A DNA stretch of 64,000 nucleotides, from positions 2,528,001-2,592,000 of the forward strand of contig OZ244042.1 in the NCBI GenBank assembly GCA_965215015.1. Reading direction: 5' to 3'. This DNA is from Candidatus Poribacteria bacterium. GTDB taxonomy: Bacteria; Poribacteria; WGA-4E; PCPOR2b. Below, one piece after another: positions 1-64,000 of the stretch. The stretch's first letter is position 1. Every line of letters starts with the position of its first letter. The notes beneath the pieces are model-generated. The model saw nothing but the letters and a program-made list of their open reading frames with translations, did not search any database and was not told the DNA's origin. The translations under genes were made by a program, and so were the position numbers.

Positions 1-345
1 TACGGCACAGAGGCTATGCAGCAGGCAATCAACTTGGCGTTTGAACATCTCGGCGTGGACACCTTTGCGCTTCAAGTTGATGTTGATAACTATGGTGCCT
101 TTCTCTGTTTCGAGAGGTGTGGGTTGGAGTGCGTTGACCAAGGGACTTACAGGAACTCGGAGTGTTATCTCATGGAGACGCGCCGCGAAGTCTGGGAAGG
201 TGTTAGATCTGCCGAGTCAATTCCAGAACCCGATGACCGTGAAGCACCGGCTGTTTGGAACCCTGATACAACTGAGGAGGGATCCAGTCCCTATCTCACT
301 GCGAAGCTGTTGTCACCCTTAAAGGAGCTTGTTTCAAATCGCTGA
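1..345 (+). CDS. GNAT acetyltransferase (RimJ/RimL-like), 5'-partial
   Basis: Frame open from base 1: YGTEAMQQAINLAFEHLG...VDVDNYGAFLCFERCG matches GNAT motifs A/B. Confidence 0.75.
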   Translation, partial: YGTEAMQQAINLAFEHLGVDTFALQVDVDNYGAFLCFERCGLECVDQGTYRNSECYLMETRREVWEGVRSAESIPEPDDREAPAVWNPDTTEEGSSPYLTAKLLSPLKELVSNR

Positions 346-354
346 ATGTGAGAC

Positions 355-1350
355 TTATTCCTCCACCAATTCAAAAGATTCTAATTCAAACGTGACATCA
401 ATGGTAACATCATCGCGTGTCTGAGATTGAGTGAATTTAACAATGCCAACATTGGGGGCAAGCCATTTCTGCGCTACCGTCGTGTCGAGGGGGTGATCGA
501 AAATACTCCACGTAAACGACTCCTGCACCTGAAATACGTTCTCGAACGTGCCTGCCGGCACTGTCAGGGTCTCCTCTGAAAGCACCTCAAACTCATCAGT
601 ACCACCACCGACCGAGAAGAACAGTTCGGGGGTCAATTTTACCTGAAAATTTGTTTGCCATTTATTTTTCGGAATCAGCGGAAAATTGTAAAGCGGCAAA
701 AAAGGATAGAAAACAATTGTATCTTCCGTGCCGGAGGTAACATTCTGAGCGTGCTGCAGGATTCCCTTGACAACGCCATTTTCAATTTTATGACCTAAGT
801 AAGAAAAATTGATGATGCCTTCTAGCCCTTCATCAGGACTCGATTTCTGCAAGACGTAGCTTTTGACTGTTCGATCGCTGGTGACTTCGATCTCGATCGC
901 GTCAACGATTTCAAAGATAACCCGATTTCCTTCATCATCGCGATAGTGCCACGTATTGCCAACAGCGAGTGGGTAGTAATCCCCCGGACGAGTCCGCCAC
1001 ACACGGATGTCGATGGTGCTGGTGGTCGATTTCCTTCCATCGCTTACGGTGGTTTCAATCAGGTATTTTCGCTCCTCTTCGGGCGCAGTCCAAATCGCAC
1101 CGAGATCATCGCCACGAATCGTGCCGCCGGTCGCATACCATTCAACGGACAGTTTATCGCCATCAACGTCAACGGCTTTGAGGGTGATACTGACTTGTGC
1201 GCCGGGTTCAACGATATCGGATTCAGTTTTGAAGACAGAAATCCTTGGTGCGAAATTATCGTCACGATCGCCCTCACTACACCCCAGAATTAGGAAAAGA
1301 GAGATTGTTAGAAGCACAGGCAACAGATTCAGTCCCTTAATTAAAAACAT
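355..1350 (-). CDS. Lipoprotein with Ig/PKD-like domain, function unknown
   Basis: Lipobox LILGC; DVDGDKLSVEW...VSDG Ig-like pattern; ATG at 1350 has GAAGGGG RBS (track start 1371). Confidence 0.75.
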   Translation of the reverse strand: MFLIKGLNLLPVLLTISLFLILGCSEGDRDDNFAPRISVFKTESDIVEPGAQVSITLKAVDVDGDKLSVEWYATGGTIRGDDLGAIWTAPEEERKYLIETTVSDGRKSTTSTIDIRVWRTRPGDYYPLAVGNTWHYRDDEGNRVIFEIVDAIEIEVTSDRTVKSYVLQKSSPDEGLEGIINFSYLGHKIENGVVKGILQHAQNVTSGTEDTIVFYPFLPLYNFPLIPKNKWQTNFQVKLTPELFFSVGGGTDEFEVLSEETLTVPAGTFENVFQVQESFTWSIFDHPLDTTVAQKWLAPNVGIVKFTQSQTRDDVTIDVTFELESFELVEE

Positions 1351-1501
1351 AGTAGGGTCCCCTTCATTCATAAATATAGAAGAGTTGCCGCCCCGATAAA
1401 ATCGGGACTCAACGCAAACATAAAACGCTGGAGTGGGTGAAAAGATTACAATGTTATACTACAAAATATACTGAAATGTTGCGAGAAAATAGTACTGTTA
1501 A

Positions 1502-2581
1502 TCAGCCCAGCTCCCAACCGTATTCCCTTGCCGGGATGTATGAAAGCTGCCCGCTTTTGAGCATCAACTCAAGCGGAGACGCTTTCTGAGTCAATGGGAA
1601 CGCAATCTTGACTTTGCCAAGCCGTTCCGATTCGTAGGCGGCGAGGCACATCTCCAAAGCAGCACGACCATCGTATCCGCTGGAGACGTTCTCTCTATCC
1701 TCGTCGAGGCAAACCACCATTTCCCACGCGCCTTCGCTCGGTACATTTCCTGTCGAATTCCCGATAATCTCACTGCCTATCGCCTCAATCTGCTCTCCCT
1801 CACGGAAGTCTCCCAAGTCCTCGTCCTTCTTCCAAAGCCGAATCAGTGGTTGCCAACCACGGTGCGGACGAACCTCTATCTTTCCTTCACTTCCCTCAAG
1901 AATGAAACAACCGTCTAATCGGTAATTCCAGTGTCCACCAGTCATGAACAGTGCAGTGACGCCATCATTGAGACCAAAAAAGCTCATAACCCGTTCACGT
2001 CCATCACGCCGATCAACAGTCGCGATAACCCACTCCGGATCTCCGCTGAACCACCGAATGGCGTCGCAAGTGTGCGTCCCGTTGTGCAGCAGCGTACTAG
2101 TATCACCGTAATTCTGAGCCTCGATATGTAACAAGGTCCCAATGTCACCGTCATCCACCATCTGCTTGACACGACGCCAATTCGGTTCATATCTCATAGT
2201 GTGATCAATCGCTAGTTTCGTTCCAGACCGCTCGCACGCTTCGACGACTCGGTCCGCATCTTTCATGTTCAATGCCATCGGCTTTTCGCAGAGGATTGCT
2301 TTAGCTCCTGCTTCTGCTGCTGCAATTGTCGGTTCCACATGCTCCCGGTTGTGCGTTGTCACGCCGACGATATCAAGCCTTTCTTTGCTTAACATTTGTT
2401 GCATGTCGGTGTACGACGATGGAATCTCAAATCTTCCAACGAGCGTGTTTACCTTCTCTTCAAGGATATCGCAGGCGGCAACAACCTCCACGCGGTCATG
2501 CAGTTGCTGAAACGCCGTTGCGTAATATGTCCCAATGCTGCCACAACCGATAATTCCGACGCGATACTTCGTTTTGGGCAT
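1502..2581 (-). CDS. Gfo/Idh/MocA family oxidoreductase
   Basis: GIIGCGSIG Rossmann motif, CEKP motif, HNGTH. Confidence 0.92.
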   Translation of the reverse strand: MPKTKYRVGIIGCGSIGTYYATAFQQLHDRVEVVAACDILEEKVNTLVGRFEIPSSYTDMQQMLSKERLDIVGVTTHNREHVEPTIAAAEAGAKAILCEKPMALNMKDADRVVEACERSGTKLAIDHTMRYEPNWRRVKQMVDDGDIGTLLHIEAQNYGDTSTLLHNGTHTCDAIRWFSGDPEWVIATVDRRDGRERVMSFFGLNDGVTALFMTGGHWNYRLDGCFILEGSEGKIEVRPHRGWQPLIRLWKKDEDLGDFREGEQIEAIGSEIIGNSTGNVPSEGAWEMVVCLDEDRENVSSGYDGRAALEMCLAAYESERLGKVKIAFPLTQKASPLELMLKSGQLSYIPAREYGWELG

Positions 2582-2608
2582 ACTTCATCCCCCTGCCTGT
2601 GGTGCTTA

Positions 2609-2842
2609 TCAGTTTAACTTCACCAATACCTGTATCGCCTCAAGCTTTGTTCTCATATACCGATTATCGTCCCCAATAACTTCGATAGGAGTGGATACGG
2701 CACGCTTAGCCCCTAACTTACCTGAGGAGTGCTCATAATAATTGTCCGAATCACGAATTAAACTGATGAAGCGGAGTGCACGGATTCTTGCCCCGAAAAT
2801 ACCCCTGAGGACCGGCGTTGCTGCATTCAAGCGTTTCATCAT
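2609..2842 (-). CDS. Small hypothetical protein containing a 9-bp-period repeat tract
   Basis: Strong RBS (AAAGGAG) before ATG; co-oriented between cyclase and oxidoreductase; no recognised family. Confidence 0.35.
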   Translation of the reverse strand: MMKRLNAATPVLRGIFGARIRALRFISLIRDSDNYYEHSSGKLGAKRAVSTPIEVIGDDNRYMRTKLEAIQVLVKLN

Positions 2843-2887
2843 GACTTTCTCCTTTAAGCCCTCCCAGGAAAACAGCGGAAACCCGGC

Positions 2888-3850
2888 TCAGCGGATCGCA
2901 ATCGGATTGCCCGGAGATCCGGTGGCACCTTTCAGCTTCAGCGGCGCAAAAATAAAGGCGAACTCGTAGACCTTATCTGCTGCAAGCTCTGCGGTGATAA
3001 GATTCTCAATGTTATAAATGCCGTTTTTGGCAATGAACAGTTGATGAACAGGGGCAAAAATTGATTCGTCAGGATTCGGGATCACCTCGATCGCCCAGTT
3101 ATCCGCACCCGCCATAACAATCTGTTTATCAACCAGATATTTGCCCGCCTCCATGCCGATACCGGGCTCCGATCCGTTATAGCGCTCATTGTCCGTCATC
3201 CAAAATTTACCCCAACCGGTATGAGTAATGACCACATCGCCGGCCCTTATCTCCACGCCTTGCTTTTTTAATGCACCTTCTATATCTTCAATAGTGATTT
3301 CGTAGCCGCCCTCCAGATGCTCGACACCTTTATAACCAGCAACGTCAATGAGTACCCCACGGGTGACGAAAACGCCAACATTTTCCACACCCAGTTTCTT
3401 CAATCCATCGGGCTTGGCGAAGTCAAGTCGGTTGTTTCCGTTGTAGTAAAGATCGCCGATACCGATGTGTCCCAATCCATCGAATTGGGTGCCAATCTGT
3501 CCAATTTCGCCACTGACAATCTCATCATGCCACGTGACCTTGTTTTTATGGTCGGTGCTCCCGGTTTGCGGAATCAACAGGCTATAGTGGCGTGTTCCAA
3601 ACAGTGGCATGCCTGCTTCGTAAACCCGACCGAGTTGATAGATTTTTCCTTCCTTAATCAGACTAACAGCTTCTAAAACCTTCGTGGCTGTCAGCAGATT
3701 TGCCGCGCCGCGTTGATCATCTTTTCCCCATTTGGAGGGATACCAGTTGGATTCCTCCGTAAGGGTCCAAGTTGCTGTCAGCGCAATGAGTAACACCGCG
3801 GAACCTAAGATTGCGAAAAATTTGACGACGTTTTTGCGTTTGCGAGACAT
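2888..3850 (-). CDS. Cyclase family (kynurenine formamidase-like) metallohydrolase, exported
   Basis: WGKDDQRGAANL, GTQFDGLGH, GATGSPGNPIAI; N-terminal hydrophobic segment. Confidence 0.9.
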   Translation of the reverse strand: MSRKRKNVVKFFAILGSAVLLIALTATWTLTEESNWYPSKWGKDDQRGAANLLTATKVLEAVSLIKEGKIYQLGRVYEAGMPLFGTRHYSLLIPQTGSTDHKNKVTWHDEIVSGEIGQIGTQFDGLGHIGIGDLYYNGNNRLDFAKPDGLKKLGVENVGVFVTRGVLIDVAGYKGVEHLEGGYEITIEDIEGALKKQGVEIRAGDVVITHTGWGKFWMTDNERYNGSEPGIGMEAGKYLVDKQIVMAGADNWAIEVIPNPDESIFAPVHQLFIAKNGIYNIENLITAELAADKVYEFAFIFAPLKLKGATGSPGNPIAIR

Positions 3851-4010
3851 TGTTTTCTCCTTTCATTTGAGGGAATTCTATAACATTCGTCGTAGCGGAA
3901 GCTAATTGGTTCTATACTAGGTTCTGTTGACATTTATGTGAGTCGTATCCGTAATTTGTCGATTGCTCTTTGGCCAATTGAAAGGACACACCTTATATTG
4001 AGAGGAGTTC

Positions 4011-4039
4011 AGTGTAGCAAAATTCGTAGGTAAAGTCAA
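4011..4039 (-). promoter_or_regulatory. Sigma70-type promoter for cyclase gene
   Basis: TTGACT-17-TACACT with TG extension on minus strand. Confidence 0.6.
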
Positions 4040-4070
4040 ACAAATTTCTAAGGAGGAGGGTTTTGGATTG

Positions 4071-4184
4071 GGCTTATGTTAAGAGATTGTGCAAAGACAC
4101 CGAGCTTTTGGCAAGCCTGGGCGGGAACCCAACCCCGCTCCTACAGCTTCTCTTTGCGTTTTGCACTTTCTTTTAATATAAACG
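4071..4184. mobile_element. ~114-bp MITE-like element enclosing a GTAG REP hairpin
   Basis: Imperfect TIRs GGCTTATGTTAAGAGATTGTGCAAA / TTTGCACTTTCTTTTAATATAAAC; internal GTAGGAGCGGGGTTGGGTTCCCGCCC (minus). Confidence 0.65.
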
Positions 4185-4321
4185 TCCTTTTTATAAGCCC
4201 CTAGGTCGGTCTTCCTAGCCCGACTGCACTAATGAACCAACCAGGGGCCCTTAGTTGAAATTATTTGGAGGATTCGCCTCGCAGGGCGGTCATTTCCGCA
4301 CGAAGCTGTTCTAATTCAGAT

Positions 4322-4983
4322 TCAAGTTGTTGTCGGCGTTGGGTTGCTTCTTGGGCCATCCGGCAAATAGGGGCGTAACAACCTGACCTGAGTTGCCGGT
4401 TGATACTCCCAGCGGAGCCACATATTCAAAGCATGGCTGAACAACCCTCCTTGTGCATCGGGTTCGATTTCTTCAATTTCACCGGACAGACTTCGACACC
4501 ACCCACGGAACTCCGGAGGCTTGGCACCTTCGGGTTGATGCATAAAATACTCATCAACCTCAATCTCATAAGTATTGTCTGATTTTGTCGCCCCAGTCGT
4601 GAGCCTCTGTAGATTCGGAAAGAAATTCAAACACCACTGCAAGGACTGCCCCTTCCACCCAAGTGTAAAAACTTTGCCTTTCTGGAAACGACTCGGCACC
4701 TAAGACGACGTAGATATCAGGTGCCACAAATTTCCGGTAATCCCCTTCCCGGCAATAAATGAAAGCTGTCAATGCCGATGTAAGCGCGATTATCACTCCC
4801 CAAGTAATGCTTGAGTTGGTCACTGAGTGTAGTAATCTGTACGCCATGAAATCTCGTTGTGGACATGGGTTGGTCGTCCGCCGAGGGTTAGCCTTCAATG
4901 CCAACCGTTGGTTTGCCATTGGCTTTGGGAAAAATTGGCATCTGTTTTCTGCGCTTGAAGTCAAAGTCGGTTCGGGTATCCAT
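4322..4983 (-). pseudogene. Uma2 (DUF820) family endonuclease pseudogene
   Basis: RBS+ATG at 4983; IEG*PSADDQPM with TAA at 4888-4890; VAPDIYVV and VFEFLSEST in a second frame; EYFMHQP after another shift. Confidence 0.85.
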
Positions 4984-5006
4984 GATATTCCCCTCCCAAT
5001 CAGGGT

Positions 5007-7037
5007 TCAAAACTTAACCGTCAATTCACCCACGAACTGTTTTGCCCGATTGCGGCTGCCAAAGACTTCGTAGAGGTTACCAGAAGCATCAAAATAACGA
5101 CGCACAAAGTTACGGCTAGTCTCCGCCGGATTCAGATCGGTGTATTCCAACCACAGATTGACATCTGTGAATATATCCCAATTTCCCCCAACAGCCAGAG
5201 AACTTGCATCACCTTCCCCCTCCTGAGCTTGGCGGTTCAGATCTGGAAAGAGGGCCTGTTGATAGAGGTCTGTTGTACCGTCGATCCGTTCAGCATACAG
5301 ATTAAGTTCCTTGTAGTGGTAGGCATTGGGGTTTGTGATAAATTTCAGATTTGCAACGACAGTGTTCGTCAACGCTTGGGTCTCAAAATCGTAGCTATCT
5401 TCTTCCTTCGGCGGCGTTCTATAGCGTTCATCCTGTTCTCCGTAGGTAAAGACCTCCGCAAGGGTCAGGTTCCAGTTTTCTGAAAGATTATATGTCCAGA
5501 AGAAGGAGTTGTTCAACTGTAACAGATTCAATTGGTCATCAACATCCGCGTCCTCGTCGATATCCTCGTAATCTTCGAGAAAATCACTGTCCCGGTTGAC
5601 TGCCCTCGTATTATAAACCGCGTTCATGTGCGATGGCTTAATCGTAAAACCTTCGATAGAATATTGGCGAATGATTAAATCGCTGCCATCACGGAGGTAG
5701 ACGTGCCCACGGGGATCTAAGGTGAGGAAAGCGAGATCATGGTCTTCTGCACTCCGTCTGTCTATTTCATAAACCACGCGGCCTCTGTATCTTCCTGCAC
5801 TATTAAACCGCTGCACACGCGCAATGACGTTGTGATAAATTGTTTCACGTATCTCTTTAATCTTTAGATCTTCTTCTTCCTCCTTTTTGTTCTCATGTTT
5901 CTCGTCTTGTTCATCAAGATATTCGTTGAGATAACGGCGATATTCCGCTTCCTCAAGCAGACGAATCCGCCGGTGCAGGATCGCCAGATCTGACGCCTGC
6001 GAATTTGGGTTGAGAAAGCCAGAGCGCGGGCGAGCCGTATCAATGACTGAGCTGACAAGTCCTGTACCGGTTGAATAAACATCAGCGAGTCCCTGCCCGG
6101 ACGGTGAAACAACATCCAAGAAATTGGCGAGCGGGCTTCCCAAAAACCGTTTGAACTGGCTCTTATCTTTAACCAAAATCTCACCCGTTGGCAAGGTAAC
6201 AATAGCGATCGGTTTGATAAATTCACCGTCGTCCCGTCCCTTTTTCCCAAAGTCTAACATAAATTTCCCGTTCGCGTTAAACTTGACCAGACGATGGTTG
6301 CCGGTGTCCGCAATTAATACGTTCCCCTCCATGTCAATTTCGATATCTGAAGCATCGCTGTCAAATTCGCCGTTGCCTGCGCCGTACCTGCCAAAGGTGC
6401 TCAGTTTCTCTCCGTCTGCACCAAATTTGTGAACCCTTGCGTTTTTTGCATCCAGTACGTACAGTTGGCTCTGGCTATCCACATCGATGAGAACTGACCT
6501 GTCATAGTTCCTCGGTTGGTAGGCGAATGCCGTTTTGCCCTCCTCGTCAATCATCAAGCGCGTAGGCAGAACCACTTTGGGACGGACGTCAATCGCATCC
6601 ACAACGTAGGTGTGCAGTAATTGGCCATCGCTATTGAACTTGTAAACACAGGGACCAAACCAATAAAGTTTCGGATCCGCAGTTTCCGGGATATGATGGG
6701 GCACAGCCTGATCAACAACGTAGATATTTCCATTTCCATCGACGGCAACGTCACCCGGCTTTCTGAGTATACTGTCCACAGCTTTTTCTTTCGGAATTTG
6801 CATGATGAAACCACCCGTTGGTGACAGTTTCTGGACCAGCCGGTTATCTGCGTCGCTGACGTAAATATTGCCTATGTCATCAAATCCAACACGAATATTT
6901 TTGCTAAAAAATCCGTCCGCCGAGCCTTTTCCACTGAACTCTCGCTCAAACTTCAAAAACCCTACAGCAAATACTTCATCCGCCTGCCATACACACAGGG
7001 CAGCGGCAATAAGCAAAAGAACAATCAATTTTTTCAT
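5007..7037 (-). CDS. Exported NHL-repeat beta-propeller protein with putative C-terminal outer-membrane beta-barrel
   Basis: Signal peptide MKKLIVLL; repeats like GNIYVSDADNRLVQK and FGRYGAGNGEF; amphipathic strands ending GELTVKF. Confidence 0.85.
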   Translation of the reverse strand: MKKLIVLLLIAAALCVWQADEVFAVGFLKFEREFSGKGSADGFFSKNIRVGFDDIGNIYVSDADNRLVQKLSPTGGFIMQIPKEKAVDSILRKPGDVAVDGNGNIYVVDQAVPHHIPETADPKLYWFGPCVYKFNSDGQLLHTYVVDAIDVRPKVVLPTRLMIDEEGKTAFAYQPRNYDRSVLIDVDSQSQLYVLDAKNARVHKFGADGEKLSTFGRYGAGNGEFDSDASDIEIDMEGNVLIADTGNHRLVKFNANGKFMLDFGKKGRDDGEFIKPIAIVTLPTGEILVKDKSQFKRFLGSPLANFLDVVSPSGQGLADVYSTGTGLVSSVIDTARPRSGFLNPNSQASDLAILHRRIRLLEEAEYRRYLNEYLDEQDEKHENKKEEEEDLKIKEIRETIYHNVIARVQRFNSAGRYRGRVVYEIDRRSAEDHDLAFLTLDPRGHVYLRDGSDLIIRQYSIEGFTIKPSHMNAVYNTRAVNRDSDFLEDYEDIDEDADVDDQLNLLQLNNSFFWTYNLSENWNLTLAEVFTYGEQDERYRTPPKEEDSYDFETQALTNTVVANLKFITNPNAYHYKELNLYAERIDGTTDLYQQALFPDLNRQAQEGEGDASSLAVGGNWDIFTDVNLWLEYTDLNPAETSRNFVRRYFDASGNLYEVFGSRNRAKQFVGELTVKF

Positions 7038-7102
7038 TAGATAAGGGTCCCTCAAATGATTTAGTTGTATACATTGCACTTGATCTCACTTATATTGATG
7101 TT

Positions 7103-7215
7103 GGTTCATGCTACGGAATCGTGCAACAGAAACCGTAGGAACGAGGTTCCCCCGCCCGTACTTATCAAAAACTCGATTTCTCTAAGCGTTTCGCACTTTT
7201 TCGTTTGCATGAGCC
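7103..7215. mobile_element. ~113-bp MITE-like element enclosing a GTAG REP hairpin
   Basis: TIRs GGTTCATGCTACGGAATCGTGCAA / TTCGCACTTTTTCGTTTGCATGAGCC; interior aligns with reverse complement of 4096-4159. Confidence 0.65.
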
Positions 7216-7325
7216 CCATAGGGCGGACACCAATAAACAAATGTTTTTCACGTTGTTAGCGTTTTGCACTTTCTTTTGACGTAAACCTTGATGTTTATCT
7301 GGTAAATTCATTCATGTATGTACTC

Positions 7326-7354
7326 AGTATAGCACGAACTGTCCAAAAATTCAA
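7326..7354 (-). promoter_or_regulatory. Sigma70-type promoter for NHL gene
   Basis: TTGAAT-17-TATACT with TG extension. Confidence 0.55.
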
Positions 7355-7840
7355 GTCCATAGAATTTGGAGTTAGGAGCATTTAGCTCCTCTGTAGGTTA
7401 AAAACTTTCCCGGAACGGGATTGGAATGGAGAGGAATCTCCGAATCCTGACACCTCATTGTAAGAGCAATTTCCCGATCACGACTGATCCCACAAAACCG
7501 GCAGAAAGTTGATCGCAGCGAAATCCCAATCTTGTCGGTGCCGAAAACTAAATGAGGGGCACCCCTCAACTAAATAACCCTAATTTGTAGATGAATAGAT
7601 GTGTATGTTTAGAGACACACCCCCTATTCTCCCCCATCCCATATGTCACCCAATTGAGACACTTTTTCCTTTTCCTCCTGACTTGATATTTTCCTTCTGC
7701 GCTTGTAACTGGTCTCCAATCCTGCCTTCGTAAGGAATTGATGTTTTGGCATGTATCTTGCTCAACAATACAACACAGCTTTGAAATTTTTGTAAAATCG
7801 GTAAGCTGAAACGCAATCTGAAGTAAGGAGAGATAAGATT

Positions 7841-8584
7841 ATGCTAGTTCGCATGTCATTCACAATAACGATGTCTATTTTTTGGGCAGGATGGATCTGT
7901 TGCATTATGTTTGGTTGTAATAACCAGTCGGCGGCATCGCCTGCAGGATCTGAAATTCAAATTTTGCAAGTGGGTGTATTTCACGGCGACGAGGTCTCCG
8001 CAGAATCAGGCGAAGCCTGGCTGGGGTTGTATTCGACACCCGATGGGTACGTGCTGATTACTTCGAGGATTACAGTGGAAACCGTTTATGACCCGCTTGT
8101 GGATAATGCCCGGGAGATGACCGGGAAGGTAGTGTCAGTGGAGGAGCAAACGGCCCCGCTTTTCCTTATTAAGGGTTTGGAGGCACCGAAAAGAGAATTT
8201 ATCAAGACACTCTCCGCTGAGCAGACAATTTTGAGTCCGGGTAAGTCCCTCAACCTTAGATTGGAGGGCAAAAATGAATACCATTTGAAGGCTTATGGCG
8301 AAGGAGATATAGGACCGAATGGATTTACTTCACTGGAAAACTACAGCATTGAACTATCGAAGGGACAGTGTTCTCAGGAACTTCTCACATACGACTCAAC
8401 GAATGGTGCTATACCCACCCTGCTCTGGGGGGGAGATCTGGATGGAGATAACCAATTGGATTTGCTCATTAACGCAACCCCACATTACACCATATATTCT
8501 GCACCGGTACTGTTTCTTTCATCGATGGTGAAGGGCGGTAATTTAGTCCAGAGAGTTGCGACATTTATTGCTACCGGCTGCTAG
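7841..8584 (+). CDS. Hypothetical lipoprotein
   Basis: AAGGAG RBS; IMFGC lipobox-like; GDLDGDNQLD Ca-binding-type loop. Confidence 0.8.
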   Translation: MLVRMSFTITMSIFWAGWICCIMFGCNNQSAASPAGSEIQILQVGVFHGDEVSAESGEAWLGLYSTPDGYVLITSRITVETVYDPLVDNAREMTGKVVSVEEQTAPLFLIKGLEAPKREFIKTLSAEQTILSPGKSLNLRLEGKNEYHLKAYGEGDIGPNGFTSLENYSIELSKGQCSQELLTYDSTNGAIPTLLWGGDLDGDNQLDLLINATPHYTIYSAPVLFLSSMVKGGNLVQRVATFIATGC

Positions 8585-8758
8585 TACACATCAAGTAAGT
8601 CTATCGGGTAGATTTTCATCCAACCTTCCAACCTATCCGTAACAGCTCGGTTTCTTCCCTTTTTTTGAATCTCCTTCATGTTTTCCTGATTCCTGATGTG
8701 TCGCATCACCCTTCCCTGATTTCCCTTCAACATTTTCTAGATTCCATCGTCCAAAAAG

Positions 8759-8795
8759 AACCGTGCCAAAATTCGTTGGTACGGTTTTCGTTTTT
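8759..8795 (+). terminator. Intrinsic terminator-like hairpin just upstream of the ABC transporter RBS
   Basis: AACCGTGCCAA-AATTCG-TTGGTACGGTT followed by TTCGTTTTT. Confidence 0.55.
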
Positions 8796-8819
8796 GTGCT
8801 CCAGCAAGGAGGTTTTCTT

Positions 8820-11186
8820 ATGCACAGTGGGGGATTTTCTAGACGGGACCTGCATCGAATGGCCCGCTCTGCCGGTAGAGGAAACACGACTAGGCGGCCC
8901 GATGTAGAAATGACAATTTTAGAGGAAGTTCCAACAGCACTCCAAGATCAGCTTGAACGTTTGCTAGATGGGGAAGAAGATATTAAAATTGCCGTCTCGA
9001 CTGACCTACAGTTTAACGGTACTTACGGGAAAGATTGGGTGTTAGCGACGGAAAAACGTCTACTCATTTTTAACCAAAACGGTGCACCCACACCCGAAGT
9101 CCAAAACATCGCGCTCGAAACCATTGACAAGATTGAAATACGAGAGCTGTATGGCAATAACTTCATGAAGGTACGAACGTCAGATGGCGCATTTGAAATT
9201 GCGCGCTACTCGAAGCGGTTCGCCCCCAAGTTTGCCGAAGCAACACCAGAAATTGAATCTTTAATTGATAAGGTCAAGCCGGAGGGGACAGACAAATCTA
9301 AGCGGCATCGGAAGTATGTCGATCCTGGAAAAAAGAAAATTCGATGTGAAACCTGTGGACGTCCGATCCCGCGGTGGTCTGATGTCTGTCCGAACTGCGT
9401 TGAAAAAGGGAAGCTAATCTTCCGCCTACTAAAATACGCACTCCCATTTTGGCGTGTTTCTGTGCCGGCACTACTGATCGTGCTAGTTATACGATTGGTA
9501 GACCTCTATCCCCCTATTCTAAGTAAGCAGCTTATTGATGACATCCTTGTTCCTGCAACATTGGCGATAACAGGAGGACAGCCAATTGAACCGGGCGCAT
9601 TTGGCCAACTTGTAACAATTGTGCTTTGGATGGTCGGAGCGCACGTTTTCACGGCAGTTTTCTCAGCAGTTCGAGGGTACATGATGACGTGGGTCGGTCA
9701 GCATATCACCCTGAGATTGCGGAATGATGCCTATCAGCATATGAGTATCCTCTCGCTCGATTTCTATGATGGTCGGGAGACGGGAAATCTGATGTCGCGT
9801 ATTACTCAGGATATAGGGCGGCTGCGAGACTTCATCGCTGAGGGATTACAGGATATCGTCGGCGATTCAATGACGCTAATCTATATGTGCATTATTATGT
9901 TTGTTATTAACTGGCAGCTGGCACTCTGGGTATTGCTTCCGATTCCCTTTATTGTTCTTTTTTCATTTTATTTTGGACACAAGATGCACAAGGTTTTCCA
10001 CGTCCTGTGGAAGCGTTACGCTGGGATTAGCACAATTTTGGCCAGTACGATTCCGGGAATACGGGTTGTTAAGGCGTTTACCCGTGAGAAATACGAAGTT
10101 GAGCGTTTTCAAGAACAGGCCCATCTGGTTTTTGCAGGGGAGATGAGTGCCGCCAAACTATGGACAACTTATCAGCCAATCATGACTTTCATGACCTATT
10201 GCGGAACCATTTTTATCTGGTTAATTGGAGGACGGCAGATTCTCAACGGAAGCTTAACGCTCGGTGAGCTCACGTTATTCATGATCTATATGACGCGGTT
10301 TTTGCAGCCCGTACGAACGCTTGCTCAGATGAACCGTCGATTCCTGAGGGCCGCGACTTCTGCCGAACGGGTCTTTGAAATCCTTGATACGCCTCCTAGT
10401 GTGGCAAGTCGTAAAGATGCTGTTGGCCTTCCGAATATGCGAGGGCAGGTTGAATTTCGTGATGTCTTTTTCTCTTACGATAGTGAGAAAAATGCTATCA
10501 ATGGCATCAGCTTTACCGTCGAGCCGGGAGAGATGATCGGGCTTGTCGGACATAGCGGTGCAGGCAAGAGCACCCTCATCAATTTAGTCACCCGATTCTA
10601 CGATCCCAACGACGGGGACATTCTCATCGACGGGCATGATAGCCGCGATATTGAACTCAAGTCTTTACGAGGACAAATTGGGGTAGTGTTGCAGGATCCA
10701 TTCCTGTTTGAAGGCACCGTCGCCGATAACATCGGCTATGGAAAGCCGGAGGCAACGCGTCAGGAAATTATCGCGGCGGCTAAAGCCGCAAACGCTCACG
10801 ACTTTATTGTTAAATTTCCCGATGGTTACGACACGATGGTCGGTGAAAGGGGGGTGCGCGTCTCTGGCGGAGAACGTCAGCGGATCTCCATCGCTCGCGC
10901 CATCCTTAAAAATCCGCGCATTCTCATCCTCGACGAAGCGACTTCGTCTGTTGATACGGAGACCGAGTCAAGAATCCAAGAGGCGTTGGGACGGTTGATT
11001 CAAGGACGGACGGTCTTCGCAATCGCACACCGCCTCTCGACACTTAAACATGCCAATCGTTTGGTCGTCCTCAAAGAGGGGCAAGTTGATGAGATTGGGA
11101 CACACGAAGAACTCATTGCCAAAGGTGGTACTTATGCCAACCTATGTGAAAAGCAGACAGAGCTCTCGAAGATTCGGGCGTGGTAG
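8820..11186 (+). CDS. Fused permease/ATPase ABC exporter with long N-terminal extension and Zn-ribbon
   Basis: GHSGAGKST, VSGGERQR, ILDEATSS, AHRLST; CETC...CPNC; AAGGAGG RBS before ATG 8820. Confidence 0.93.
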   Translation: MHSGGFSRRDLHRMARSAGRGNTTRRPDVEMTILEEVPTALQDQLERLLDGEEDIKIAVSTDLQFNGTYGKDWVLATEKRLLIFNQNGAPTPEVQNIALETIDKIEIRELYGNNFMKVRTSDGAFEIARYSKRFAPKFAEATPEIESLIDKVKPEGTDKSKRHRKYVDPGKKKIRCETCGRPIPRWSDVCPNCVEKGKLIFRLLKYALPFWRVSVPALLIVLVIRLVDLYPPILSKQLIDDILVPATLAITGGQPIEPGAFGQLVTIVLWMVGAHVFTAVFSAVRGYMMTWVGQHITLRLRNDAYQHMSILSLDFYDGRETGNLMSRITQDIGRLRDFIAEGLQDIVGDSMTLIYMCIIMFVINWQLALWVLLPIPFIVLFSFYFGHKMHKVFHVLWKRYAGISTILASTIPGIRVVKAFTREKYEVERFQEQAHLVFAGEMSAAKLWTTYQPIMTFMTYCGTIFIWLIGGRQILNGSLTLGELTLFMIYMTRFLQPVRTLAQMNRRFLRAATSAERVFEILDTPPSVASRKDAVGLPNMRGQVEFRDVFFSYDSEKNAINGISFTVEPGEMIGLVGHSGAGKSTLINLVTRFYDPNDGDILIDGHDSRDIELKSLRGQIGVVLQDPFLFEGTVADNIGYGKPEATRQEIIAAAKAANAHDFIVKFPDGYDTMVGERGVRVSGGERQRISIARAILKNPRILILDEATSSVDTETESRIQEALGRLIQGRTVFAIAHRLSTLKHANRLVVLKEGQVDEIGTHEELIAKGGTYANLCEKQTELSKIRAW

Positions 11187-11220
11187 AAATGAAGTGTGAA
11201 AGGAGAAAGGAGTAGATACA

Positions 11221-11730
11221 GTGGAACAACCCATTCGGATTGAAGATGAGGTCCAATTTCTTGATTCCAAACGCTTGAAAATTAGTCGCAATCAGTTTGC
11301 AGAGATGGAAGCAGAACTACCAGATGGTTCAGTTCACGCGCCTGTTGAGCCGGTGCGCACGTTTCCACTGACCCAACCGGATCAATATATCAGTTTACTC
11401 GACGCCCACAAAAACGAGCTTGGCTTAATTGAAGACATAAATCAGTTGCAAAAAGCGGATCGGACGGTCCTCGCGGAAGAGTTGGAAAAATGTTACTTTG
11501 TGCCGCAGATTACGAAGATTCACGCCCTTGAGGGGCGGTTCGGTGTCACCCAGTGGGAAGTTGAAACCGGCAGCGGTGCCGTTTCTTTTGATCTACGCTC
11601 TCGACATGACATCACCTCACTCAGTGGCGGACGGGTGCTGATTAGGGATATTGATGGAAATCGTTACGAGATTGTCAACTATCATCAGCTAGATCCAAAG
11701 AGCATAGCCCTCCTTGAAACACAGATTTGA
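11221..11730 (+). CDS. DUF1854 domain protein
   Basis: PVRTFPLT..ISL, EELEKCYFVPQI, WEVET, DIDGNRYEI; usual position after this ABC type. Confidence 0.85.
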   Translation: MEQPIRIEDEVQFLDSKRLKISRNQFAEMEAELPDGSVHAPVEPVRTFPLTQPDQYISLLDAHKNELGLIEDINQLQKADRTVLAEELEKCYFVPQITKIHALEGRFGVTQWEVETGSGAVSFDLRSRHDITSLSGGRVLIRDIDGNRYEIVNYHQLDPKSIALLETQI

Positions 11731-11785
11731 TATGTGAAACGGAAAAGCAACATACGTTTTAGGTAAGGACTACTTTGAATCACCA

Positions 11786-12337
11786 ATGGACCGAGCGACA
11801 ATTGCACTCATTCTCAGTGTCATCGCTGTTATACTTGCTACCTCTAAATGGATCTATGACCTCCATGCGGATCGCGCCGACAGGCGAATTCACGGTCGAA
11901 GGGGACGGGGAAGCCGTCTCAGAGTCGAGCTGCTAACAGAACAGACAAACTGCTTTATTACGCGAGGCGGACATCTGTTGTTTCTCGTTTCATGTCGGAT
12001 CTATAACGCAGGTGATCAAGCCCCTGTTGCAATTCAAACGTGCCAGTTGCAAGCGAAGATTGGGCACAGGTGGCAAAATACGGAGTTATACCAAGTCCCT
12101 CACGCGGTGCTCTTTCCAAGTTTACTCCGCAACAGTCTCCCTATCCTCCTCAAACCAGAGGAACGGCAAGACTTCTATGAAGTTTTTGCACTTGATATGC
12201 TGATTCCAAATACCACAATTAAAATCCGCCTCAAATTCCAAAGCGGCGGCAAAAAAATAACACTGTATCGGGATAAATTCAGCCATCGCGTTGATGAACA
12301 CCCGGTTTTTGATATTCTGTTCCGTGTCTTTGAATAG
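11786..12337 (+). CDS. Hypothetical membrane-anchored protein
   Basis: 183-aa ORF, N-terminal TM helix, co-oriented. Confidence 0.7.
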   Translation: MDRATIALILSVIAVILATSKWIYDLHADRADRRIHGRRGRGSRLRVELLTEQTNCFITRGGHLLFLVSCRIYNAGDQAPVAIQTCQLQAKIGHRWQNTELYQVPHAVLFPSLLRNSLPILLKPEERQDFYEVFALDMLIPNTTIKIRLKFQSGGKKITLYRDKFSHRVDEHPVFDILFRVFE

Positions 12338-12419
12338 GGGAGATATTGCTATACGTTAGCGGAGAGAACTATCTACTTGGACAAAAAATTATACAAAAAT
12401 ATTTTTTGAGGGTACATTT

Positions 12420-13841
12420 ATGAACCGCAACACGCGCATTGCTATTTGGATTGGAATTGTATCATTGATTTGTGTTTCGGTAACTGATGGGCAGGTTGGG
12501 CAAAGTGAAAATGCAGGCGGACCGGTGCTGTCATACGGGGGACCACCGGATCCAGAAGAAATGTTTTTAAGGAAAGGAGAGCTTTCGGGACTGGGATTCA
12601 CCTTCATCAATGGTGAACCGTTCTTGCGGTTTCAGTTGCAACCGGAGGTAGATCTCGGTAAAGTCGGCTTTGGACTCGGTCTTGTGCTACTTTACAGCTC
12701 CTCTGCTGATGATGAGCACACAATCCTCGCCGAGGATGGGGAGACGTGGGATGATATAAGTACCATCCTGCGGGTCGTGCGCTATGTGCGCTATGGCCAT
12801 CTCAGTGAGTCGTTTTATACCCGTTTCGGTGCGTTAGACTACACCACTATCGGTCACGGGTTCATTATGTCGGGGTATTCAAACTATGATCGCCGAGGCT
12901 TGCGCCTAAACCTCAGTACGGAGACGAAAAAGATTGGGATTGAAACAGTCATCAACAACGTTGGTGCCCCAACCGTTTTCGGCGGGCGGCTGTTTGTTCG
13001 TCCTTTGCAACAAGAGGAGGGGGGTATACCCCTCCTCAACAGTCTTGAATTTGGCACAACCTATCTAACGGACATTGAACCCGATCCGAATCTGATTTCG
13101 GACGGCGATCCGCTTATCGCATTGGGAGTCGATGTGGGTTTCCCGCTTATTCACAACAAGTCGTTGCGCTTGGATATATACGATGATGTAGCTTTCTTGA
13201 ACACGAAACCGGAAACGAAAACGGAGGAAATTGATGAGATAAACGATGTTGCAATGGGAAATGCTATCGGAATCGGTGTGTCACTTTCCCAAGCCCTTTT
13301 TAAAGTGGAGTACCGCACTTTTAGCGAACGATTTTACCCAACCATTTTTGACTACACCTACGATGCTGCTAAAGATGTCGGTCCTGACTTTTTAGGGATG
13401 GATGAGGATGACAATGAAGCTCAGGCGAGACGAGGTTACTTCTCAATGATTGCTGTGAGACCAATTCCACAGGTCAATTTCATAGCGACTTTTGAGGACT
13501 ATACCAACACGGAGCCAAAGTTATACGCCGGTATCACAGAATCCGGTATAGCTCAACGAACATCGTTCCGGGCATTCTATGTCAAGCGCAACATCGGCGA
13601 GCCAGATCCCGATTTTCCTGAAAAAGCAGGCAGTGAAGATCCGGACTTTTTCGAGGACCTCTTCCGTCTCGATAGTAAATCCATGTTCATCGTGCGAATC
13701 GGATATGAGATCTTTCCGAGGTTTGAGGTCGCCATTCTCCGTGAATATCGTTTCCAGCGGGCTGAAGATGCGGCAGGTAAGACACGCTTTGAGCCAATTC
13801 AGAAAACCTCGGTTGAAGCCGGTTTCAGGCTCAATTTCTGA
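12420..13841 (+). CDS. Putative outer-membrane beta-barrel protein
   Basis: Signal peptide, amphipathic strands, C-terminal AGFRLNF. Confidence 0.75.
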   Translation: MNRNTRIAIWIGIVSLICVSVTDGQVGQSENAGGPVLSYGGPPDPEEMFLRKGELSGLGFTFINGEPFLRFQLQPEVDLGKVGFGLGLVLLYSSSADDEHTILAEDGETWDDISTILRVVRYVRYGHLSESFYTRFGALDYTTIGHGFIMSGYSNYDRRGLRLNLSTETKKIGIETVINNVGAPTVFGGRLFVRPLQQEEGGIPLLNSLEFGTTYLTDIEPDPNLISDGDPLIALGVDVGFPLIHNKSLRLDIYDDVAFLNTKPETKTEEIDEINDVAMGNAIGIGVSLSQALFKVEYRTFSERFYPTIFDYTYDAAKDVGPDFLGMDEDDNEAQARRGYFSMIAVRPIPQVNFIATFEDYTNTEPKLYAGITESGIAQRTSFRAFYVKRNIGEPDPDFPEKAGSEDPDFFEDLFRLDSKSMFIVRIGYEIFPRFEVAILREYRFQRAEDAAGKTRFEPIQKTSVEAGFRLNF

Positions 13842-13846
13842 TTAGG

Positions 13847-14944
13847 CTAGTCAATCTCCCGCAAGTCAGGCACTACAGCGGGCTTCCCACCATTCGCAAT
13901 TGACTCCTCAGACACCAGTCCCGGCAACGTGAAATCCATAGCATCATAAACGTCAATTGGCGGCTTGGTGTCGTTGATGATACTATCGACAAAGCCGCGC
14001 ATCTCGAAATACTCCTCGGTTACATCTCCAGCCTTTACCGCTTCCTCCGGCGGATTTCTCCAACTTTCTGGCAGAAAATCATCCTCGAAGTCTGCGAGCG
14101 GTTGCCACGCGCCCTGTCGATGGTAATCTGCCAACCAAACCTTCTCCACATCTCCCAATCCCCGCGTACCTTCGTAACAACCCTTCGTCCCTTGCAAACT
14201 TAAGTATGAATTCGCCGGACGATTAGAGAGCATATCAATCCGGATCTTAATCAGAGCACCACTTTCGGTCTTGCACAACATCATTACTGTGTCTTCCATA
14301 GCGTGTTCCGGGTCGGTATGCACACCAGTTCCAAGACAACACACCGAAACAACCCGTTCATCAAACCAGTGCATCACCGGACCGAGGCTATGCGTTGCAT
14401 AGTTACATCGGTTTATTCCGACCTGCCAATAGTATCGCCAAGTTGGATTGCCCCTGCTGTCATGATGCAACACTTTGATGTCATGGAGATATTCGCCCTC
14501 GCCAAAGTAAATGTCTCCGAACAAGCCTTGACGCACCATGTTTCCAATCAGCATATTTGACCGCGTATAGCACTTATTTTCCGCCATCATATACTTCGCT
14601 TTGCTTTTTCTTACCGCTCTGACTAACTCGTAGCACTGTTCAAGGGAGGTTGCTGCTGTTACCTCACTGATCACATGCTTTCCTGCCCCCAGTGCCGAAA
14701 TAGACTGCGGCACATGCAGATTTTCGGGTGTTCCCAGCACAACGATATCAATATCAGCCGCGAGCATATCTTCGTAGTCTGTGAACCGTTTTGGGATACC
14801 AAATCGCTCTCCGACCTCATGGAGGGTATCTTCGTTCAGATCGCAGATTGCGGTCACCTCTGTTTCTGTTATAGTTGTGAAGGGACGGATATGTCCGGCT
14901 CCTCTGCGGGCTCCAACAATGCCAACTCTTAATCGATCCTTCAT
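13847..14944 (-). CDS. Gfo/Idh/MocA family oxidoreductase
   Basis: VGIVGARRG, HVISEV, YATHSLGP. Confidence 0.92.
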   Translation of the reverse strand: MKDRLRVGIVGARRGAGHIRPFTTITETEVTAICDLNEDTLHEVGERFGIPKRFTDYEDMLAADIDIVVLGTPENLHVPQSISALGAGKHVISEVTAATSLEQCYELVRAVRKSKAKYMMAENKCYTRSNMLIGNMVRQGLFGDIYFGEGEYLHDIKVLHHDSRGNPTWRYYWQVGINRCNYATHSLGPVMHWFDERVVSVCCLGTGVHTDPEHAMEDTVMMLCKTESGALIKIRIDMLSNRPANSYLSLQGTKGCYEGTRGLGDVEKVWLADYHRQGAWQPLADFEDDFLPESWRNPPEEAVKAGDVTEEYFEMRGFVDSIINDTKPPIDVYDAMDFTLPGLVSEESIANGGKPAVVPDLREID

Positions 14945-15123
14945 CTGCAGCTCCCTTTTTTCTGTGAGAGTATTTATGGCTCAAGTACTTTGGTACATCA
15001 CACAGAGATTTTACTTCATTTTCAGCAATTGTGCAATCGTATAGTTTTGGAGCCGAGCTGTTTAATTCTTTTAGGAGTTATACAGTTGAACGTTCAACCC
15101 CCCGTCCCGAAGGGCTTCAACTT

Positions 15124-15185
15124 GTAGTCCGGCGATTCATCACTGCTGAACACCGTTGCCAACGCCCGATGAATCGGGCAACTAC
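15124..15185. repeat. REPIN-like inverted REP doublet (GTAG...CTAC)
   Basis: GTAGTCCGGCGATTCATC...GCCCGATGAATCGGGCAACTAC. Confidence 0.65.
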
Positions 15186-15348
15186 AGCAAGGACGCCATC
15201 GAGAAGTTCCGTGGGTCACACTAATCGGTGTGACCCACTAATGAAGTGCATAAGTCCTACTTTTTAATTAGATCTGCCTCCTGACGCTATATCAGAAGGC
15301 AGATCTCTTCGGTCCCATAAAGCGAAACCTTGTAAATTTCAACAAGCA

Positions 15349-16236
15349 TTACTCTTTTCTGGCTAGCTTGATCACCGTAGGTTGAGAGATGTCATCTATC
15401 GCAGCTAACGCTCGCGCAGCATGCAAACGAGCTCCAGCCACTTTACAACGCAACACCTCCCTCAAGATGCGAATTGCCATGTCTTGTTTAGTGTTGTCAA
15501 TTTGAGCCAGCGCATAAGCGGCATTGGCACGTACCCACGGCGACGCATCACTTAATGCGTTTATCAACGCAGCAGCAACACCTTGAGCCGGTACGCCAAT
15601 CTGCCCCAACGCTTTTGCTGCAACACCCCGAAGGGTCACCTGTTGATGACTCAGTGCTTGTGCCAGTCCAGGAATAGCTGCCTCAGCCGGCTCGCCAATC
15701 TGGCCCAGCATTGAAGCCGCCCAGATACGAACATTGGTATGTTCGTCGCTCAACCCTTGAATTAAGGCAAGCACAACTACTTGAGACGCAGAATCAATCT
15801 TGCCCAATGCCGAAGCAGCGTTTTGACGGACTTCCCATCGCTCATCGCTCAATGCCTGTACCAACGCGGGTACCGCATCAGGCTCACCAATTCGCCCCAA
15901 GGCATAAGCCGCTGTGGAACGAATAACAGCATCGTTGCTCTTCAGTGATTGTACCAGTTTAGGCACAGTGGGGGAACCTATCCGAACTAAAGCGGAGGCA
16001 GCCGCAGCCCGAACCTCGCCGTGCTCATCGTTCAATGCCTGAACCAATACTGTGATAGAAGTTGGATCGCCAATCTGCCCTAACGCATGGGCGGCTTTGC
16101 GACGAACCTCAACTATCTCTTCTTTGTTCTGCAACTGTTCAATAAAAGAGTCTATCTCCTGTCCTTCAGCTGCGACTCCAGTAGTTATCGCGCTGATAAT
16201 TCCCCAAAAAATCAGACTAACCCTACAATATCTCAT
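15349..16236 (-). CDS. Exported HEAT/PBS-lyase repeat protein
   Basis: Repeated VRxxAAxALGxIG...LxxALSD units; signal peptide. Confidence 0.92.
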   Translation of the reverse strand: MRYCRVSLIFWGIISAITTGVAAEGQEIDSFIEQLQNKEEIVEVRRKAAHALGQIGDPTSITVLVQALNDEHGEVRAAAASALVRIGSPTVPKLVQSLKSNDAVIRSTAAYALGRIGEPDAVPALVQALSDERWEVRQNAASALGKIDSASQVVVLALIQGLSDEHTNVRIWAASMLGQIGEPAEAAIPGLAQALSHQQVTLRGVAAKALGQIGVPAQGVAAALINALSDASPWVRANAAYALAQIDNTKQDMAIRILREVLRCKVAGARLHAARALAAIDDISQPTVIKLARKE

Positions 16237-16531
16237 GATCCATCCTCCTATTCAGATGTACGTTAAAATCAAATGGTAATTCACCGTCGAGGAATAAGAA
16301 TTTAATCGCTCGTACATTTCAACCAATCCCTTCTCACAATTTACCCCCTTACAAGGATGCTTCCCTTTTTCAAGATGAAATCGGAGAGTTAGAAGGATTG
16401 AATGACTGAGATTGAATTACCAATCCCTAAATAACCCCCTGTGCCCATTTTTCTTCAAAGTATCTTCATCTTCAGAGGGTTGTCGAATCGAAATGTTCAC
16501 GGTAAGGAAAATTTTGTTTTCTTTGTCGTGA

Positions 16532-16560
16532 ATTATACCACACAAATATGAAGTGGTCAA
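16532..16560 (-). promoter_or_regulatory. Near-consensus sigma70 promoter, ~290 nt upstream of the HEAT gene
   Basis: TTGACC-17-TATAAT with TG extension. Confidence 0.7.
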
Positions 16561-16628
16561 GTTAAAATTACGAATCTGTGGGAAAACAAACCTTCCCATC
16601 AAGATTGATAATTGTGATATAATATCAA

Positions 16629-16730
16629 GGGCGTGGTGTTGTTGGGACGGTAGGAGGCGTAGCTGGTCGGAGGGAAGAGCGGACTATCCTTCCCTCCTTC
16701 CGGCGGTTTCTGCTTGGAGGGATTCTCGCC
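16629..16730 (+). ncRNA. Candidate orphan structured RNA
   Basis: Extended -10 TGATATAAT at 16615-16623; long GU-containing hairpin; no credible plus-strand gene downstream. Confidence 0.35.
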
Positions 16731-16767
16731 AAACTTCTGTATTGTGGCAGCGAATAATAAAACCTTT

Positions 16768-17086
16768 GCTCATGTAAAGAAATCGTATAACAGCAATCGT
16801 CGGTGCTTGAATCTCCCGACTCGTCGAGGATTCTCGGCGTTTCTAAGTCCTGATGGGACTTGAAACGTCAGAACCGATTTATCGGGGGCGGGGTTTCCTC
16901 GTCCGAATATTTCGGGGGGTGGGCAGACTAGCGGGACAACCTCCCGATAGGATCGGGATTTAAATTGCTTTGAATCCTCAATGCTTCATCGGGGGCAACT
17001 TATGGTTGCCCGTCTTTAGTCTTGTTCTTTTATTTTGGGAGATTCAGTTAATTCGCGGCTGCTTTGCACTTTCTTTTTTTCTGCCC
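16768..17086. repeat. Composite cluster of REP-like hairpins between degenerate MITE-type ends
   Basis: GCTCATGTAAAGAAATCGT...TTTGCACTTTCTTTT enclosing GGGGCGGGGTTTCCTCGTCC, TCCCGATAGGATCGGGA, GGGCAACTTATGGTTGCCC. Confidence 0.5.
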
Positions 17087-17093
17087 TAAAATC

Positions 17094-18158
17094 TTATTCA
17101 TAAACAGTCGTTTCAGGATGGTAGCGCGCCCAAGCAAACCAGTAGATATTTATCGCCGGTAATCGTTCTAGCGTGTATCCTTTGAGTTTGCCTTCCGCTG
17201 CCATCCCTGTGATAAGGTTCCACGTTGTCCCCGTTGTGGCGTCTTTAACAAAGTAACCCCGCGCTGGGTTAAACCTCAATGTTTGCCCTTCCACAGCGCG
17301 GAGAAAAACAGCGGTCGCATTCGACTCCAAATCATGGAAAGCTAACACCGGCACGTCGCCCACTTTGTCGTTGATAATGGATTGCTTCTTAAAAGCTGTA
17401 AAGGGATAAGCTCGATAGCTTTCATTAATGTGGACGCCAACAACTAGTGCTTTATTCATCAAGCGGTTATCGATATACTGTGTGCCGCTGATACCTGCGT
17501 TGGAACTGGCATGATACGCGGCGTAGTTATTGGTTCTTATATCTTGAATTTGTCTCTCCGGGCGACGAAAATCATTGGGCACAGAGAGCACTTTTGTCAA
17601 TGGATGGTTACGTTTCCAATCCTTCCATGTGATTCGCGGTGTACCGGCTAACATCTTTAACTGTTTCCCCTTGAGTACACCTTGCACTGCTTCACCGGTG
17701 ATATGCGACCAGAGGGTCCGGGTTTGGTGGTCATACATAAGTAGTGCATCGCGAAAGAGTTTGCCGGATACACCAAACGTGTAGATTTTTCCATCAAGTT
17801 CACGACTATACACGATAGCCGTCTTGCAGAGCGGTCACCAAGTCGTCGCAATTTTGAGGCCGCCGATCTCATCGTTGACGATTTCGTGTCCGTTAAGTAG
17901 ATTGATTGAATAGGCGCGGCTTTCGCCGTTGAAATTAACGCCGATGACCGGTGAGTCAGCCGCCAATTTCGCTTTGTCGGCAGAGACAAATTCAGGATTT
18001 AGGATTGCGGGAATCGCATCATAAGGTAGGACTGTTAAGATACGGTCATCTGAATAATCTCTTGCCGATGCTATCGCATTAACCTCTCCCGAATATCGGG
18101 CACAACCGAACGGTATGAACGCTGCTGTTATCAACAGGAGGATTAGATTTTTTTTCAT
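17094..18158 (-). CDS. DUF3179 family selenoprotein (lipoprotein), Sec at TGA 17835-17837
   Basis: Track ORFs 17835-18158 and 17094-17813 are one frame: HEIVND...ATTW-TGA-PLCKTAIVY...FGVSGKL...YDHQTRTLWS...YWFAW; 354 aa on read-through; PFGC lipobox. Confidence 0.9.
17802..17822 (-). promoter_or_regulatory. Bacterial SECIS-like hairpin
   Basis: 12 nt after UGA: stem ACGGCUAU/AUAGUCGU, loop CGUGU. Confidence 0.7.
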
Positions 18159-18324
18159 TTTTTTCCCTTTATAATTTTAGCTGTAGGTACACTTTCTGAT
18201 AACATTCTTAAAAGAGATGGGAAGGATTTTAAATTATTGTGTTCAGAAAAGTATACCATATCGCTAGCAAGTATTCGTAATTTAACTCACGAATTGTTTA
18301 AATTCTACCCGGAGGTACAGCGTT

Positions 18325-19185
18325 ATGATATATGGTTCAGGTAGCCACACCTATGAAGTGCAAAAAGATTGGGGACAACTCCCCGAAGGTTGGAAATTTG
18401 GTTGGATCCCCGCAGTCGCGGTGGATTCACAAGACAGGATTTATGTGTACAGCCGAAGCGAACGTCCGATGGTTGTGTTCGATCGCGAAGGTAACTTCCT
18501 TGCATCGTGGGGGGAGGACATCCTCAAGGATTCACACGGCATTTTTATCGATGCCGAGGATCACATCTATTGTGTTGAGCGAGAGGTGCATGTTATGCAC
18601 AAATTTACCTCTGCCGGAGAGCTCCTGATGACGTTGGGGACCCCCGATCAGCCCGGTGCAGAGGGTGAACCTTTCAATTTGCCGACAGACCTCGCGCTCG
18701 GTCCTGACGGCGAGATGTTCATCAGTGATGGATACGGCAATGCACGGATCCACAAATACTCCCCAGATGGTGAGTACATTATGTCTTGGGGAGCACCGGG
18801 AACAGGTCGGGGCGAATTCGATCTACCACACTGTGTCCGGGTAGACCGTCACAACCGTGTACTGGTCGCAGACCGAGCGAACAATCGCATCCAGTTTTTC
18901 ACGCTTGATGGCGAATATATCGACGAGTGGGGCGGATTCCTACATCCAGATACCATCTTTATTGATGACAACGATATTGTTTATGTCGCGGAGTTAGATC
19001 AGCGTGTCACGATTCTGACGCTTGATGGCGAGATTATTACCCAATGGGGCAGCGAGCGCGGCAGCACTGTGCCCGGCGAGTTCTTCGCCTGTCCACACGG
19101 TATCTGGGCGGATTCGCGGGGCGATCTCTATGTCAGCGAAGTGCAGGCGGATGGACGCTTACAGAAGTTTGTCCGACAAAAGTAA
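18325..19185 (+). CDS. NHL-repeat protein, peptidyl-alpha-hydroxyglycine alpha-amidating lyase (PAL)-like
   Basis: FNLPTD, SDGYGNARIHK, FDLPH, ADRANNRIQ, CPHG. Confidence 0.9.
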   Translation: MIYGSGSHTYEVQKDWGQLPEGWKFGWIPAVAVDSQDRIYVYSRSERPMVVFDREGNFLASWGEDILKDSHGIFIDAEDHIYCVEREVHVMHKFTSAGELLMTLGTPDQPGAEGEPFNLPTDLALGPDGEMFISDGYGNARIHKYSPDGEYIMSWGAPGTGRGEFDLPHCVRVDRHNRVLVADRANNRIQFFTLDGEYIDEWGGFLHPDTIFIDDNDIVYVAELDQRVTILTLDGEIITQWGSERGSTVPGEFFACPHGIWADSRGDLYVSEVQADGRLQKFVRQK

Positions 19186-19233
19186 CCTGATTTTAGCGCG
19201 TCGTAGGGTAGTTTATACTAAGGAGTCGAGCAA

Positions 19234-20046
19234 ATGTTGGATATGCAAGGTGCCGGGCGTCGTGTGCTCGTCACTGGAGGTGCTAGTGGTTTCGGCTTGG
19301 CTATTGCCCGGACGCTGCTCGCCCAGCGGGCACACGTAGCAATCGGCGATATTGATTCCGAGCAGTTGCAAGAAGCCACCCGAAGCTTGGATAAGGGCGA
19401 CGATGTACTGCCCTTAGTGCTCGACGTCACCTCACCCGTTTCAGTACAGTCGGCGGTAGAAGCTTGTCAAGAAACCTTTGGCGGACTGGATACGCTAATC
19501 AATTCAGCGGGCGTCATCCACTTTGCACCCCTCGCGGAAATTCGTGAGACGGATTGGGACCGCGTGGTAGACATAGATCTGAAGGGGCCGTTTTTGTGTA
19601 GCCAAGCGGCAGCACCGTTGCTGTGCAAAAGCGGACAGCGTGGACGTATCGTCAACATCGGTTCCGATGCGGCAAAGATTGGCTGTCCAATGATTCTCTC
19701 GTACTGTGCAGCCAAGTTTGGCGTCGTCGGCTTGACCAAGGCATTGGCTGCCGAGTTGGCATCTTACGGGGTAACTGTCAACTGTGTTTGTCCGGTGGGT
19801 GTTTCGACAACCGGTATGGGACAAACAGTTCTCGACTGGAAAATTAGCACGACAGGTCAGAAAACCAATGAAATTCTCGCAGAAACCGCGGCGGGCATTC
19901 CACTCAAGCGCAATGCCACCGTGGCGGATGTGGTCAATGCTGTGATGTTCTTTCTGTCCGATGAGTCAGCCTTTTTAACAGGTATTGCACTTGATGTTGA
20001 TGGCGGGTTGCTCAGTACTATGCCGATACCGGGGACTCAAGAATAA
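19234..20046 (+). CDS. SDR family oxidoreductase
   Basis: TGGASGFG, INSAG, YCAAK catalytic motif, DGG. Confidence 0.93.
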   Translation: MLDMQGAGRRVLVTGGASGFGLAIARTLLAQRAHVAIGDIDSEQLQEATRSLDKGDDVLPLVLDVTSPVSVQSAVEACQETFGGLDTLINSAGVIHFAPLAEIRETDWDRVVDIDLKGPFLCSQAAAPLLCKSGQRGRIVNIGSDAAKIGCPMILSYCAAKFGVVGLTKALAAELASYGVTVNCVCPVGVSTTGMGQTVLDWKISTTGQKTNEILAETAAGIPLKRNATVADVVNAVMFFLSDESAFLTGIALDVDGGLLSTMPIPGTQE

Positions 20047-20068
20047 CCCTCTCAAAGGAGGAATGTCA

Positions 20069-20380
20069 ATGCAGCGGTCGCTTTTGTTATGCGTGTGAAG
20101 GAAGGGCAGCAAGAGAGCAGTTTGGCAAGAAGTGCTGATAGACCTACAACAGGCAGGCGTTCATGAAATGAGCATCTTCATGTTTGGCTTACAACTTTTC
20201 CTTTACATGGAGGTGGAGGATTACGCGGAAGCCGCTCGTATTCTGGCAGATAGAGACGATTCTGTACGTTGGAAAGAATACATGGCACCGATCATGGAAA
20301 GTGCGCCCGGCGAAATTTACGATCCAGCTAAGGCTTATCCGGAAGGTTTACCTGAAGTGTTTTATTGGCAAGCCGATTGA
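20069..20380 (+). pseudogene. L-rhamnose mutarotase-like pseudogene
   Basis: Strong RBS+ATG; VAFVMRVKEGQQE lies in a shifted frame; EYxxRH segment missing; VWQEVL..LQQAGVHEMSIF...LPEVFY retained. Confidence 0.75.
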
Positions 20381-20420
20381 GCCGCAATGAGTAATTCGGT
20401 TTGGCACAGCGAACATAATC

Positions 20421-20534
20421 GGCTCATGTCAAAAGGAAGTGCAAAGCACGAATAGAACCCGAGTTTTCCCCGGCCTCGGGATCCTCTCGGACTTGAAAAC
20501 CTGGTTTCTATTGCACCATTTCTTAATATGAGCA
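20421..20534. mobile_element. ~114-bp MITE-like element
   Basis: TIRs GGCTCATGTCAAAAGGAAGTGCAA / TTGCACCATTTCTTAATATGAGC; inner stem ATAGAACCCGAGTTTTC/GAAAACCTGGTTTCTAT. Confidence 0.6.
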
Positions 20535-20545
20535 ACATGATTTAT

Positions 20546-21884
20546 TTCATTTACCCCCATTTTTTTTTGGTTATAGATTTGAGATATTTTTATGATTTAG
20601 GATAGTGAGAATACCTGTCATTAAGGGTGTTTGCATGTATCTCCCCTGCACAGTGGGAGTGTGAACCATGGATTGAGACACCACCCGCTCCACGCCTCAG
20701 CCACCACTCGCTTTATCACGGTAATGAGTGAGTATATTTTAGTCCGTGTGTTGAATGTTTTTGCCCATCGATCGCCTGACTTTTGATAGGTGATAAACAG
20801 TAAGCCATAACTGATACAAGCTAAGAGCCATAACAGGTTGATGCGGGCTTTTGACGGTTTTTTGAGTCTCAAGCTGCCAAAGCCAAAACCGGTCTTGATG
20901 TCCCGAAAGCCGTGTTCAATCTGCATTCTTCGCTTATAATAGTGGTATATTTGACGCCCCGTCAGATGACTTGAAATCAGATACATCGGTTCAGCCAACC
21001 GCGCCTCTCTGACGACATACAGGTTGAGTCGAATCGGCTCGGTTAAGTGATAGAGAATCTGTGGATAGAACCCCGTTTCCTGCAACTGTTCTGCCTTTTT
21101 AACAGTGCCCCAGACGGTCATGCGCGCGTTACGACACACGCGGATGATAAACGGAATCCGTTGTGTCTTGAGAAACTTTATCACATATTTAGCACGCGCG
21201 AAGCCTCTATCGAATATCAACGTGGCTTCACACGGGGGCGGTAAAATCGCTTCTGTCTTTTGATACAGTGTGAGACAAAAGCGTTGGATAATCTCATTAT
21301 GGCTGGTATAGGTCAACTGTTGAATCTCAGCATCGGTGTAGAGGTGCCAGTAGATAGGAACCGCCCGGCGGCGGAACGGCACCGCGGCAACAATCGCTTT
21401 GAAATGGCCAAACACCTGGGTTTCATCCACTAAAATCAACCGGCGTCCGGCGTGACGTTCACAGACCCGGCGGAGCACAAAGCCCAACCAGCACCCCATC
21501 ACCGCGTCAATAGGAAAGCGACGAGCTAAGAATCGAAGCAGGCGTTTCTGTTTCGTCTTTTGATGTTTGACGGCTACTGGCAAGCGTAAAGCAATTTCGT
21601 TTATCCGAAACTTCTGGGCCAACACAATGGCTAGGATCGTGAGTATCAGGTTTTTTAACGCCGGTTTTTTCAATACGGGGTTGAAAATCTCGGTCAGAGT
21701 GGTTATCATAGAACTGGGATTCACCCGCTTATGGCGGTGGGTGCCTTTCATAATACCTCCTTGTTTAAAACAATGGTTATTTTATACAGGGAGGTATTTT
21801 ACCATATTTGATAACCCTTTCTCACATCTAGACCTCGCAAAAACAACCAACATTACAACTCTAAAAAAAATGGGGGTAAGTGAG
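20546..21884 (-). mobile_element. IS4-family insertion sequence
   Basis: TIRs TCATTTACCCCCATTTTTTTT / AAAAAAAATGGGGGTAAGTGA around one transposase; no clear TSD. Confidence 0.85.
20621..21751 (-). CDS. IS4-family DDE transposase
   Basis: LVDET, FDRGF, YKRRMQIEHGFRDIK (YREK motif). Confidence 0.92.
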   Translation of the reverse strand: MKGTHRHKRVNPSSMITTLTEIFNPVLKKPALKNLILTILAIVLAQKFRINEIALRLPVAVKHQKTKQKRLLRFLARRFPIDAVMGCWLGFVLRRVCERHAGRRLILVDETQVFGHFKAIVAAVPFRRRAVPIYWHLYTDAEIQQLTYTSHNEIIQRFCLTLYQKTEAILPPPCEATLIFDRGFARAKYVIKFLKTQRIPFIIRVCRNARMTVWGTVKKAEQLQETGFYPQILYHLTEPIRLNLYVVREARLAEPMYLISSHLTGRQIYHYYKRRMQIEHGFRDIKTGFGFGSLRLKKPSKARINLLWLLACISYGLLFITYQKSGDRWAKTFNTRTKIYSLITVIKRVVAEAWSGWCLNPWFTLPLCRGDTCKHP

Positions 21885-21947
21885 AATAATGATGTGACGT
21901 GGTTTGAGTAAAGAATTAAATTTGTTGCTTGACATGAGCATAAGCAC

Positions 21948-21976
21948 TTGATCTCTGCATTCTTTTTTGTTATAAT
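21948..21976 (+). promoter_or_regulatory. Sigma70-type promoter for sulfite reductase gene
   Basis: TTGATC-17-TATAAT with TG extension. Confidence 0.6.
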
Positions 21977-22197
21977 ATGATTCTATGAATTTGATCGGAA
22001 AAGGCGCAGAAACCAATTTTTACGACTAAGAGGCAAGACTAGGAAAAATTCGCCCCATTGGACCATAATAATTCGGACGATAACAACTTACCGAAGTATC
22101 AGCATTCAGAACAACGTAATAGATTAGAATATCAAACTCCATCAGCGATAGCGTTGTTCATACGAACCCTTCAACCCCAATTCGGAAGGAGTCAATA

Positions 22198-24636
22198 ATG
22201 GCGACAGAAAATTTAGTACCTTTTAACGCGGAGGCAATAGATCCAGATGATGCCCGTGCAATTGAAATTTATGAGATGCAGCTGGATCGTGTCCAAGCGG
22301 GTCAGATGCCGGAGGAGATTTTCCTCGAATTTAGACTGCGTCACGGTGTTTACGGGCAGCGCGATGAAGGTTCACAAATGATTCGCGTAAAGATTCCATT
22401 CGGCGGTCTAAACGCGGCACAACTGGAAATGTTGGCTGATGTTGCCGAAGAATTTTCGGATAATATCATTCATATCACGACTCGCCAAGATGTGCAGTAT
22501 CACTATGTGGATATTAACAATACGCCGGAGTTAATGCGTCGGTTGGCGTCAGTTGACATAACAACCAAGGAAGCGTGTGGTAATGTGGTTCGGAATGTCA
22601 CCGCTTGCCCGCTTTCTGGCGTGTGTAACGATGAACCGTTTGATGTAACGTCTCACTCCAAGGCACTGTCCGCCTTCCTGTTGGGTCATCAGGATGCACA
22701 AGATTTCGGACGTAAGTTCAAGATCGCGTTTTCCGGCTGCCATGAACATGCTTGCGGCTTAGGATACATGCACGATATCGGTGCAGTTGCGGTGATTAAA
22801 GAGATTGACGGCAAACCGAAGCGTGGATTTAAGTTGCTCGTCGGTGGTGGGCTTGGTGCTGTGCCACATCAGGCAAAAGTTTTTGATGAGTTTGTGCCTG
22901 AGGAGGAATTGTTGCCAATTTCACAGGCGATCTCGAAGGTATTCACCCGTCTCGGGGAACGTAAAAATCGCAATAAGGCGCGGATGAAGTTTGTCGTGGC
23001 AAAACTTGGTATTGAAGAATTTCGTCGCCTTGTGTTGGAAGAGCGTGAACAGTTACGCCATGACCCCGCGTGGACAGCTCATCTCGGCAATCTTGATGTG
23101 TATGACGAAACACCACTGAAGCCACCGACGCAGCTCAATGGCGCGTCAAAACCGGAAGGGTTTGATCCGTGGCATGCCTCAAACGTGCGTCCACAACGAC
23201 AGCCGGGATACGCAGTCGTCAATATCACGTTGCCGCTCGGAGACATCACCGCGGATCAAGCCCGGGCGTTGGCAGATATTTCGCGCAATTATGTGAAGGA
23301 CACCATTCGCACGACCGTTGAGCAGAATCTCGTTTTGCGTTGGGTCAGCATGAGCGATCTACCTGCGCTTTACCAGGAGCTCAAAGAAATAGGCTTGGGC
23401 GCATCGGGTGCTGAGAGTACTGTTGATATTACAGCATGTCCCGGCACCGATTCCTGCAAACTGGGTATCTCATCTTCTCGTGGGTTAGCTGCTTACTTGA
23501 GGAATTACTTCATCGAGACCGGTGTGAAGGAGGAGATTCAAGATCTGCGAATCAAGATCAGCGGTTGCCCCAATTCATGCGGTCAGCACCACATCGCAAA
23601 TATCGGGTTCTTTGGCTCATCACGACGTATGGGTAAACATATCGCCCCATATTATCAAGTCATGTTGGGGGGGCACGCTACCGAGAATGCGGGGGCTTAT
23701 GGACTTGCCGCCGGAAAGATTCACGGCAAGAACATCCCACAATTCATCGAGCACTTGACCGGACGATACCTTGAGGAACGGCAAGAGGACGAACCATTCA
23801 CCGATTATATTGCGAGACTTGGCAAGGTTAAGATTAAGGCAATCCTCCGCGAGTATGATAAGATCCCTACCTTCGAGGAAGATCCCAGCTACTATATCGA
23901 CACCGGCGACACGAAGGAATTTCAACTCAAGACGGGTGTTGGTGAATGTGCAGGGCAGTTGGTAGAGTTGGTATCGTTCATACTTGAGGAAGCGGATCGG
24001 CTAATCTATGAGTCGGGGGTTGATCTGGAGAATGATGAATATGTGGATTCGGCTCAACACGCTTATGAAGCGATGATCAAAGCCGCGGACGCATTGCTGA
24101 CGACCGAAGGGCTGCAACACATTGACGACGAGACGACGGTTCGAGAGTTCCGAAGTCGGTTCTTTGAGCCGGGCATTGTTTTCCCCGGTTTTGGAGCGCA
24201 TCTGTTCAAGGCGGTCGAGGAGGATTCCAGTACCTTTGATAGGGAGCTAACGCACCGCCGCGTCGAGGAAGCGACTCTCTTTGTTGAGGAAGCACATAAC
24301 GTCTACGGGCGGATGCGGATTCGACAGGAGGAGGAATCGAGCACTAAGAAGCGCGAAGCTAGACCGGCACGTATCCCCAAGGCACCGCCGAAAGCAGAGA
24401 AGGTCGAGGAGATTGTTGACAGTCTTGACCTCAAGGGTGTGGCGTGTCCGTTCAACTACGTGCAAGCCAAAATTCGCTTGGAGACGATGAATGTCGGTCA
24501 GCTGCTGGAAATCACGATTGACGATGGCGAACCGATTGAAAATGTCCCTAAGAGCCTCACGAATGATGGGCATAAGATTACTGATACCAAGAAGATTGGT
24601 CAGCACTATCGACTCGTGATTCGTAAAGGTGAATAA
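22198..24636 (+). CDS. Siroheme/4Fe-4S sulfite (or nitrite) reductase fused to a helical domain and C-terminal TusA domain
   Basis: GVYGQR, HITTRQ, RKFKIAFSGC, ACPGTDSC...ISGCPNSCGQH; C-terminal LDLKGVACPFNY. Confidence 0.9.
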   Translation: MATENLVPFNAEAIDPDDARAIEIYEMQLDRVQAGQMPEEIFLEFRLRHGVYGQRDEGSQMIRVKIPFGGLNAAQLEMLADVAEEFSDNIIHITTRQDVQYHYVDINNTPELMRRLASVDITTKEACGNVVRNVTACPLSGVCNDEPFDVTSHSKALSAFLLGHQDAQDFGRKFKIAFSGCHEHACGLGYMHDIGAVAVIKEIDGKPKRGFKLLVGGGLGAVPHQAKVFDEFVPEEELLPISQAISKVFTRLGERKNRNKARMKFVVAKLGIEEFRRLVLEEREQLRHDPAWTAHLGNLDVYDETPLKPPTQLNGASKPEGFDPWHASNVRPQRQPGYAVVNITLPLGDITADQARALADISRNYVKDTIRTTVEQNLVLRWVSMSDLPALYQELKEIGLGASGAESTVDITACPGTDSCKLGISSSRGLAAYLRNYFIETGVKEEIQDLRIKISGCPNSCGQHHIANIGFFGSSRRMGKHIAPYYQVMLGGHATENAGAYGLAAGKIHGKNIPQFIEHLTGRYLEERQEDEPFTDYIARLGKVKIKAILREYDKIPTFEEDPSYYIDTGDTKEFQLKTGVGECAGQLVELVSFILEEADRLIYESGVDLENDEYVDSAQHAYEAMIKAADALLTTEGLQHIDDETTVREFRSRFFEPGIVFPGFGAHLFKAVEEDSSTFDRELTHRRVEEATLFVEEAHNVYGRMRIRQEEESSTKKREARPARIPKAPPKAEKVEEIVDSLDLKGVACPFNYVQAKIRLETMNVGQLLEITIDDGEPIENVPKSLTNDGHKITDTKKIGQHYRLVIRKGE

Positions 24637-24656
24637 CGGATAAGGTGTTGTCAAAG

Positions 24657-24701
24657 TAAAGCGTGATGGACTGAAGCGGGGTTCGTCACGCTTTATTTTT
24701 T
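24657..24701 (+). terminator. Intrinsic terminator
   Basis: TAAAGCGTGATGGACT/GGTTCGTCACGCTTTA plus T-run. Confidence 0.75.
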
Positions 24702-24852
24702 GGGATGTTTGATGGCTAAGATTGAGATGCTTTTTGACATGAAGAAAGCAATAGGTGTCGAAAGACTGAAATGATCCCAGAATCGTTCTATTGACTGTCC
24801 TCTAGCAGTCCTCACCGTAACATCACTTTCCTGTTTGAAAAGGTATTTAACC

Positions 24853-25671
24853 ATGAATCAGAAATTTAAGATAAATTCAAAACTGAAAAAGTGGCTCAAG
24901 TGGATGGAGATTATTCAAGACGACATACAAATGCTTCTACGGGATACTAACATGTTCTGGGAAGTCCAAGACATCATCCGTGAGAATCCGGGTATCCAAA
25001 GGCCGAGTGCTTTCTATCGCTATCTTGGAAGGACTTATTTGTCTCATGCGCTAGTAGGGCTACGTCGGCAAATCAAACCGCAGAAGGACAGTATATCTTT
25101 TGTGGGATTGCTTGATGATATTGCTAAAAACCCTGAAGAGCTGTCTCGGAACTATTACCGTTCTCTCTATTCTCACCCTGATGGTCCCGACATCAACCAA
25201 ATCGAGATCGAGGGTAGGGAGGAACTTGAAGATATAGGGATTACCGGCAATTCTCAACTGAAAGAGTTGATACAGATGGATGACTTCGCACCATACGCAG
25301 ATGCCAGCGGAGAGCATGTGTGCCCCGATATGGTGAAAGACGATATAGATAAACTCAAGAAGACTGCAACAGCATGTGAGGATTTTGCTGATAAACGCAT
25401 TGCCCATCGGGATAAGAAAGAGCCGGAAGATGTCCCAAAGTTCAATGAATTGGATGATTGCATTAAATTGCTCGACAAGACGTATGTGAAATATCATCTC
25501 CTGTTTTACGCTGAATCAATAGATACGTTGATGCCAACCTATCAATATGAGTGGAAGGCTATTTTTTTGGAACCATGGTTAAAGACTGGTTTTGGAAGTG
25601 CCGAAGGACTTATTCACATCGGTGAAGATTTTGATGACGAACTCCCCGATTTTAAGGACTATATGGAATGA
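24853..25671 (+). CDS. AbiU2-like HEPN domain protein with antitoxin-like C-terminal tail
   Basis: Helical protein with DSISF and DKRIAH; tail GFGSAEGLIHIGEDFDDELPDFKDYME. Confidence 0.7.
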   Translation: MNQKFKINSKLKKWLKWMEIIQDDIQMLLRDTNMFWEVQDIIRENPGIQRPSAFYRYLGRTYLSHALVGLRRQIKPQKDSISFVGLLDDIAKNPEELSRNYYRSLYSHPDGPDINQIEIEGREELEDIGITGNSQLKELIQMDDFAPYADASGEHVCPDMVKDDIDKLKKTATACEDFADKRIAHRDKKEPEDVPKFNELDDCIKLLDKTYVKYHLLFYAESIDTLMPTYQYEWKAIFLEPWLKTGFGSAEGLIHIGEDFDDELPDFKDYME

Positions 25672-26054
25672 AATATCTGCTGGATACATGTACGCTACTT
25701 TGGTTTCTTGCTGGCGACGCAAAACTCAGCCGCAAAGCACGACAGTTGATTGATGATTCAAGTAATGAGAAATTCCTCAGCATCGTCAGTCTATGGGAGA
25801 TAGCAATTAAGGTAGGGTTAGGGAAAATTGATTTAGACAAACCGTTCGAGCAGATATTTCCAGAGAGACTGGATTTCAATCATATTTGGATATTGGATAT
25901 CACAGTTAATAGCCTCGCAAAGTTGACTACGTTACCCTTGCATCACCGAGATCCGTTTGACCGTTTGATAATTGCTCAAGGGCTTACCGAAGGATTTCCA
26001 ATAATTAGCGTAGATGAAACCTTTGATGCTTACGGTGTAAGCAGAGAATGGTAA
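25668..26054 (+). CDS. vapC: PIN domain toxin (VapC family)
   Basis: LLDTCTLLW, SLWEIAIK, HRDPFDRLIIAQ, SVD; ATGA overlap with upstream gene. Confidence 0.93.
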   Translation: MKYLLDTCTLLWFLAGDAKLSRKARQLIDDSSNEKFLSIVSLWEIAIKVGLGKIDLDKPFEQIFPERLDFNHIWILDITVNSLAKLTTLPLHHRDPFDRLIIAQGLTEGFPIISVDETFDAYGVSREW

Positions 26055-26214
26055 TGATAGGACAAATACGGAACCAATGTTGGATTTCAAGTACAAAGGT
26101 TAGTAAAGAGAGTAAGTGGTTGAAATTACAACTTTCAGCACCCCCCCCCTACTCTTCTTAGAAACCGACAGCTAAGTTTTTTTGGGGGGATTGAAAGGAG
26201 AAACTTATTAAGCA

Positions 26215-27268
26215 ATGACACTTAATGAACACCTTGATGACATACACCACGATTTAACAAGAGGGGTATTTGCAAATGAGGCATCAGTTTCTCAGGGAAT
26301 CATACTTAGGTTACTCGGTGCACTGGGTTGGCCAAAGTATGATACGCAGGTTATCGTTCCTGAATATTCAGTTGAGGGTAGAAGGGTAGATTATGCTCTG
26401 TGCCACCCGCTGTCAAAGCCTCTAGTTTTCATTGAAGTCAAACAGGTTGGCCAAATTGAAGGGGCAGAGAGACAATTATTTGAATACGCTTTTCACACAG
26501 GGGTTCCAATCGCTGTCCTCACTGATGGTCGGGAATGGCACTTTTTTCAACCGGGTGGCCAAGGAGATTACGGAGAACGTCGGGTATGTAAACTGGATCT
26601 GATCGAAACAGACAATGAGGAGATTTTGAAACGTCTTAACCGATACTTGAAATACGAGTCGATACGCACCGGTGAAGCCATTACGGCAATCGAAAACGAC
26701 TATCGGAATATCTCCAAGCAGAGACAGATTGAGAGCAGTTTGCCAGAGGCATGGACTGAATTGGTGGAGGAGGCAGATGAACTTTTGATAGATGGAGTAG
26801 CGGAGAGAACGGAAAGTCTGTGTGGGCATAAACCAACTAGCGAGCAAGTGTTAGCTTTCCTGAAAAGTCTAAATGGGGATAGATCAACCCAGGGAGCCCC
26901 TTCTCCACCAACAGACTCCGGGGATAGGCCCCCCCTCGAGAAAAACCCCTTCTCCACCAACAAACCCCTCGGGTAGAAAGCTACCGACAAACCTTATCGT
27001 AACTATGCCTAATGGAGAAGAGATTGCTCATAATAGCGCAAAGAAAACCTTTGTTGAGGTAATTGAAAGGCTAGGAATAGAGAGGGTGAGAAGTGTTTAT
27101 CCTGATCTCTTCTCTACCTCATCAATTAAATATGGATATCAGGTTGGTCAGTATTATACAAAAGAGAGAGACACAGTGAACAAGAAGCGAATCCTTGAAC
27201 ATATTGCCGCCCGGCTTGGTGTAGGGTTGGAAATAGAGATACGCCTCAAAGGCGCCTCAAAGGATTGA
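26215..27268 (+). pseudogene. HsdR_N-type PD-(D/E)xK nuclease, copy 1, +1 frameshift at a C7 run
   Basis: Near-identical to 27775-28824; stops at 26976; C-terminal domain continues in the 26873-27268 frame. Confidence 0.85.
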
Positions 27269-27541
27269 ATTAATCAATCGAGGGTTGCAAGAATATCAAT
27301 AACAGACATGGAGGCACACCGACCCATTGTTACAATCAGCAGCGACGCCTGTGATTTTATTGATGTTCTTAAGTTTTCAGCAGCCTCTGTTCTTAAGAGT
27401 TCTTCGATAAACTGGTTTTACGAAGAACTACACTTGTTCGTTAAGTTTTTAGTAAAGGAGCGAAACTGATTTCGTCTCCTTATGTCCGAAATGGGTGTTA
27501 AAATCATTTATAAAAAAAGGAGTTTCTGATTACAGCAAGCT

Positions 27542-27685
27542 ATGGATTTACAACAGATTAACATCAAGGTCTTCGTCAGAGAAGATAGTCATATCAATTA
27601 CGAAAATTTCATCAGGGTTTTCAACCGATACGGAACCAATGTTGGATTTCAAGTACAAAGGTTAGTAAAGAGAGTAAGTGGTTGA
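27542..27685 (+). pseudogene. Truncated duplicate of the first 29 codons of the 29093 gene
   Basis: MDLQQINIKVFVREDSHINYENFIRVFNR then junction-derived sequence to TGA. Confidence 0.85.
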
Positions 27686-27774
27686 CATTACAATTTTCAG
27701 CACCCCCCCTACTCGTCTTAGAAACCGACAGCTGAGTTTTTTTGGGGGGATTGAAAGGAGAAACTTATTAAGCA

Positions 27775-28824
27775 ATGACACTCAATCAACACCTTGATGA
27801 CATACACCACGATTTAACAAGAGGGGTATTTGCAAATGAGGCATCAGTTTCTCAGGGAATCATACTTAGGTTACTCGGTGCACTGGGTTGGCCAAAGTAT
27901 GATACGCAGGTTATCGTTCCTGAATATTCAGTTGAGGGTAGAAGGGTAGATTATGCTCTGTGCCACCCGCCGTCAAAGCCTCTAGTTTTCATTGAAGTCA
28001 AACAGGTTGGCCAAATTGAAGGGGCAGAGAGACAATTATTTGAATACGCTTTTCACACAGGGGTTCCAATCGCTGTCCTCACTGATGGTCGGGAATGGCA
28101 CTTTTTTCAACCGGGTGGCCAAGGAGATTACGGAGAACGTCGGGTATGTAAACTGGATCTGATCGAAACAGACAATGAGGAGATTTTGAAACGTCTTAAC
28201 CGATACTTGAAATACGAGTCGATACGCACCGGTGAAGCCATTACGGCAATCGAAAACGACTATCGGAATATCTCCAAGCAGAGACAGATTGAGAGAAGTT
28301 TGCCAGAGGCATGGACTAAATTGGTGGAGGACGCAGATGAATTTTTGATAGATGTAGTAGCGAAGATAACGGAAAGTCTGTGTGGGCATAAACCAACTAG
28401 CGAGCAAGTATTAGCTTTCCTGAAAAGCCTAAATAGGGATAGACCAACCCAGGGAGCCCCTTCTCCACCAACAGGCTCCGAGGATAGGCCACCCCCGAAA
28501 AAGGATCCTTCTCCACCAACAGACTCCTCGGGTAGAAAGCCATCGACAAACCTTATCGTAACTATGCCCAATAGAGAAAGGATTGCTCATCATAGCGCAA
28601 GGAAAACCTTTACTGAGGTAATTGAAAGGCTAGGAATAGATAGAGTGAGAAGTGTTTATCCTGATCTCTTCTCTACCTCGAAATTACCTTATAGCCATCG
28701 GGTTGGTCAGTATTATATAAAAGATGTGGCAGGCACAAGGACCAGAAAGCGAACCCTTGAACGTATTGCCGCCCGGCTTGGTGTAGAGTTGGAAATAGAG
28801 ATACGCCTCAAAGGATTGAATTAA
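27775..28824 (+). CDS. Stand-alone HsdR N-terminal-type restriction nuclease with Pro-rich linker and C-terminal domain, copy 2
   Basis: VPEY..RVDYAL..FIEVK, QLFEYAF, LTDGREW; PSPPT linker repeats. Confidence 0.85.
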   Translation: MTLNQHLDDIHHDLTRGVFANEASVSQGIILRLLGALGWPKYDTQVIVPEYSVEGRRVDYALCHPPSKPLVFIEVKQVGQIEGAERQLFEYAFHTGVPIAVLTDGREWHFFQPGGQGDYGERRVCKLDLIETDNEEILKRLNRYLKYESIRTGEAITAIENDYRNISKQRQIERSLPEAWTKLVEDADEFLIDVVAKITESLCGHKPTSEQVLAFLKSLNRDRPTQGAPSPPTGSEDRPPPKKDPSPPTDSSGRKPSTNLIVTMPNRERIAHHSARKTFTEVIERLGIDRVRSVYPDLFSTSKLPYSHRVGQYYIKDVAGTRTRKRTLERIAARLGVELEIEIRLKGLN

Positions 28825-29092
28825 TCAATCGAGGGTTGCAAGAATATCAATAACAGACATGGAGGCACACTGACCCATTGTTACAATCAGCGGCGACGCC
28901 TGTGATTTTATTGATGTTCTTAAGTTTTCAGCAGCCTCTGTTCTTAAGAGTTCTTCGATAAACTGGTTTTACGAAGAACTACACTTGTTCGTTAAGTTTT
29001 TAGTAAAGGAGCGAAACTGATTTCGTCTCCTTATGCCCGAAATGGGTGTTAAAATCATTTATAAAAAAAGGAGTTTCTGATTACAGCAAGCT

Positions 29093-29674
29093 ATGGATTT
29101 ACAACAGATTAACATCAAGGTCTTCGTCACAGAAGACAGTCATATCAATTACGAAAATTTCATCAGGGTTTTCAACCGATGGATGGCGGAAGGCGGCCCC
29201 GATGAATACCTGAACTACGCTGATTACTCGTTTACCTATGCGGGCCCCGGCGTTCTGCTAATTGCCAAAAGCACAAATTATAGCATAGATGCAGCCAGAA
29301 GTCGGCACGGCTTTCTTTATAACCGGAAGCATAAGGTAGACGGGGATAATCGCGAAAAAATTCATCAGGCATTCATCGAGACACTGCAAAGATGTGTCCG
29401 TTTAGAAGAAGCCGAAGAACTGGAGAACGCAGTGCATCTAAACGGGGATGAAATCCTATTTATGATTAATAACCGCCATATCGCGCCGAATACCCAAGAG
29501 ATGTTTGAGGCGATTCAACCGGATTTAACCGCTGTGCTTGAGCAGATGTACAGTGGGAATGACTTTACTGTTGAACGTACATCTGAAGATGTGCGGGAAC
29601 GGTTTGCAGTTCAAATCTCTGCGCGTTCAGGCAAAGGAATTTCGGATCTGCTAGCGAACTTGGAAAATAATTAG
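29093..29674 (+). CDS. Conserved hypothetical protein, probably sulfur-assimilation associated
   Basis: 193 aa; ADY...GPGVLLI...YNRK pattern that I recall next to sulfite reductase/MoeB genes; co-oriented with moeB. Confidence 0.75.
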   Translation: MDLQQINIKVFVTEDSHINYENFIRVFNRWMAEGGPDEYLNYADYSFTYAGPGVLLIAKSTNYSIDAARSRHGFLYNRKHKVDGDNREKIHQAFIETLQRCVRLEEAEELENAVHLNGDEILFMINNRHIAPNTQEMFEAIQPDLTAVLEQMYSGNDFTVERTSEDVRERFAVQISARSGKGISDLLANLENN

Positions 29675-29712
29675 AATCAATTCTTTGCAGTTCACAACGA
29701 GGAAATTTTTAG

Positions 29713-30519
29713 ATGTACAATTTTAGTAATGAACAAATTGAGCGATATAGTCGACACATCATCCTCAAAGAGGTTGGGGGGATGGGGCAAACCAAGCTGC
29801 TTGAATCGAAGGTACTTCTCATCGGTGCAGGCGGGCTTGGATCACCTGCGGGGTTGTATCTAGCCGCAGCTGGTGTTGGAACGCTCGGAATCGTCGACGA
29901 CGATGTTGTAGATATGAGCAATCTCCAACGACAGGTTCTTCACGGAACGAGTGATGTGGGCAAACTGAAAACAGAGTCCGCAAAGGAAACGCTCGCAGAC
30001 ATCAATCCTGATGTTACAGTTATCACACATACTGAGAAGATTGTTTCGGCAAATGCTTTTGAAATCCTTGAGGATTACGACCTCATTGTTGATGGGTGTG
30101 ATAATTTACCGACCCGCTATCTGTTGAATGATGCCAGTGTGATGCTCGGCAAACCGATTGTGCATGGCAGCATCTTCCAGTTTGAAGGGCAGGTCACTGT
30201 GTTTCATCCCGGCGGGGGACCGTGCTACCGCTGCCTCTACCCGTCACCTCCGCCACCTGATATGGTGCCAAGTTGTCAAGAAGCGGGTGTGATTGGTGTG
30301 TTACCGGGCATTGTCGGGAATGTGCAAGCCGTTGAAGCCATCAAAGTTCTACTTGACATTGGGAAGCCGCTAATCGGTCAACTGCTTCTATTCAACGCTT
30401 TATCGATGGAGTTTAAGAAACTCACGCTTCGTCAAGACCCTGGATGTCCCGCCTGTGGTAAAAACCCAACGATTCACGAATTGATTGACTATGAAGAGTT
30501 TTGTCAAGTGCGTTGGTAA
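29713..30519 (+). CDS. moeB: MoeB/ThiF family adenylyltransferase without rhodanese domain
   Basis: RYSRHI, GAGGLG, SNLQRQ, CYRC, PSCQEAG, CPAC. Confidence 0.9.
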   Translation: MYNFSNEQIERYSRHIILKEVGGMGQTKLLESKVLLIGAGGLGSPAGLYLAAAGVGTLGIVDDDVVDMSNLQRQVLHGTSDVGKLKTESAKETLADINPDVTVITHTEKIVSANAFEILEDYDLIVDGCDNLPTRYLLNDASVMLGKPIVHGSIFQFEGQVTVFHPGGGPCYRCLYPSPPPPDMVPSCQEAGVIGVLPGIVGNVQAVEAIKVLLDIGKPLIGQLLLFNALSMEFKKLTLRQDPGCPACGKNPTIHELIDYEEFCQVRW

Positions 30520-30542
30520 TCTATCAATCCTACACGCACAAC

Positions 30543-30580
30543 AAGCCCCAAGACAGGAGTATGGAGTCTTGGGGCTTTTT
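30543..30580 (+). terminator. Intrinsic terminator
   Basis: AAGCCCCAAGAC...GTCTTGGGGCTTTTT. Confidence 0.75.
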
Positions 30581-30715
30581 AGGTAACATCCGATTCTTGA
30601 TGCAACCCATCCCTACTTTTGTAGCAATATCTACCGCCGTGTCAAGACCTATAAAAAAGCGGCGTGGAGATTGGGTGCCTCGTCAAAAGCATGTTGTAGA
30701 GTGATATGTTTGTGC

Positions 30716-30744
30716 TTGACAGCACCTATGATGGGTGCTATACT
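30716..30744 (+). promoter_or_regulatory. Sigma70 promoter with palindromic spacer
   Basis: TTGACA-17-TATACT; AGCACC-N7-GGTGCT fills the spacer. Confidence 0.7.
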
Positions 30745-30863
30745 AAAGCCTATTCTAAAAAATAAATTGCACCCGCAATAAAGCCTATCCAATCGTGAGG
30801 CTGCGAAGATCTGGGCCTTTGAGGATAGGTCAATATAAAAACTGTGAAAGGAGCTATTGAATC

Positions 30864-31910
30864 ATGTTGACAAAAAGAGTGGTTTTATTAGGAATGATTG
30901 TATTGGCGGCTGTGTTGGTAACAACCGGACTCCATGCTAGCGGACAGTGGAACATTTTGCAACAAAGTGATCAAGAGGATGTTCGGAATTATAATGGAAT
31001 TGCTTTTGTGAGTCCCGAGGAGGGTTGGGTCGCCGGTGTTTCAGAGTTAGATATGGAGAATCCCGGATATATTGGGCACACCATGGACGGGGGTAAAACG
31101 TGGGAAAAACAAGAAGCGGGAGATCCTATCAATCAGATGCTCACAGATATCTACTTTTTTGATAAGAAACATGGGTGGGCAGTCGGAGAAGCAGGGTTGA
31201 TTGTTGGAACGGCAAACGCTGGCAAACGCTGGGATATCCAAACGAGCAAGGTCGGAAATGCTCTTAAAGGCGTTCACTTTGTGAGTCCCAAAACAGGTTA
31301 TGCGGTTGGAATGAATGAGACAATTGTTCAGACCAGCAACGGTGGAAAACAATGGAACCTGCTTCGCGGCGGTGAGGTTGCCGCTGCTGTGGGCGATGAA
31401 GAAACAATCGTGTTTAATGCTGTTCAATTTATTGATGAGTCTAGCGGCTGGGTGACAGGGGTTAGGATTAGTCCGGAAACCGGGGGCCAAGATGGCTTAG
31501 TTCAGAAAACTACTGATGGCGGACAAACATGGATGGACCAACCCACAAATATCTCGGATATTCTCGAAGACATTTTCTTTATAGATGCCGATAACGGTTG
31601 GACGGTTGGGGAAAACGGAGTCGTCTTACACACCACAAACGGTGGTAATACTTGGGATATTCAAACAAGTGGGACGGAGGAAAAGCTATTGAGTGTCAGC
31701 TTTGCCGATACTGCTGTCGGCTGGGCCACTGGGGGCGATCTCGGCGTCAACGTTATCATTCATACAACCGACGGTGGAACGACATGGGTAACGCAGACCA
31801 TTGAGGACCCCGTTATTAGTAAGATGCCTGTGTATGGTGTTTTTGCGTTAGACGCAAAGAACGTTTGGGCTACAGGTCTGAACGGTTTTGTTTTGTCATC
31901 TTCAAAGTAG
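30864..31910 (+). CDS. Exported YCF48-like beta-propeller
   Basis: Repeated GWxVG...TxDGGxTW Asp-box units; signal peptide. Confidence 0.9.
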   Translation: MLTKRVVLLGMIVLAAVLVTTGLHASGQWNILQQSDQEDVRNYNGIAFVSPEEGWVAGVSELDMENPGYIGHTMDGGKTWEKQEAGDPINQMLTDIYFFDKKHGWAVGEAGLIVGTANAGKRWDIQTSKVGNALKGVHFVSPKTGYAVGMNETIVQTSNGGKQWNLLRGGEVAAAVGDEETIVFNAVQFIDESSGWVTGVRISPETGGQDGLVQKTTDGGQTWMDQPTNISDILEDIFFIDADNGWTVGENGVVLHTTNGGNTWDIQTSGTEEKLLSVSFADTAVGWATGGDLGVNVIIHTTDGGTTWVTQTIEDPVISKMPVYGVFALDAKNVWATGLNGFVLSSSK

Positions 31911-31973
31911 AACCTATCAGTTTGATTGCAACCCTAAGTTAGGAGAATCTATTTTCAAAAATTGAGGTGATAG

Positions 31974-33140
31974 ATGAATTTTGCAGATCGAATGGACCGT
32001 TTGGGAACGGAATCTGCCTTCGAGGTACTTGCCAAAGCCAAGGAATTAGAAGCGCAGGGTAGAGACATCGTCCATCTCGAAATTGGTCAGCCAGATTTCA
32101 TAACCCCTGCGAATATTTGCGAGGCAGCCTTCAAGGCAATGAAGGATGGTCACACCGGATATGGACCATCTGCGGGTTTATTGGAGTTTCGTGAAGTTAT
32201 CGCTGAGCATATTTCGGAGACGCGGGGTGTAGAGATTCATCCGGATGAAGTCACTGTTACACCCGGTGCCAAGCCTATCATTTTCTTTACCATTTTGGCA
32301 CTTATCAATGAAGGAGATGAAGTTATCTATCCTAACCCCGGATTTCCGATTTATGAATCTGTCATTGATTTCATTGACGGGAAAGCAGTCCCTTTGCCAT
32401 TACGTGAGGAGGTTGATTTTCGCTTCCGGATTGAAGATCTTGAGGCTTTCATCTCGGATCGGACGAAACTGTTGATTATCAACTCACCACAAAACCCGAC
32501 AGGCGGCACGTTGGCAAAAAGTGATTTGGAAGCAATTGCCGAGCTAGCAATTAAGCACGATTTCTATGTGCTGACAGATGAGGTATATTCGCGAATCCTT
32601 TATGAAGGTGTCCATGATAGTCTCATCAGTCTACCGGGTATGAAGGAGCGCACGATTCTGCTTGAGGGACATTCCAAGACCTATGCTATGACCGGCTGGC
32701 GGTTGGGTTATGGGATAGCTCCCACAGAATTGGCGGATAAGATTACACAGTTGACTATAAATTCCAACTCGTGCACTGCAACTTTCACGCAATTTGCAGG
32801 GATAGAGGCACTGAAGGGGCCGCAGGATTTTGTCCACGAAATGGTTACTGAGTTTAGAACACGACGTGACGCAATTGTTGACGGTCTCAATGCAATTGAG
32901 GGTGTGAGTTGTATCAAACCCCTTGGTGCATTCTACGTGTTCCCGAATGTCTCACAGCTGCCCCTTTCCTGCCAAGACCTATCGGACTACCTGCTTGAAG
33001 ACGCAGGGGTTGCAGTCTTGCCGGGCACTGCTTTTGGTAAACTTGGCGATGGCTACTTGAGACTGTCGTATGCAAATTCGCTGGAGAATATTCAGGAAGC
33101 CCTAGCCCGGATGGATTCAGCAATTTCAAGGATTCGGTAG
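31974..33140 (+). CDS. Class I/II PLP aminotransferase (aspartate aminotransferase-like)
   Basis: IGQPDF, NSPQNPTG, DEVY, SKTYAMTGWRLG. Confidence 0.93.
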   Translation: MNFADRMDRLGTESAFEVLAKAKELEAQGRDIVHLEIGQPDFITPANICEAAFKAMKDGHTGYGPSAGLLEFREVIAEHISETRGVEIHPDEVTVTPGAKPIIFFTILALINEGDEVIYPNPGFPIYESVIDFIDGKAVPLPLREEVDFRFRIEDLEAFISDRTKLLIINSPQNPTGGTLAKSDLEAIAELAIKHDFYVLTDEVYSRILYEGVHDSLISLPGMKERTILLEGHSKTYAMTGWRLGYGIAPTELADKITQLTINSNSCTATFTQFAGIEALKGPQDFVHEMVTEFRTRRDAIVDGLNAIEGVSCIKPLGAFYVFPNVSQLPLSCQDLSDYLLEDAGVAVLPGTAFGKLGDGYLRLSYANSLENIQEALARMDSAISRIR

Positions 33141-33168
33141 TTGCTTTTAATTTTCGCAGGTAAACTTG

Positions 33169-34083
33169 ATGTCCAACAAAGCAACCGCTCGTGTTCCAGC
33201 GAGCACAACAAACCTAGGACCGGGCTTTGATGTCCTTGGGTTAGCCCTACAACTTTATAGCACTATCTCGCTTGAAGATATTGACGAGGGGACGGAAATT
33301 GAGGTCACCGGCGTTGATGTGGATAAGCTCTCCAACAACGAGAGCAATATTGCTTACCGAGCCGCAAAATTGGTTTTCGACAAGTGTGGATATAAGCCGA
33401 CAGGTTTGCGATTGGTTCTAACAAATGGCATTCCCGCAATCCGGGGATTGGGAGGCAGTGGCACAGCAATACTCGGTGGATTGTTGACAGCCAATGCCTT
33501 ATGTGATGAACCGTTTTCTCGGTCTGAACTGCTCGATTTTGCCACAGAGTTTGAAGGGCATCCGGATAATGTTGCTGCATCACTGCTAGGTGGTTTGGTT
33601 ATATCTATGATGCGGGGTAACCACGTACATTCGATCCAATTGGATTGTGGTTCAGATCTGCGTGTTGTTGTGGCAATCCCCGACTTTTCGTTGTCCACCG
33701 AAGCAGCCCGTAGCGTTCTGCCCCAAACAGTTGATTTCGCTGATGCTATCCACAATGTGAGCCGTTCTTCGATGCTAGTGGCAGCAATTGCAACAGGCAA
33801 ATTAGACATGTTATCACTTGCCATGGCAGATCGACTCCATCAGCCGTATCGAACTTCTCTGATCCCCGGATTTGATGATGTGGCTGAATCCGCAATGCGT
33901 GCAGGAGCATTAAGTGTGGCTCTGAGTGGAGCGGGCCCCAGTGTTGCAGCTTACTGCACAACATCAACGGATGAGGTCGGTTCACAAATGAGTGAAGCGT
34001 TTGAGCGAAATCAGATTTCTTGCGACATCAAGGTGTTATCCATCGATTCCGCCGGCGCAACTGTGCAGATGAGCAAAATCTAA
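33169..34083 (+). CDS. thrB: Homoserine kinase
   Basis: PASTTNLGPGFD, EGHPDN, DRLHQPYR, LSGAGP. Confidence 0.95.
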   Translation: MSNKATARVPASTTNLGPGFDVLGLALQLYSTISLEDIDEGTEIEVTGVDVDKLSNNESNIAYRAAKLVFDKCGYKPTGLRLVLTNGIPAIRGLGGSGTAILGGLLTANALCDEPFSRSELLDFATEFEGHPDNVAASLLGGLVISMMRGNHVHSIQLDCGSDLRVVVAIPDFSLSTEAARSVLPQTVDFADAIHNVSRSSMLVAAIATGKLDMLSLAMADRLHQPYRTSLIPGFDDVAESAMRAGALSVALSGAGPSVAAYCTTSTDEVGSQMSEAFERNQISCDIKVLSIDSAGATVQMSKI

Positions 34084-34200
34084 TCACCTGAAATCTGTTT
34101 TCTAGATTCTTAGCCAATCCGTTGATTCTTCCCTCCTACCTCTTATTTTCTGTTTCGTTCACTATTTACTGGGCATTGTAAAAAGTAACAGAGCGAGCAA

Positions 34201-35499
34201 ATGATGAATACAGACACCGCAAAAATCTACACAAAGGGCGGCAGAGGCGGAAACGGCTGCATCAGTTTTCGTCGAGAAAAGTTTGTGCAGCGCGGCGGGC
34301 CGAATGGTGGCGACGGTGGGCAAGGTGGAAGTGTCATTTTAGAAGTTACGGAGGGGATGAGCACCCTCATCGATTTCCGATACAATCCTCATCAAGTTGC
34401 GGAGAATGGTCAACACGGCATGGGGAAACTGATGCACGGGGCGGATGCAGCAGATAGAATCGTCAAAGTCCCAGCGGGTACGATTGTGCGGGTGCCAGAG
34501 ACGGAGGAGGTCATTGCCGACCTGAAGGAGATAGGGCAGCGTGCAGTTGTCGCACGGGGTGGAATTGGTGGCAAAGGAAATGCACGTTTCAAGAGCAGCA
34601 CGTTTCAGACCCCACGTGTCGCTGAGAAGGGAGAACCGGGGGAAGAACGTACTATCGCGCTAGAGGTCAAGCTGATTGCAGACGTTGGCTTGGTCGGCTA
34701 TCCAAATGGAGGTAAATCGACGCTGCTCGCACGGACCTCCGCCGCAAAGCCGAAGATTGCGGACTACCCCTTTACAACACTGACTCCCAACTTAGGCGTT
34801 GTCCGAGTGGATCCTGAACACAACTTTGTGCTTGCAGATATTCCCGGTCTCATTGAGGGCGCACATGAAGGGGCAGGGCTGGGGCACGACTTTCTGCGGC
34901 ATATCGAGCGGACGAAGATGCTCCTCCACGTCATCGATACTGCTTCCATCGATGGACGCGACCCAATCACCGATTACGAACAGATCAACACAGAGCTCGA
35001 ACGGTACAACCCCCGCTTAACTCGCCTGCCACAGTTAATTGTCCTTAATAAAATGGACCTGCCCGATGCACAGACTAATTTGCAGCGCGTCAAAGATTAC
35101 TTCGGGAAACGGCGTGTCTTTCCGATCTCTGCGGTCACTGGTGAGGGAGTAGACCGGCTGATTAGAGCAACCTACCAACTTCTGCAGCGGATAAATGAAC
35201 GAATCCGTGAGAGACAAGAAGCCGTGGAGCCTCAACCAACCTTCCACATCCCCAAACCTAATGAACGATTTGAACTTATTGCGCGGAAAGATCGTTTTAT
35301 CGTGCGCGGCGAAGAACCGCGTCGCGCTGTTCTCATGACCGATATGGAAAATGATCAGGCATTGGTTCTCCTCCATCGGAAACTGAAAAAAATGGGCGTC
35401 CTGAATGCACTCATCAAAGCTGGTGTCACGGAAGGCGATACTGTTCAGGTTGATGCCTTCGAGTTTACGTTCAGTCCTGATGAAATCAACACACATTGA
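34201..35499 (+). CDS. obgE: GTPase Obg/CgtA with C-terminal OCT domain
   Basis: SFRREK, GGPNGGDGG, KIADYPFTT, DIPGLIEGA, NKMD. Confidence 0.97.
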   Translation: MMNTDTAKIYTKGGRGGNGCISFRREKFVQRGGPNGGDGGQGGSVILEVTEGMSTLIDFRYNPHQVAENGQHGMGKLMHGADAADRIVKVPAGTIVRVPETEEVIADLKEIGQRAVVARGGIGGKGNARFKSSTFQTPRVAEKGEPGEERTIALEVKLIADVGLVGYPNGGKSTLLARTSAAKPKIADYPFTTLTPNLGVVRVDPEHNFVLADIPGLIEGAHEGAGLGHDFLRHIERTKMLLHVIDTASIDGRDPITDYEQINTELERYNPRLTRLPQLIVLNKMDLPDAQTNLQRVKDYFGKRRVFPISAVTGEGVDRLIRATYQLLQRINERIRERQEAVEPQPTFHIPKPNERFELIARKDRFIVRGEEPRRAVLMTDMENDQALVLLHRKLKKMGVLNALIKAGVTEGDTVQVDAFEFTFSPDEINTH

Positions 35500-36628
35500 A
35501 CCTCGCCAACTGTTAGCGCGTGCTCGACGAGTGGTTGTGAAGGTTGGCAGCACAACCGTTTCAGAGAACTTTGACCTGAATCACGAGCGTTTAGACGCAT
35601 TGGTGCAGGATCTCGCATCAGTAAAACAAACGGGCAAAGAGGTTATTCTCGTTACCTCTGGTGCAATCGCCGCAGGCACAGGCAAATTGGGGCTCACACA
35701 ACGCCCACAAACGCTCCCCGGATTGCAGGCGGCGGCGTCAGTTGGACAGACCCGCTTGATGCACGCTTACGAGCATCGATTTTCGCAATACAACCAGATT
35801 ACAGGGATGATGCTACTGACACAGGATGACTTCAATTTCCGCGAGCGCTATACACATATGAGCAATACGCTACGCGCTCTGATGCGGCTTGGCATCCTTC
35901 CGATTATCAACGAAAATGATACCGTCGCAGTTGAGGAAATCAAGGTCGGTGATAATGATACGTTGGCGGCTTATGTGACTAATCTTGCGGAGGCGGATTT
36001 ACTGATTATCTTATCAGATCAGGATGGGTTTTATACCGCAGACCCGCGCAAGGATCCGGAAGCAAAATTGATTAGTCTTGTCTATGATGTTACCGATGAA
36101 CTCAAACGGTCCGCGGGAAGTGCGGGCAGCCAGAGCGGCACCGGCGGCATGGCTACGAAATTACACGCTGCCGAAATTGTGACCGGATCGGGTGAGATGA
36201 TGGTGCTTGCGAATGGCACCGAACCCCAAGTCGTCAACAGAGTACTAGCGGGTGAAAAGATAGGGACGCTGTTTCTCCCGCAGGAGCGGATGTCAGGACG
36301 GAAACGCTGGATTGCCTATTCACGCCTACCGAAAGGTCGCCTATTTGTGGACAGTGGGGCGCGCCGTGCATTGGTCCATCACGGCAGAAGTCTCCTACCA
36401 TCTGGAATTCAACGGGTAGAAGGAAATTTTAGGCACGGAGACACCGTCTCCTGTCAAGACGAAGATGGAGTTGAACTCGCTAGGGGATTGGTCAATTATA
36501 ACACCCACGAATTGAAGCGGATTATGGGCAAACAGACCAGCGAAATTGAAAAGGTCCTCGGCTATTACTATTATAACGAAGTGATTCACCGGGATAATTT
36601 GGTTGTGATGCACAGGACAGAAACGTGA
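35480..36628 (+). CDS. proB: Glutamate 5-kinase with PUA domain
   Basis: VVKVGS, INENDTV, GDNDTL, GTGGMATK, EVIHRDNLV. Confidence 0.96.
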   Translation: MKSTHIEPRQLLARARRVVVKVGSTTVSENFDLNHERLDALVQDLASVKQTGKEVILVTSGAIAAGTGKLGLTQRPQTLPGLQAAASVGQTRLMHAYEHRFSQYNQITGMMLLTQDDFNFRERYTHMSNTLRALMRLGILPIINENDTVAVEEIKVGDNDTLAAYVTNLAEADLLIILSDQDGFYTADPRKDPEAKLISLVYDVTDELKRSAGSAGSQSGTGGMATKLHAAEIVTGSGEMMVLANGTEPQVVNRVLAGEKIGTLFLPQERMSGRKRWIAYSRLPKGRLFVDSGARRALVHHGRSLLPSGIQRVEGNFRHGDTVSCQDEDGVELARGLVNYNTHELKRIMGKQTSEIEKVLGYYYYNEVIHRDNLVVMHRTET

Positions 36629-36702
36629 GAAGGGTATGGCACTCAATCCAAAATATCCGATAGTAACAAAGCCAGCCGTGATAGTGGAAGAAGAACAGCA
36701 CT

Positions 36703-36739
36703 AAAAAACGGGCTTCAAAGATTAAATCTCTGAAGCCCG
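36703..36739 (-). terminator. Intrinsic terminator between convergent genes
   Basis: CGGGCTTCA...TGAAGCCCG stem with T6 on minus strand. Confidence 0.7.
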
Positions 36740-36780
36740 CTGACAATTATAGTGTTTCGATTGGAATTTAGAAGATCGAT

Positions 36781-37248
36781 TTAATTCAATTTGTCGAGCT
36801 CACTCAGCACCTGATTCACCGCAAGGGTATTGTCTGGGGGTGCATCTTCGACATGCTTGAAAACGATATTGCCTGCCTCGTCAATGATGATAACGCCGCG
36901 GTTCGTGATACCGACCTCTTCAAGTGCCATTCCAAACTGCTTCGATACCTCAAGATTCATGTCAGCTAGGAGCGGGAACTTAACACCGCCAAGATGTTCG
37001 CTCCACGCTTTATGTGCAAACGCTGAATCACGATTTATCGCGATGATCTCAGCATTTTTCGCACGAATCTCATCAACCTTTTCATTAAAATCGGGAATCT
37101 GTACGGAGCATACCGGCGAGAAATCAAGGGGATAAAATATCACCACGAGATTCTTCCCTTTGAAGTTGTCCAAAGAAACCTCTGTATCCTCGGATCCGAG
37201 AGTGCCTGTGAGTGTAAAATCAGGTGCCGCACTTCCTACATCTGCCAT
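36781..37248 (-). CDS. AhpC/TSA family peroxiredoxin (one Cys)
   Basis: FYPLDFSPVC, FPLLAD; CAGGAGG RBS before ATG 37248. Confidence 0.92.
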   Translation of the reverse strand: MADVGSAAPDFTLTGTLGSEDTEVSLDNFKGKNLVVIFYPLDFSPVCSVQIPDFNEKVDEIRAKNAEIIAINRDSAFAHKAWSEHLGGVKFPLLADMNLEVSKQFGMALEEVGITNRGVIIIDEAGNIVFKHVEDAPPDNTLAVNQVLSELDKLN

Positions 37249-37314
37249 TGAGTAGACCTCCTGTAAACATTTTGTCGTGATTCGATAGTTGGTACAGTTA
37301 TGTTTGCATCGCAA

Positions 37315-37343
37315 AGTCTATCACAAATTCAGAAAAGTGTCAA
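37315..37343 (-). promoter_or_regulatory. Sigma70 promoter for peroxiredoxin
   Basis: TTGACA-17-TAGACT with TG extension. Confidence 0.65.
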
Positions 37344-37468
37344 GCGGAGAGTAAGACTATGGATTACTGAATGCCCTAACCCCGATTGTTTTGCAGGTGA
37401 TGGGTAAATTCATTGCCTTCAAACGCTCTAAATTTCCGCAAAGGCGACAAGAAAAGGTAGGCTCAAAG

Positions 37469-38500
37469 ATGGAACACAACTTCAACATTAAGCTTCTGTT
37501 GCTGCTCCTCCTGTTGTGTGTATGGAATCCATTTGGCGCGCCACCGACACATGCCAATCCGAAGGGAGCTATCGCGTTTCTCTCAAATCGAAACAATCCT
37601 GATGAGCCACGGTTGTATACAACCATTTATCTAATCAACGCTAATGGCATGGACGAACGGCTGTGGCTTGAAAATCCTGAAGGTTTTTCCGGTATGACGT
37701 GGTCCCCTGATGGCAAATCGGTTGCCTTGGCTCAGTATGATGCCGATGAGGGCAGTCACATTTTTGTGAGGAATCTTCGTACTAGGCAGCAAAAGAATAT
37801 CACTGCCCAATGGGTGGGATGGCGACGGAGTTTTGGAGGCCCGTCCTGGTCCCCTGATGGCAAGTGGTTAGCTGTGACATGTTCTAAATTGGATGTGGGA
37901 GATGACGATGTGTGTCGCATGACCGCCGATGGAGACCAGTTGCAAATTCTGATGCGGGAGGCGCGGGGAATCTTTAGCTCTTCTCCCTCCTGGTCCCCCC
38001 ACGGTGATAAAATTGCATTTAACAGAGAAGCCGAAATCTTTGTGATGGACCGTAACGGTAGAAACCGGGTTAGATTGTCCCAACAGGGAGACGTGAGCGA
38101 TTGGAGACCTGCTTGGTCCCCCGACGGGACAAAGATAGCGTTCGACTCCAATCGAGACGCACAACCACCCCTCCTAGGGATAGAAGATGATATCTACGTG
38201 ATGAATGCTGATGGTTCCAACGTTGTTCGATTGACCGATCATCCCTCGGCGGACCGTATGCCTGCATGGTCACCTGATGGAAGGTGGATTGCTTTCCAGT
38301 CTCTGCGAGATGGCACGATTCAAAATCGCAACTGGAATATTTACATCATGGATGCCAACGGAGAGAATGAGAGGCGACTGACGGATCATCCGGGACGGGA
38401 CGTTAGACCGACTTGGGTGATTCCCGACCGGTTCCTCCCTGTTGATACACGAGGCAACTGTGTCACATTTTGGGGACGGCTGAGATCAGAACGGCAATGA
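37469..38500 (+). CDS. Exported TolB-like PD40-repeat beta-propeller
   Basis: Repeated PAWSPDG..IAF.S.RD and IYVMNADG; signal peptide. Confidence 0.9.
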   Translation: MEHNFNIKLLLLLLLLCVWNPFGAPPTHANPKGAIAFLSNRNNPDEPRLYTTIYLINANGMDERLWLENPEGFSGMTWSPDGKSVALAQYDADEGSHIFVRNLRTRQQKNITAQWVGWRRSFGGPSWSPDGKWLAVTCSKLDVGDDDVCRMTADGDQLQILMREARGIFSSSPSWSPHGDKIAFNREAEIFVMDRNGRNRVRLSQQGDVSDWRPAWSPDGTKIAFDSNRDAQPPLLGIEDDIYVMNADGSNVVRLTDHPSADRMPAWSPDGRWIAFQSLRDGTIQNRNWNIYIMDANGENERRLTDHPGRDVRPTWVIPDRFLPVDTRGNCVTFWGRLRSERQ

Positions 38501-38559
38501 GGGATGAAACCGCGGTATTGATTAAAAGAAAAAGATAAGACGGATAAATTGCTTGCGGG

Positions 38560-38850
38560 TTATTTTTTTAATGCTGACCCCTTGTCTATAAACCACCGGT
38601 GCCACCGCTGCCACATCAATTTTCGCTTGAGATCTTTCACATGGATCCGATGCACAAACAACCGTTTTCCTTCCAACTCAAGCACAGGAATTAGTTCTTT
38701 ATATTTTGTGAACAGCCCCAAGTTCGTCGTGATGTCAATTTCTTCAATCTGGATTGGAAATTGCGCTGCAAGCAATTCAAGTGATTCCTTCGCTTCATCA
38801 CAAAGGGGACAATCGGCTTTCGTGTAAAGTTGGAGTTTGATTGTATCCAT
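38560..38850 (-). CDS. Glutaredoxin-like protein (DUF836 type)
   Basis: LYTKADCPLCDEA, IPVL. Confidence 0.88.
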   Translation of the reverse strand: MDTIKLQLYTKADCPLCDEAKESLELLAAQFPIQIEEIDITTNLGLFTKYKELIPVLELEGKRLFVHRIHVKDLKRKLMWQRWHRWFIDKGSALKK

Positions 38851-38980
38851 TAACTGGGTCCTTCAAGTCATGGCTGTGTACGGGACTCATCGAGTGATGG
38901 GCAGATAGACAACAATCATAAACATCTCTATTTTCGCAGAAATATGTATCACCGTCAAACCTTTTTAGCGTCATTCTGGC

Positions 38981-39009
38981 TTGACATGGGGGATGCTATG
39001 CAGTATAAT
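38981..39009 (+). promoter_or_regulatory. Consensus sigma70 promoter for argF-thrC
   Basis: TTGACA-17-TATAAT. Confidence 0.8.
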
Positions 39010-39039
39010 CATGGCTTTCAAACCTTTGGGGGACCTATC

Positions 39040-39954
39040 ATGAATCTCGTTTCACTGAAAAACTGGTCTATAGAGGATATCATTGAGGTTGTTGAAGGCA
39101 GCATCGCAATCAAAAACAATCCAGAACAGTATGCGAATGCTACGAGCCAGCGCAGTCTTGCCATGCTTTTCCAGAAGACCTCAACCCGAACTCGCTGTGC
39201 TGGGGAAGTCGGTATGACCCAATTGGGTGGTCACGCAGTTTATCTGGATTGGCGCACCACCAACTTCGCGCTCGCGGATCTACGCGATGAAATCCGTGTG
39301 CTATCGGCTTATTCAGATGTAATCCTCGCACGTTTCCTCAAACATGCAGATGTTGTGCAGGCAGCCGAGAGCGCGACGGTCCCGCTCATCAATGGGTGCT
39401 GCGACCGTTATCACCCAACGCAAGCACTCGGCGACTTAATGACCATACAGGAAAAATTGGGGCGTATCGAAGGAGTCAAACTCACTTATATCGGTGTGCA
39501 CAATAACGTATGCAATTCGTTGATTACCGCCGGGCTAAAGACGGGTATGGAAATAACTGTCGTTGCGCCGGAGATTAATCCCGCAGCTGTCGATGAAGAG
39601 CTCTATGAAGCAGCACGTAAAGCGGGCACTTATAAAGCGTCGAATCAACTGCATCAAGTAATCGCAAACAGCGATGTTGTTTATACAGACACATGGGTCG
39701 ATATGGAGTTTTTCACAGATTCAGCGTTTAAGGAGGAGAAGGAGCGACGCATTGAAATGCTTTCGCCGTATCAGTTGAATGCGGAGTTACTCGCAGGGCA
39801 GGATGTTTTAGTTATGCACTGTCTGCCCGCTCACCGTGGTTATGAGGTTTCCGGTGAAATCGTTGAAGACCCGAGATCAATTATGTTCAACCAATCGGAG
39901 AATCGGCTTCATAGTATGAAGGGGTTAATCCTGAAACTGTTGGAAATACTATGA
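39040..39954 (+). CDS. argF: Ornithine carbamoyltransferase
   Basis: FQKTSTRTR, HPTQ, MHCLPAHRG; start set at ATG 39040 because the promoter lies inside the longer ORF. Confidence 0.88.
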   Translation: MNLVSLKNWSIEDIIEVVEGSIAIKNNPEQYANATSQRSLAMLFQKTSTRTRCAGEVGMTQLGGHAVYLDWRTTNFALADLRDEIRVLSAYSDVILARFLKHADVVQAAESATVPLINGCCDRYHPTQALGDLMTIQEKLGRIEGVKLTYIGVHNNVCNSLITAGLKTGMEITVVAPEINPAAVDEELYEAARKAGTYKASNQLHQVIANSDVVYTDTWVDMEFFTDSAFKEEKERRIEMLSPYQLNAELLAGQDVLVMHCLPAHRGYEVSGEIVEDPRSIMFNQSENRLHSMKGLILKLLEIL

Positions 39955-41102
39955 GTTATTTGACTCACCTCGAATGCAGCCGTTGCGCCCAAACCTACGA
40001 TCCCAACGTCCCGCAGAACTTGTGCACGCAGTGTGGGAAGCCGCTATTTCTACGTTATGCGTTGGACAAGATCGCTCAAACTTGGGATAAATCTTCCCTA
40101 TTATCGGGACGTGATCTATCAATGTGGCGGTATGCTGAACTCTTACCTGTGATTGATTCGCAGCACATTGTTTCCCTCAATGAGTCGATGACGCCGCTCC
40201 TGCGAACACAACAGCTCGCTGCTTTCTTAGGACTTGAGGCTTTATGGGTGAAAGATGAGTCCCGTCTGCCGACCGGGAGCTTTAAGGCGCGCGGGTTGGC
40301 AATGGCAGTTTCTAAAGCCAAAGAGCTTGGATTGAACAAACTTGCAATCCCGTCCGCCGGTAATGCGGCGACTGCACTCTCGTGTTACGCAGCTCAAGCG
40401 GGGATGGAGGCTCATATCTTCATGCCTCAAGATGCTCCTCCGTTTAATCGTAACTCCTGTCAACTGGCTGGTGCCAATGTTACCCTCATTGACGGATTGA
40501 TTACGGATGCGGGAAAAATCGTTGCCGAGCGCAAGGAAGATGAAGGGTGGTTTGACGTTTCAACGCTCAAAGAACCGTATCGCGTTGAAGGAAAAAAGAC
40601 AATGGGGCTTGAGATTGCGGAGCAGTTCGATTGGGAACTTCCTGATGTCATTATCTATCCGACGGGCGGGGGTACAGGGATTGTTGGCATGTGGAAGGTA
40701 TTTCAGGAGTTGGAAACTATCGGGTGGATTGATGAGAAACGTCCGCGTATGGTCTCCGTACAAGCAGCGGGTTGCGCTCCAATCGTTAAAGCGTGGCAGG
40801 AAGGGGCGACCGAAGCTGAACCCTGGACAAACGCACACACAACTGCGGCAGGGTTACGGGTGCCACAAGCTGTGGGTGATTTTCTGATACTTGATGCTAT
40901 CTACCAGAGCGGTGGGGCTGCAATCGCCGTCACTGACGATGAAATACAGGAGGCGATGGGGACTTTGGCGACACATGAGGGGATTTTGGCTTGCCCTGAG
41001 GGTGCGGCAACTGTTGCCGGACTCTGTAAACTGGTAGCAGCTGGAGAAATTCAACCCGGAAACAGGGTAGTATTATTCAACACAGGTGGGTATCAGGTGT
41101 AA
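39951..41102 (+). CDS. thrC: Threonine synthase
   Basis: PTGSFKARG, SAGNA, PYRVEGKKT, PTGGG; ATGA overlap with argF. Confidence 0.88.
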   Translation: MSYLTHLECSRCAQTYDPNVPQNLCTQCGKPLFLRYALDKIAQTWDKSSLLSGRDLSMWRYAELLPVIDSQHIVSLNESMTPLLRTQQLAAFLGLEALWVKDESRLPTGSFKARGLAMAVSKAKELGLNKLAIPSAGNAATALSCYAAQAGMEAHIFMPQDAPPFNRNSCQLAGANVTLIDGLITDAGKIVAERKEDEGWFDVSTLKEPYRVEGKKTMGLEIAEQFDWELPDVIIYPTGGGTGIVGMWKVFQELETIGWIDEKRPRMVSVQAAGCAPIVKAWQEGATEAEPWTNAHTTAAGLRVPQAVGDFLILDAIYQSGGAAIAVTDDEIQEAMGTLATHEGILACPEGAATVAGLCKLVAAGEIQPGNRVVLFNTGGYQV

Positions 41103-41140
41103 ATCCTCCCGTGCCTTTTTGAGAGTGTAAACTTGTAGAT

Positions 41141-41310
41141 AGATTTACGGTGCAACAAGAACAGATTGCCAACCTCATTCGCCCCAACGGTGCAGGAAAA
41201 ACGACACTTTTTAACTACGTCACAGGGCTGGAACGTCTAACCGAAGGAAGCGTCAAGTTTCAAAATTGAAGCATTGTTAGTCTGCGTCCGGATCGAAGAA
41301 CATTGCGTCA
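41141..41310 (+). pseudogene. Fragment of LivG-like ABC ATPase
   Basis: FTVQQEQIANLIRPNGAGKTTLFNYVTG...GSVKFQN*SIVSLRPD. Confidence 0.7.
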
Positions 41311-41381
41311 CCTTTCCTGATGTTGGGTTTAAACGTTCAGCTGTGTAAGTCCTATCCTATAATCAAATTATTGTTCGTATT

Positions 41382-41490
41382 TTGACGTACTCCCACCCCT
41401 AAAGGATTGGGATTATTAGCAGCTTGAAGACGTACACCTAACAAGCGTCCCCTTCCTATAAGCGTCGAATGGTGGTATCAACGACCCTTG
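41382..41490 (-). mobile_element. IS200/IS605 right-end remnant
   Basis: Minus strand AATCCCAATCCTTTAGGGGTGGGAGTACGTCAA: subterminal hairpin then TCAA; no tnpA/tnpB ORF. Confidence 0.6.
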
Positions 41491-41833
41491 CGAAGAGATT
41501 TACAACCTTTGAAACTTTCTAATCTTATTCACTTTTGTCTTCCTCCATTGTTTAGCTACTACAATGACGCAATATGTGTCAATCATATCGCAAGAAAAGC
41601 GTGGTATTCTACACTGAAAATACCGCTTGATAGGTGTGGTTTTCGTATATTATCATTTCCGATAATTGTACCCGACATCATAACGCAAGTTGCTACCTAT
41701 TAGAAAAGCATCGGTTTTTCGTTAAAGTTGATGCGTTTTATCTTTCGCCTCAGCTGCTCTGAATCCCAATCTTATCGGGGAAGAGTGCAAGGTGTATGGA
41801 AATAGCTATTGCCTCGCCAGGGCTTTGCAGGTT

Positions 41834-42805
41834 TCAAACATCTTTATTCTCAAGCCGTGTCCAACCCCGTCCGGGATGGTATGCTCCCGCTCCCTGATAA
41901 CGCTCTCGAATTTTACGGAATTCTTCGGGGTTGCGAACCTCCTGTTCTGGGTGTTTGGGGTTACGCAAAACAAAATCGGCTTCTGGCGGGTAACATGCCA
42001 TCGTAACGGTTTCTCGCTCCGGCGTATAGGATTCAGGACCTTCGTCTACGTTGTTTGGAGCTTCGGCACTTTGATAGCGCAGGTCTACACTCCAGCGCAC
42101 CTGTTCGCCGTGATTTTCAAACGAAGCGTGTGGTGTTAGATTGGTCATGAACAGCACATCCCCTGCCTTCATTTCCATCGGAATGGGGCCCGTGTCTGGA
42201 AATTCATCCGTAGGTATTTCGAGGTATCCGCCATGCCCTCCAGTATAATGTTGAAAAACTCCTCGCCGATGCACCTTTGGCATCACGTAGAGACAACCGT
42301 TATTCCGGTTTGAATCAACTAGAGGAATCCAGCAAGTGACAAGAAGATGCTTATCACAGTGGGGGAGGAAATAACCGGAGTCTTGATGCCACGGCACCTC
42401 ACCCCGTTCCCATTCAGGGAGCTTTGGACGGATGCGGTAAGCCGAAGCACCGATAATGGTGGGACCGATAAGGCTTTCGATACAAGACAGTAAGGGTGGG
42501 TGGGTGAGCATACCGAACATTGATGCGCCGCTAAAACCGCCGCCGCCTGATCCCATGACACCTCTGGTAATTTCTATCGCAGCGTCGAGGTTAGATTTTC
42601 TGATACGTCCCAGACGGTTACCGAACGGTTCGTTGGCATAAATGTCTTCCAACATACCCTCAGATTGCAAGCGTTTGGCCTCTGCATCGACAATTTCGCT
42701 AAGCGCGTCTTGGATTGGCTGTAGAGCGTCCGCCGAAAAGACAGTGGGCTTCACTACATACCCTTCCTCATTAAACTGTTGCAGTTCCGTGTTGGTGAGG
42801 CTCAT
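41834..42805 (-). CDS. Phytanoyl-CoA dioxygenase (PhyH) family Fe/2OG enzyme
   Basis: PWHQD, NGCL, TPHAS, RWSVDLRY. Confidence 0.92.
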   Translation of the reverse strand: MSLTNTELQQFNEEGYVVKPTVFSADALQPIQDALSEIVDAEAKRLQSEGMLEDIYANEPFGNRLGRIRKSNLDAAIEITRGVMGSGGGGFSGASMFGMLTHPPLLSCIESLIGPTIIGASAYRIRPKLPEWERGEVPWHQDSGYFLPHCDKHLLVTCWIPLVDSNRNNGCLYVMPKVHRRGVFQHYTGGHGGYLEIPTDEFPDTGPIPMEMKAGDVLFMTNLTPHASFENHGEQVRWSVDLRYQSAEAPNNVDEGPESYTPERETVTMACYPPEADFVLRNPKHPEQEVRNPEEFRKIRERYQGAGAYHPGRGWTRLENKDV

Positions 42806-42874
42806 CAATATCTCCTCCAAAGTTGATTGAATTTGTTTTTGCAGTTTTCTATAGTTGTTCAAAGATGATGATAG

Positions 42875-44764
42875 GTGGTGATGAATTTGTTTAGTGTACA
42901 AAAATCGAAGCAAAAAAGCAAGCAGGAGAAATATGAACCAAAAAAAACATGGGATGTCATTATCGTGCGGGACGTTATGGTTCCTATGCGGGACGGTGTG
43001 AATCTAGTGGCAGATCTTTACTTTCCTGCGGAAGATGGTCGGCCGCTTACGGGTAAACTTCCCGCTGTTTTACAGCGAACCCCCTATAAGAAGGAAAGCT
43101 ACGAAAATATGGCGAATTTCTTCGCCAAGCACGGTTATCTGTCGGTGGTGCAGGACTGCCGCGGTCGTTTCAAATCCGAGGGTGATTTTTTCCCGTTTCG
43201 AGATGAGCCGCAAGATGGCTACGACACAGTCGTATGGCTCGCAAATCACCCGGCTTGCAACGGGAAGGTGGGTATGTATGGCTGTTCTCACATGGCTTGG
43301 GTTCAGTTTCACGCAGCGACGCAGAATCCACCGGGATTAGCTACAATAATCCCGTATGAGGGGCCTATCAATGCCTATTACTACAGTATGCGTGTGGGTG
43401 GTGCGCTACATTTGGGACTTTTGAAGTGGATTCTTGAAACAGCCATAACCAGCCAAGAGGCACAACAGAACCCCGCTATCGCCGAAGCGGTTTGGACGAT
43501 GAGTTCAGGTCAGAATTTTCTGAATTGGGCTTCTCGAATCCCGTGGAAACGTGGACAGACACCGCTCAGTATTATCCCCAAATATGAAGATGCTGCTTTC
43601 CAGCTTTACTTTGACAACTACGACTATACGAACTTTTGGCGCCAACCCGGTTTTGCGATGGACGAGTATTTTGAATGCTTTCCGGAAATTCCTATCCTAT
43701 GGGTTGTCGGTTGGTATGACTGGTATCCGCGCACTATTATTGATGGATACCAGAAGATGGTGCAGAGACAGCGGGAAAATCAGTATCTCCTCGTCGGCCC
43801 CTGGACACATAACAACTTCAATTCTTCGTGCGGTGATGTCAATTTCGGGAGGGCAGGGAATATTCACACTTACGACGATTTCTTAAACTTGGAGTTGGCA
43901 TGGTTTGATCGTTGGCTCAAGGACGATCAGGCCGCCGCTATCGGAACGCCGGTCAAGGTGTTTACAATGGGAGGTGGGGATGGAGAGCGGGACAGTAATG
44001 AAAGGTTGAAGCACGGCGGAGAGTGGTATTACGACGACATTTGGCCCCCCGAAGACGTCCAACCGACACCATTCTACCTGCACCCCAATGGCACCTTATC
44101 ACAAGATAAGCCAGGTCAGGAGAACGCGTGGACGACTTATACCTATGATCCGCGGAACACGGTTTCCAGCAATGGCCGCTGCATCATCCCCTACGGTCCT
44201 GCAGCTGAAAGCGGTTTCTCCGGGATGGGGCCACGCGACCAGATTGACTTGGAGACCTTGCCGGGACACGGAATTCCGGGTATGCCCATCGCCTCTCGTC
44301 CCGATGTATTGGTCTTCCAGACCCAGCCGCTATCTGAAAAGGTCAGAATCGCCGGAAACATAAAGGTCATCCTGTGGGTATCGTCGGATGCGCCCGACAC
44401 TGATTTTTTCGTGAAGCTGATTGACCTGTATCCTCCGAGCGTTGACTATCCGACAGGTTACGCCTTTCCAGTATCGGAAGGTATTCTCCGTGCGCGTTAT
44501 CGGGAGGGGTGCGAAACATCGAAGTTGATGGAATCAGGGCAGATATATCAGATCGAGATTCCGCTTGAGCCCTCCGCCAATCTGTTTGGGGTGAATCACC
44601 GGATTCGCGTCGATATTTGTAGCAGCAACTTCCCCAACTTTGACATCAATCGTAACACCGGCGATCCGAATGATAGGCGGTGGCGCATCGCTGAAAACAC
44701 TGTTTATCACGAGGAAAATCACGCTTCCCGTATCGTACTGCCCATATCCCCATTTGGTTCTTAA
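42875..44764 (+). CDS. CocE/NonD family serine hydrolase
   Basis: VPMRDGV, RTPY, QDCRGR, GCSH nucleophile elbow, GWYD, GPWTH, SSNFP. Confidence 0.93.
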   Translation: MVMNLFSVQKSKQKSKQEKYEPKKTWDVIIVRDVMVPMRDGVNLVADLYFPAEDGRPLTGKLPAVLQRTPYKKESYENMANFFAKHGYLSVVQDCRGRFKSEGDFFPFRDEPQDGYDTVVWLANHPACNGKVGMYGCSHMAWVQFHAATQNPPGLATIIPYEGPINAYYYSMRVGGALHLGLLKWILETAITSQEAQQNPAIAEAVWTMSSGQNFLNWASRIPWKRGQTPLSIIPKYEDAAFQLYFDNYDYTNFWRQPGFAMDEYFECFPEIPILWVVGWYDWYPRTIIDGYQKMVQRQRENQYLLVGPWTHNNFNSSCGDVNFGRAGNIHTYDDFLNLELAWFDRWLKDDQAAAIGTPVKVFTMGGGDGERDSNERLKHGGEWYYDDIWPPEDVQPTPFYLHPNGTLSQDKPGQENAWTTYTYDPRNTVSSNGRCIIPYGPAAESGFSGMGPRDQIDLETLPGHGIPGMPIASRPDVLVFQTQPLSEKVRIAGNIKVILWVSSDAPDTDFFVKLIDLYPPSVDYPTGYAFPVSEGILRARYREGCETSKLMESGQIYQIEIPLEPSANLFGVNHRIRVDICSSNFPNFDINRNTGDPNDRRWRIAENTVYHEENHASRIVLPISPFGS

Positions 44765-45945
44765 GTTTCCGAACAGAGAATCAGCGCACCTGTGTAGGCG
44801 TGTGCAAAATTTCGATTGCCGATGGGAGCAAACTCGGCATTTCCGAAGAAACCGATAATGGGTAGGTCCGGAAATTTCTCCTTGATAATCTGGATATCGT
44901 GGTTTGCCTCACCGTATAACCCCGCGCCCCTGCCTAAGCAATTAAAGTAAAGTCCGAAAGCCGGTGGATGCGCCTGTGCCCTTTCATGCAGTCGATTCAC
45001 AATGGCCTGAATATCCTCTGCGGCGGCAAAAGGATTACGCAGGTGGAACTGCACGATTTGTCCCGTTTCGATTCTCTCTGCAACTCCGATTGTAGCACTC
45101 TGTGGATCAATACCTGTGATGTTACGAATCAAGTAATCGCCCGGTTTCGGTAACCGATTTGACATATCCATTGCGATACCTACAAAAATCATTCTGCCTG
45201 AGCGCTGTATATCTTCCTTGGTCAGCAGCGCGAGTGATTCTTGCAGTACCTCTACCGCCCCCCTGCCATCCAGTTCAAAAATTAGATTGTCTTCTGCACG
45301 GGTAATTTCAACAGGGTTACCGATAGGTTGGCACCCTTGTGCAACACCAATTTCGGTATGGAAATTCCCTGTCAGCAGCACCCCTGCAACACTCGATTCT
45401 GTAATTTTCGTCCCGCACCATTGGTGCATTTGTCCGCTCATCAGATCCCCGGAGGCAGCCCCTCCAACGATTGGAAGGGCCTCTCCATTCCCGCCAATTT
45501 GTTGGACAAGTTCAGCGGGTTGGACACATCGCACGTCCGGCAAAACGACCAAGAGTGATTTCTCACGCAGTTCCGGTTGTATTTGATTGCGTATCGTTGT
45601 ACCGACAGGCGATGTTCCGTCCTCAGAAACGCAGAAGGAAAGGGCAGATAGCTGATCTGAACGCAGTACAAGGACAGCGACAACGGATTTCCCTTCAAAC
45701 TCGCCCTCCGAAGTGAGGACCCCCATCCCGCTACAACCGATCAGGTGCTCGCAGCCCGATATTTTCTTTACTTCTTTACAGAGCTGCACATATTCACTTT
45801 GATAGTCTACCGTTGCGAAAACAAACGCAAGATCCGCTTTCGCCAATCTTGCCTTGCCCATTGCCCTTGTGGTTGCCTGTTCAGCGGCTTCAGATGCTGA
45901 AGCACTGAAGCTATGCCCAACACCAGCACGTATCATCGATTTCAC
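44761..45945 (-). CDS. FIST_N/FIST_C domain protein
   Basis: LIGCSG, GGAASG, VAQGCQPIG, FNCLGRG, GFFGNAEF. Confidence 0.9.
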   Translation of the reverse strand: MKSMIRAGVGHSFSASASEAAEQATTRAMGKARLAKADLAFVFATVDYQSEYVQLCKEVKKISGCEHLIGCSGMGVLTSEGEFEGKSVVAVLVLRSDQLSALSFCVSEDGTSPVGTTIRNQIQPELREKSLLVVLPDVRCVQPAELVQQIGGNGEALPIVGGAASGDLMSGQMHQWCGTKITESSVAGVLLTGNFHTEIGVAQGCQPIGNPVEITRAEDNLIFELDGRGAVEVLQESLALLTKEDIQRSGRMIFVGIAMDMSNRLPKPGDYLIRNITGIDPQSATIGVAERIETGQIVQFHLRNPFAAAEDIQAIVNRLHERAQAHPPAFGLYFNCLGRGAGLYGEANHDIQIIKEKFPDLPIIGFFGNAEFAPIGNRNFAHAYTGALILCSET

Positions 45946-46042
45946 CTTGCCTTTCTGTAACTCAGAATACTAAGATGTTTTGCTTCCTTTGATTATATCC
46001 CATTATCATCCTTTGCAATTCCAATTGTAGAGTAAATCTCAG

Positions 46043-47293
46043 TTATCCTGCTGTAATGACGAATTCTAGCCGGCGGTGCGCCTCCCGCAGGGAAGCTTCG
46101 ACACTTTCAGGAGTGTTGCCCCTTGCAAAGATAAATCCGAGATAACTCGCGCCTTCCGGCAAAGGGAGGACCTTCTGCCCAATCGGTATGCTGATGGTAA
46201 TCTCCTCGATTCCTGAGACCCGTTCTGCTTCTGTTTTGCCGCGTATTTCCCGCAAAATCCCGGCGCGAGGGATAGGAATCATCATTACGCCCGCGGGCTG
46301 TCGCTCACGCTGCAACGACTCAACTTCCATCCCGATAGCGTGGCGAATGATGAGTTCTTCCAACGAAATATCCGTTCCAAAGCGCAACGTCCGCGCACAA
46401 AGCCCACCAATTGACCGCGCAGCTATCTCGATTATCCATGCGCCATCGCCATTGACTCGCAGCTCCGCGTGGACGGGACCTTCCCGCAAACCGAGCGCGT
46501 CCGCTGTCTGTGCCGTGCAGGATATGATATCTTCTTGAACGCTGACCGGCAACCGGGAGGGGGTGATGTAGAGTGTTTCCTCAAAGAAGGGTCCGTCTAA
46601 CGGATCGGGTTTATCGAAAATAGCGAGCACCTTGAGATAGCCCTGAATTAGGATACCTTCAAGAGCCACCTCTATTCCCGGTATAAAATCTTCAACAAGA
46701 ATTTGCTGTGGTCTGGCATCTTTCCGCACTTTAACGTCAGGTGAGCCTAAAATACTAACAATTCTCTGAAACGCTTTCGCAAACTCCTCCGAATCATTCG
46801 CACGGATGACGCCTCGACTTGCCGAAAGAGAAAGAGGTTTGAGGACACACGGAAAGCCCATGCGCCTCGCGACTTCTGCCGGATCGGTGCTGATTGAAAC
46901 CAGCTCAAAGCGAGGTGAGGGAATGCCCGCCGCTGCAAGCACTTTCCGCATCTGATATTTGCTGCGGGTAGTGCGAGCAGATTCCACAGAATTATGCGGC
47001 AGAGACAACGCCTTCGCCGCCATTGAAACCAGAACTGTTGTGTCGTCATCAACGCCTACAATTGCGTCAATTGGATGGGTTTGGGCCAGTGCAACAATCG
47101 CCTCCGTTGCCTTCTCAGGTTTACTAAAGTTAATGACTAAGGACTTTCGAGGCGAAAACTCAGATAACGTTTGCGGTTGATCCGATCCAATCGCGACCGC
47201 TACACCTAACTGCGATGCAGCTGAGAGAAATGCCTCCGCGCGATATGTTTTGGTAGGCAATAGTAAGAGAATACATTTTTTAGTTGAGTTCAT
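46043..47293 (-). CDS. ATP-grasp ligase
   Basis: KYQMR, VLKP..SASRGV, VEDFIPG, HAELR, EIAAR. Confidence 0.9.
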   Translation of the reverse strand: MNSTKKCILLLLPTKTYRAEAFLSAASQLGVAVAIGSDQPQTLSEFSPRKSLVINFSKPEKATEAIVALAQTHPIDAIVGVDDDTTVLVSMAAKALSLPHNSVESARTTRSKYQMRKVLAAAGIPSPRFELVSISTDPAEVARRMGFPCVLKPLSLSASRGVIRANDSEEFAKAFQRIVSILGSPDVKVRKDARPQQILVEDFIPGIEVALEGILIQGYLKVLAIFDKPDPLDGPFFEETLYITPSRLPVSVQEDIISCTAQTADALGLREGPVHAELRVNGDGAWIIEIAARSIGGLCARTLRFGTDISLEELIIRHAIGMEVESLQRERQPAGVMMIPIPRAGILREIRGKTEAERVSGIEEITISIPIGQKVLPLPEGASYLGFIFARGNTPESVEASLREAHRRLEFVITAG

Positions 47294-47554
47294 GAAATAT
47301 CTTCCAACTGAAAGTGCGTTTAGCAAATTATACAAAACTCGCCAATCTAAGGCAATTAGAAAAAGCAGGCAGAATGCAAATGCAATTGCAATTCCTTATG
47401 TTCTATGTTAAACTATAAAAGTTTTGAAAGAAGTTTAGAGAGTTCTTGAGAAACCACCAATATTGCGTTATCCACCAATGCTGATAAGTTGATAATGGTT
47501 TAGGTGTTGATAAGCACCTAAAACCCATATACCTAATTTTAAGGAGTAAAAAAA

Positions 47555-48385
47555 ATGATGTACCGAAAGTTTTTAGGCATTTTTGCCCTTATCACAACCA
47601 TCAGCATTTTGGCAGGGTGTGCACCAAAGCCGCAGATTGAAATTTATATGGAGCCTATTGCGGGCAGAGAACGAGCCCAAATTGACCCACAGACAGGCTC
47701 TGTCTCTGTGGAACAGCACGGCGTTCAGATTACGCTTGAACCACTCGATGAGGTAGATCTGTTTGAGCTCACGGAAGATGCGCGGATTAATCCGTACATC
47801 GGGATTGACCGTTGGGGCAACGTTGAGCCGCTGTATACCGTTTTCGGTGTTCACATAGAAAACAGAACCAATTCACGGGTCATCATTGATTCGACAGCAA
47901 TTTTAGTCGATCTAAACGGTGAGCAATATGCCGCCCTTCCCTATGATTACTTCAAAGAACTCTACGAGAACGTGAGACCACGAACAGTGGCATTCTACGA
48001 CGCTGGCTATCGATACCGTTATCCTTACCCACGTTCATACTATCGCAGCCCCTACCGTTATTATTACCACCACCCATATAACTATCGCTTAGGCTACCGG
48101 TATCATCGCCGCTCCCCTTACACACCGTATCGGGTGTACGATTACTATCTAGATCCAGATGTGATAAATCATGAACGGTTGGTTGCGCGTGATACCGTGT
48201 TCGATGGCGGTCAGCTTTTCTCAGGGGCGCAGCGTGAGGGACTCTTGGTCTTTGATAGGCTTGACATTGGTACGACGGATGTAAAGGTTATCTTGCCGGA
48301 AGTCCTGATTATCAATGAGGAGAAACAGCGATCAAAATCCGATTTCATTTTTGATTTTCGACAAGTTGTGAACGTAAAAGAATGA
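47555..48385 (+). CDS. Lipoprotein with Tyr/Arg/Pro-rich insert
   Basis: LAGC lipobox; AAGGAG RBS. Confidence 0.85.
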   Translation: MMYRKFLGIFALITTISILAGCAPKPQIEIYMEPIAGRERAQIDPQTGSVSVEQHGVQITLEPLDEVDLFELTEDARINPYIGIDRWGNVEPLYTVFGVHIENRTNSRVIIDSTAILVDLNGEQYAALPYDYFKELYENVRPRTVAFYDAGYRYRYPYPRSYYRSPYRYYYHHPYNYRLGYRYHRRSPYTPYRVYDYYLDPDVINHERLVARDTVFDGGQLFSGAQREGLLVFDRLDIGTTDVKVILPEVLIINEEKQRSKSDFIFDFRQVVNVKE

Positions 48386-48497
48386 AACCTTTGAAAGGTT
48401 ACACAGAGTCACTTAGATTGCCAGCAATGAAATTCCGTTGCTGGCATTTTTCTGTTTTGTAGCAGGGGATAAACCTAAGATAAAGAAAGGAGCAAAT

Positions 48498-50117
48498 ATG
48501 CAGATAAAAGTATCGTGGTTTTATAGTAAGGTGGGGGTGATTACCCTACTCCTAGCACTGCTAACCATTATATACGTAACATCCGCTTGGGCACAACAAA
48601 ACGAAGAACCTTCCGTTCTCCACAAAGTCAATGCACAGATTACGGCGGTTCTCTTTTTCGACATCGCCTTCGGTAGTATTCAGATTGATGAGGCCGATCG
48701 AGATGGAAATCCGGTGCTGGACGCATCCGATAATCCCAAGAAAAGGGTTATTCCTGTCCCCTTTCTGCTCGTTGTCCTAATTCTCGGCGCAATCTTTTTC
48801 ACCTTCTGGTATCGCTGGATTAACGTGCGAGGATTCAAGCACTCTATTGACATCATTCGCGGGAAGTATGACAACCCAGAGGATACCGGGGAAATTTCCC
48901 ATTTCCGTGCCTTGACAAGCGCGTTGTCCGCAACGGTCGGACTCGGAAACATTGCGGGGGTAGCAATTGCGATTCAGTTAGGTGGTCCAGGTGCCGTTTT
49001 TTGGATGCTTGTCGCAGCAGTGTTCGGGATGGCTGCAAAGTTCAGCAGCTGTACGCTATCCCAGATGTATCGGCAGACGAATGCAGATGGCAGCATTTCC
49101 GGCGGTCCTATGTACTACATTGATATCGGTTTGAGACAGATAGGAGGAGGCTGGGCACCTCTGGGGAAGGTGCTAGCGATCGTGTATGCGCTTATGATTA
49201 TGGGAGGTGCTGTCGGTGGGGGCAATATGTTTCAGGTAAATCAGACCGCCGAGGCGTTTCGGAGTACCTTCGGACTTTCGGAAGGAGCCAATTGGGTCAT
49301 TGGTATCGTAATAGCAATTTTGGTTGGGGTGGTAATTATTGGTGGAATTAAACGAATTGGCGCAGCAACTTCTAGAATTGTACCGATCATGTGTGGTTTA
49401 TATGTCTGCTTTTCGATTCTAATAATCTTGATTAACATTACCAGAATTCCTGAAGCTATCGGCCTCATCTGGCACATGGCTTTTACAGGCAATGCTTTCT
49501 ACGGCGGCTTTGTTGGCGTACTGGTGTGGGGTATCAAGCGTGCCTCTTTTTCCAACGAGGCAGGTCTGGGCAGTGCTGCTATCGCTCACGCAGCAGCAAA
49601 AACAGAAGAACCCGTTCGGGAAGGGCTCGTGGCAATGATTGGTCCCTTCATTGATACTATTATTGTATGTTCGATGACGGCACTGGTAGTTATCATTACG
49701 GGTACGTGGAACGATCCCAGCATCCCGCAGTCCGCTGGCGTTACATTGACGACAAAAGCATTTGAAAGTGCCATAAGCTGGTTTCCCGTAGTCCTTACCA
49801 TCAGTGTCGGACTGTTTGCCTATTCCACGATGATTTCTTGGGGTTACTACGGTGAACGGGGTTGGATCTATCTGATTGACCACTTCGGTGGCACCGGTCT
49901 AAAAACCGTTATTGTCTTCAGAGTTATTTTCGTCCTCTTTGTTCTCGTCGGTGCGGTTCATCCATTGAAGGCTGTCTTAGAGTTCTCGGATGTGATGATT
50001 CTCTGCATGGCTTTCCCGAACATCATTGGAAGCATTATCCTTGCACCAAGGGTACTGGAAAAAGTCAGGGACTATTGGAACCGTTACCAATCAGGTGAAA
50101 TGGAACCAGTTCGGTAA
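48498..50117 (+). CDS. Alanine/glycine:cation symporter (AGCS family)
   Basis: ATVGLGNIAGVA, GGPGAVFWM, GGPMYY, FSNEAGLGS. Confidence 0.94.
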   Translation: MQIKVSWFYSKVGVITLLLALLTIIYVTSAWAQQNEEPSVLHKVNAQITAVLFFDIAFGSIQIDEADRDGNPVLDASDNPKKRVIPVPFLLVVLILGAIFFTFWYRWINVRGFKHSIDIIRGKYDNPEDTGEISHFRALTSALSATVGLGNIAGVAIAIQLGGPGAVFWMLVAAVFGMAAKFSSCTLSQMYRQTNADGSISGGPMYYIDIGLRQIGGGWAPLGKVLAIVYALMIMGGAVGGGNMFQVNQTAEAFRSTFGLSEGANWVIGIVIAILVGVVIIGGIKRIGAATSRIVPIMCGLYVCFSILIILINITRIPEAIGLIWHMAFTGNAFYGGFVGVLVWGIKRASFSNEAGLGSAAIAHAAAKTEEPVREGLVAMIGPFIDTIIVCSMTALVVIITGTWNDPSIPQSAGVTLTTKAFESAISWFPVVLTISVGLFAYSTMISWGYYGERGWIYLIDHFGGTGLKTVIVFRVIFVLFVLVGAVHPLKAVLEFSDVMILCMAFPNIIGSIILAPRVLEKVRDYWNRYQSGEMEPVR

Positions 50118-50235
50118 ATGATGCTAACTTGAGGATGTGACATTTTTTCGTAACCCAAGATTCTAGATTGATTCTTGAGTAAAGGAGCGAATCTAGGAGG
50201 TTAGGCTACGACGGGTCACATACAACAATCAGAGT

Positions 50236-51485
50236 TTAGCCGGATAGCAAAGGTAACTGCACCGGCTGGCCCGTTTCATAGCATTGCAAAGCGGCGAAAG
50301 CAATTTCGTGCGTTTTAATCGCGTCCTCTAGATTGCAGTGTGATTCGCGATCATTCAAGATGCAATCGACAAAGTGATTCATTTGTCCCTGGAACGGATG
50401 ATGCGTGACATCGGCACTGTCTGGCAGGATGGCAGGTATTTCGACCCACCCGTTCTGTCCCGGATATTTATGTGACCAGATCCGATTATCCTTAATCGAT
50501 CCGCGGTTTCCAAAAATCTCAAGCGGAAACGTGTAGGGCATGATACAACCGTAATTGACGGAGACTTTACCTAACACACCGTTGGCAAACTTGACGAGAC
50601 AAATTTCAAAATCGTCATATTCCAAGGGCTGTGCTTCCTGCCATTGGGAGGTGAAGTAGTCATACTCCTCCGAAACCCCTTTACGGTAACCACCGGAATA
50701 AGCAAACACTTCGATGGGATTGGCGGCTTCATACTCACCTTCTTGACGAGACAAATTTCAAAATCGTCATATTCCAAGGGCTGTGCTTCCTGCCATTGGG
50801 AGGTGAAGTAGTCATACTCCTCCGAAACCCCTTTACGGTAACCACCGGAATAAGCAAACACTTCGATGGGATTGGCGGCTTCATACTCACCTTTAGCAGC
50901 AAACCAACGAAGCGAATCAGCGGCGTGACAGCCTCCCGTAATCATCGCGCTTACACCCGTTGATTTCTTCCGGGCGTCCTCATAGCCCGTCCACCAGCTA
51001 GCGATGTCGTGCTGATAGTCTGTTTCGACAAAGTAGGGGGTACCAATTGCGTTATCAGCAATCATCGCCTTGAGGGTTTCAAAGAGCGGATTCCAACGCA
51101 AGACAAAGCTGACTATCGTCTTCACCCCCGCGGCTCGGACCGCATCACGCATCGCTCTGATTTCCTCGAGACTATTGGCAATCGGCTTTTCGATAACAAC
51201 ATGCTTCCCGCTCTCCACTGCGGCAATGGTGTTTTCTGCGTGTAAATATTGCGGCGTACAGATGGAAACAATGTCTACACAATCGTGCTTGAGAGCTTGC
51301 TCATAGTTATCATAAAATCTGATATCCTCCAATCCCGCCTCCGCTGCACGGGTCTGGCAACTTGTCAGTTTGCGGCTGGAAATCGCAACGACTTCTGTGT
51401 GTGGATTCGCTTGAAATGCTTTAATATGTTGCGTTGAAACCCATCCTGCCCCATGTACCAGCACGCCTAATTTTTTCTGATCCAT
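50236..51485 (-). pseudogene. Gfo/Idh/MocA oxidoreductase frameshifted by a 152-bp tandem duplication (possibly assembly artefact)
   Basis: GAGWV, IEKP, GGCH; removing one copy restores a 365-aa ORF. Confidence 0.85.
50590..50893. repeat. Exact 152-bp tandem duplication
   Basis: 50590-50741 equals 50742-50893. Confidence 0.95.
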
Positions 51486-51626
51486 CTTAACCTCCCCTTT
51501 CTCGCTCGTAGTATTGGCGACAGCATAGGATAATTCGTCGATAAAGTCAACTCTTTTTTGCGATTCACCTTTCTAGTCTCCATTGGAAGTTCCATGCTCT
51601 AAGAGCGCGTAAATCATACTTTCCTG

Positions 51627-51654
51627 TTGACACAGATTTGGGAATGGTTATAAT
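51627..51654 (+). promoter_or_regulatory. Sigma70 promoter
   Basis: TTGACA-16-TATAAT. Confidence 0.65.
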
Positions 51655-51771
51655 TGCCTCCACTTGCCTCCACGTTGTCCAGTTGATTTTCAAACGAATG
51701 AAGGTTGGCACGTAAGTGAGTTTCAGGGGGGCAGCAAGGATATATCCGTTTGAACGCGAGGAAAAGAACAG

Positions 51772-53019
51772 ATGAGCTATCCAACCGAACAACTAATAGC
51801 ACAAGAAACAGATCACAGCTTTGATGTCAACGTTTATACCCGCCTCGGCGTCAAGCCATTTATTAATGCTAATCTCCCTTTCACGTTTTTGAGCGCGACG
51901 GTGGTATGGCCGGAGGTGCGCCGAGCGATTGACGAGGCAGCGCATTATATGGTTGATGTAGTTGAACTGCAGCGGGGGGTGGGCAGGCGTCTTTCAGAGA
52001 TTTCAGGGGCAGAGTCCGGTATGATCTCCTCCGGAGCCGCCGGATCGATGGCACTTGCGACAGCAGCATGTATCGCAGGCACCGACCCAGAGAAAATTTG
52101 GCAACTCCCCGACACCACGGGTCTCAAAGATCAGGTTATCATGTGGGGCGGGCGAAGTATTTTCGACAGTGCATTGCGGCTGGTTGGGGGCAAACCGATA
52201 GTGGTTAGTTCGCTGGAGGTGCTGCGCCGTTCTATTAACGATAAGACTGCCATGCTCTGCACAGGATACTCCGCTGATCCAGACCCGGTGGCCCCACCAC
52301 CTTTGGCAGAAATGGTGTCGATTTGCAAGCCTTTGGGTGTCCCTGTATTCGTTGACGCAGCGGGTGGTATCCCGCCCATTGACAACCTCCGAAGATATGC
52401 CCGTATGGGCGTAGATTTGTATGGGTTTAGCGGAGGCAAGGGCTTACGGGGACCTCAAGCGAGTGGACTATTGCTTGGGCGGCAGGACCTGATTGAGGCG
52501 GCACTTGCCAATGCGGCGCCAGTTGAGGGGGCCGTATGCCGCGCCATGAAGGTCGGCAAGGAGGAAATTATCGGTTGCATGGCAGCCCTTGAAAAGTGGT
52601 TGACCATCGACCTTGATGCCTTGTATTGTGAACAGACGGAGATGTTGCAGAGAATCGCAATGTTCGTAGAGTCCGTCCCCGGTGTTGAAACTCAAATTGA
52701 AGTCCGTACCGGCAGTAACCGCTTTATGCAACTAGTTGTGCACTGGGACGAAGAGGCTTTTGGGCTCACTGTGGACGAGTGTGGACGCGAGTTGCGAGAA
52801 GGTGCCCCGTCTATATCGGTGCTGTGTAGTTACAACCCCTACGTAACGCGAGTTCGCGAATTCTACCCTCCAGCCGCTGTTGATGAGAAACCTATCAAGC
52901 GTCAGGGCAGCCCGCTAACGGTTTTTTCCCTTAGTCTTCAACCCGGCGAGGAACAAATTGTTGGAACCCGGCTTCGCGATGTTTTGAGGGCGGCACTTAA
53001 TAGGACTTTGTCATATTAA
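51772..53019 (+). CDS. SelA-like/DgaE-like PLP-dependent enzyme
   Basis: LGVKPFINA, VDAA, FSGGKGLRGPQASG, RAMKVGKEEI. Confidence 0.85.
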   Translation: MSYPTEQLIAQETDHSFDVNVYTRLGVKPFINANLPFTFLSATVVWPEVRRAIDEAAHYMVDVVELQRGVGRRLSEISGAESGMISSGAAGSMALATAACIAGTDPEKIWQLPDTTGLKDQVIMWGGRSIFDSALRLVGGKPIVVSSLEVLRRSINDKTAMLCTGYSADPDPVAPPPLAEMVSICKPLGVPVFVDAAGGIPPIDNLRRYARMGVDLYGFSGGKGLRGPQASGLLLGRQDLIEAALANAAPVEGAVCRAMKVGKEEIIGCMAALEKWLTIDLDALYCEQTEMLQRIAMFVESVPGVETQIEVRTGSNRFMQLVVHWDEEAFGLTVDECGRELREGAPSISVLCSYNPYVTRVREFYPPAAVDEKPIKRQGSPLTVFSLSLQPGEEQIVGTRLRDVLRAALNRTLSY

Positions 53020-53095
53020 AATGGCCGAACACAAGTCTCACTACGAAGCGTTTTATTAAAAGCCAATAACTACTTATCTCCTTTCGTAATTATTC

Positions 53096-55849
53096 CTAAC
53101 GTCTCCGGATGGTGAGGTTCAAGGGCAAAAACAGCAGCACAGCACAGAATGCAAGCATCCACTGCCACTCTTTGAACAAGGGAGCAAACCCGAATATTCG
53201 TTGCGTCGTTGGCAGGTAGACTATTGATAGATGCAACACAGTACATGCAAAAATGGTAAAGCATAAAGGAAGATTTGCCTTTATCCTTTGGAAGACAGAT
53301 TCCCAAAAGAGGCGATGGCATTGGAAGTTTGAGATTAACAACCCCAAAATCAACGTTGTACACGCTGCTGTTTGGGCTGCGGCCTGAAGGTGCTGATCCG
53401 TTCCAGTTGAACTCATAGATGTAAGAATAAAGCTAAAAATGGTCATTGACGCAATGACAAAGCTGCGCAGCAGCACATCGTAGAAATCGGCTCGTGATAG
53501 GAAGGGTGGAATCTTTTGAGGTTTGCTATACTTGAAATCGCCACGGATGCGATCATGGCCCAGACTCATCAGTGGTATCAGATTTACGAGCAGATGCACC
53601 CAGAATAGCTGAAGCAAACTCAAGGGCATGGGTAGGTCACGCAGCGGTGGGAAAAAGAAACCCATATACGGCAGCGCACTTCCAATAATAAGTGTGATAA
53701 GCTGTGCAAGGCTGCAGGACAGCAACCAGCGCATTGAACTTCTCAAGTTCATATAAGATTCCCGTACGTGATGTATGAGCCTTGAGATGACGTCAAAACC
53801 ATCTTTAAGCACTACACATGTTGCATGGTGTTGAACAATATGCGAAGAGCGAATAGCGGAGGCAAAACTGACGTCAGCCATTCGCATTGCTCGTAAGTCG
53901 AGAGGGGATTTCCCCCAAAATCCGACAGAATTGCCAAGCCGTTTTAGATGTTGCACCAGATTTTGTTTCTGTTCAATAGAAGGCCGGCAATATACAAGTA
54001 AGCGATTCACAATTGATTCATAGTGATCCTCACTGAACTCAGCCAATTCTTCCTGTGTAACAACACCGTGTTTGTCTTGAACAATAGCAAGTTCTTTGGC
54101 AATATCTAGAGCGGCGTTCCGGTCTCTATCTGTTATGGTGATAATCTTAAGTCCCGCGTCAAGACAGGATTGGATTATCTCCCTTGAATCTGGGTAATCT
54201 AGTTCTGTAAAACTGATAAAGCCCAAGAACGTCATGTTCTGCTGCGTTTCTTCTAGGGAGGGCCGAGTACTCAAGTTTCGATAAGCAATGGCAAGGGCTC
54301 GAGTTCTGCTGCTTGATAGGTATTCAATCGCCTGCTGCGTCAATTGCTTTTGATCAAAACTCATGTAATTGGCATTTCCATCAAGTTGAATGCGATGACA
54401 CGTTTGTATAACTGCCTCTGCATCTCCAAACATCAGCTTTAAGAACTTTCCATCTTGGAGTGCGAAAACAAGCGTTTTGTATGGATGTTCTGGGGTCTGA
54501 GGTTGTTCATCGATCTTAGTGAAAGCCTCATTGTAACGTTCCAAATCAAATCCAATTCTTTCGGCAATTTGGTTTAACGTGGCACCGATGCTCGCTTCTG
54601 CTATAGTCGAAGTTCTATCTAGGCTCTTCCGGCCGTTATCACTGGCACAACGGCTTGCGAGTAAGATCAGCAGTGGAAACTCGGATGGCACCTCCGAATC
54701 CGGCAGCGTGTTTGAAATTGTATCTCCGCCAATCTTATCTGATATGTGCTCACCAAGGGATTTGAGCCAATCTTCCCATGTCTGCTGATCCACGAGGCTT
54801 TCATCCACGAAAACATGTGAAACAGTCAGCTCCTCCTTCATAAAATTGCCGACTTCATTCACACAAACTGCTGTTAGTTTGCTCAGTCTCTCCAGATTAA
54901 CGAGATTACGAATTGCGACCCCCTTTTCCAAGAGTCTGTAAGCGTGTTGAGCCAAGATGGCTCGACTCGTTGAAGCAATCCCTTCAGGAATCGAAGCGAC
55001 GACAAAACCGAATCCGAGAAACAGAAGTTCACTCCAGTGGGTACTTTTGTCTTGAAGTAGCCACGCTACGGCCACCGCTGCCCCTCCCAGTATACCTCCA
55101 GCGATTCGGAAATAGTCGTAAAAGAAGCCCATCTGTACTTCCGCTTCGGCATCTAGGTCAACAATTGCAGGCGTGCGCTGATCGGATTGATTTATTCCCA
55201 ATTGATTGCCGCTCCCAACAACAATTGCCTGCGCTTCTCCTTCAAGGACATACGTTCCGGCAAAAATCATATTGCTCTGCTTTTCAGGGGGCAGGTCCGG
55301 TGTAGAAATTTCCTCATCAGTTTTCTGCGTGTAGGTTGTGGTTCCAAATACCGGGGCTTCATCAACAACCAGAGCGTCGGCCTCAACAATGCGGGCATCA
55401 GCGGCAATATAATCTCCTTCTTTCAGGAGTAACAGATCACCGGGAACAATTGCTGTAGGGGGAAGCTTGATAACATTCCCATCCCGAATAACGGATACAC
55501 TGACCTCTAAATGCGTTGTAATAGACTGCAGCTGATAGTGTGTTCTGCCAGCCTGAATGAATCGCCAGAGAATATGAAAACAGAGAATCGCCGAAAACAC
55601 CAAGATTTCGTGAATCGCACGTTGGAAATAGAGAAGTGCACAGATAACAACGAACAGGAGAATGACTGTTAAGTTGGAAAATTGCTTCAGTAAGAGAATG
55701 AACAGTGAACTTTCTTGAGATCGCAGCGTTTCGTTGCGACCATATTTGTTAGCTTGAGCGGCTGCTTCCTCGCTACTTAATCCGCGTTCAAGGTCTGTCC
55801 TGAATTCATGTAGAAGATGTGGAATTTTTTGGGTGTACCAATTTGACAT
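53096..55849 (-). CDS. Type II P-type ATPase homologue with degenerate catalytic motifs
   Basis: GLSSEEA, VIRDG, VPGD, ADARI, FAGT, PEGI retained; DKTGT replaced by NEVGN. Confidence 0.85.
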   Translation of the reverse strand: MSNWYTQKIPHLLHEFRTDLERGLSSEEAAAQANKYGRNETLRSQESSLFILLLKQFSNLTVILLFVVICALLYFQRAIHEILVFSAILCFHILWRFIQAGRTHYQLQSITTHLEVSVSVIRDGNVIKLPPTAIVPGDLLLLKEGDYIAADARIVEADALVVDEAPVFGTTTYTQKTDEEISTPDLPPEKQSNMIFAGTYVLEGEAQAIVVGSGNQLGINQSDQRTPAIVDLDAEAEVQMGFFYDYFRIAGGILGGAAVAVAWLLQDKSTHWSELLFLGFGFVVASIPEGIASTSRAILAQHAYRLLEKGVAIRNLVNLERLSKLTAVCVNEVGNFMKEELTVSHVFVDESLVDQQTWEDWLKSLGEHISDKIGGDTISNTLPDSEVPSEFPLLILLASRCASDNGRKSLDRTSTIAEASIGATLNQIAERIGFDLERYNEAFTKIDEQPQTPEHPYKTLVFALQDGKFLKLMFGDAEAVIQTCHRIQLDGNANYMSFDQKQLTQQAIEYLSSSRTRALAIAYRNLSTRPSLEETQQNMTFLGFISFTELDYPDSREIIQSCLDAGLKIITITDRDRNAALDIAKELAIVQDKHGVVTQEELAEFSEDHYESIVNRLLVYCRPSIEQKQNLVQHLKRLGNSVGFWGKSPLDLRAMRMADVSFASAIRSSHIVQHHATCVVLKDGFDVISRLIHHVRESYMNLRSSMRWLLSCSLAQLITLIIGSALPYMGFFFPPLRDLPMPLSLLQLFWVHLLVNLIPLMSLGHDRIRGDFKYSKPQKIPPFLSRADFYDVLLRSFVIASMTIFSFILTSMSSTGTDQHLQAAAQTAACTTLILGLLISNFQCHRLFWESVFQRIKANLPLCFTIFACTVLHLSIVYLPTTQRIFGFAPLFKEWQWMLAFCAVLLFLPLNLTIRRR

Positions 55850-56004
55850 GGTTCAAAATTCTTGTCTGAAAACTGAGTAGGCGTAGAAACTGAAGATGTT
55901 GTTAAAAGGTTGGGATGACTCAAATAGAATCTATCCGATAACATCTGCCTCGTAGTAGGGGTTGAAATATATTTTACCATGTAATTGTATGTCTGAAAAC
56001 AAAA

Positions 56005-56030
56005 AAAGCCTCGTCTAATGACAAGGCTTT
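56005..56030 (-). terminator. Terminator-like hairpin downstream of rpmA
   Basis: AAAGCCTCGTC-TAAT-GACAAGGCTTT preceded by A-run; right arm repeated at ~56033-56048. Confidence 0.55.
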
Positions 56031-56194
56031 AATAATGACAAGGCTTTAAACGTAACCAATATGATGGTGCGACAATCTTGACTCAATCCGCGCGGAACAT
56101 TGCACGAGAGTCCGGGCATTTTCAATTTACCTTATACGGTGGCGCGATATTCAGGGTATTTGAAGCGGGCTTGTCAGCAAGATTAGATAAGTGG

Positions 56195-56461
56195 CTAAAA
56201 ATCGGGACGTTCTGAGTAAACGCTAACTTTTCTGCGGAATTTATCCTTCCGCTCAAACCAGACATAACCATCAATTGTCGAGTAGAGCGTGTAATCGTTC
56301 CCAACCCCAACATTTTTTCCGGGGTGGATGTGTGTACCGCGCTGTCGGACCAGAATGCTTCCAGCGGTTACAGCACTCCCAGAAAACTGCTTGACGCCAA
56401 GCCGTTTACCGATACTATCTCGTCCATTGCTTGTACTTCCGCCGCCTTTTTTATGAGCCAT
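56195..56461 (-). CDS. rpmA: 50S ribosomal protein L27
   Basis: [27 protein letters not shown]. Confidence 0.98.
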
Positions 56462-56804
56462 TTTCGTTTTCCTCCTTAGCTGCGAGATTTTCGCCTCGTA
56501 TTTCAGTAATACGCAATCGGGTAAATTGCTGCCGGTGTCCCAATTTCCGCTTGTAGCCTTTGCGCCTTTTCGACTTGAAAACAACGATTTTTTTGCTCTT
56601 AGCTTGTTGCACAACTTCACCAATAACGGCGGCATTTTCGAGGTATGGTGTACCCACTTGTACATTGCCGCTACTATCGCCTATAGCCAATATTTCTGAT
56701 AGGGTTACCTCTTCACCGACAGGTGCATCTAACTTTTCAATGTCAATTAGCGTATCCACCTGCACACGATGCTGTTTCCCACCTGAGGCAAATACAGCAT
56801 ACAT
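56451..56804 (-). CDS. rplU: 50S ribosomal protein L21
   Basis: [14 protein letters not shown]...GHRQQFT. Confidence 0.98.
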
Positions 56805-56874
56805 CTTTCTTTCTCCTTAAAAAATTTGTGTAGTAGTTACGTCCCCTTTAAAGTAGGTGGGGACGCAAATAAAA

Positions 56875-56903
56875 AGTATAACAAAAATTTTCTTAACAGT
56901 CAA
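56875..56903 (-). promoter_or_regulatory. Sigma70 promoter for rplU-rpmA
   Basis: TTGACT-17-TATACT with TG extension. Confidence 0.65.
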
Positions 56904-56905
56904 TG

Positions 56906-58453
56906 CTAATTCAAGTGAATCTCGCGATTAGAACCTTCTGCAAAGATTTGGTAATCTTCAAGATGTATATCCGCATCTCCTTGCAGCCAAATCTGTAGAT
57001 TCATTGATTTTTCGAGTTGTCCCAGTCTACTCGCTTTATCGTCAAGCAGATGGGATACGATATGTTCGTTTGCAACTACCCTCAACCTTCTTTTCCGCGA
57101 TTTCCGATGGGCTTTTTTTATAGACCGTAACAGATTAATTGTAATTGTATCGGTCGAGAGGACGGAACCGTGTCCATCACAATAGGGGCAAGATTCGGTG
57201 AGAACGGTCGCTAAGCTGGGACGGGTCCGCTGTCGTGTCATTTCCACAAGTCCAAGTTCGGATATGTGCAAAAGGTTGGTTCGGGCCCGATCTTTGTCTA
57301 ACGCCTGCTGCAACAACTTATAGACCATTCGGCGATGTTCGGGGGCATCCATGTCAATAAAATCGATGACGATAATTCCTCCCAAGTCTCTTAGGCGAAT
57401 CTGCCGCACGACCTCCTCAACGGCTTCTAGGTTTGCGCTCAAGATGGTATTATCGGGATTTCCTTTCCCGACAAATTTCCCCGTATTGACATCAATAGAA
57501 ACCATCGCCTCCGTCTGTTGGATAACGAGGTGTCCACCACATTTGAGCCAGATTTTTTCACTCAGTGCTTTTTCGAGTTCTTTATCAATACCGTAGGATT
57601 CAAAGATAGGTGTTGATTTATCGTAGAATTTAATCTGTGAACTCGGTTCAGAAAGAGAAGATGAGAGATAATTCATTGCTTCCTGATACTGCTCTTTGGA
57701 ATCTATGACCACCCGTGTGACCTCACTTGTGAACGAATCTCGAACAACTCGGACAATAAAGCTATGTTCTTTATGGACCAGGCTAGGTGCGGACATTTTC
57801 TCAGCTTGTTTAACAATCCGTTTCCATTGTTCAACAAGGTACTTAATCTCCGCGGTAAAGTCCGCTTCACTTTTTCCTTCAGCAGACGTCCGAATAATAA
57901 ATCCACCTTCAATATCAGTACGTATTGCTTCGGCAATCTCTCTGAGGCGTTGTCTTTCTTCTGCTGATTCAATTCGTCGGGAGACGCCGATATTCGACGC
58001 GGTGGGCAGATAGACAACGTACCGCCCAGGAAGTGTGATGCAGGTGGTCACACGGGGCCCCTTTGTGCCGATCGGCTCCTTTCCAACCTGCACTAGGATG
58101 TCTTGATTTGGGTGAATGAGGTCGCTGATGGAATAAGCATATCCCCTTCCGGGCTTCGGTGACTTTGCTGAATTTTTATTTAGGTCGAGTTTCGCGGCAT
58201 CTTCGCTGGAGCTATTCTCATCCAGATCGCGAATGATATCCGAAATATGCAGAAAAGCGTGTCGTTCCAATCCAATATTCACGAAGGCAATCTGCATACC
58301 GGGGAGGACGTTTTCTACACGCCCTTTATAAGTGTTGTTAAGCGTATGCTCGTTATTTTTGCGTTCAATAGCAATTTCGGTCAGAACGCCATCTTCGAGT
58401 ATAGCACATCGCGTTTCATACTCATCGTCAGAAATGATAATCTCTTTTTGCAT
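56906..58453 (-). CDS. rng: Rne/Rng family ribonuclease (RNase G-length)
   Basis: AFVNIG, KEPIGTKGPR, IDVNTG, LRDLGGIIVIDFIDM, CPYC. Confidence 0.93.
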   Translation of the reverse strand: MQKEIIISDDEYETRCAILEDGVLTEIAIERKNNEHTLNNTYKGRVENVLPGMQIAFVNIGLERHAFLHISDIIRDLDENSSSEDAAKLDLNKNSAKSPKPGRGYAYSISDLIHPNQDILVQVGKEPIGTKGPRVTTCITLPGRYVVYLPTASNIGVSRRIESAEERQRLREIAEAIRTDIEGGFIIRTSAEGKSEADFTAEIKYLVEQWKRIVKQAEKMSAPSLVHKEHSFIVRVVRDSFTSEVTRVVIDSKEQYQEAMNYLSSSLSEPSSQIKFYDKSTPIFESYGIDKELEKALSEKIWLKCGGHLVIQQTEAMVSIDVNTGKFVGKGNPDNTILSANLEAVEEVVRQIRLRDLGGIIVIDFIDMDAPEHRRMVYKLLQQALDKDRARTNLLHISELGLVEMTRQRTRPSLATVLTESCPYCDGHGSVLSTDTITINLLRSIKKAHRKSRKRRLRVVANEHIVSHLLDDKASRLGQLEKSMNLQIWLQGDADIHLEDYQIFAEGSNREIHLN

Positions 58454-59052
58454 TGTCGCCTCCGGTCTGAAGTTCAAGAACTAGGCCACAAAACTCACAA
58501 CCGATCTATCCATGGAGGCAACGAACAAAACAATGAGGTTCGAGAAAAAGCAATCTTTTAATTGATAATAGTAATCCGTATGCTTTTGCATTGTCCGGTA
58601 ATATCGGACAATATAGCCCCGGCGTAAGACCTACGACAGGTACAGTGTCACTCTTTTTTTCTTTGGTACTGTACTATCAGTATATTCGTAACAATCTTCA
58701 CCATGATTGCATCCAGAGCTGAAACGTAAAGCAATTCTCCTATCACGTTTCACGTATTGCATCCAAATTCTTAAATTGTTGAGAAATATCGTAAGAATTT
58801 GAAAATTAAAAGATTAAGTGAGCATGTGCACTATCACTAAATATGTAAGAAGACCGCATGAAAGCAGGATAAACACCAAAAGTACCAAGCCGTTGGAAGC
58901 AGCGAGAAAATAGGTGAGGGCGTGAAGGAACACCCTTCTGCCCCTGCTGTATTATGGCTTATGTATGTTCGCGCTAGACTGAAAATGCTGTCCCATGGAA
59001 TTCTTCACAGCTATCTGTTAGTACACCCTCCCAACCTGAGTTGATTAGAACC

Positions 59053-60627
59053 TTAACTTTGTTCGCGCGGAGTCATTGTGACCACTGGTATAATCAATTC
59101 TCCCGTTGAGATACCTCCGTGTTGGAAACCACCTCGAAACTGGCGGGTATATTCATTGAATTGATTGGGGTAAACGAAGTAATAATCTTCTTTTGCGATA
59201 ATGTAGTTTTTGCTTGAGGTTTCAGCAGGTAATCTATACTGTCTCGGATTGTCGATATAAATGGCTTGATTCGTATCACACCCTAAATTTGCGCCAACTT
59301 TGAAACGGAGGCTTGTAGAGGTTTCGCGGTTCCCATACGCCCTTGATGGTCGATTACAGAGGACCGAACCGTGATCTGACGTGAGAACGATAGCGGCGTT
59401 CTGATTCGAGATAATCTTTAAGATTTTGAACAGTGCCGAGTGAGCGAACCAAGATTTCGTTAGGGATTGAAAGGCAGATTCATCCGGCGCAATCTGTTGA
59501 AGAATATCGGACTGCGAACGCTGATGCGTCAACATATCAATGAAATTAACGACCAAAGCAGATAGGCTGATCCGATCAAATGAAGATACTTGGCGTATAA
59601 ATTCATTGCCACCTTTGATATCGAAGATTTTAAAATACTTTAATCCGGGTTTAAGCTTGATTCCTGCACGTTGGATTTGGAGTTGGAGGAGGTGTCTTTC
59701 GTAACGGTTTGTGCTGGTTTCGTCCGCAGCGTCCTCCTGCCAGTACTGTGGAAATCTTTCTGCAATCTCTTGTGGAAACAGACCACTAAAAATCGCATTG
59801 CGTGAGTAGAGTGTTGCGCTCGGTAAAATTGAAAAGTAGTAATCCCTATCAATATAGAAGTAGGGTTGGAGCAAGGATTCGATTGCTATCCAGTGATCCA
59901 GTCGTAGACAATCAACGACAATCAAATACACCTGGCGTTCTTGGCGCAGATGCGGGATAACAAATTTATCGACAACATCAACAGACAAGGGCGGTGAATC
60001 CTCACCTTGTAACCAGCCGAGATAGTTTTCCTGCACATAATCGGAAAATAGAGCATTACACTCTTTTTTCTGCTCTAAATGGGTTTCTTCAAGCCCTGTT
60101 TGGGCCAAGCAATCAAACTCAAAATCCCATTGGAGCAATTTCAGATAGATTTCTATCCATTGCCGCCAGTCTGGGCCTGCGTCCTTACTGGCGCGGATCT
60201 GATTAAAATCGTGGGTATAGTTGCGTGGCACCTGTGCTTCGATGATTTTGGTCTGATCCAGTACACGCTTCAAGGTTGAAGCAATCTGAGCAACGCCAAT
60301 GGGTTTCACCAAAAAGTCGCTAATCCGTTTGCCTAGTGCCTCATTGATTAACCGGTCCTCACTGCCTTGCGTGACCATAATTACTGGCAAGATAGGATTA
60401 ATTTCACGGATTCGATCAAGCGTTGTCATACCATCTTGCCCGGGCATAACCTGATCAAGCAAGACGGCATCATAATAAGATTCTTTGAGTAGCGAGATAG
60501 CATCGGTCCCATTGGAAACCGGTGTGATATCGTAAGATTTTTCGCGGAGCAGAAGAATGTGGGGTTTCAGTGCATCGATTTCATCATCAACCCATAGAAT
60601 TTTACGCGTTGTGGCTTGTGCTAACAC
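59053..60627 (-). CDS. PorX-like response regulator (REC + PglZ alkaline-phosphatase-like domain)
   Basis: ILWVDDE, LLDQVMPG; VDCLRLD, ILPSATLYSRNAIFSG, FIDMLTH, TSDHG, FQHGG. Confidence 0.9.
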   Translation of the reverse strand: MLAQATTRKILWVDDEIDALKPHILLLREKSYDITPVSNGTDAISLLKESYYDAVLLDQVMPGQDGMTTLDRIREINPILPVIMVTQGSEDRLINEALGKRISDFLVKPIGVAQIASTLKRVLDQTKIIEAQVPRNYTHDFNQIRASKDAGPDWRQWIEIYLKLLQWDFEFDCLAQTGLEETHLEQKKECNALFSDYVQENYLGWLQGEDSPPLSVDVVDKFVIPHLRQERQVYLIVVDCLRLDHWIAIESLLQPYFYIDRDYYFSILPSATLYSRNAIFSGLFPQEIAERFPQYWQEDAADETSTNRYERHLLQLQIQRAGIKLKPGLKYFKIFDIKGGNEFIRQVSSFDRISLSALVVNFIDMLTHQRSQSDILQQIAPDESAFQSLTKSWFAHSALFKILKIISNQNAAIVLTSDHGSVLCNRPSRAYGNRETSTSLRFKVGANLGCDTNQAIYIDNPRQYRLPAETSSKNYIIAKEDYYFVYPNQFNEYTRQFRGGFQHGGISTGELIIPVVTMTPREQS

Positions 60628-60705
60628 TTTGTCCCCTTTTCTTTTTCCCCTTAAATTTCACCCGGAATAAATTATAAGTAGATTTTTTCTCAGCATCTTT
60701 GATGC

Positions 60706-62208
60706 TTACCTACTTCCAACTGTTTTTAGGGGTAATACAATCTCAAAGGTTGTACCCTGTGAGCTTGTCTCAATGAGTCGAATCTGTCCATGATGATACG
60801 CTTCAATGATTCGTTTAACAAGCGTCAAACCAAGTCCCCATCCATGTTTCTTCGTTGTCATCCCCGGATGAAAGATTTTATTACGGTTTTTCCGGGAAAC
60901 TCCTTTTCCGTTATCTTTGTATACAATGACAATCTGATGCCCCCTCGGATGGAGCCGTGGGTCGATTTGGATGATACCATTTTCCTTATCTATTGCATCA
61001 AGTGAATTCCGGATCAGGTTTTCAAAAACCCACTGTAGTAAATCCGCATTCGCTACAATTTCGGGAAGTTCGCGGTTAACCACGCGCAATTCAACCTGTT
61101 TACTTAGATTGGGCAAACGCTTTTGAAAATAGGCGACAGCATCTCTGATAACTGAGTTAATGTTGACGCAGGTTTGCTGTGGGTACGAACCAATCTTGCC
61201 AAAACGTTCTGTAATACGCTGGAGTCGAGCGAGATCGCTCTGCATATTTGCATAAATTTCGGAAGTTGTATTGGCTCCCTTCTGCTTGTCCAATTCCATC
61301 AATAGCTCGACCCACCCCATCAACGAGGAGATCGGTGTCCCGAGTTGATGCGCGGTCTCTTTCGCAAGTCCACCCCAGATCGACGCCTGTTCAAAGGTTT
61401 TAATTCGGCGATAGCTCAAAAAGCTAACAATCAAGATGCTCGAGAACACAGCGACCAATACGATGGGCATAATGAAGATGCCATAGTCGGGGATTACCTC
61501 GTAGTACAGATAGCCCTGAAGGGGACCGGGGTTGGTTTGCAGTAGAGCGTACCGCCCCACGGCTTTGGAATTTTGAACGAACCTCTTGGCTCTTTCGTAT
61601 TGCTCTGGCGTGGCGGTCTTTGCTGTGAGCAATTCAGTCCAGATTTTCCACTGCTGCGGATTATGCTCTAAATCCGTCATGGCAAAGGGCAGTCGATCTA
61701 TTGCATTTGCGTCCGCCTCGCCATGATGGAAATACCCATCAATCAGGAAATCATGGAGCGGTTTTGGGGTTTCGTCCTGCTTCATCCGATTGAGAATTTT
61801 ATTGAGTTTTAATGTCTCAGCATCAGAGAGCAGCATGCTATCATTGATTTTGTTTTCAATCGTCTTATCGCTGAGGTTTTTAGCCTTTTGGGCTTGACCG
61901 TCGGCATCCGTGATGATGAATGATAGCCGGCTTTCATTGAACAACTTCTCCTTAGTAATCTGGCTCAACTGATCTTGAAGTTGTCCATCTTTGATACCTC
62001 CAAGTAAAGCTGCAAGGTCCGCCAACGGTTCGACTTGCTTCTCGAAAACTTTAGTGCGTTGGAGAAGCAGGTGGGTGTAATACACGAAGGCAAGCGAAAG
62101 GATCAGCAGCCCAACAATGAAACAGGTAAGCAAGAAATTGGAGGCAGCGTAGCCGGTAGGTACAGTCCTCTGACGTTTGAAAAACATCTGTGTGCCCCAA
62201 TCAAGCAC
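60706..62208 (-). CDS. Membrane sensor histidine kinase
   Basis: Two TM helices; KETAHQLGTP H-box; ENLIRNS, DNGKG, GWGLGL. Confidence 0.93.
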   Translation of the reverse strand: MLDWGTQMFFKRQRTVPTGYAASNFLLTCFIVGLLILSLAFVYYTHLLLQRTKVFEKQVEPLADLAALLGGIKDGQLQDQLSQITKEKLFNESRLSFIITDADGQAQKAKNLSDKTIENKINDSMLLSDAETLKLNKILNRMKQDETPKPLHDFLIDGYFHHGEADANAIDRLPFAMTDLEHNPQQWKIWTELLTAKTATPEQYERAKRFVQNSKAVGRYALLQTNPGPLQGYLYYEVIPDYGIFIMPIVLVAVFSSILIVSFLSYRRIKTFEQASIWGGLAKETAHQLGTPISSLMGWVELLMELDKQKGANTTSEIYANMQSDLARLQRITERFGKIGSYPQQTCVNINSVIRDAVAYFQKRLPNLSKQVELRVVNRELPEIVANADLLQWVFENLIRNSLDAIDKENGIIQIDPRLHPRGHQIVIVYKDNGKGVSRKNRNKIFHPGMTTKKHGWGLGLTLVKRIIEAYHHGQIRLIETSSQGTTFEIVLPLKTVGSR

Positions 62209-62244
62209 GGCAAAGACTTATGCACGCACGAAATATTTGATACT

Positions 62245-62334
62245 ATTGTATCAGAAAACATACTCTAAAGTCAAGTACTCGTTTGGGGCATTCCAAAAAC
62301 AAGCTTGACATAGCCTTGTGGATTCTTTTATAAT
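62245..62334. promoter_or_regulatory. Divergent sigma70 promoters
   Basis: Minus TTGACT-18-TACAAT (62274-62245); plus TTGACA-18-TATAAT (62305-62334). Confidence 0.6.
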
Positions 62335-62382
62335 CACCTCTAGTTTTTTTACTCACAACGTCAGTAAGCGGAAGGAATTTTG

Positions 62383-63330
62383 ATGAAATGTGTAGGCAAT
62401 AGACTTCACTTTATCGTCTTGATATTATCTGTATCCCTCTGGATCGGTTGCCAAGGCGGCGCATTCAACATAGGCGATGTTGGCACTAGCGAAAATCCAC
62501 TCGAAAAATCGGGCGAGTTGACCGAGAGTGAAGTCTGGGCGGGAAAGATTTTAATTGCCGGTGATGTTATTGTACCTGAAGGGAAAACGTTGACGATTCG
62601 ATCCGACTCTGTTGTTGGTTTTGATCCAATAACCGGCGTCCATCAGTTGATTGTGCGTGGGTCGCTGTATGCAGAAGGCAAGCCAGATCACCTGATTATA
62701 TTTGGTTCGCTCGGAACTGAGACAGCGATGCCTAAAACCGGCGATTGGGGCGGTATTCGATTTGAAGAGACAAGTCCCAACTCTCGTCTAAGTTACTGCC
62801 GTATTCTGCATGCTGACACAGCACTCTCCTCCCAATCCGATGGCGTGCAGATTGAAAGTTGCCTGTTAAACGATAACGAGCTGGCAATTCTTTGCGACGA
62901 TGGATCCCCAACGATAAGTGGTAACGAGATTAACAAAAATGGCATAGCGATTAAATGTCTCAAAAATGCGGCCCCAGAAATCGCCCGGAACTCAATCCAA
63001 GCGAATGAGTTTGGGATTGTCTGCGATGATGATTCCCGACCGACCATTCATTACAACGAAATATCCAGCAACTATCAAGACGCAATTAGGAGCTATGCTG
63101 CTGCTTCACCCGAGATTGTTTCCAACAACATCGTTTTGAATCGGGGATGGGCGGTATATGATGGCGGGCGATTGCGCGAAAATTATATCCGTGGGAACAA
63201 GGAGATCGGGCCCGAAGTCGTTGACCGTGGTACGGGGCGCGAGAGTGGGCAATTCTACGGTGTAGATGAAGTCTTTGATCCGCGTGCTGCCCCTGTGCCG
63301 GATGCTGGCGTCCAACGAGACGGATATTAA
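62383..63330 (+). CDS. Right-handed parallel beta-helix lipoprotein
   Basis: WIGC lipobox; GDWGGIRF; repeated SPTIxxNxIxxN..GI. Confidence 0.85.
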   Translation: MKCVGNRLHFIVLILSVSLWIGCQGGAFNIGDVGTSENPLEKSGELTESEVWAGKILIAGDVIVPEGKTLTIRSDSVVGFDPITGVHQLIVRGSLYAEGKPDHLIIFGSLGTETAMPKTGDWGGIRFEETSPNSRLSYCRILHADTALSSQSDGVQIESCLLNDNELAILCDDGSPTISGNEINKNGIAIKCLKNAAPEIARNSIQANEFGIVCDDDSRPTIHYNEISSNYQDAIRSYAAASPEIVSNNIVLNRGWAVYDGGRLRENYIRGNKEIGPEVVDRGTGRESGQFYGVDEVFDPRAAPVPDAGVQRDGY

Positions 63331-63405
63331 GGGCTTAATTGGAAAAAGTACACGTTTTTCACGCAAAAGGGACTCGTGTAAGGAAAAGGATACTAAGGAC
63401 GCGAT

Positions 63406-64000
63406 ATGGCGAAACCCACGCAAATCCCAACCGCGCAACACAACTGGGACGCTTGGATTGGCACAGATGAAGCAGGCAAAGGAGATTATTTCGGATCGCT
63501 GGCGGTAGCCGGCGTATATGTCAACTCCGAAATCTGTAAGGTTTTGCACACATTGGGGGTGCGCGATGGGAAACAACTGTCTGATTCACAGGTCAAGAAA
63601 CTTGCCCAAGAGATCCGGATACACTGTGGTAATTATATCTCTCTGTCTGACCTTGAACCATTTGAATATAATAAGCGGTACGATTCATTCAGGGAAAGCG
63701 GTCGAAACCTGAATCATCTCCTTGCGTCGCTTCACACCGAAGTAATTCTGAATCTCTTCAACGAGTATGTGGACTGCCGTCACGTCCTGGTGGACCGTTT
63801 CGCCAAGGAGGAGGTATTGGCAACACAATTAGGCCCTGCTATGAACCCCGACATCACGTTGGTACAGATTCCGAAGGCTGAGAGCGATATTGCTGTCGCC
63901 GCTGCATCAATTATTGCCCGTGATGTTTTTCTCCAGCAGCTAGAACAACTTTCTAAAGAGTACCAAATTCAACTGCCCAAAGGCGCGTCGCAAGTGATTG
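63406..64000 (+). CDS. rnhC: Ribonuclease HIII, 3'-partial
   Basis: Not in ORF track; IGTDEAGKGDYFG, GVRDGKQLSD, VDRF, KAESDIAVAAASIIAR, LPKGAS. Confidence 0.9.
   Translation, partial: MAKPTQIPTAQHNWDAWIGTDEAGKGDYFGSLAVAGVYVNSEICKVLHTLGVRDGKQLSDSQVKKLAQEIRIHCGNYISLSDLEPFEYNKRYDSFRESGRNLNHLLASLHTEVILNLFNEYVDCRHVLVDRFAKEEVLATQLGPAMNPDITLVQIPKAESDIAVAAASIIARDVFLQQLEQLSKEYQIQLPKGASQVI

Follow-up and report, generated by a model that had tools for sequence, protein, structure and literature searches.

A gene split by an in-frame UGA

The window analysed here, a 64-kb stretch of DNA from Candidatus Poribacteria, a bacterium of the sponge-symbiont type, carries on its minus strand, from 18158 to 17094, a single open frame of 354 codons whose sole interruption is a TGA (17837-17835; codon 108) in the context TGG TGA CCG CTC TGC (W-U-P-L-C), and which closes with TAA (Table 1). 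The initial annotation, which gave no strand, had taken the two ORFs called here to be one frame broken by TGA alone, and translation of the window bears this out. ORF calling with translation table 11 splits the gene into products of 107 aa (18158-17835) and 239 aa (17813-17094), the latter from a GTG start. That standard gene callers would do so had been anticipated, and the same split runs through the databases: 110 of the 120 best protein matches are the post-UGA fragment, beginning at the GTG that lies within the SECIS loop described below. No RBS-like site precedes this GTG in the sequence context inspected.

The gene stands alone in the window. It diverges from an NHL-repeat gene, and some 860 bp separate it from a HEAT-repeat gene downstream. 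The 860-bp intergenic stretch (16237-17093) contains small hairpins at 16662-16704, 16942-16958 and 16993-17011, which are partly kept (75-80%) in close relatives and match nothing in Rfam. The scan that produced the promoter-like match in Table 1 returned 7 matches in the region, against a mean of 3.7 (sd 1.9) in shuffles.

Table 1. Features of the putative DUF3179 selenoprotein gene. Coordinates are those of the window.
Feature	Coordinates	Strand	Basis
Full DUF3179 selenoprotein CDS (predicted), 354 aa, Sec at codon 108, TAA end	17094..18158	-	frame, Pfam match
Signal peptide (predicted), residues 1-19, with imperfect lipobox I-P-F-G-C19 at its end	18102..18158	-	sequence
Repeat 1, residues 68-185, predicted Rieske-like fold without cluster ligands; H91-E92 and U108-P-L-C111	17604..17957	-	duplication, model, structure comparison
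His91-Glu92, conserved in 101/105 and 98/105 rows, absent from repeat 2	17883..17888	-	family alignment, model
In-frame UGA, predicted to be read as Sec108, first position of UxxC	17835..17837	-	codon context, 80/80 loci, alignment
Cys111 codon TGC, second and probably resolving Cys	17826..17828	-	TGC/TGT in 81 copies
bSECIS upper stem-loop, 8 bp, loop CGUGU at 17814-17810; lower stem may reach 17830/17790	17802..17822	-	folding, covariation, synonymous sites
Repeat 2, residues 236-348, predicted Rieske-like, no Cys, conserved W-F-A-W at end	17115..17453	-	duplication, model, structure comparison
RBS-like purine-rich AAAGGG 5' of ATG	18165..18170	-	sequence context
Weak sigma-70-like promoter match, 9/12; not evidence of function	18174..18202	-	motif scan

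Conservation of the UGA at a family cysteine position

The read-through protein matches Pfam family PF11376 (DUF3179) at 283 bits, against a gathering cut-off of 27, over profile positions 2-292 of 292; its two halves occupy positions 2-64 and 66-292. The family is a large one, with 10,272 representatives at E <= 0.001, and NCBIfam holds no family for the protein.

A scan of GTDB genomes yielded 574 confirmed stretches, of which the best 80 (the L-numbered loci) are the closest relatives and have no bearing on Cys use in more distant GTDB members. By their titles, 74 of these best 80 are Ca. Poribacteria, two are 'uncultured bacterium', and one each is Latescibacterota, Entotheonella, Ardenticatenaceae and Chloroflexota; the nearest loci belong to Poribacteria MAGs with at most 95% identity (L011, on chromosome OY282444.1) and with neighbours in common. 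TGA stands at codon 108 in all 80 (best 80 of 574; 43-95% identity), with frames open on both sides and no further internal stop. TGC or TGT lies three codons past the UGA in all 81 copies (the window and the best 80 of 574), and P109-L110-C111, between the apparent stop and the apparent start, is invariant in the loci compared (best 80 of 574). In a 123-row family alignment, 100 of the 106 rows that cover position 108 have Cys there (rows such as P0035 and P0053 may be Sec entries written as C); five plasmid-borne homologues carry a TGC or TGT codon at this position. The proposal that the UGA sits at the first Cys of the family's CPLC motif is thus upheld.

TGA is an ordinary stop in this DNA, 12 of 43 long window ORFs terminating in it, so UGA108 appears to be a case of site-specific recoding and not of global reassignment. 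An alternative genetic code, with TGA read as Trp or Gly, is ruled out by these ORFs together with the alignment of the site to Cys.

A SECIS hairpin downstream of the UGA

The bSECIS model given in the Fig. 2 legend of PMC13188914 has a loop of 3-9 nt, a stem of 4-16 bp, a G in the first two loop positions, a spacing of 16-37 nt and an MFE <= -7.5. The 60 nt that follow from the UGA fold into a hairpin in agreement with this model, with an 8-bp stem, a loop CGUGU that starts 20 nt after the UGA and an MFE of -12.2 kcal/mol; the falsely called GTG start (17813) falls in its loop. Stability alone is uninformative, with a z of -0.8 and 39 of 200 shuffles folding as well. A screen of our own implementation, built on the Fig. 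2 consensus of PMC13188914, is passed by 78 of the 81 DUF3179 copies (window and best 80 of 574), L003, L025 and L067 failing, against a background, counted over window and loci, of 532 passes among 6227 in-frame TGA sites, the 78 included. The 7-bp core pairs in 99% of cells over 72 distinct rows, compared with 15-44% in slid controls, and compensatory changes on both sides occur at 2 pairs, both from two Chloroflexota loci (two sequences); the shuffle test of this covariation is inflated by the relatedness of the rows. The firmest evidence comes from the synonymous sites, whose variation falls below 0.1 of expectation only at codons 114-117 (231 scored, median 0.80), which is exactly the hairpin. 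Taken together, the pass rate, the pairing with its two compensated pairs and the frozen synonymous sites place the hairpin beyond chance, and the bacterial SECIS that the initial annotation had recognised by its 8-bp stem, GU-containing loop and 20-nt distance from the UGA stands on these grounds.

Selenocysteine machinery

The 64-kb window contains no selA, selB, selC or selD and no Rfam match, and neither the window nor the 80 loci (best 80 of 574) contain a tRNA, tRNA-Sec included. A SelA-like ORF at 51772-53019 (+) was considered as SelA and rejected, scoring 154 bits with the DgaE family and 27 bits with SelA (cut-off 268); a SelA-related PLP enzyme of this kind may be mistaken for SelA when Sec genes are sought. 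At the level of the phylum there is support from a Poribacteria MAG, GCA_016866825.1, for which a supplementary row of PMC13582414 records SelA, SelB, SelD and two tRNA-Sec. Considering frame, conservation and hairpin, we hold it highly probable that the mis-split gene encodes one UGA-recoded selenoprotein, with Sec predicted at position 108.

The Poribacteria MAG locus L061 has two tandem genes for HMA-domain lipoproteins (L061:19520-19903 and L061:20060-20443, both +), each with an in-frame TGA in the motif G-M-T-U-x-x-C and a SECIS-like hairpin. They are candidates for further Sec lipoproteins and lend indirect support of the same phylum-level kind.

Export and lipid anchoring

Residues 1-19 have the basic N-region and the hydrophobic stretch before Cys19 that characterise a lipoprotein signal. 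Against the lipobox consensus, a pattern of the PROSITE type, the window sequence departs at -3, where it has Pro (CCG) and the nearest relatives keeping the Cys mostly have Leu (CTG; 9/12). Among the best 80 of 574 loci the pattern is matched in 10 of the 12 nearest, L012 having Tyr for Cys, and in 32 of the 80 overall, a few of them (L061, for example) probably spuriously; many of the 48 loci without a lipobox end in A-x-A instead. In the window copy an A-S-A near residue 32 could be an alternative signal peptidase I site. A hydrophobic N-terminus is present in every DUF3179 copy inspected and a lipobox in only part of the loci, which makes export general and lipid anchoring optional. That the DUF3179 selenoprotein is exported is accordingly very likely from its sequence, and a lipid anchor at Cys19 of the window copy has about an even chance. 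Of the 'exported lipoprotein' in the initial annotation, the export is retained, with its signal before Cys19, and the anchor becomes a lineage-variable trait, given the Pro at -3 here and the 48 of 80 loci (best 80 of 574) in which the lipobox is missing. The same annotation had called an extracytoplasmic Sec redox protein unusual, which needs softening: besides the two candidates in L061, the table of PMC13188914 lists DsbA-like, DsbG-like, TlpA-family, multiheme cytochrome and outer-membrane selenoprotein families.

Predicted fold and candidate active site

Neither the protein nor its 123-row profile matches any solved structure by sequence at E <= 10. The protein is internally duplicated, its repeats being 31% identical (E 2e-17; profile-profile probability 99.9%), and its structure model has a pLDDT of 93 and a pTM of 0.88. 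When the whole model was compared with 48,161 chains, the top 44 of 50 rows were Rieske domains, the best with Z 9.4, rmsd 2.9 and 93 aligned residues in repeat 2; for repeat 1 folded alone the top 45 of 50 were, the best with Z 8.4, rmsd 3.1 and 92 aligned, unrelated rows reaching Z <= 3.3. No thioredoxin- or Msr-fold chain appears among the best 50 rows for either, an absence that does not exclude such a relation. Foldseek agrees on the Rieske ranking, with probability up to 1.0, but gives no match at E <= 0.001, and profile-profile comparison of DUF3179 with Rieske ferredoxins and NirD is not significant (probability 0.75%). Modest as the fold scores are, the model is one of two tandem Rieske-fold domains without 2Fe-2S ligands: the C-x-H and C-x-x-H cluster ligands are absent, U108 and C111 are the only Sec or Cys residues of the mature protein, and repeat 2 has no Cys.

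In the model the UxxC motif lies in a turn between strands 101-108 and 113-118 (pLDDT 98), not at the helix N-terminus of a thioredoxin fold. In the non-significant profile register, which fits the structural ranges, it corresponds to HcaC residues 30-33 and not to ligands 42/44/62/65. His91-Glu92 would adjoin U108, judging by the strand register from DSSP. Cys is kept at the first motif position in 100 of 106 rows and at the second in 86 of 106; of the 100 rows with the first Cys, 15 have Ala, Thr, Ser, Asp or Val at the second position. Unequal conservation of this kind is typical of thiol oxidoreductases, where one Cys is catalytic and the other resolving. The first is missing (Ser or Asp) in 6 of 106 rows, Ser accounting for 5, which means that some members either are inactive or manage without this Cys.

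Proteins with Ser or Asp instead of the catalytic Cys are P0143, P0157, P0162, P0196, P0126 and P0269; they are possibly inactive or non-redox. The C-terminal half is longer in many Poribacteria copies (L056, L058-L063, L065, L066, L068-L074, L076-L078) and also in P0093, P0095, P0098, P0105 and P0113; in the aligned proteins the lengthening is a Gly-x-y insertion (collagen-like; PF01391 in P0093) inside repeat 2.

Fusions and genomic neighbourhood

An N-terminal AhpC-TSA/Redoxin domain of the TlpA/ResA-like, WCxxC type is found in 14 of 150 family representatives (by a domain scan of 44 long or atypical representatives and a motif count over all 150), and the same fusion in 3 of 3 long matches. 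P0392 has the order CcdA-ResA-DUF3179, its DsbD_TM score of 26.9 bits being just under the 27.1 cut-off. No TlpA fusion is seen in this Sec clade itself. This fusion of relatives to thioredoxin-type partners suggests a cell-envelope redox enzyme.

Plasmid neighbourhoods were inspected in 13 of 27 homologue-bearing records, picked by hand, 10 of the 13 being haloarchaeal and not independent. Thiol-redox or metal(loid)-resistance genes neighbour the homologue in 10 of the 13 (not H4, H19 or H25), a raw count without background control. In the Poribacteria loci (best 80 of 574) there is no conserved redox operon, and the neighbours follow clade-wise synteny. Seven of the 80 loci (best 80 of 574), namely L013-L017, L019 and L023, have a gene for an ArsS radical SAM protein (Cys form; 418 bits, cut-off 300) directly 3' of DUF3179 and in the same orientation; these seven form one Poribacteria clade. 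At L080:2806-4023 (-), in a Chloroflexota MAG, a fusion of glutaredoxin-like and thioredoxin reductase domains adjoins the Sec DUF3179 gene.

Elsewhere in the window, a nitrite/sulfite reductase fused to a C-terminal TusA domain (22198-24636, +) lies about 5 kb from a MoeB/ThiF gene (29713-30519, +), a possible sulfur-relay pathway. An ABC transporter and a DUF1854 protein are encoded at 8763-11730 (+), their orthologues in L012 scoring on NCBIfam 'cyanophycin metabolism-associated' models; two nearby genes (26215-26976 and 27775-28824, both +) have type I restriction HsdR N-terminal domains; and a DDE transposase (20621-21751, -) is inserted at a place where relatives have other genes.

Discussion

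DUF3179 UxxC/T already figures in PMC9312934 as a selenoprotein family by prediction, without experimental verification, and DUF3179 is again among the predicted selenoprotein families in Table 1 of PMC13188914, so the window gene is a new member and not a discovery; the match is to the same whole PF11376 domain, with the same UxxC/T motif. RefSeq plasmid records are already named 'DUF3179 domain-containing (seleno)protein', and a DUF3179 gene is named in a table of PMC9230427. The initial annotation was right that Sec forms were known and the function was not: the passages of PMC9312934 and PMC13188914 concerned give no fold, location or function, and what is described here is a Poribacteria clade split by gene callers. 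The passages of PMC1976440 that describe the Olavius selenoproteome do not name DUF3179, and the portion of the BSepDB supplement covered (PMC13326102) contains neither 'Poribacteria' nor 'DUF3179'. No paper pairing 'Rieske-like' with selenoprotein was found in a search outside which most subscription papers and structure classifications lay, and the fold assignment may exist elsewhere.

Each repeat of the model superposes on about 92 residues of Rieske-type ferredoxins (PDB 2qpz, 3gce, 1vm9) and of the NirD-like Rieske domain (PDB 3c0d), with Z 8.2-9.4 and rmsd 2.6-4.2. DUF3179 differs from these in its tandem duplication, in an identity of only ~10% and in lacking the C-x-H and C-x-x-H boxes. 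To our knowledge NirD-type domains are also without a cluster, which fits the NirD sequence examined. With the thioredoxin-fold UxxC selenoproteins (Trx, DsbA/DsbG-like, Prx-like) DUF3179 shares the UxxC and a likely catalytic/resolving logic, but its motif is placed in a strand-strand turn (E101-108, E113-118). Relays in which CcdA/DsbD passes electrons through TlpA/ResA to a terminal reductase include the Trx-MsrA-MsrB of Neisseria PilB and the CcdA-Etrx-MsrAB2 of the pneumococcus. The DUF3179 fusions resemble them in arrangement, a signal or anchor being followed by a TlpA-like domain and then by DUF3179, in one case with CcdA; unlike the Trx-Msr relays, DUF3179 matches neither the MsrA nor the MsrB family and has another predicted fold.

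We propose the following course of events. The monocistronic gene would be translated into a 354-aa selenoprotein, SelB acting on the GU-loop SECIS to insert Sec at UGA108, and without recoding, translation would end after 107 aa, in the middle of a domain. The signal peptide would export the protein, which might be lipid-anchored at Cys19 and would fold into two tandem Rieske-like beta domains without 2Fe-2S ligands, repeat 1 presenting U108-x-x-C111 on a beta-hairpin turn with the conserved His-Glu beside it. The Sec108 selenolate could then attack an oxidised substrate, with Cys111 resolving the product into a selenenylsulfide; electrons to re-reduce the Sec-Cys pair could come from membrane CcdA/DsbD by way of a thioredoxin of the TlpA/ResA type. 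By analogy with the Trx-Msr relays, a cell-envelope reductase dependent on a selenol or thiol, with TlpA and CcdA/DsbD as partners, is the account to which we lean by a little; as to its substrate, we would guess, with low confidence, at a peroxide or oxidised sulfur on envelope proteins as the most plausible.

Other readings of the UGA itself have little room. Of the 120 best database matches, 110 are the 239-aa piece, as they would be if the gene were a pseudogene, bore a sequencing error or made two proteins of 107 and 239 aa, but this is scarcely credible when the same TGA recurs in 80 of 80 independent assemblies (best 80 of 574), four further lineages included, when P109-L110-C111 is invariant and no RBS precedes the GTG, and when the break falls inside one domain. 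SECIS-dependent recoding of UGA by tRNA-ReC has been described (PMC13582414), and Cys works in most family members, so that UGA108 might be recoded to Cys by a tRNA of the tRNA-ReC/SelC* type, always or under selenium limitation; against this, GCA_016866825.1 has SelA, SelB, SelD and two tRNA-Sec, and all 80 copies (best 80 of 574) retain the UGA without reversion to TGC or TGT, which leaves this reading very improbable.

More weight attaches to what the site might do. U108, C111, H91 and E92 could form a site for a metal or metalloid (Cu, Hg, As(III)) in an envelope chaperone, sink or sensor, with TlpA merely keeping it reduced. The CPLCG of DUF3179 presumably resembles a metal-binding knuckle, neighbours of homologues include arsenite oxidase, an ArsC-like protein, heavy-metal ATPases and ChrA, ArsS lies 3' of the gene in 7 of the 80 loci (best 80 of 574), and L061 has its Sec HMA-domain candidates. 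We nevertheless think such a site unlikely: a two-thiol site would poorly tolerate the replacement of Cys111 seen in 15 of the 100 rows keeping the first Cys, the ArsS link is limited to one clade, and the radical SAM neighbours in haloarchaea are TrsS-like and not ArsS. A shade less likely again is a non-redox nucleophilic triad of Sec/Cys108, His91 and Glu92, serving a hydrolase or an acyl- or sulfur-transfer enzyme. Repeat 1 has His, Glu and Cys as its three conserved polar residues, Ser stands at 108 in 5 of 106 rows, and sulfur-handling DsrE and TauE genes are neighbours in several haloarchaeal loci; against a triad stand a second Cys retained in 86 of 106 rows, the repeated fusion to thioredoxin-like domains and the view that the majority of uncharacterised UxxC selenoproteins have redox roles (PMC13188914).

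The correction of the annotation is solid but routine: the selenoprotein family is a listed one, and 110 of the 120 closest database entries carry the wrong split. Of more value are the leads on a large family: a tandem Rieske-like, cluster-free fold, a candidate site of U108, C111, H91 and E92, and TlpA and CcdA as candidate donors. With a concrete fold, a candidate active site and candidate electron donors, the function of DUF3179 becomes directly testable. Tentatively, and at somewhat less than even probability, DUF3179 may represent an unrecognised class of envelope oxidoreductase, in which a Sec/Cys-His-Glu site on a duplicated cluster-free Rieske scaffold replaces the Fe-S cluster and draws electrons from CcdA-TlpA, its Sec form being widely exported by Poribacteria. 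If true, this would give selenoproteins a fold, and the DsbD/CcdA pathway a terminal branch, that the papers found do not describe. For the organisms themselves, the findings indicate a wide use of selenocysteine in Poribacteria, exported proteins included.

Follow-up and report, generated by a model that had tools for sequence, protein, structure and literature searches.

The window, by which we mean the whole 64,000-nucleotide stretch of Candidatus Poribacteria DNA analysed here, carries a two-gene module on its forward strand (Table 1). The first gene (gene A) encodes a putative antitoxin in which an AbiU2-like domain is joined to a VapB-type tail, and the second (gene B) encodes a VapC-type PIN toxin. 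The 3' end of gene A reads TAT ATG GAA TGA, and gene B starts at the ATG within that string; the earlier note on this DNA had pointed to this ATGA overlap with vapC, and of the 26 loci in the set L001-L030 where a PIN gene is adjacent, 22 have the same junction geometry. The ATG at 24853 was taken as the start of gene A in preference to a TTG at 24835 because homologues begin at MNQ; the TTG start would add 6 aa to the protein.

Table 1. Coordinates of the module and associated features within the window.
Feature	Position	Strand	Basis
Gene A, putative antitoxin (AbiU2-like domain and VapB tail, 272 aa)	24853..25671	+	ORF, start ATG
Gene B, VapC-type PIN toxin (128 aa)	25668..26054	+	ORF, PF01850
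Start/stop overlap ATGA, 4 nt (translational coupling)	25668..25671	+	Sequence TATATGGAATGAAATAT
AbiU2-like helical domain, residues about 8-245	24874..25587	+	PF18734, relatives, AlphaFold2 helices
C-terminal tail GFGSAEGLIHIGEDFDDELPDFKDYME, 27 aa, disordered, VapB/Phd/DUF2281-type	25588..25668	+	NF050009, identity to P0288, pLDDT
Hairpin and T-run, 3' of sulfite-reductase/TusA gene	24653..24705	+	Inverted repeat I3, then TTTATTTTTT

The module is preceded by a sulfite-reductase/TusA fusion gene (22198-24636) and followed by a tandem duplication with HSDR_N-like genes, and a DDE transposase gene lies nearby at 20621-21751. Among the 30 best loci from other genomes, the reductase is found upstream in 6 and an HSDR_N-like gene downstream in 6, which makes the site partly conserved in the genus. 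The arms of the upstream hairpin (24653-24671 and 24681-24699) are 84% complementary, and while the hairpin is absent from the output of a simple terminator scan, we infer that it may form the 5' limit of a transcription unit belonging to the module itself. A sigma-70 scan, with a consensus that may not suit Poribacteria, returned no promoter 5' of gene A. Neither gene matched any family in PADLOC-DB 2.0 at E<=1.

The antitoxin-like tail and the PIN toxin

Type II antitoxins are two-part proteins, with a DNA-binding head and a toxin-binding tail. The earlier note had proposed that gene A carries an AbiU2-like domain and a VapB-type tail, lacks a DNA-binding head and is coupled to a PIN toxin, and matches to PF18734 and NF050009 in gene A and to PF01850 in gene B agree with that description. 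Residues 226-271 of gene A align to positions 23-65 of the 65 positions of NCBIfam model NF050009 TA_VapB (E 4.2e-8, 33.6 bits). This score lies below the whole-protein cut-off of 60 bits, as expected of a match covering only part of the model; given this score and the missing DNA-binding head, the whole gene A protein falls outside the VapB equivalog, and the tail alone belongs. At E<=1, Pfam returned nothing for gene A except HEPN_AbiU2, and NCBIfam returned no DNA-binding family.

The tail, put at about 28 aa in the earlier note, comprises 27 residues (246-272). Its residues 248-272 are identical at 14 of 25 positions (56%, E 1e-7) to the last 25 residues of P0288, a 75-aa antitoxin encoded on plasmid3 of Chondrocystis sp. 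NIES-4102, which has a PhdYeFM head (PF02604/TIGR01552) and the tail GSAKGKVWMSDDFDEPLEDFKEYME. Pfam assigns the P0288 tail to the end of DUF2281, and NCBIfam to positions 38-65 of TA_VapB. Small antitoxins also lie 5' of the plasmid PINs nearest to gene B (46-48% identical; 535 records matched) on the cyanobacterial plasmids looked at, four in number. Within the same phylum, PINs 73-75% identical to gene B stand behind antitoxins of about 75 aa ending HFGSAKGLIVMAEDFDAELPDFREYME (loci L160 and L161), and more distant PINs lie 3' of small heads of other kinds whose tails are related (L163-L165, L167). In the genome from which the window was taken, nothing but this locus matches the VapB model, and the sole PIN of this subfamily is also here. 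A search for shorter proteins with the gene A tail, using a word index that requires near-identity, returned only fragments of the same family. Judged by these alignments, the tail of gene A is homologous to the toxin-binding tail of the small antitoxins that precede this PIN subfamily, as had been proposed. In a separate observation from another Poribacteria genome, a 607-aa TPR protein (L169) has a VapB-type tail, and its gene shares 4 nt with a PIN gene, suggesting that the tail is portable to other heads.

AlphaFold2 predicts the tail of gene A to be disordered, with pLDDT <50 at residues 248-263 and 270-272. Nine of its residues (G248, S249, A250, G252, I254, F260, L264, F267 and Y270) are invariant in 22 homologues, and the conservation of both tail and junction in relatives argues for more than chance.

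Gene B matches PF01850 PIN with an E value of 1.8e-14. In 20 orthologues, the acidic residues E44, D95, D98 and D116 are invariant and D6 is conserved in at least 90%; on this evidence gene B is a VapC-type PIN ribonuclease whose predicted acidic active site is intact. Modelling of the PIN with residues 236-272 of gene A, a complex that the earlier note had suggested predicting, gave an ipSAE of 0.39 (0.39, 0.42 and 0.34 in individual runs), compared with 0.01 for the highest-scoring of three controls, with contacts agreeing at 83% or more and partner pLDDT of at least 58. In calibration, 58 of 80 solved complexes reached the mark, as did 2 of 110 mismatches; only 7 of the 80, but both mismatches, did so at <=0.60, and the prediction is graded as weak backing for a PIN/tail complex. 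Sequence searches of the PDB with the PIN profile and with P0288 returned nothing significant and hence no close solved complex.

Distribution of the fusion and its coupling to the toxin gene

A word-indexed search returned 413 homologues of gene A at E<=1e-3, and the tail motif was found in the same ORF in 108 of the 119 listed besides the query. Within the phylum (Candidatus Poribacteria), 86 of 176 genomes hold a match to gene A, including 68 of 133 good-quality ones, and the tail is present in all 30 of the best loci from other genomes, so the fusion is not peculiar to this assembly. Public sequencing runs of other studies also yielded contigs across the junction: X1 and X4, possibly near the source, cover 24700-26100 without difference; X7 is identical over 25514-25901, junction included; and X9 differs by 25 substitutions, with 0 indels, over 25464-26085. 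By these comparisons the fusion is real and old, and neither uniqueness to this assembly nor lack of read support, named in the earlier note as grounds against it, holds.

In order to relate tail to toxin, we used a sample of loci consisting of the 30 best, 20 regions matching to the end of the query and 20 stopping near residue 245. Genes were classed by tail first, after which a profile of 20 orthologues served to look for a PIN-subfamily ORF; the L015 copy, cut by the edge of its locus, was left out of the count. A PIN gene lies directly 3' of 42 of the 51 tailed genes (35 full length, 7 partial) and of 0 of the 22 genes lacking a PIN-type tail. Nine of the 51 are intact tailed genes without a PIN ORF, and short PIN remnants persist at three of these loci (L042, L044 and L054). 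At a fourth, L020, a PIN remnant lies 1.2 kb off, behind an insertion, and at a fifth, L003, a transposase-like ORF occupies the place of the PIN gene. The tails of the nine PIN-less genes are still conserved, which could reflect either a PIN-independent role or recent losses. Altogether, the PIN gene is truncated or lost beside an intact gene A at 16 of the 51 loci, and this pattern, in which the toxin gene decays beside an intact head-tail gene, fits an antitoxin role of gene A. The reverse was seen once, at L079, where gene A has an in-frame TGA and the PIN gene is intact, which would be unexpected if gene A were essential to hold the PIN in check. Both genes are damaged in the broken copies L077, L082 and L084.

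In a quick tree built by maximum likelihood from 80 domains, whose source relatives are not independent of one another, the 34 long-form tailed genes form one group (support 85) and the 17 short-form genes, in which the tail follows directly after ...TLQPPRQ, form another (support 98). Both groups fall within a poorly separated set that includes tail-less Poribacteria genes. The tree allows the PIN-type tail to have been gained as few as one time, and a MazF-type tail, described below, to have been gained one or two times.

The AbiU2-like domain and its MazF-coupled form

To our knowledge, the AbiU2 domain family is known only from phage-defence contexts. Gene A matches Pfam PF18734 HEPN_AbiU2 above the gathering cut-off (E 1.9e-8; 34.5 bits against 26.8), with the match spanning residues 163-233 and only profile positions 110-187 of 193. 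Coverage is wider in relatives, including the proteins of L066 (37-191, 30.8 bits) and L130 (14-179, 26.9 bits). AlphaFold2, run with an 86-row alignment, predicts with confidence that residues 1-245 fold into a helical domain (mean pLDDT 87.8, pTM 0.81) with long helices at 9-44, 53-74, 158-184 and 197-219; residues about 111-141 form a variable insert that is absent in most relatives. A Foldseek search of gene A against the PDB gave nothing at E<=0.001. A wide structure search returned the HEPN entries 3jrt_A (Z 8.2, rmsd 5.2, 140 aligned), 5yep_B (Z 6.8) and 7ae2_A (Z 6.7), with generic helical bundles equal to them in Z.

An exhaustive search for the domain family gave 1,774 clusters (E<=1e-3), of which the 150 listed are mostly 205-250 aa in length, align to residues 8-110 and 142-244 of the query, and terminate in ...W..IF..PW; by regular expression, only two of them (P0124 and P0132) have a VapB-type tail, and P0134 has a variant outside the pattern. 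In the ESM Atlas, all 30 of the nearest clusters are AbiU2. A motif pattern search found members outside Poribacteria in Pseudomonadota, Myxococcota, Thermodesulfobacteriota and Thermomicrobiota, all without the tail; the one exception, from an unclassified genome, has both tail and PIN. Searching with gene A by tblastn gave no phage match and, among plasmids, one distant Streptomyces match, and a search for longer fused forms of gene A found none, which is weak evidence. The tail-less Poribacteria members often lie directly 3' of genes for TPR, trypsin-TPR or WD40 proteins, recalling the Sel1-repeat partners given for AbiU2 in Table 1 of a HEPN survey (PMC3710099).

The same survey lists an Rx4-6H motif as conserved in AbiU2, while the clade of gene A has [DN]-[KR]-x3-H. 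In gene A the motif is ADKRIAH (residues 179-185), and the clade consensus around the histidine, tail-less members included, is [FY]-A-[DN]-[KR]-R-[IV]-A-H-x-D. Among 64 distant representatives, A179 is kept in 40, D/N180 in 60, K/R181 in 58, A184 in 62, H185 in 62 and D187 in 59. The basic K/R181 stands at -4 from the histidine ([KR]-x3-H), preceded by D/N at -5, A at -6 and F/Y at -7, so that the Rx4-6H spacing does not occur in the clade; a distant Streptomyces member (22% identical) reads TNKILLH at the motif. Residues near-invariant in 86 sequences include W14, W17, N45, R71, R72, S82, D164, A184, H185, D187 and Y214. From the missing first arginine, the earlier note had reasoned that the domain may be regulatory rather than catalytic. 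That reasoning is not supported: the motif is the conserved consensus of the whole clade, hence a family trait and not a local loss in gene A, and since it is kept alike in tailed and tail-less members it gives no argument that the gene A copy has turned merely regulatory. The putative active-site residues R71, R72, H185, D187, N45, D164 and Y214 are likewise equally conserved with or without the tail, which would also fit a catalytic effector. R60-x4-H65 (RTYLSH) was considered as a second HEPN motif and rejected, as it is invariant only in close homologues; in the wider family, R60 is kept in 5 of 64 and H65 in 8 of 64.

Four AbiU2-like proteins (L066-L069, 236-239 aa), which lie in a distant clade of the domain tree described above, end TEWWNTEGDKEWDEWSP. 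Three of them overlap a 111-aa PemK/MazF gene by 14 nt (Pfam E 6e-8 to 1e-9), and at L069 the mazF gene is frameshifted beside an intact AbiU2-tail gene. At E<=1e-10, 33 of the 176 Poribacteria-phylum genomes have a member of this MazF subfamily. In a set of 20 of its loci, a small antitoxin ending STDWWDVEGDKEWDEWTP is present at 16, and an AbiU2-like domain (profile E 1e-84 to 5e-58) ending STEWWNTEGDKEWDEWSP, which is the same tail, at the other 4. The small MazF antitoxin has no Pfam family and may be RHH-like, to judge by its look. As far as sequence comparison can establish it, the head has been swapped and the toxin-specific tail kept separately for PIN and for MazF, and the recurrence of this swap with two toxins points to the AbiU2-like domain as an exchangeable antitoxin "head". 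We also observed one Nitrospinota member in which the domain is fused to DUF2442 (E 5e-19), on a contig that ends just 3' of the gene.

Interpretation and relation to known systems

We consider it probable that the locus encodes a type II TA-like module in which the antitoxin head has been replaced by an AbiU2-like domain and the tail retained, the new head perhaps coupling toxin release to an infection-related signal. The exchange has put an AbiU2-type helical domain of roughly 240 residues, putatively of the HEPN superfamily, in place of the N-terminal DNA-binding/dimerisation head of Phd/DUF2281-type antitoxins. By homology, the tail most likely occupies the PIN active-site groove and blocks it. 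The AbiU2-like head would supply dimerisation and an infection-linked input, and may couple toxin release to an infection signal as a sensor or regulator, possibly with RNase activity of its own. As the module lacks a DNA-binding domain, there is no evident means for the autoregulation customary in type II systems. Dai et al. are said to have reported in 2001 that AbiU1 is down-regulated by AbiU2. The role of sensor or regulator is suggested by the link between stand-alone AbiU2-domain proteins and phage defence; a preprint (10.64898/2026.03.17.712381) describes resistance to T4 and T7 conferred by an integron cassette encoding a stand-alone AbiU2-domain protein, and the lack of toxicity of lactococcal abiU2 in E. 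coli (PMC3985639) belongs to the same background.

A plain selfish or addiction module, in which the AbiU2-like domain is a dimerisation scaffold replacing Phd and takes no part in sensing, catalysis or defence, would account for a gene order, overlap and tail that are those of ordinary VapBC pairs, for the position of the locus as a small variable islet amid housekeeping genes with a DDE transposase nearby, and for the lack of a PADLOC model match. We nevertheless regard it as unlikely: a scaffold would not need conserved polar residues common to tail-less members, the same domain has been recruited twice with different toxins, and in the quick tree the long-tail clade tracks family groups f1, f2 and f4, suggesting long vertical retention. 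It is also improbable that the module is a two-nuclease effector, with the AbiU2-like domain acting as an active HEPN RNase, the tail tethering the PIN, both nucleases firing on infection and gene A not being primarily an antitoxin. While the near-invariance of H185, D187, R71, R72 and other polar residues across the clade, the phage resistance in the preprint and the nine intact tailed genes without PIN are what such an effector would lead one to expect, neutralisation is the only known job of the small-antitoxin tails to which the gene A tail is homologous, toxin genes are the first to decay, no arginine stands at the Rx4-6H spacing, and lactococcal abiU2 showed no toxicity in E. coli (PMC3985639). 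That the fusion is an artefact, an AbiU2 gene and a small vapB having been run together by an assembly or frameshift error, has nothing in its favour and is refuted by the tails lying in the same ORF in homologues and in the best loci elsewhere, and by the independent contigs across the junction.

If the locus is a TA-like module with an exchanged head, a wider generalization can be offered tentatively. The AbiU2-like HEPN domain may be a recurrently recruited sensor head which, by capturing antitoxin tails (Phd/DUF2281-type for PIN, Trp/acidic for MazF, and perhaps a DUF2442 module), could turn TA pairs into infection-triggered Abi systems, the defence domain detecting phage and holding a borrowed toxin; TPR proteins of the L169 type might then be a second such head. 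The module offers a clean, testable case of how TA pairs may be rewired into defence systems and a handle on the role of the poorly understood AbiU2 domain, with the ordinary small antitoxins of sister genomes serving as a natural control for each of two unrelated toxins.

Several known systems invite comparison. Gene A belongs to AbiU2/PF18734, the family of lactococcal AbiU, by Pfam score, with a non-canonical motif; it differs in that motif, in its antitoxin tail and in its coupling to a PIN toxin. The PanA/Panacea hyperpromiscuous antitoxins of the NetFlax network (PMC10440598) are alike in concept, in that one antitoxin domain is paired with various toxins and a terminal linear segment neutralises; unlike gene A, which has no Pfam match to Panacea, they have another fold and family, and the toxin-specific tails of gene A type come from small antitoxins that already existed. 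No AbiU2 node appears in the passages of the NetFlax study consulted, whose supplementary datasets could list one, and the literature searched contains no description of an AbiU2-headed antitoxin, with the same proviso for the NetFlax supplementary tables. The HEPN-MNT (type VII) systems resemble the locus in placing a HEPN-superfamily domain, putative in gene A, in a two-gene TA context; however, HEPN is the toxin there and the MNT nucleotidyltransferase the antitoxin, whereas here there is no MNT and the HEPN-like protein stands at the antitoxin position. VapBC pairs with a Phd/YefM- or DUF2281-type VapB, exemplified by Chondrocystis plasmid3, share with the present locus a PIN toxin (46-47% identical), an upstream antitoxin gene and a 4-nt overlap, and the tail ...GSAKG...DDFD.PL.DFKEYME is common to P0288 and gene A. 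They differ at the head, where the Chondrocystis antitoxin has a Phd domain and gene A, with no recognisable DNA-binding domain, has an AbiU2-like domain of roughly 240 aa.

Tailed heads other than AbiU2-like domains

The VapB-type tail of gene A, the putative antitoxin that joins an AbiU2-like domain to this tail and precedes the PIN toxin gene B, has a counterpart on a TPR-repeat protein at L169, one of the related loci surveyed; this protein is a further non-DNA-binding head with the same kind of tail. Its gene shares 4 nt with that of a PIN protein (coordinates of all features are summarized in the table), and next to it are genes for a HigB-type toxin and for a Type ISP restriction enzyme.

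Locations of features in the window and at related loci
Feature	Location	Strand	Description
Nitrite/sulfite reductase-TusA fusion gene	window 22198-24636		812 aa, directly upstream of gene A
Tandem duplication	window 26066-29190		unit ~1.56 kb
Duplication copies	26066-27627 and 27628-29190		repeat families D1-D6, identity 86-100%
HSDR_N-like gene, first copy	26215-26976 and 26873-27268		broken into two ORFs
HSDR_N-like gene, second copy	27775-28824		intact, 349 aa
TPR-repeat protein	L169:928-2751	-	607 aa, C-terminal tail ...GKVKIAEDFDELPESFMAFFQGEDE
PIN gene	L169:554-931	-	overlaps the TPR-repeat gene
Small antitoxin	L165:773-1030	+	tail ...KFGSCKGFFKMSPDFDEPLDDFKEYMQ
AbiU2-DUF2442 gene	L130:1148-2032	+	Nitrospinota contig
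Distant AbiU2-like gene	L139:1480-2274	+	Streptomyces plasmid, 21.6% identity
Interrupted gene A homologue	L079 (G025:C1:6098400-6101000)		one in-frame TGA

Surroundings of the module

Each copy of the tandem duplication contains one gene resembling the N-terminal part of type I restriction R subunits (HSDR_N, PF04313). On the other side, the 812-aa protein has nitrite/sulfite reductase domains to which a TusA sulfurtransferase domain is joined at the C-terminus.

AbiU2-like genes with altered tails or partners

The interrupted gene A homologue is the sole such case seen with an intact PIN downstream (full length, 67% identity); the in-frame TGA could be a sequencing error, or the locus could hold a live toxin without full antitoxin. 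At two other tailed loci (L004 and L009) the PIN is absent, and the gene that takes its place encodes 78 aa and resembles UPF0150/HicB only weakly, scoring below the cut-off (E 3.9e-4).

The DUF2442 fusion is C-terminal (E 5e-19), and its gene is directly preceded by a HEPN/nucleotidyltransferase pair, the contig stopping 79 bases past it. The Streptomyces protein ends in a 40-residue Pro/acidic extension. Downstream of its gene is an ORF of 152 aa to which a Pfam scan assigned no family; the two genes are possibly another head-tail-partner combination.

Poribacterial tail-less AbiU2-like genes often have TPR, trypsin-like peptidase-TPR or WD40 repeat genes directly upstream on the same strand (L057, L060, L061, L070, L072, L073 and L074), and at L059 an AAA_15 ATPase gene lies downstream.

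A related tail on a small antitoxin

A small antitoxin (L165) bears a related tail, and the PIN that follows is 47% identical to that of the window. Read by eye, its head (...LPEHLKKEVVDFLESL...) appears to resemble DUF2281 proteins.

Follow-up and report, generated by a model that had tools for sequence, protein, structure and literature searches.

How do two restriction-like nuclease genes come to stand side by side with almost the same catalytic half and a markedly different C-terminal half? The question is raised by a stretch of 64,000 nucleotides from a Candidatus Poribacteria bacterium (contig OZ244042.1, positions 2,528,001 to 2,592,000; hereafter the window), in which an earlier note had described tandem near-identical nuclease genes with diverged C-termini, a description that alignment and difference counts bear out. 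Two units form a head-to-tail direct repeat on the forward strand, unit 1 of 1,562 nt at 26066..27627 and unit 2 of 1,553 nt at 27628..29180, with a start-to-start spacing of 1,562 nt; both are delimited by repeat families (D1-D6) and by pairwise alignment, at 95% mean identity, and genome-wide blastn of the single 5.94-Mb contig finds the unit only at these two tandem places. Each unit ends inside the next gene, a conserved gene of 193 aa and no known family (29093..29674, forward strand; 89-91% amino acid identity in the relatives G003 and G004). As the unit takes in the first ~88 nt of this gene, the junction 27627|27628, which shows a 2-nt 'AT' microhomology, lies inside a truncated copy of it, the duplicated 5' end (27542..27627, forward strand) encoding 35 aa at 83% identity. 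G003 and G004 have a single copy in the same gene order. The tandem duplication is real and lineage-specific.

Copy 2 (27775..28824, forward strand) is the intact gene, and a protein identical in sequence to its 349-aa product is on record in a public collection. The predicted protein is an HsdR-N-type PD-(D/E)xK nuclease (PD-ExK residues D59, E74 and K76) followed by a helical middle, a Pro-rich linker (~221-258) and a C-terminal domain of ~85 aa (~259-346; hereafter the C-domain). HSDR_N (PF04313) is matched above the Pfam cut-off of 25.1 by both copies, at 40.6 bits in copy 2 and 39.7 bits in copy 1, and the three catalytic residues, near-invariant across 75 homologues, are present in both. 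Pfam detects only HSDR_N and HSDR_N_2 in the 349-aa protein, with no SF2 helicase or motor domain after the nuclease. The HsdR N-terminal nuclease domain (PF04313 / PF13588) is known from type I restriction enzymes such as EcoR124I. The window protein resembles type I HsdR in its above-threshold HSDR_N match and conserved D...ExK, but differs in its length of 349 aa, in having no motor or helicase domain and no HsdM or HsdS nearby, and in having instead the helical middle and a putative separate C-terminal reader domain. Relatives are labelled 'predicted type IV restriction endonuclease' by JGI, which is a name only, and membership of the window protein in COG2810 would follow from that name; a passage of Steczkiewicz et al. 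(2012, PMC3424549) places PF04313, PF13588 and COG2810 in one PD-(D/E)XK cluster.

In the assembly, copy 1 does not read through as a single frame. An extra C in a C7 run at 26929..26935 (forward strand, +1 frameshift) splits the gene into a 253-aa ORF with the nuclease and helical middle (26215..26976, forward strand; Pfam HSDR_N E 6.3e-10), which stops past the frameshift, and a 131-aa ORF with the linker and putative C-terminal reader domain (26873..27268, forward strand). Copy 1 is thus off in the window genome. The copy-1 peptides quoted in the earlier note come from the second frame, the frameshift having been overlooked there. The run differs in length between samples: one letter is absent at 26929 in run X6 (depth 11.1/11.1), a length which puts copy 1 back in frame, and none is absent in run X4 (0/46.6), which is C7 as in the window, the polymorphism being seen in one contig of each run and both runs coming from one study. 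Because copy 1 is in frame in another sample with a shorter run, the C7 tract may act as a polymorphic on/off site, possibly driven by slippage. A further homopolymer, a C9 run followed by T7 and G6 runs, lies upstream of copy 1 (26141..26149, forward strand), its counterpart upstream of copy 2 being C7 at 27703-27709. For fast slippage, C7 is short.

The differences between the copies are distributed very unevenly. Only 3 substitutions are observed in coding nt 1-519 and 3 in the 270 nt of the spacer (27272-27541), in agreement with the earlier count of 3 in the first ~510 coding nt and 3 in a ~270-nt spacer. The remaining flanks are similarly conserved: upstream (26066-26214), 147 aligned nt contain 4 substitutions, with a 2-nt indel (C9 vs C7) in addition, and the 86 nt of the repeated start of the next gene (27542-27627) contain 2. 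From coding nt 520 to the end, 57 substitutions in 526 nt and 15 gap columns are found. Density is highest at 27119-27188, where 70 of the 1,548 aligned positions account for 21 of the 69 substitutions, and 0 of 200 permutations reach the chi-square of this segment; the clustering is not chance. By the Nei-Gojobori method the C-terminal half has 49.8 non-synonymous against 12.2 synonymous differences, so that the earlier description of these changes as mostly non-synonymous holds, and the peptides cited for it are present in the sequence.

Synonymous divergence is also unequal between the halves, at 0.0086 in the N-terminal half (1.0/117.5 sites) and 0.105 in the C-terminal half (12.2/123.7), a 12-fold difference (Fisher p=0.0028); therefore fast evolution in place cannot by itself account for the mosaic, and recombination or gene conversion is required. 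The identities of the four closest alleles agree with exchange. In the N-terminal part the two window copies share 99% identity and the proteins P0001 and P0002 share 100%; in the C-terminal part copy 2 and P0001 are the same (100%) and the closest match to copy 1 is P0002 (83%), and the two groupings conflict. The ratio dN/dS is 1.3 in the C-terminal half (Fisher p=0.43) and ~1.7 in the hot patch (p=0.57), in neither case a significant excess over 1, so that a domain under weak constraint, drifting neutrally, would explain the data equally well. Of the two processes that the earlier note had offered for the C-terminal half, exchange in some form is needed, on the synonymous gap and the conflicting allele groupings; diversifying selection is not shown by the dN/dS values.

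The diverged part is a separate module. In G002 the same C-domain follows another nuclease domain and in G029 a membrane anchor; a scoring of 8,000 proteins gives 388 longer ones that match it at E<=1e-3, and C-terminal modules are freely swapped in the family. A distant likeness to SeqA is also observed, the C-terminal domain of which (PF03925) recognises hemimethylated GATC in E. coli. The C-domains of 5 of 13 relatives match Pfam SeqA at 14.3-21.8 bits (best E 2e-4), all under the cut-off of 25.5, and a paralogue C-domain does so at E 0.023, also sub-threshold; neither of the C-domains in the window has a Pfam match. When a 75-sequence C-domain profile is compared with E. coli SeqA by hhalign, E is 6.8e-4 over 69 columns with a probability of only 27%, and the alignment is collinear with SeqA residues 103-176, DNA-binding loop included. 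The scores are 25.6 for SeqA and 9.1-13.9 for eight neighbouring E. coli proteins, and 0 of 200 shuffles of the SeqA sequence come up to 25.6; this control is not blind, because SeqA was picked from the Pfam lead. Profile searches of the PDB were not significant (SeqA at E 0.86-0.95, and absent with a 13-sequence profile), the ESM Atlas returned for the C-domain unnamed clusters only, at 0.90 or below, and a word-based search queried with the C-domain from the window returned nothing beyond P0001 and P0002. These comparisons suggest a domain distantly SeqA-C-like, below the Pfam threshold but specific in the controls.

The likeness, known from sequence alone, extends over 69 collinear columns and has clear limits. 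The window protein is without the SeqA N-terminal oligomerisation domain, and its C-domain is fused to a nuclease. Copy 2 residues 318-321 align with SeqA N150-T153, which lie within the DNA-binding loop and where binding is abolished by N150A/N152A, according to a passage of PMC2691817. The positions of Asn150 and Asn152 are V318 and G320 in copy 2 and are not Asn in copy 1 either; relatives retain a T-N-T-type loop motif. Full-text literature search found no description of a SeqA-like reader fused to a nuclease, and a passage of PMC4738411 mentions SeqA fused to RAMA domains, which is not the nuclease plus SeqA-like architecture seen here.

The differences between the copies are concentrated in two C-domain loops, one of them aligned with the SeqA DNA-binding loop. 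The hypervariable segment of copy 1 (27119..27188, forward strand) spans both loops and has 21 substitutions in 70 nt relative to copy 2, whose corresponding segment (28678..28750, forward strand) includes the residues, ~316-323, that align with the SeqA loop. The differing loop codons comprise 16 amino acid changes and one codon indel vs 1 purely synonymous change, and the two loops are the family's most variable C-domain columns. Parallel cases are found elsewhere. In an independent tandem pair in G074, pS is ~0.1 throughout and pN is 0.19-0.22 in the C-domain vs 0.03-0.07 elsewhere, with differences in the same loops as in the window copies. P0022 and P0039 each have two C-domains in one protein, differing mainly in the loop after YYI. 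The proposal that the diverged part is a target-recognition domain is thereby strengthened as plausible, through recurrence of the module behind other N-terminal domains, the distant SeqA-C likeness and the peak of differences in two loops; the C-domain probably acts as the reader that chooses the DNA to cut.

We place moderate confidence in an account in which a nuclease-reader gene was duplicated in tandem and made mosaic by recombination, the gene likely serving restriction of the type IV kind and the C7 run being an on/off site. Duplication would have occurred by illegitimate recombination at the 2-nt microhomology. Homologous recombination would then account for the mosaic of two reader-half alleles on near-identical nuclease halves and flanks, by one of two routes: either the duplication is older and gene conversion has maintained the similarity of the nuclease half and flanks, or it is recent and a diverged reader allele was imported afterwards. 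The product would be a stand-alone modification- or sequence-dependent restriction nuclease, and two reader variants would widen recognition. Modification-dependent restriction would be the likely function of the tandem genes.

Known systems offer partial precedents. Modification-dependent nucleases of the DpnI, Mrr, MspJI and SauUSI types combine a nuclease with a reader of modified DNA, and the window protein would be alike in pairing a PD-(D/E)xK nuclease with a small putative reader and in having no cognate methylase beside it; it differs in that the window genes match none of them in Pfam, NCBIfam or PADLOC, and in that the putative reader is of a SeqA-like kind. Restriction specificity is also known to vary by shuffling of hsdS cassettes, and phase-variable homopolymer tracts occur in restriction-modification genes. 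The tandem genes share with these a conserved catalytic part, exchangeable recognition parts and a coding homopolymer of sample-dependent length. They differ from hsdS shuffling in that the copies are direct tandem whole genes, not inverted partial cassettes, with no recombinase gene beside them, and from phase-variable systems in that the tract is short (C7/C6), its switching being a matter of inference.

The mosaic might instead reflect decay, copy 1 being a pseudogene since the duplication and its C-terminal differences neutral, with no bearing on specificity. Copy 1 is frameshifted in the window genome and in X4, the dN/dS of 1.3 does not depart significantly from 1, and the C-terminal half has extra indels, as decay would produce. 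The polarity of the changes is against it. Among the 42 amino acid differences the derived state is in copy 1 at 18 and in copy 2 at 17, an even split, with 7 that cannot be polarised, and the intact copy 2 is altered at positions invariant in seven outgroups, for example G267R and K324R; by this comparison both reader alleles have changed, not copy 1 alone. Nor would decay leave the first 519 nt and the non-coding flanks almost unchanged; X6 has copy 1 in frame, and an intact protein of 343 aa, P0002, has the copy-1 type of ending with a C-domain 83% identical. We consider neutral decay of copy 1 an improbable explanation.

A housekeeping or chromosome-maintenance role, for example that of a MutH- or SeqA-like factor acting on the cell's own hemimethylated DNA, with the duplication incidental, is similarly doubtful. 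The SeqA likeness would suit it, as would the occurrence of the family in 124 of the 176 genomes of the phylum, which a housekeeping function would also give, and the presence in the genome of at least four D12-class adenine methylases. PADLOC-DB 2.0 likewise gives no system match, a type I methyltransferase model giving its sole, weak hit (E 3.6e-4, 16.9 bits). Within the genus, however, the family is patchy, in 11 of 19 genomes with 0 to 6 matches per genome, and the free swapping of C-terminal modules also counts against such a role. Upstream of the conserved 193-aa gene, the content of the slot also varies: relatives have other genes there, and the window has in addition a HEPN/VapB-like gene and a PIN gene, neighbours of toxin-antitoxin type; one source's name for the relatives, the JGI label above, points in the same direction as a name only.

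No methylase or HsdS was detected near the nuclease genes by Pfam on 15 ORFs (15349 to 35499), and genome-wide scans for D12-class, N6_Mtase and Methylase_S, the C5 and N4 families lying outside them, gave no match within the window, so that the earlier statement that neither is adjacent applies over this range. Genome-wide, N6_Mtase has 15 matches, the nearest ~87 kb away, and Methylase_S has 5. Searches for other elements of the neighbourhood gave no Rfam match at E<=1 in 25900-29300, no tRNA in 15000-35000 and no more promoters or terminators than in shuffles. A JGI metagenome scan with P0002 returned no relative, and a plasmid search returned one distant archaeal match.

Fast point mutation of the C-terminal half in place, by diversifying selection alone and without recombination, is very unlikely. 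The differences are indeed mostly non-synonymous and lie in two loops, and the G074 pair combines faster amino acid change in the C-domain with uniform synonymous divergence, a pattern that point mutation would give. In the window, by contrast, the two halves are separated by the 12-fold synonymous gap, the non-coding flanks are ~1-3% diverged, and the N- and C-terminal parts group the four closest alleles differently. An assembly artefact, with alleles of a single-copy gene from two strains placed one after the other, is scarcely credible and receives no support as the objection that the earlier note had raised to its own reading: the C-terminal halves are allele-like, P0001 and P0002 exist elsewhere as separate proteins, and no listed contig bridges the junction with 31 letters on both sides, but the junction joins the interior of the downstream gene to the unit's intergenic start, which an allele bubble cannot make, the genome is one 5.94-Mb contig, the copy-specific C-terminal halves of both types are covered by contigs in X4 and in X6, and a 58-nt contig of run X1, from a different study, matches 27600-27657 with no mismatch, its 28 and 30 letters on either side falling just under the 31-letter bridging rule.

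If, in the favoured account of duplication and recombination, the C-domain reads DNA marks, the locus is a natural experiment in which near-identical nucleases differ almost only in two reader loops. The specificity determinants of a new reader type could then be mapped by loop swaps, with parallels in G074, P0022 and P0039, and a SeqA-like reader would be added to the modified-DNA readers known from restriction enzymes. Given its abundance in the phylum, the family may form a major part of symbiont defence. We offer only as a tentative speculation that sponge symbionts of the Poribacteria type hold a large undescribed family of stand-alone restriction nucleases with a SeqA-derived reader, its range widened by reader duplication (as tandem genes or two-reader proteins), its divergence focused on the DNA-binding loop, its nuclease halves kept alike by gene conversion and its members switched on and off by homopolymer slips, together a small innate repertoire of readers. 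Apart from its putative function, the locus is ordinary, well-documented paralogue mosaicism. It is a real but modest case of bacterial variation in a likely defence gene.

The copies also differ by a 3-nt indel, and their 3' ends by a direct duplication of 11 nt (CGCCTCAAAGG), with the endings ...KGASKD vs ...KGLN. We had read the ...KGLN ending of copy 2 as a derived 11-nt deletion and have withdrawn this, as comparison with G004 leaves the polarity unclear. A reading of runs X1 and X2 as having both copies of the copy-2 type was likewise dropped, since at 95% likeness missing cover of the copy-1-specific C-terminal half is not evidence. In X4 and X6, contig depths of the flanks are about those of the copy-specific pieces and shared pieces are at about double, depth here not being copy number.

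The tandem nuclease genes lie in two repeat units arranged head to tail, unit 1 at 26066-27627 and its direct duplicate, unit 2, at 27628-29180, and the unit occurs in these two places only in the whole source genome, a single 5.94-Mb contig. Copy 2, the gene of unit 2, is intact (27775-28824, 349 aa), while in copy 1 a single additional base, within a C7 run at 26929-26935, leaves two separate frames (26215-26976 and 26873-27268), a frameshift overlooked in the earlier note. Our best reading, which we consider moderately probable, is that of a stand-alone predicted nuclease with an exchangeable putative DNA reader, the ~85-aa C-terminal domain (C-domain), duplicated such that two reader variants are adjacent; copy 1 would be switched off in this genome through the C tract, which is one base shorter elsewhere.

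Pfam detects the HsdR-N nuclease domain alone in copy 2 (40.6 bits; cut-off 25.1), and D59, E74 and K76 are almost invariant among 75 full-length homologues. The family is large: at E≤1e-3 it comprises 3,127 of 5,754 candidate proteins as well as 3,435 cluster representatives. Matches are found in 124 of the phylum's 176 genomes, yet only 11 of 19 within the genus have one. NCBI names some members as Candidatus Poribacteria proteins, and JGI calls some 'predicted type IV restriction endonuclease'. Many relatives are alike over residues 1 to ~220-250 only and carry other C-termini, for example DUF7669 or DUF5655. Conversely, the last ~85 aa are also found after a different nuclease domain in one genome (G002) and after a membrane anchor in another (G029), two ~446-aa family members from other genomes (P0022 and P0039) carry two C-domains in tandem, and the C-domain profile matches 388 longer proteins of 8,000 scored. 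Occurring behind other N-termini, doubled and in longer proteins, the C-terminal part is, by these sequence comparisons, an independent module. The two P0022 C-domains match exactly over ~58 residues, their differences lying in the loop after YYI. A 1,142-aa protein from another genome (P0151) combines a weak N-terminal HEPN_Swt1 match with ten stretches that match the middle-plus-C-domain region. Elsewhere in the genome of the window, a 345-aa paralogue (L004:1438-2475, at ~536 kb) shares the nuclease and helical middle (34% identity) but ends in a different C-domain.

SeqA targets hemimethylated GATC. The two C-domains of the window have no match in Pfam, and PDB sequence searches with family sequences returned nothing significant; however, the C-domains of 5 of 13 relatives match the SeqA C-terminal domain below threshold (best E 2e-4, 21.8 bits against 25.5), as does, weakly, that of the ~536-kb paralogue (E 0.023). 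A 75-sequence profile aligns with residues 103-176 of E. coli SeqA over 69 columns (E 6.8e-4, probability 27%), a score of 25.6 compared with 9.1-13.9 for eight neighbouring E. coli proteins and one reached by none of 200 shuffled SeqA sequences. These results give moderate support to the C-domain being a distant SeqA-like reader. One study describes a SeqA DNA-binding loop that includes Asn150 and Asn152, the double alanine mutant of which does not bind (PMC2691817). Both residues align with the second hypervariable patch of the window copies (residues ~316-323), neither of which, unlike SeqA, has Asn at the aligned positions.

Immediately 5' of the repeat, at 24835-26054, are genes for 278-aa and 128-aa proteins that overlap by 4 nt, the latter a VapC-type PIN protein. 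The 278-aa protein matches HEPN_AbiU2 (E 2e-8), its C-terminal end is VapB antitoxin-like (NCBIfam E 4e-8, below cut-off), and the pair, which looks like a HEPN-antitoxin fusion with its partner PIN toxin, is kept in genome G004 at 78-79% identity. The architecture, the lack of a nearby methylase in scans for the D12-class, N6_Mtase and Methylase_S families, the toxin-antitoxin-type neighbours and the variable slot suggest that the nuclease may restrict modified DNA, and a housekeeping role like that of SeqA or MutH is unlikely.

The copy 1 frameshift bears on a second alternative, that copy 1 is a decaying pseudogene. It is real and polymorphic between samples, as a contig of public sequencing run X6 has one letter fewer at 26929, which places copy 1 in frame, and a contig of run X4, from the same study, has C7 as in the window, one contig each. 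Among the 42 amino-acid differences between the copies, copy 1 has the derived state at 18 and copy 2 at 17, the remaining 7 being without polarity, an even split unlike the one-sided decay expected of copy 1; a pseudogene is thus improbable.

Differences between the copies are concentrated in the C-terminal half. The substitution counts of the earlier note were accurate, with 3 in the first 519 coding nt and 3 in the 270-nt spacer, compared with 57, besides 15 gap columns, over the final ~526 coding nt, where the peak is at 27119-27188 (21 substitutions in 70 nt, a chi-square matched by 0 of 200 permutations). A codon indel also separates the copies, as does a direct duplication of 11 nt at the 3' end that alters the last residues. 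By the Nei-Gojobori method, dS and dN are 0.0086 and 0.005 over codons 1-173 and 0.105 and 0.137 from codon 174 to the end, where 12.2 synonymous and 49.8 non-synonymous differences are found, and the synonymous contrast between halves is significant (Fisher p=0.0028). This unequal divergence indicates that the halves of the gene differ in age, which requires recombination or conversion; selection in place without recombination, which leaves the 12.2 synonymous differences unexplained beside the N-half dS, is therefore very unlikely. The proposal of diversifying selection or cassette exchange is consequently upheld with respect to recombination or conversion but not selection, as dN/dS, 1.3 in the C-half and ~1.7 in the loops, is not significantly >1 (p=0.43 and 0.57 in a two-sequence test of low power). 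Positions differing between the copies are the family's most variable columns, and between species dN/dS is 0.2-0.3 in the nuclease and 0.19-0.71 in the C-domain.

Family proteins from elsewhere group differently by N- and C-parts. P0001, on another contig, has exactly the C-half of copy 2, whereas the C-domain of P0002 (intact, 343 aa) is closest to copy 1 (83%); yet P0001 and P0002 have one and the same N-part, which differs from that of either window copy. These conflicting groupings would reflect either an old pair with nuclease halves in concerted evolution or reader alleles exchanged between strains. Relative to the window copies, the G004 orthologue (L006 1501-2523) has a nuclease dS of ~0.47 and a saturated C-domain dS (1.8-2.7), showing that the gene is mosaic between species too and that mosaicism is common in the family. 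The gene occurs once in each of genomes G003 and G004, where the gene order is that of the window, so the duplication is lineage-specific. Among the matches listed, at least four other genomes have neighbouring paralogues on the same strand. In the G074 pair, pS is ~0.1 throughout while pN is 0.19-0.22 in the C-domain versus 0.03-0.07 elsewhere, the differences being located in the same two loops as in the window copies; in the G098 pair the N-part is more diverged, and the similarity of the second copy in G136 and in G077 is confined to the N-part.

The unit starts 12 nt past the PIN gene stop and ends ~88 nt into a conserved 193-aa gene of no known family (29093-29674), so that the junction fuses a gene interior to an intergenic start, with only 'AT' common to both sides. 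This is the product expected from illegitimate recombination, and since a two-allele bubble cannot yield such a join, an assembly artefact behind the tandem copies is scarcely credible. Logan contigs, rather than raw reads, were used for this check: in X4 as well as in X6, contigs match the C-half specific to copy 1 (26820-27115, 27091-27282) and that specific to copy 2 (28380-28674, 28650-28833). A 58-nt contig of run X1, from another study, matches 27600-27657 exactly, with 28 and 30 letters flanking the junction, slightly short of the 31 per side of a formal bridge, and is thus a hint. In four of four runs, a contig at 27540 links 255 nt of different sequence to the 5' end of the 193-aa gene, at its start, indicating that the same samples also contain a second arrangement 5' of this gene.

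A DDE transposase gene (20621-21751, minus strand; Pfam DDE_Tnp_1, E 1.3e-16) is located ~4.3 kb 5' of the repeat. Between unit start and ribosome-binding site, both copies have a homopolymer C run (C9 for copy 1, C7 for copy 2) as well as T7 and G6 runs (26141-26189; 27703-27749), the C-run length being the sole indel of the upstream region. The duplicated spacer (27272-27541; 28825-29092) has no match in Rfam, folds more stably than shuffled versions (z -2.62) and contains a 32-nt palindrome (27398-27429 and 28949-28980). In place of this spacer, the corresponding position in G003 and G004 is occupied by an ORF of ~130 aa, which the window lacks.
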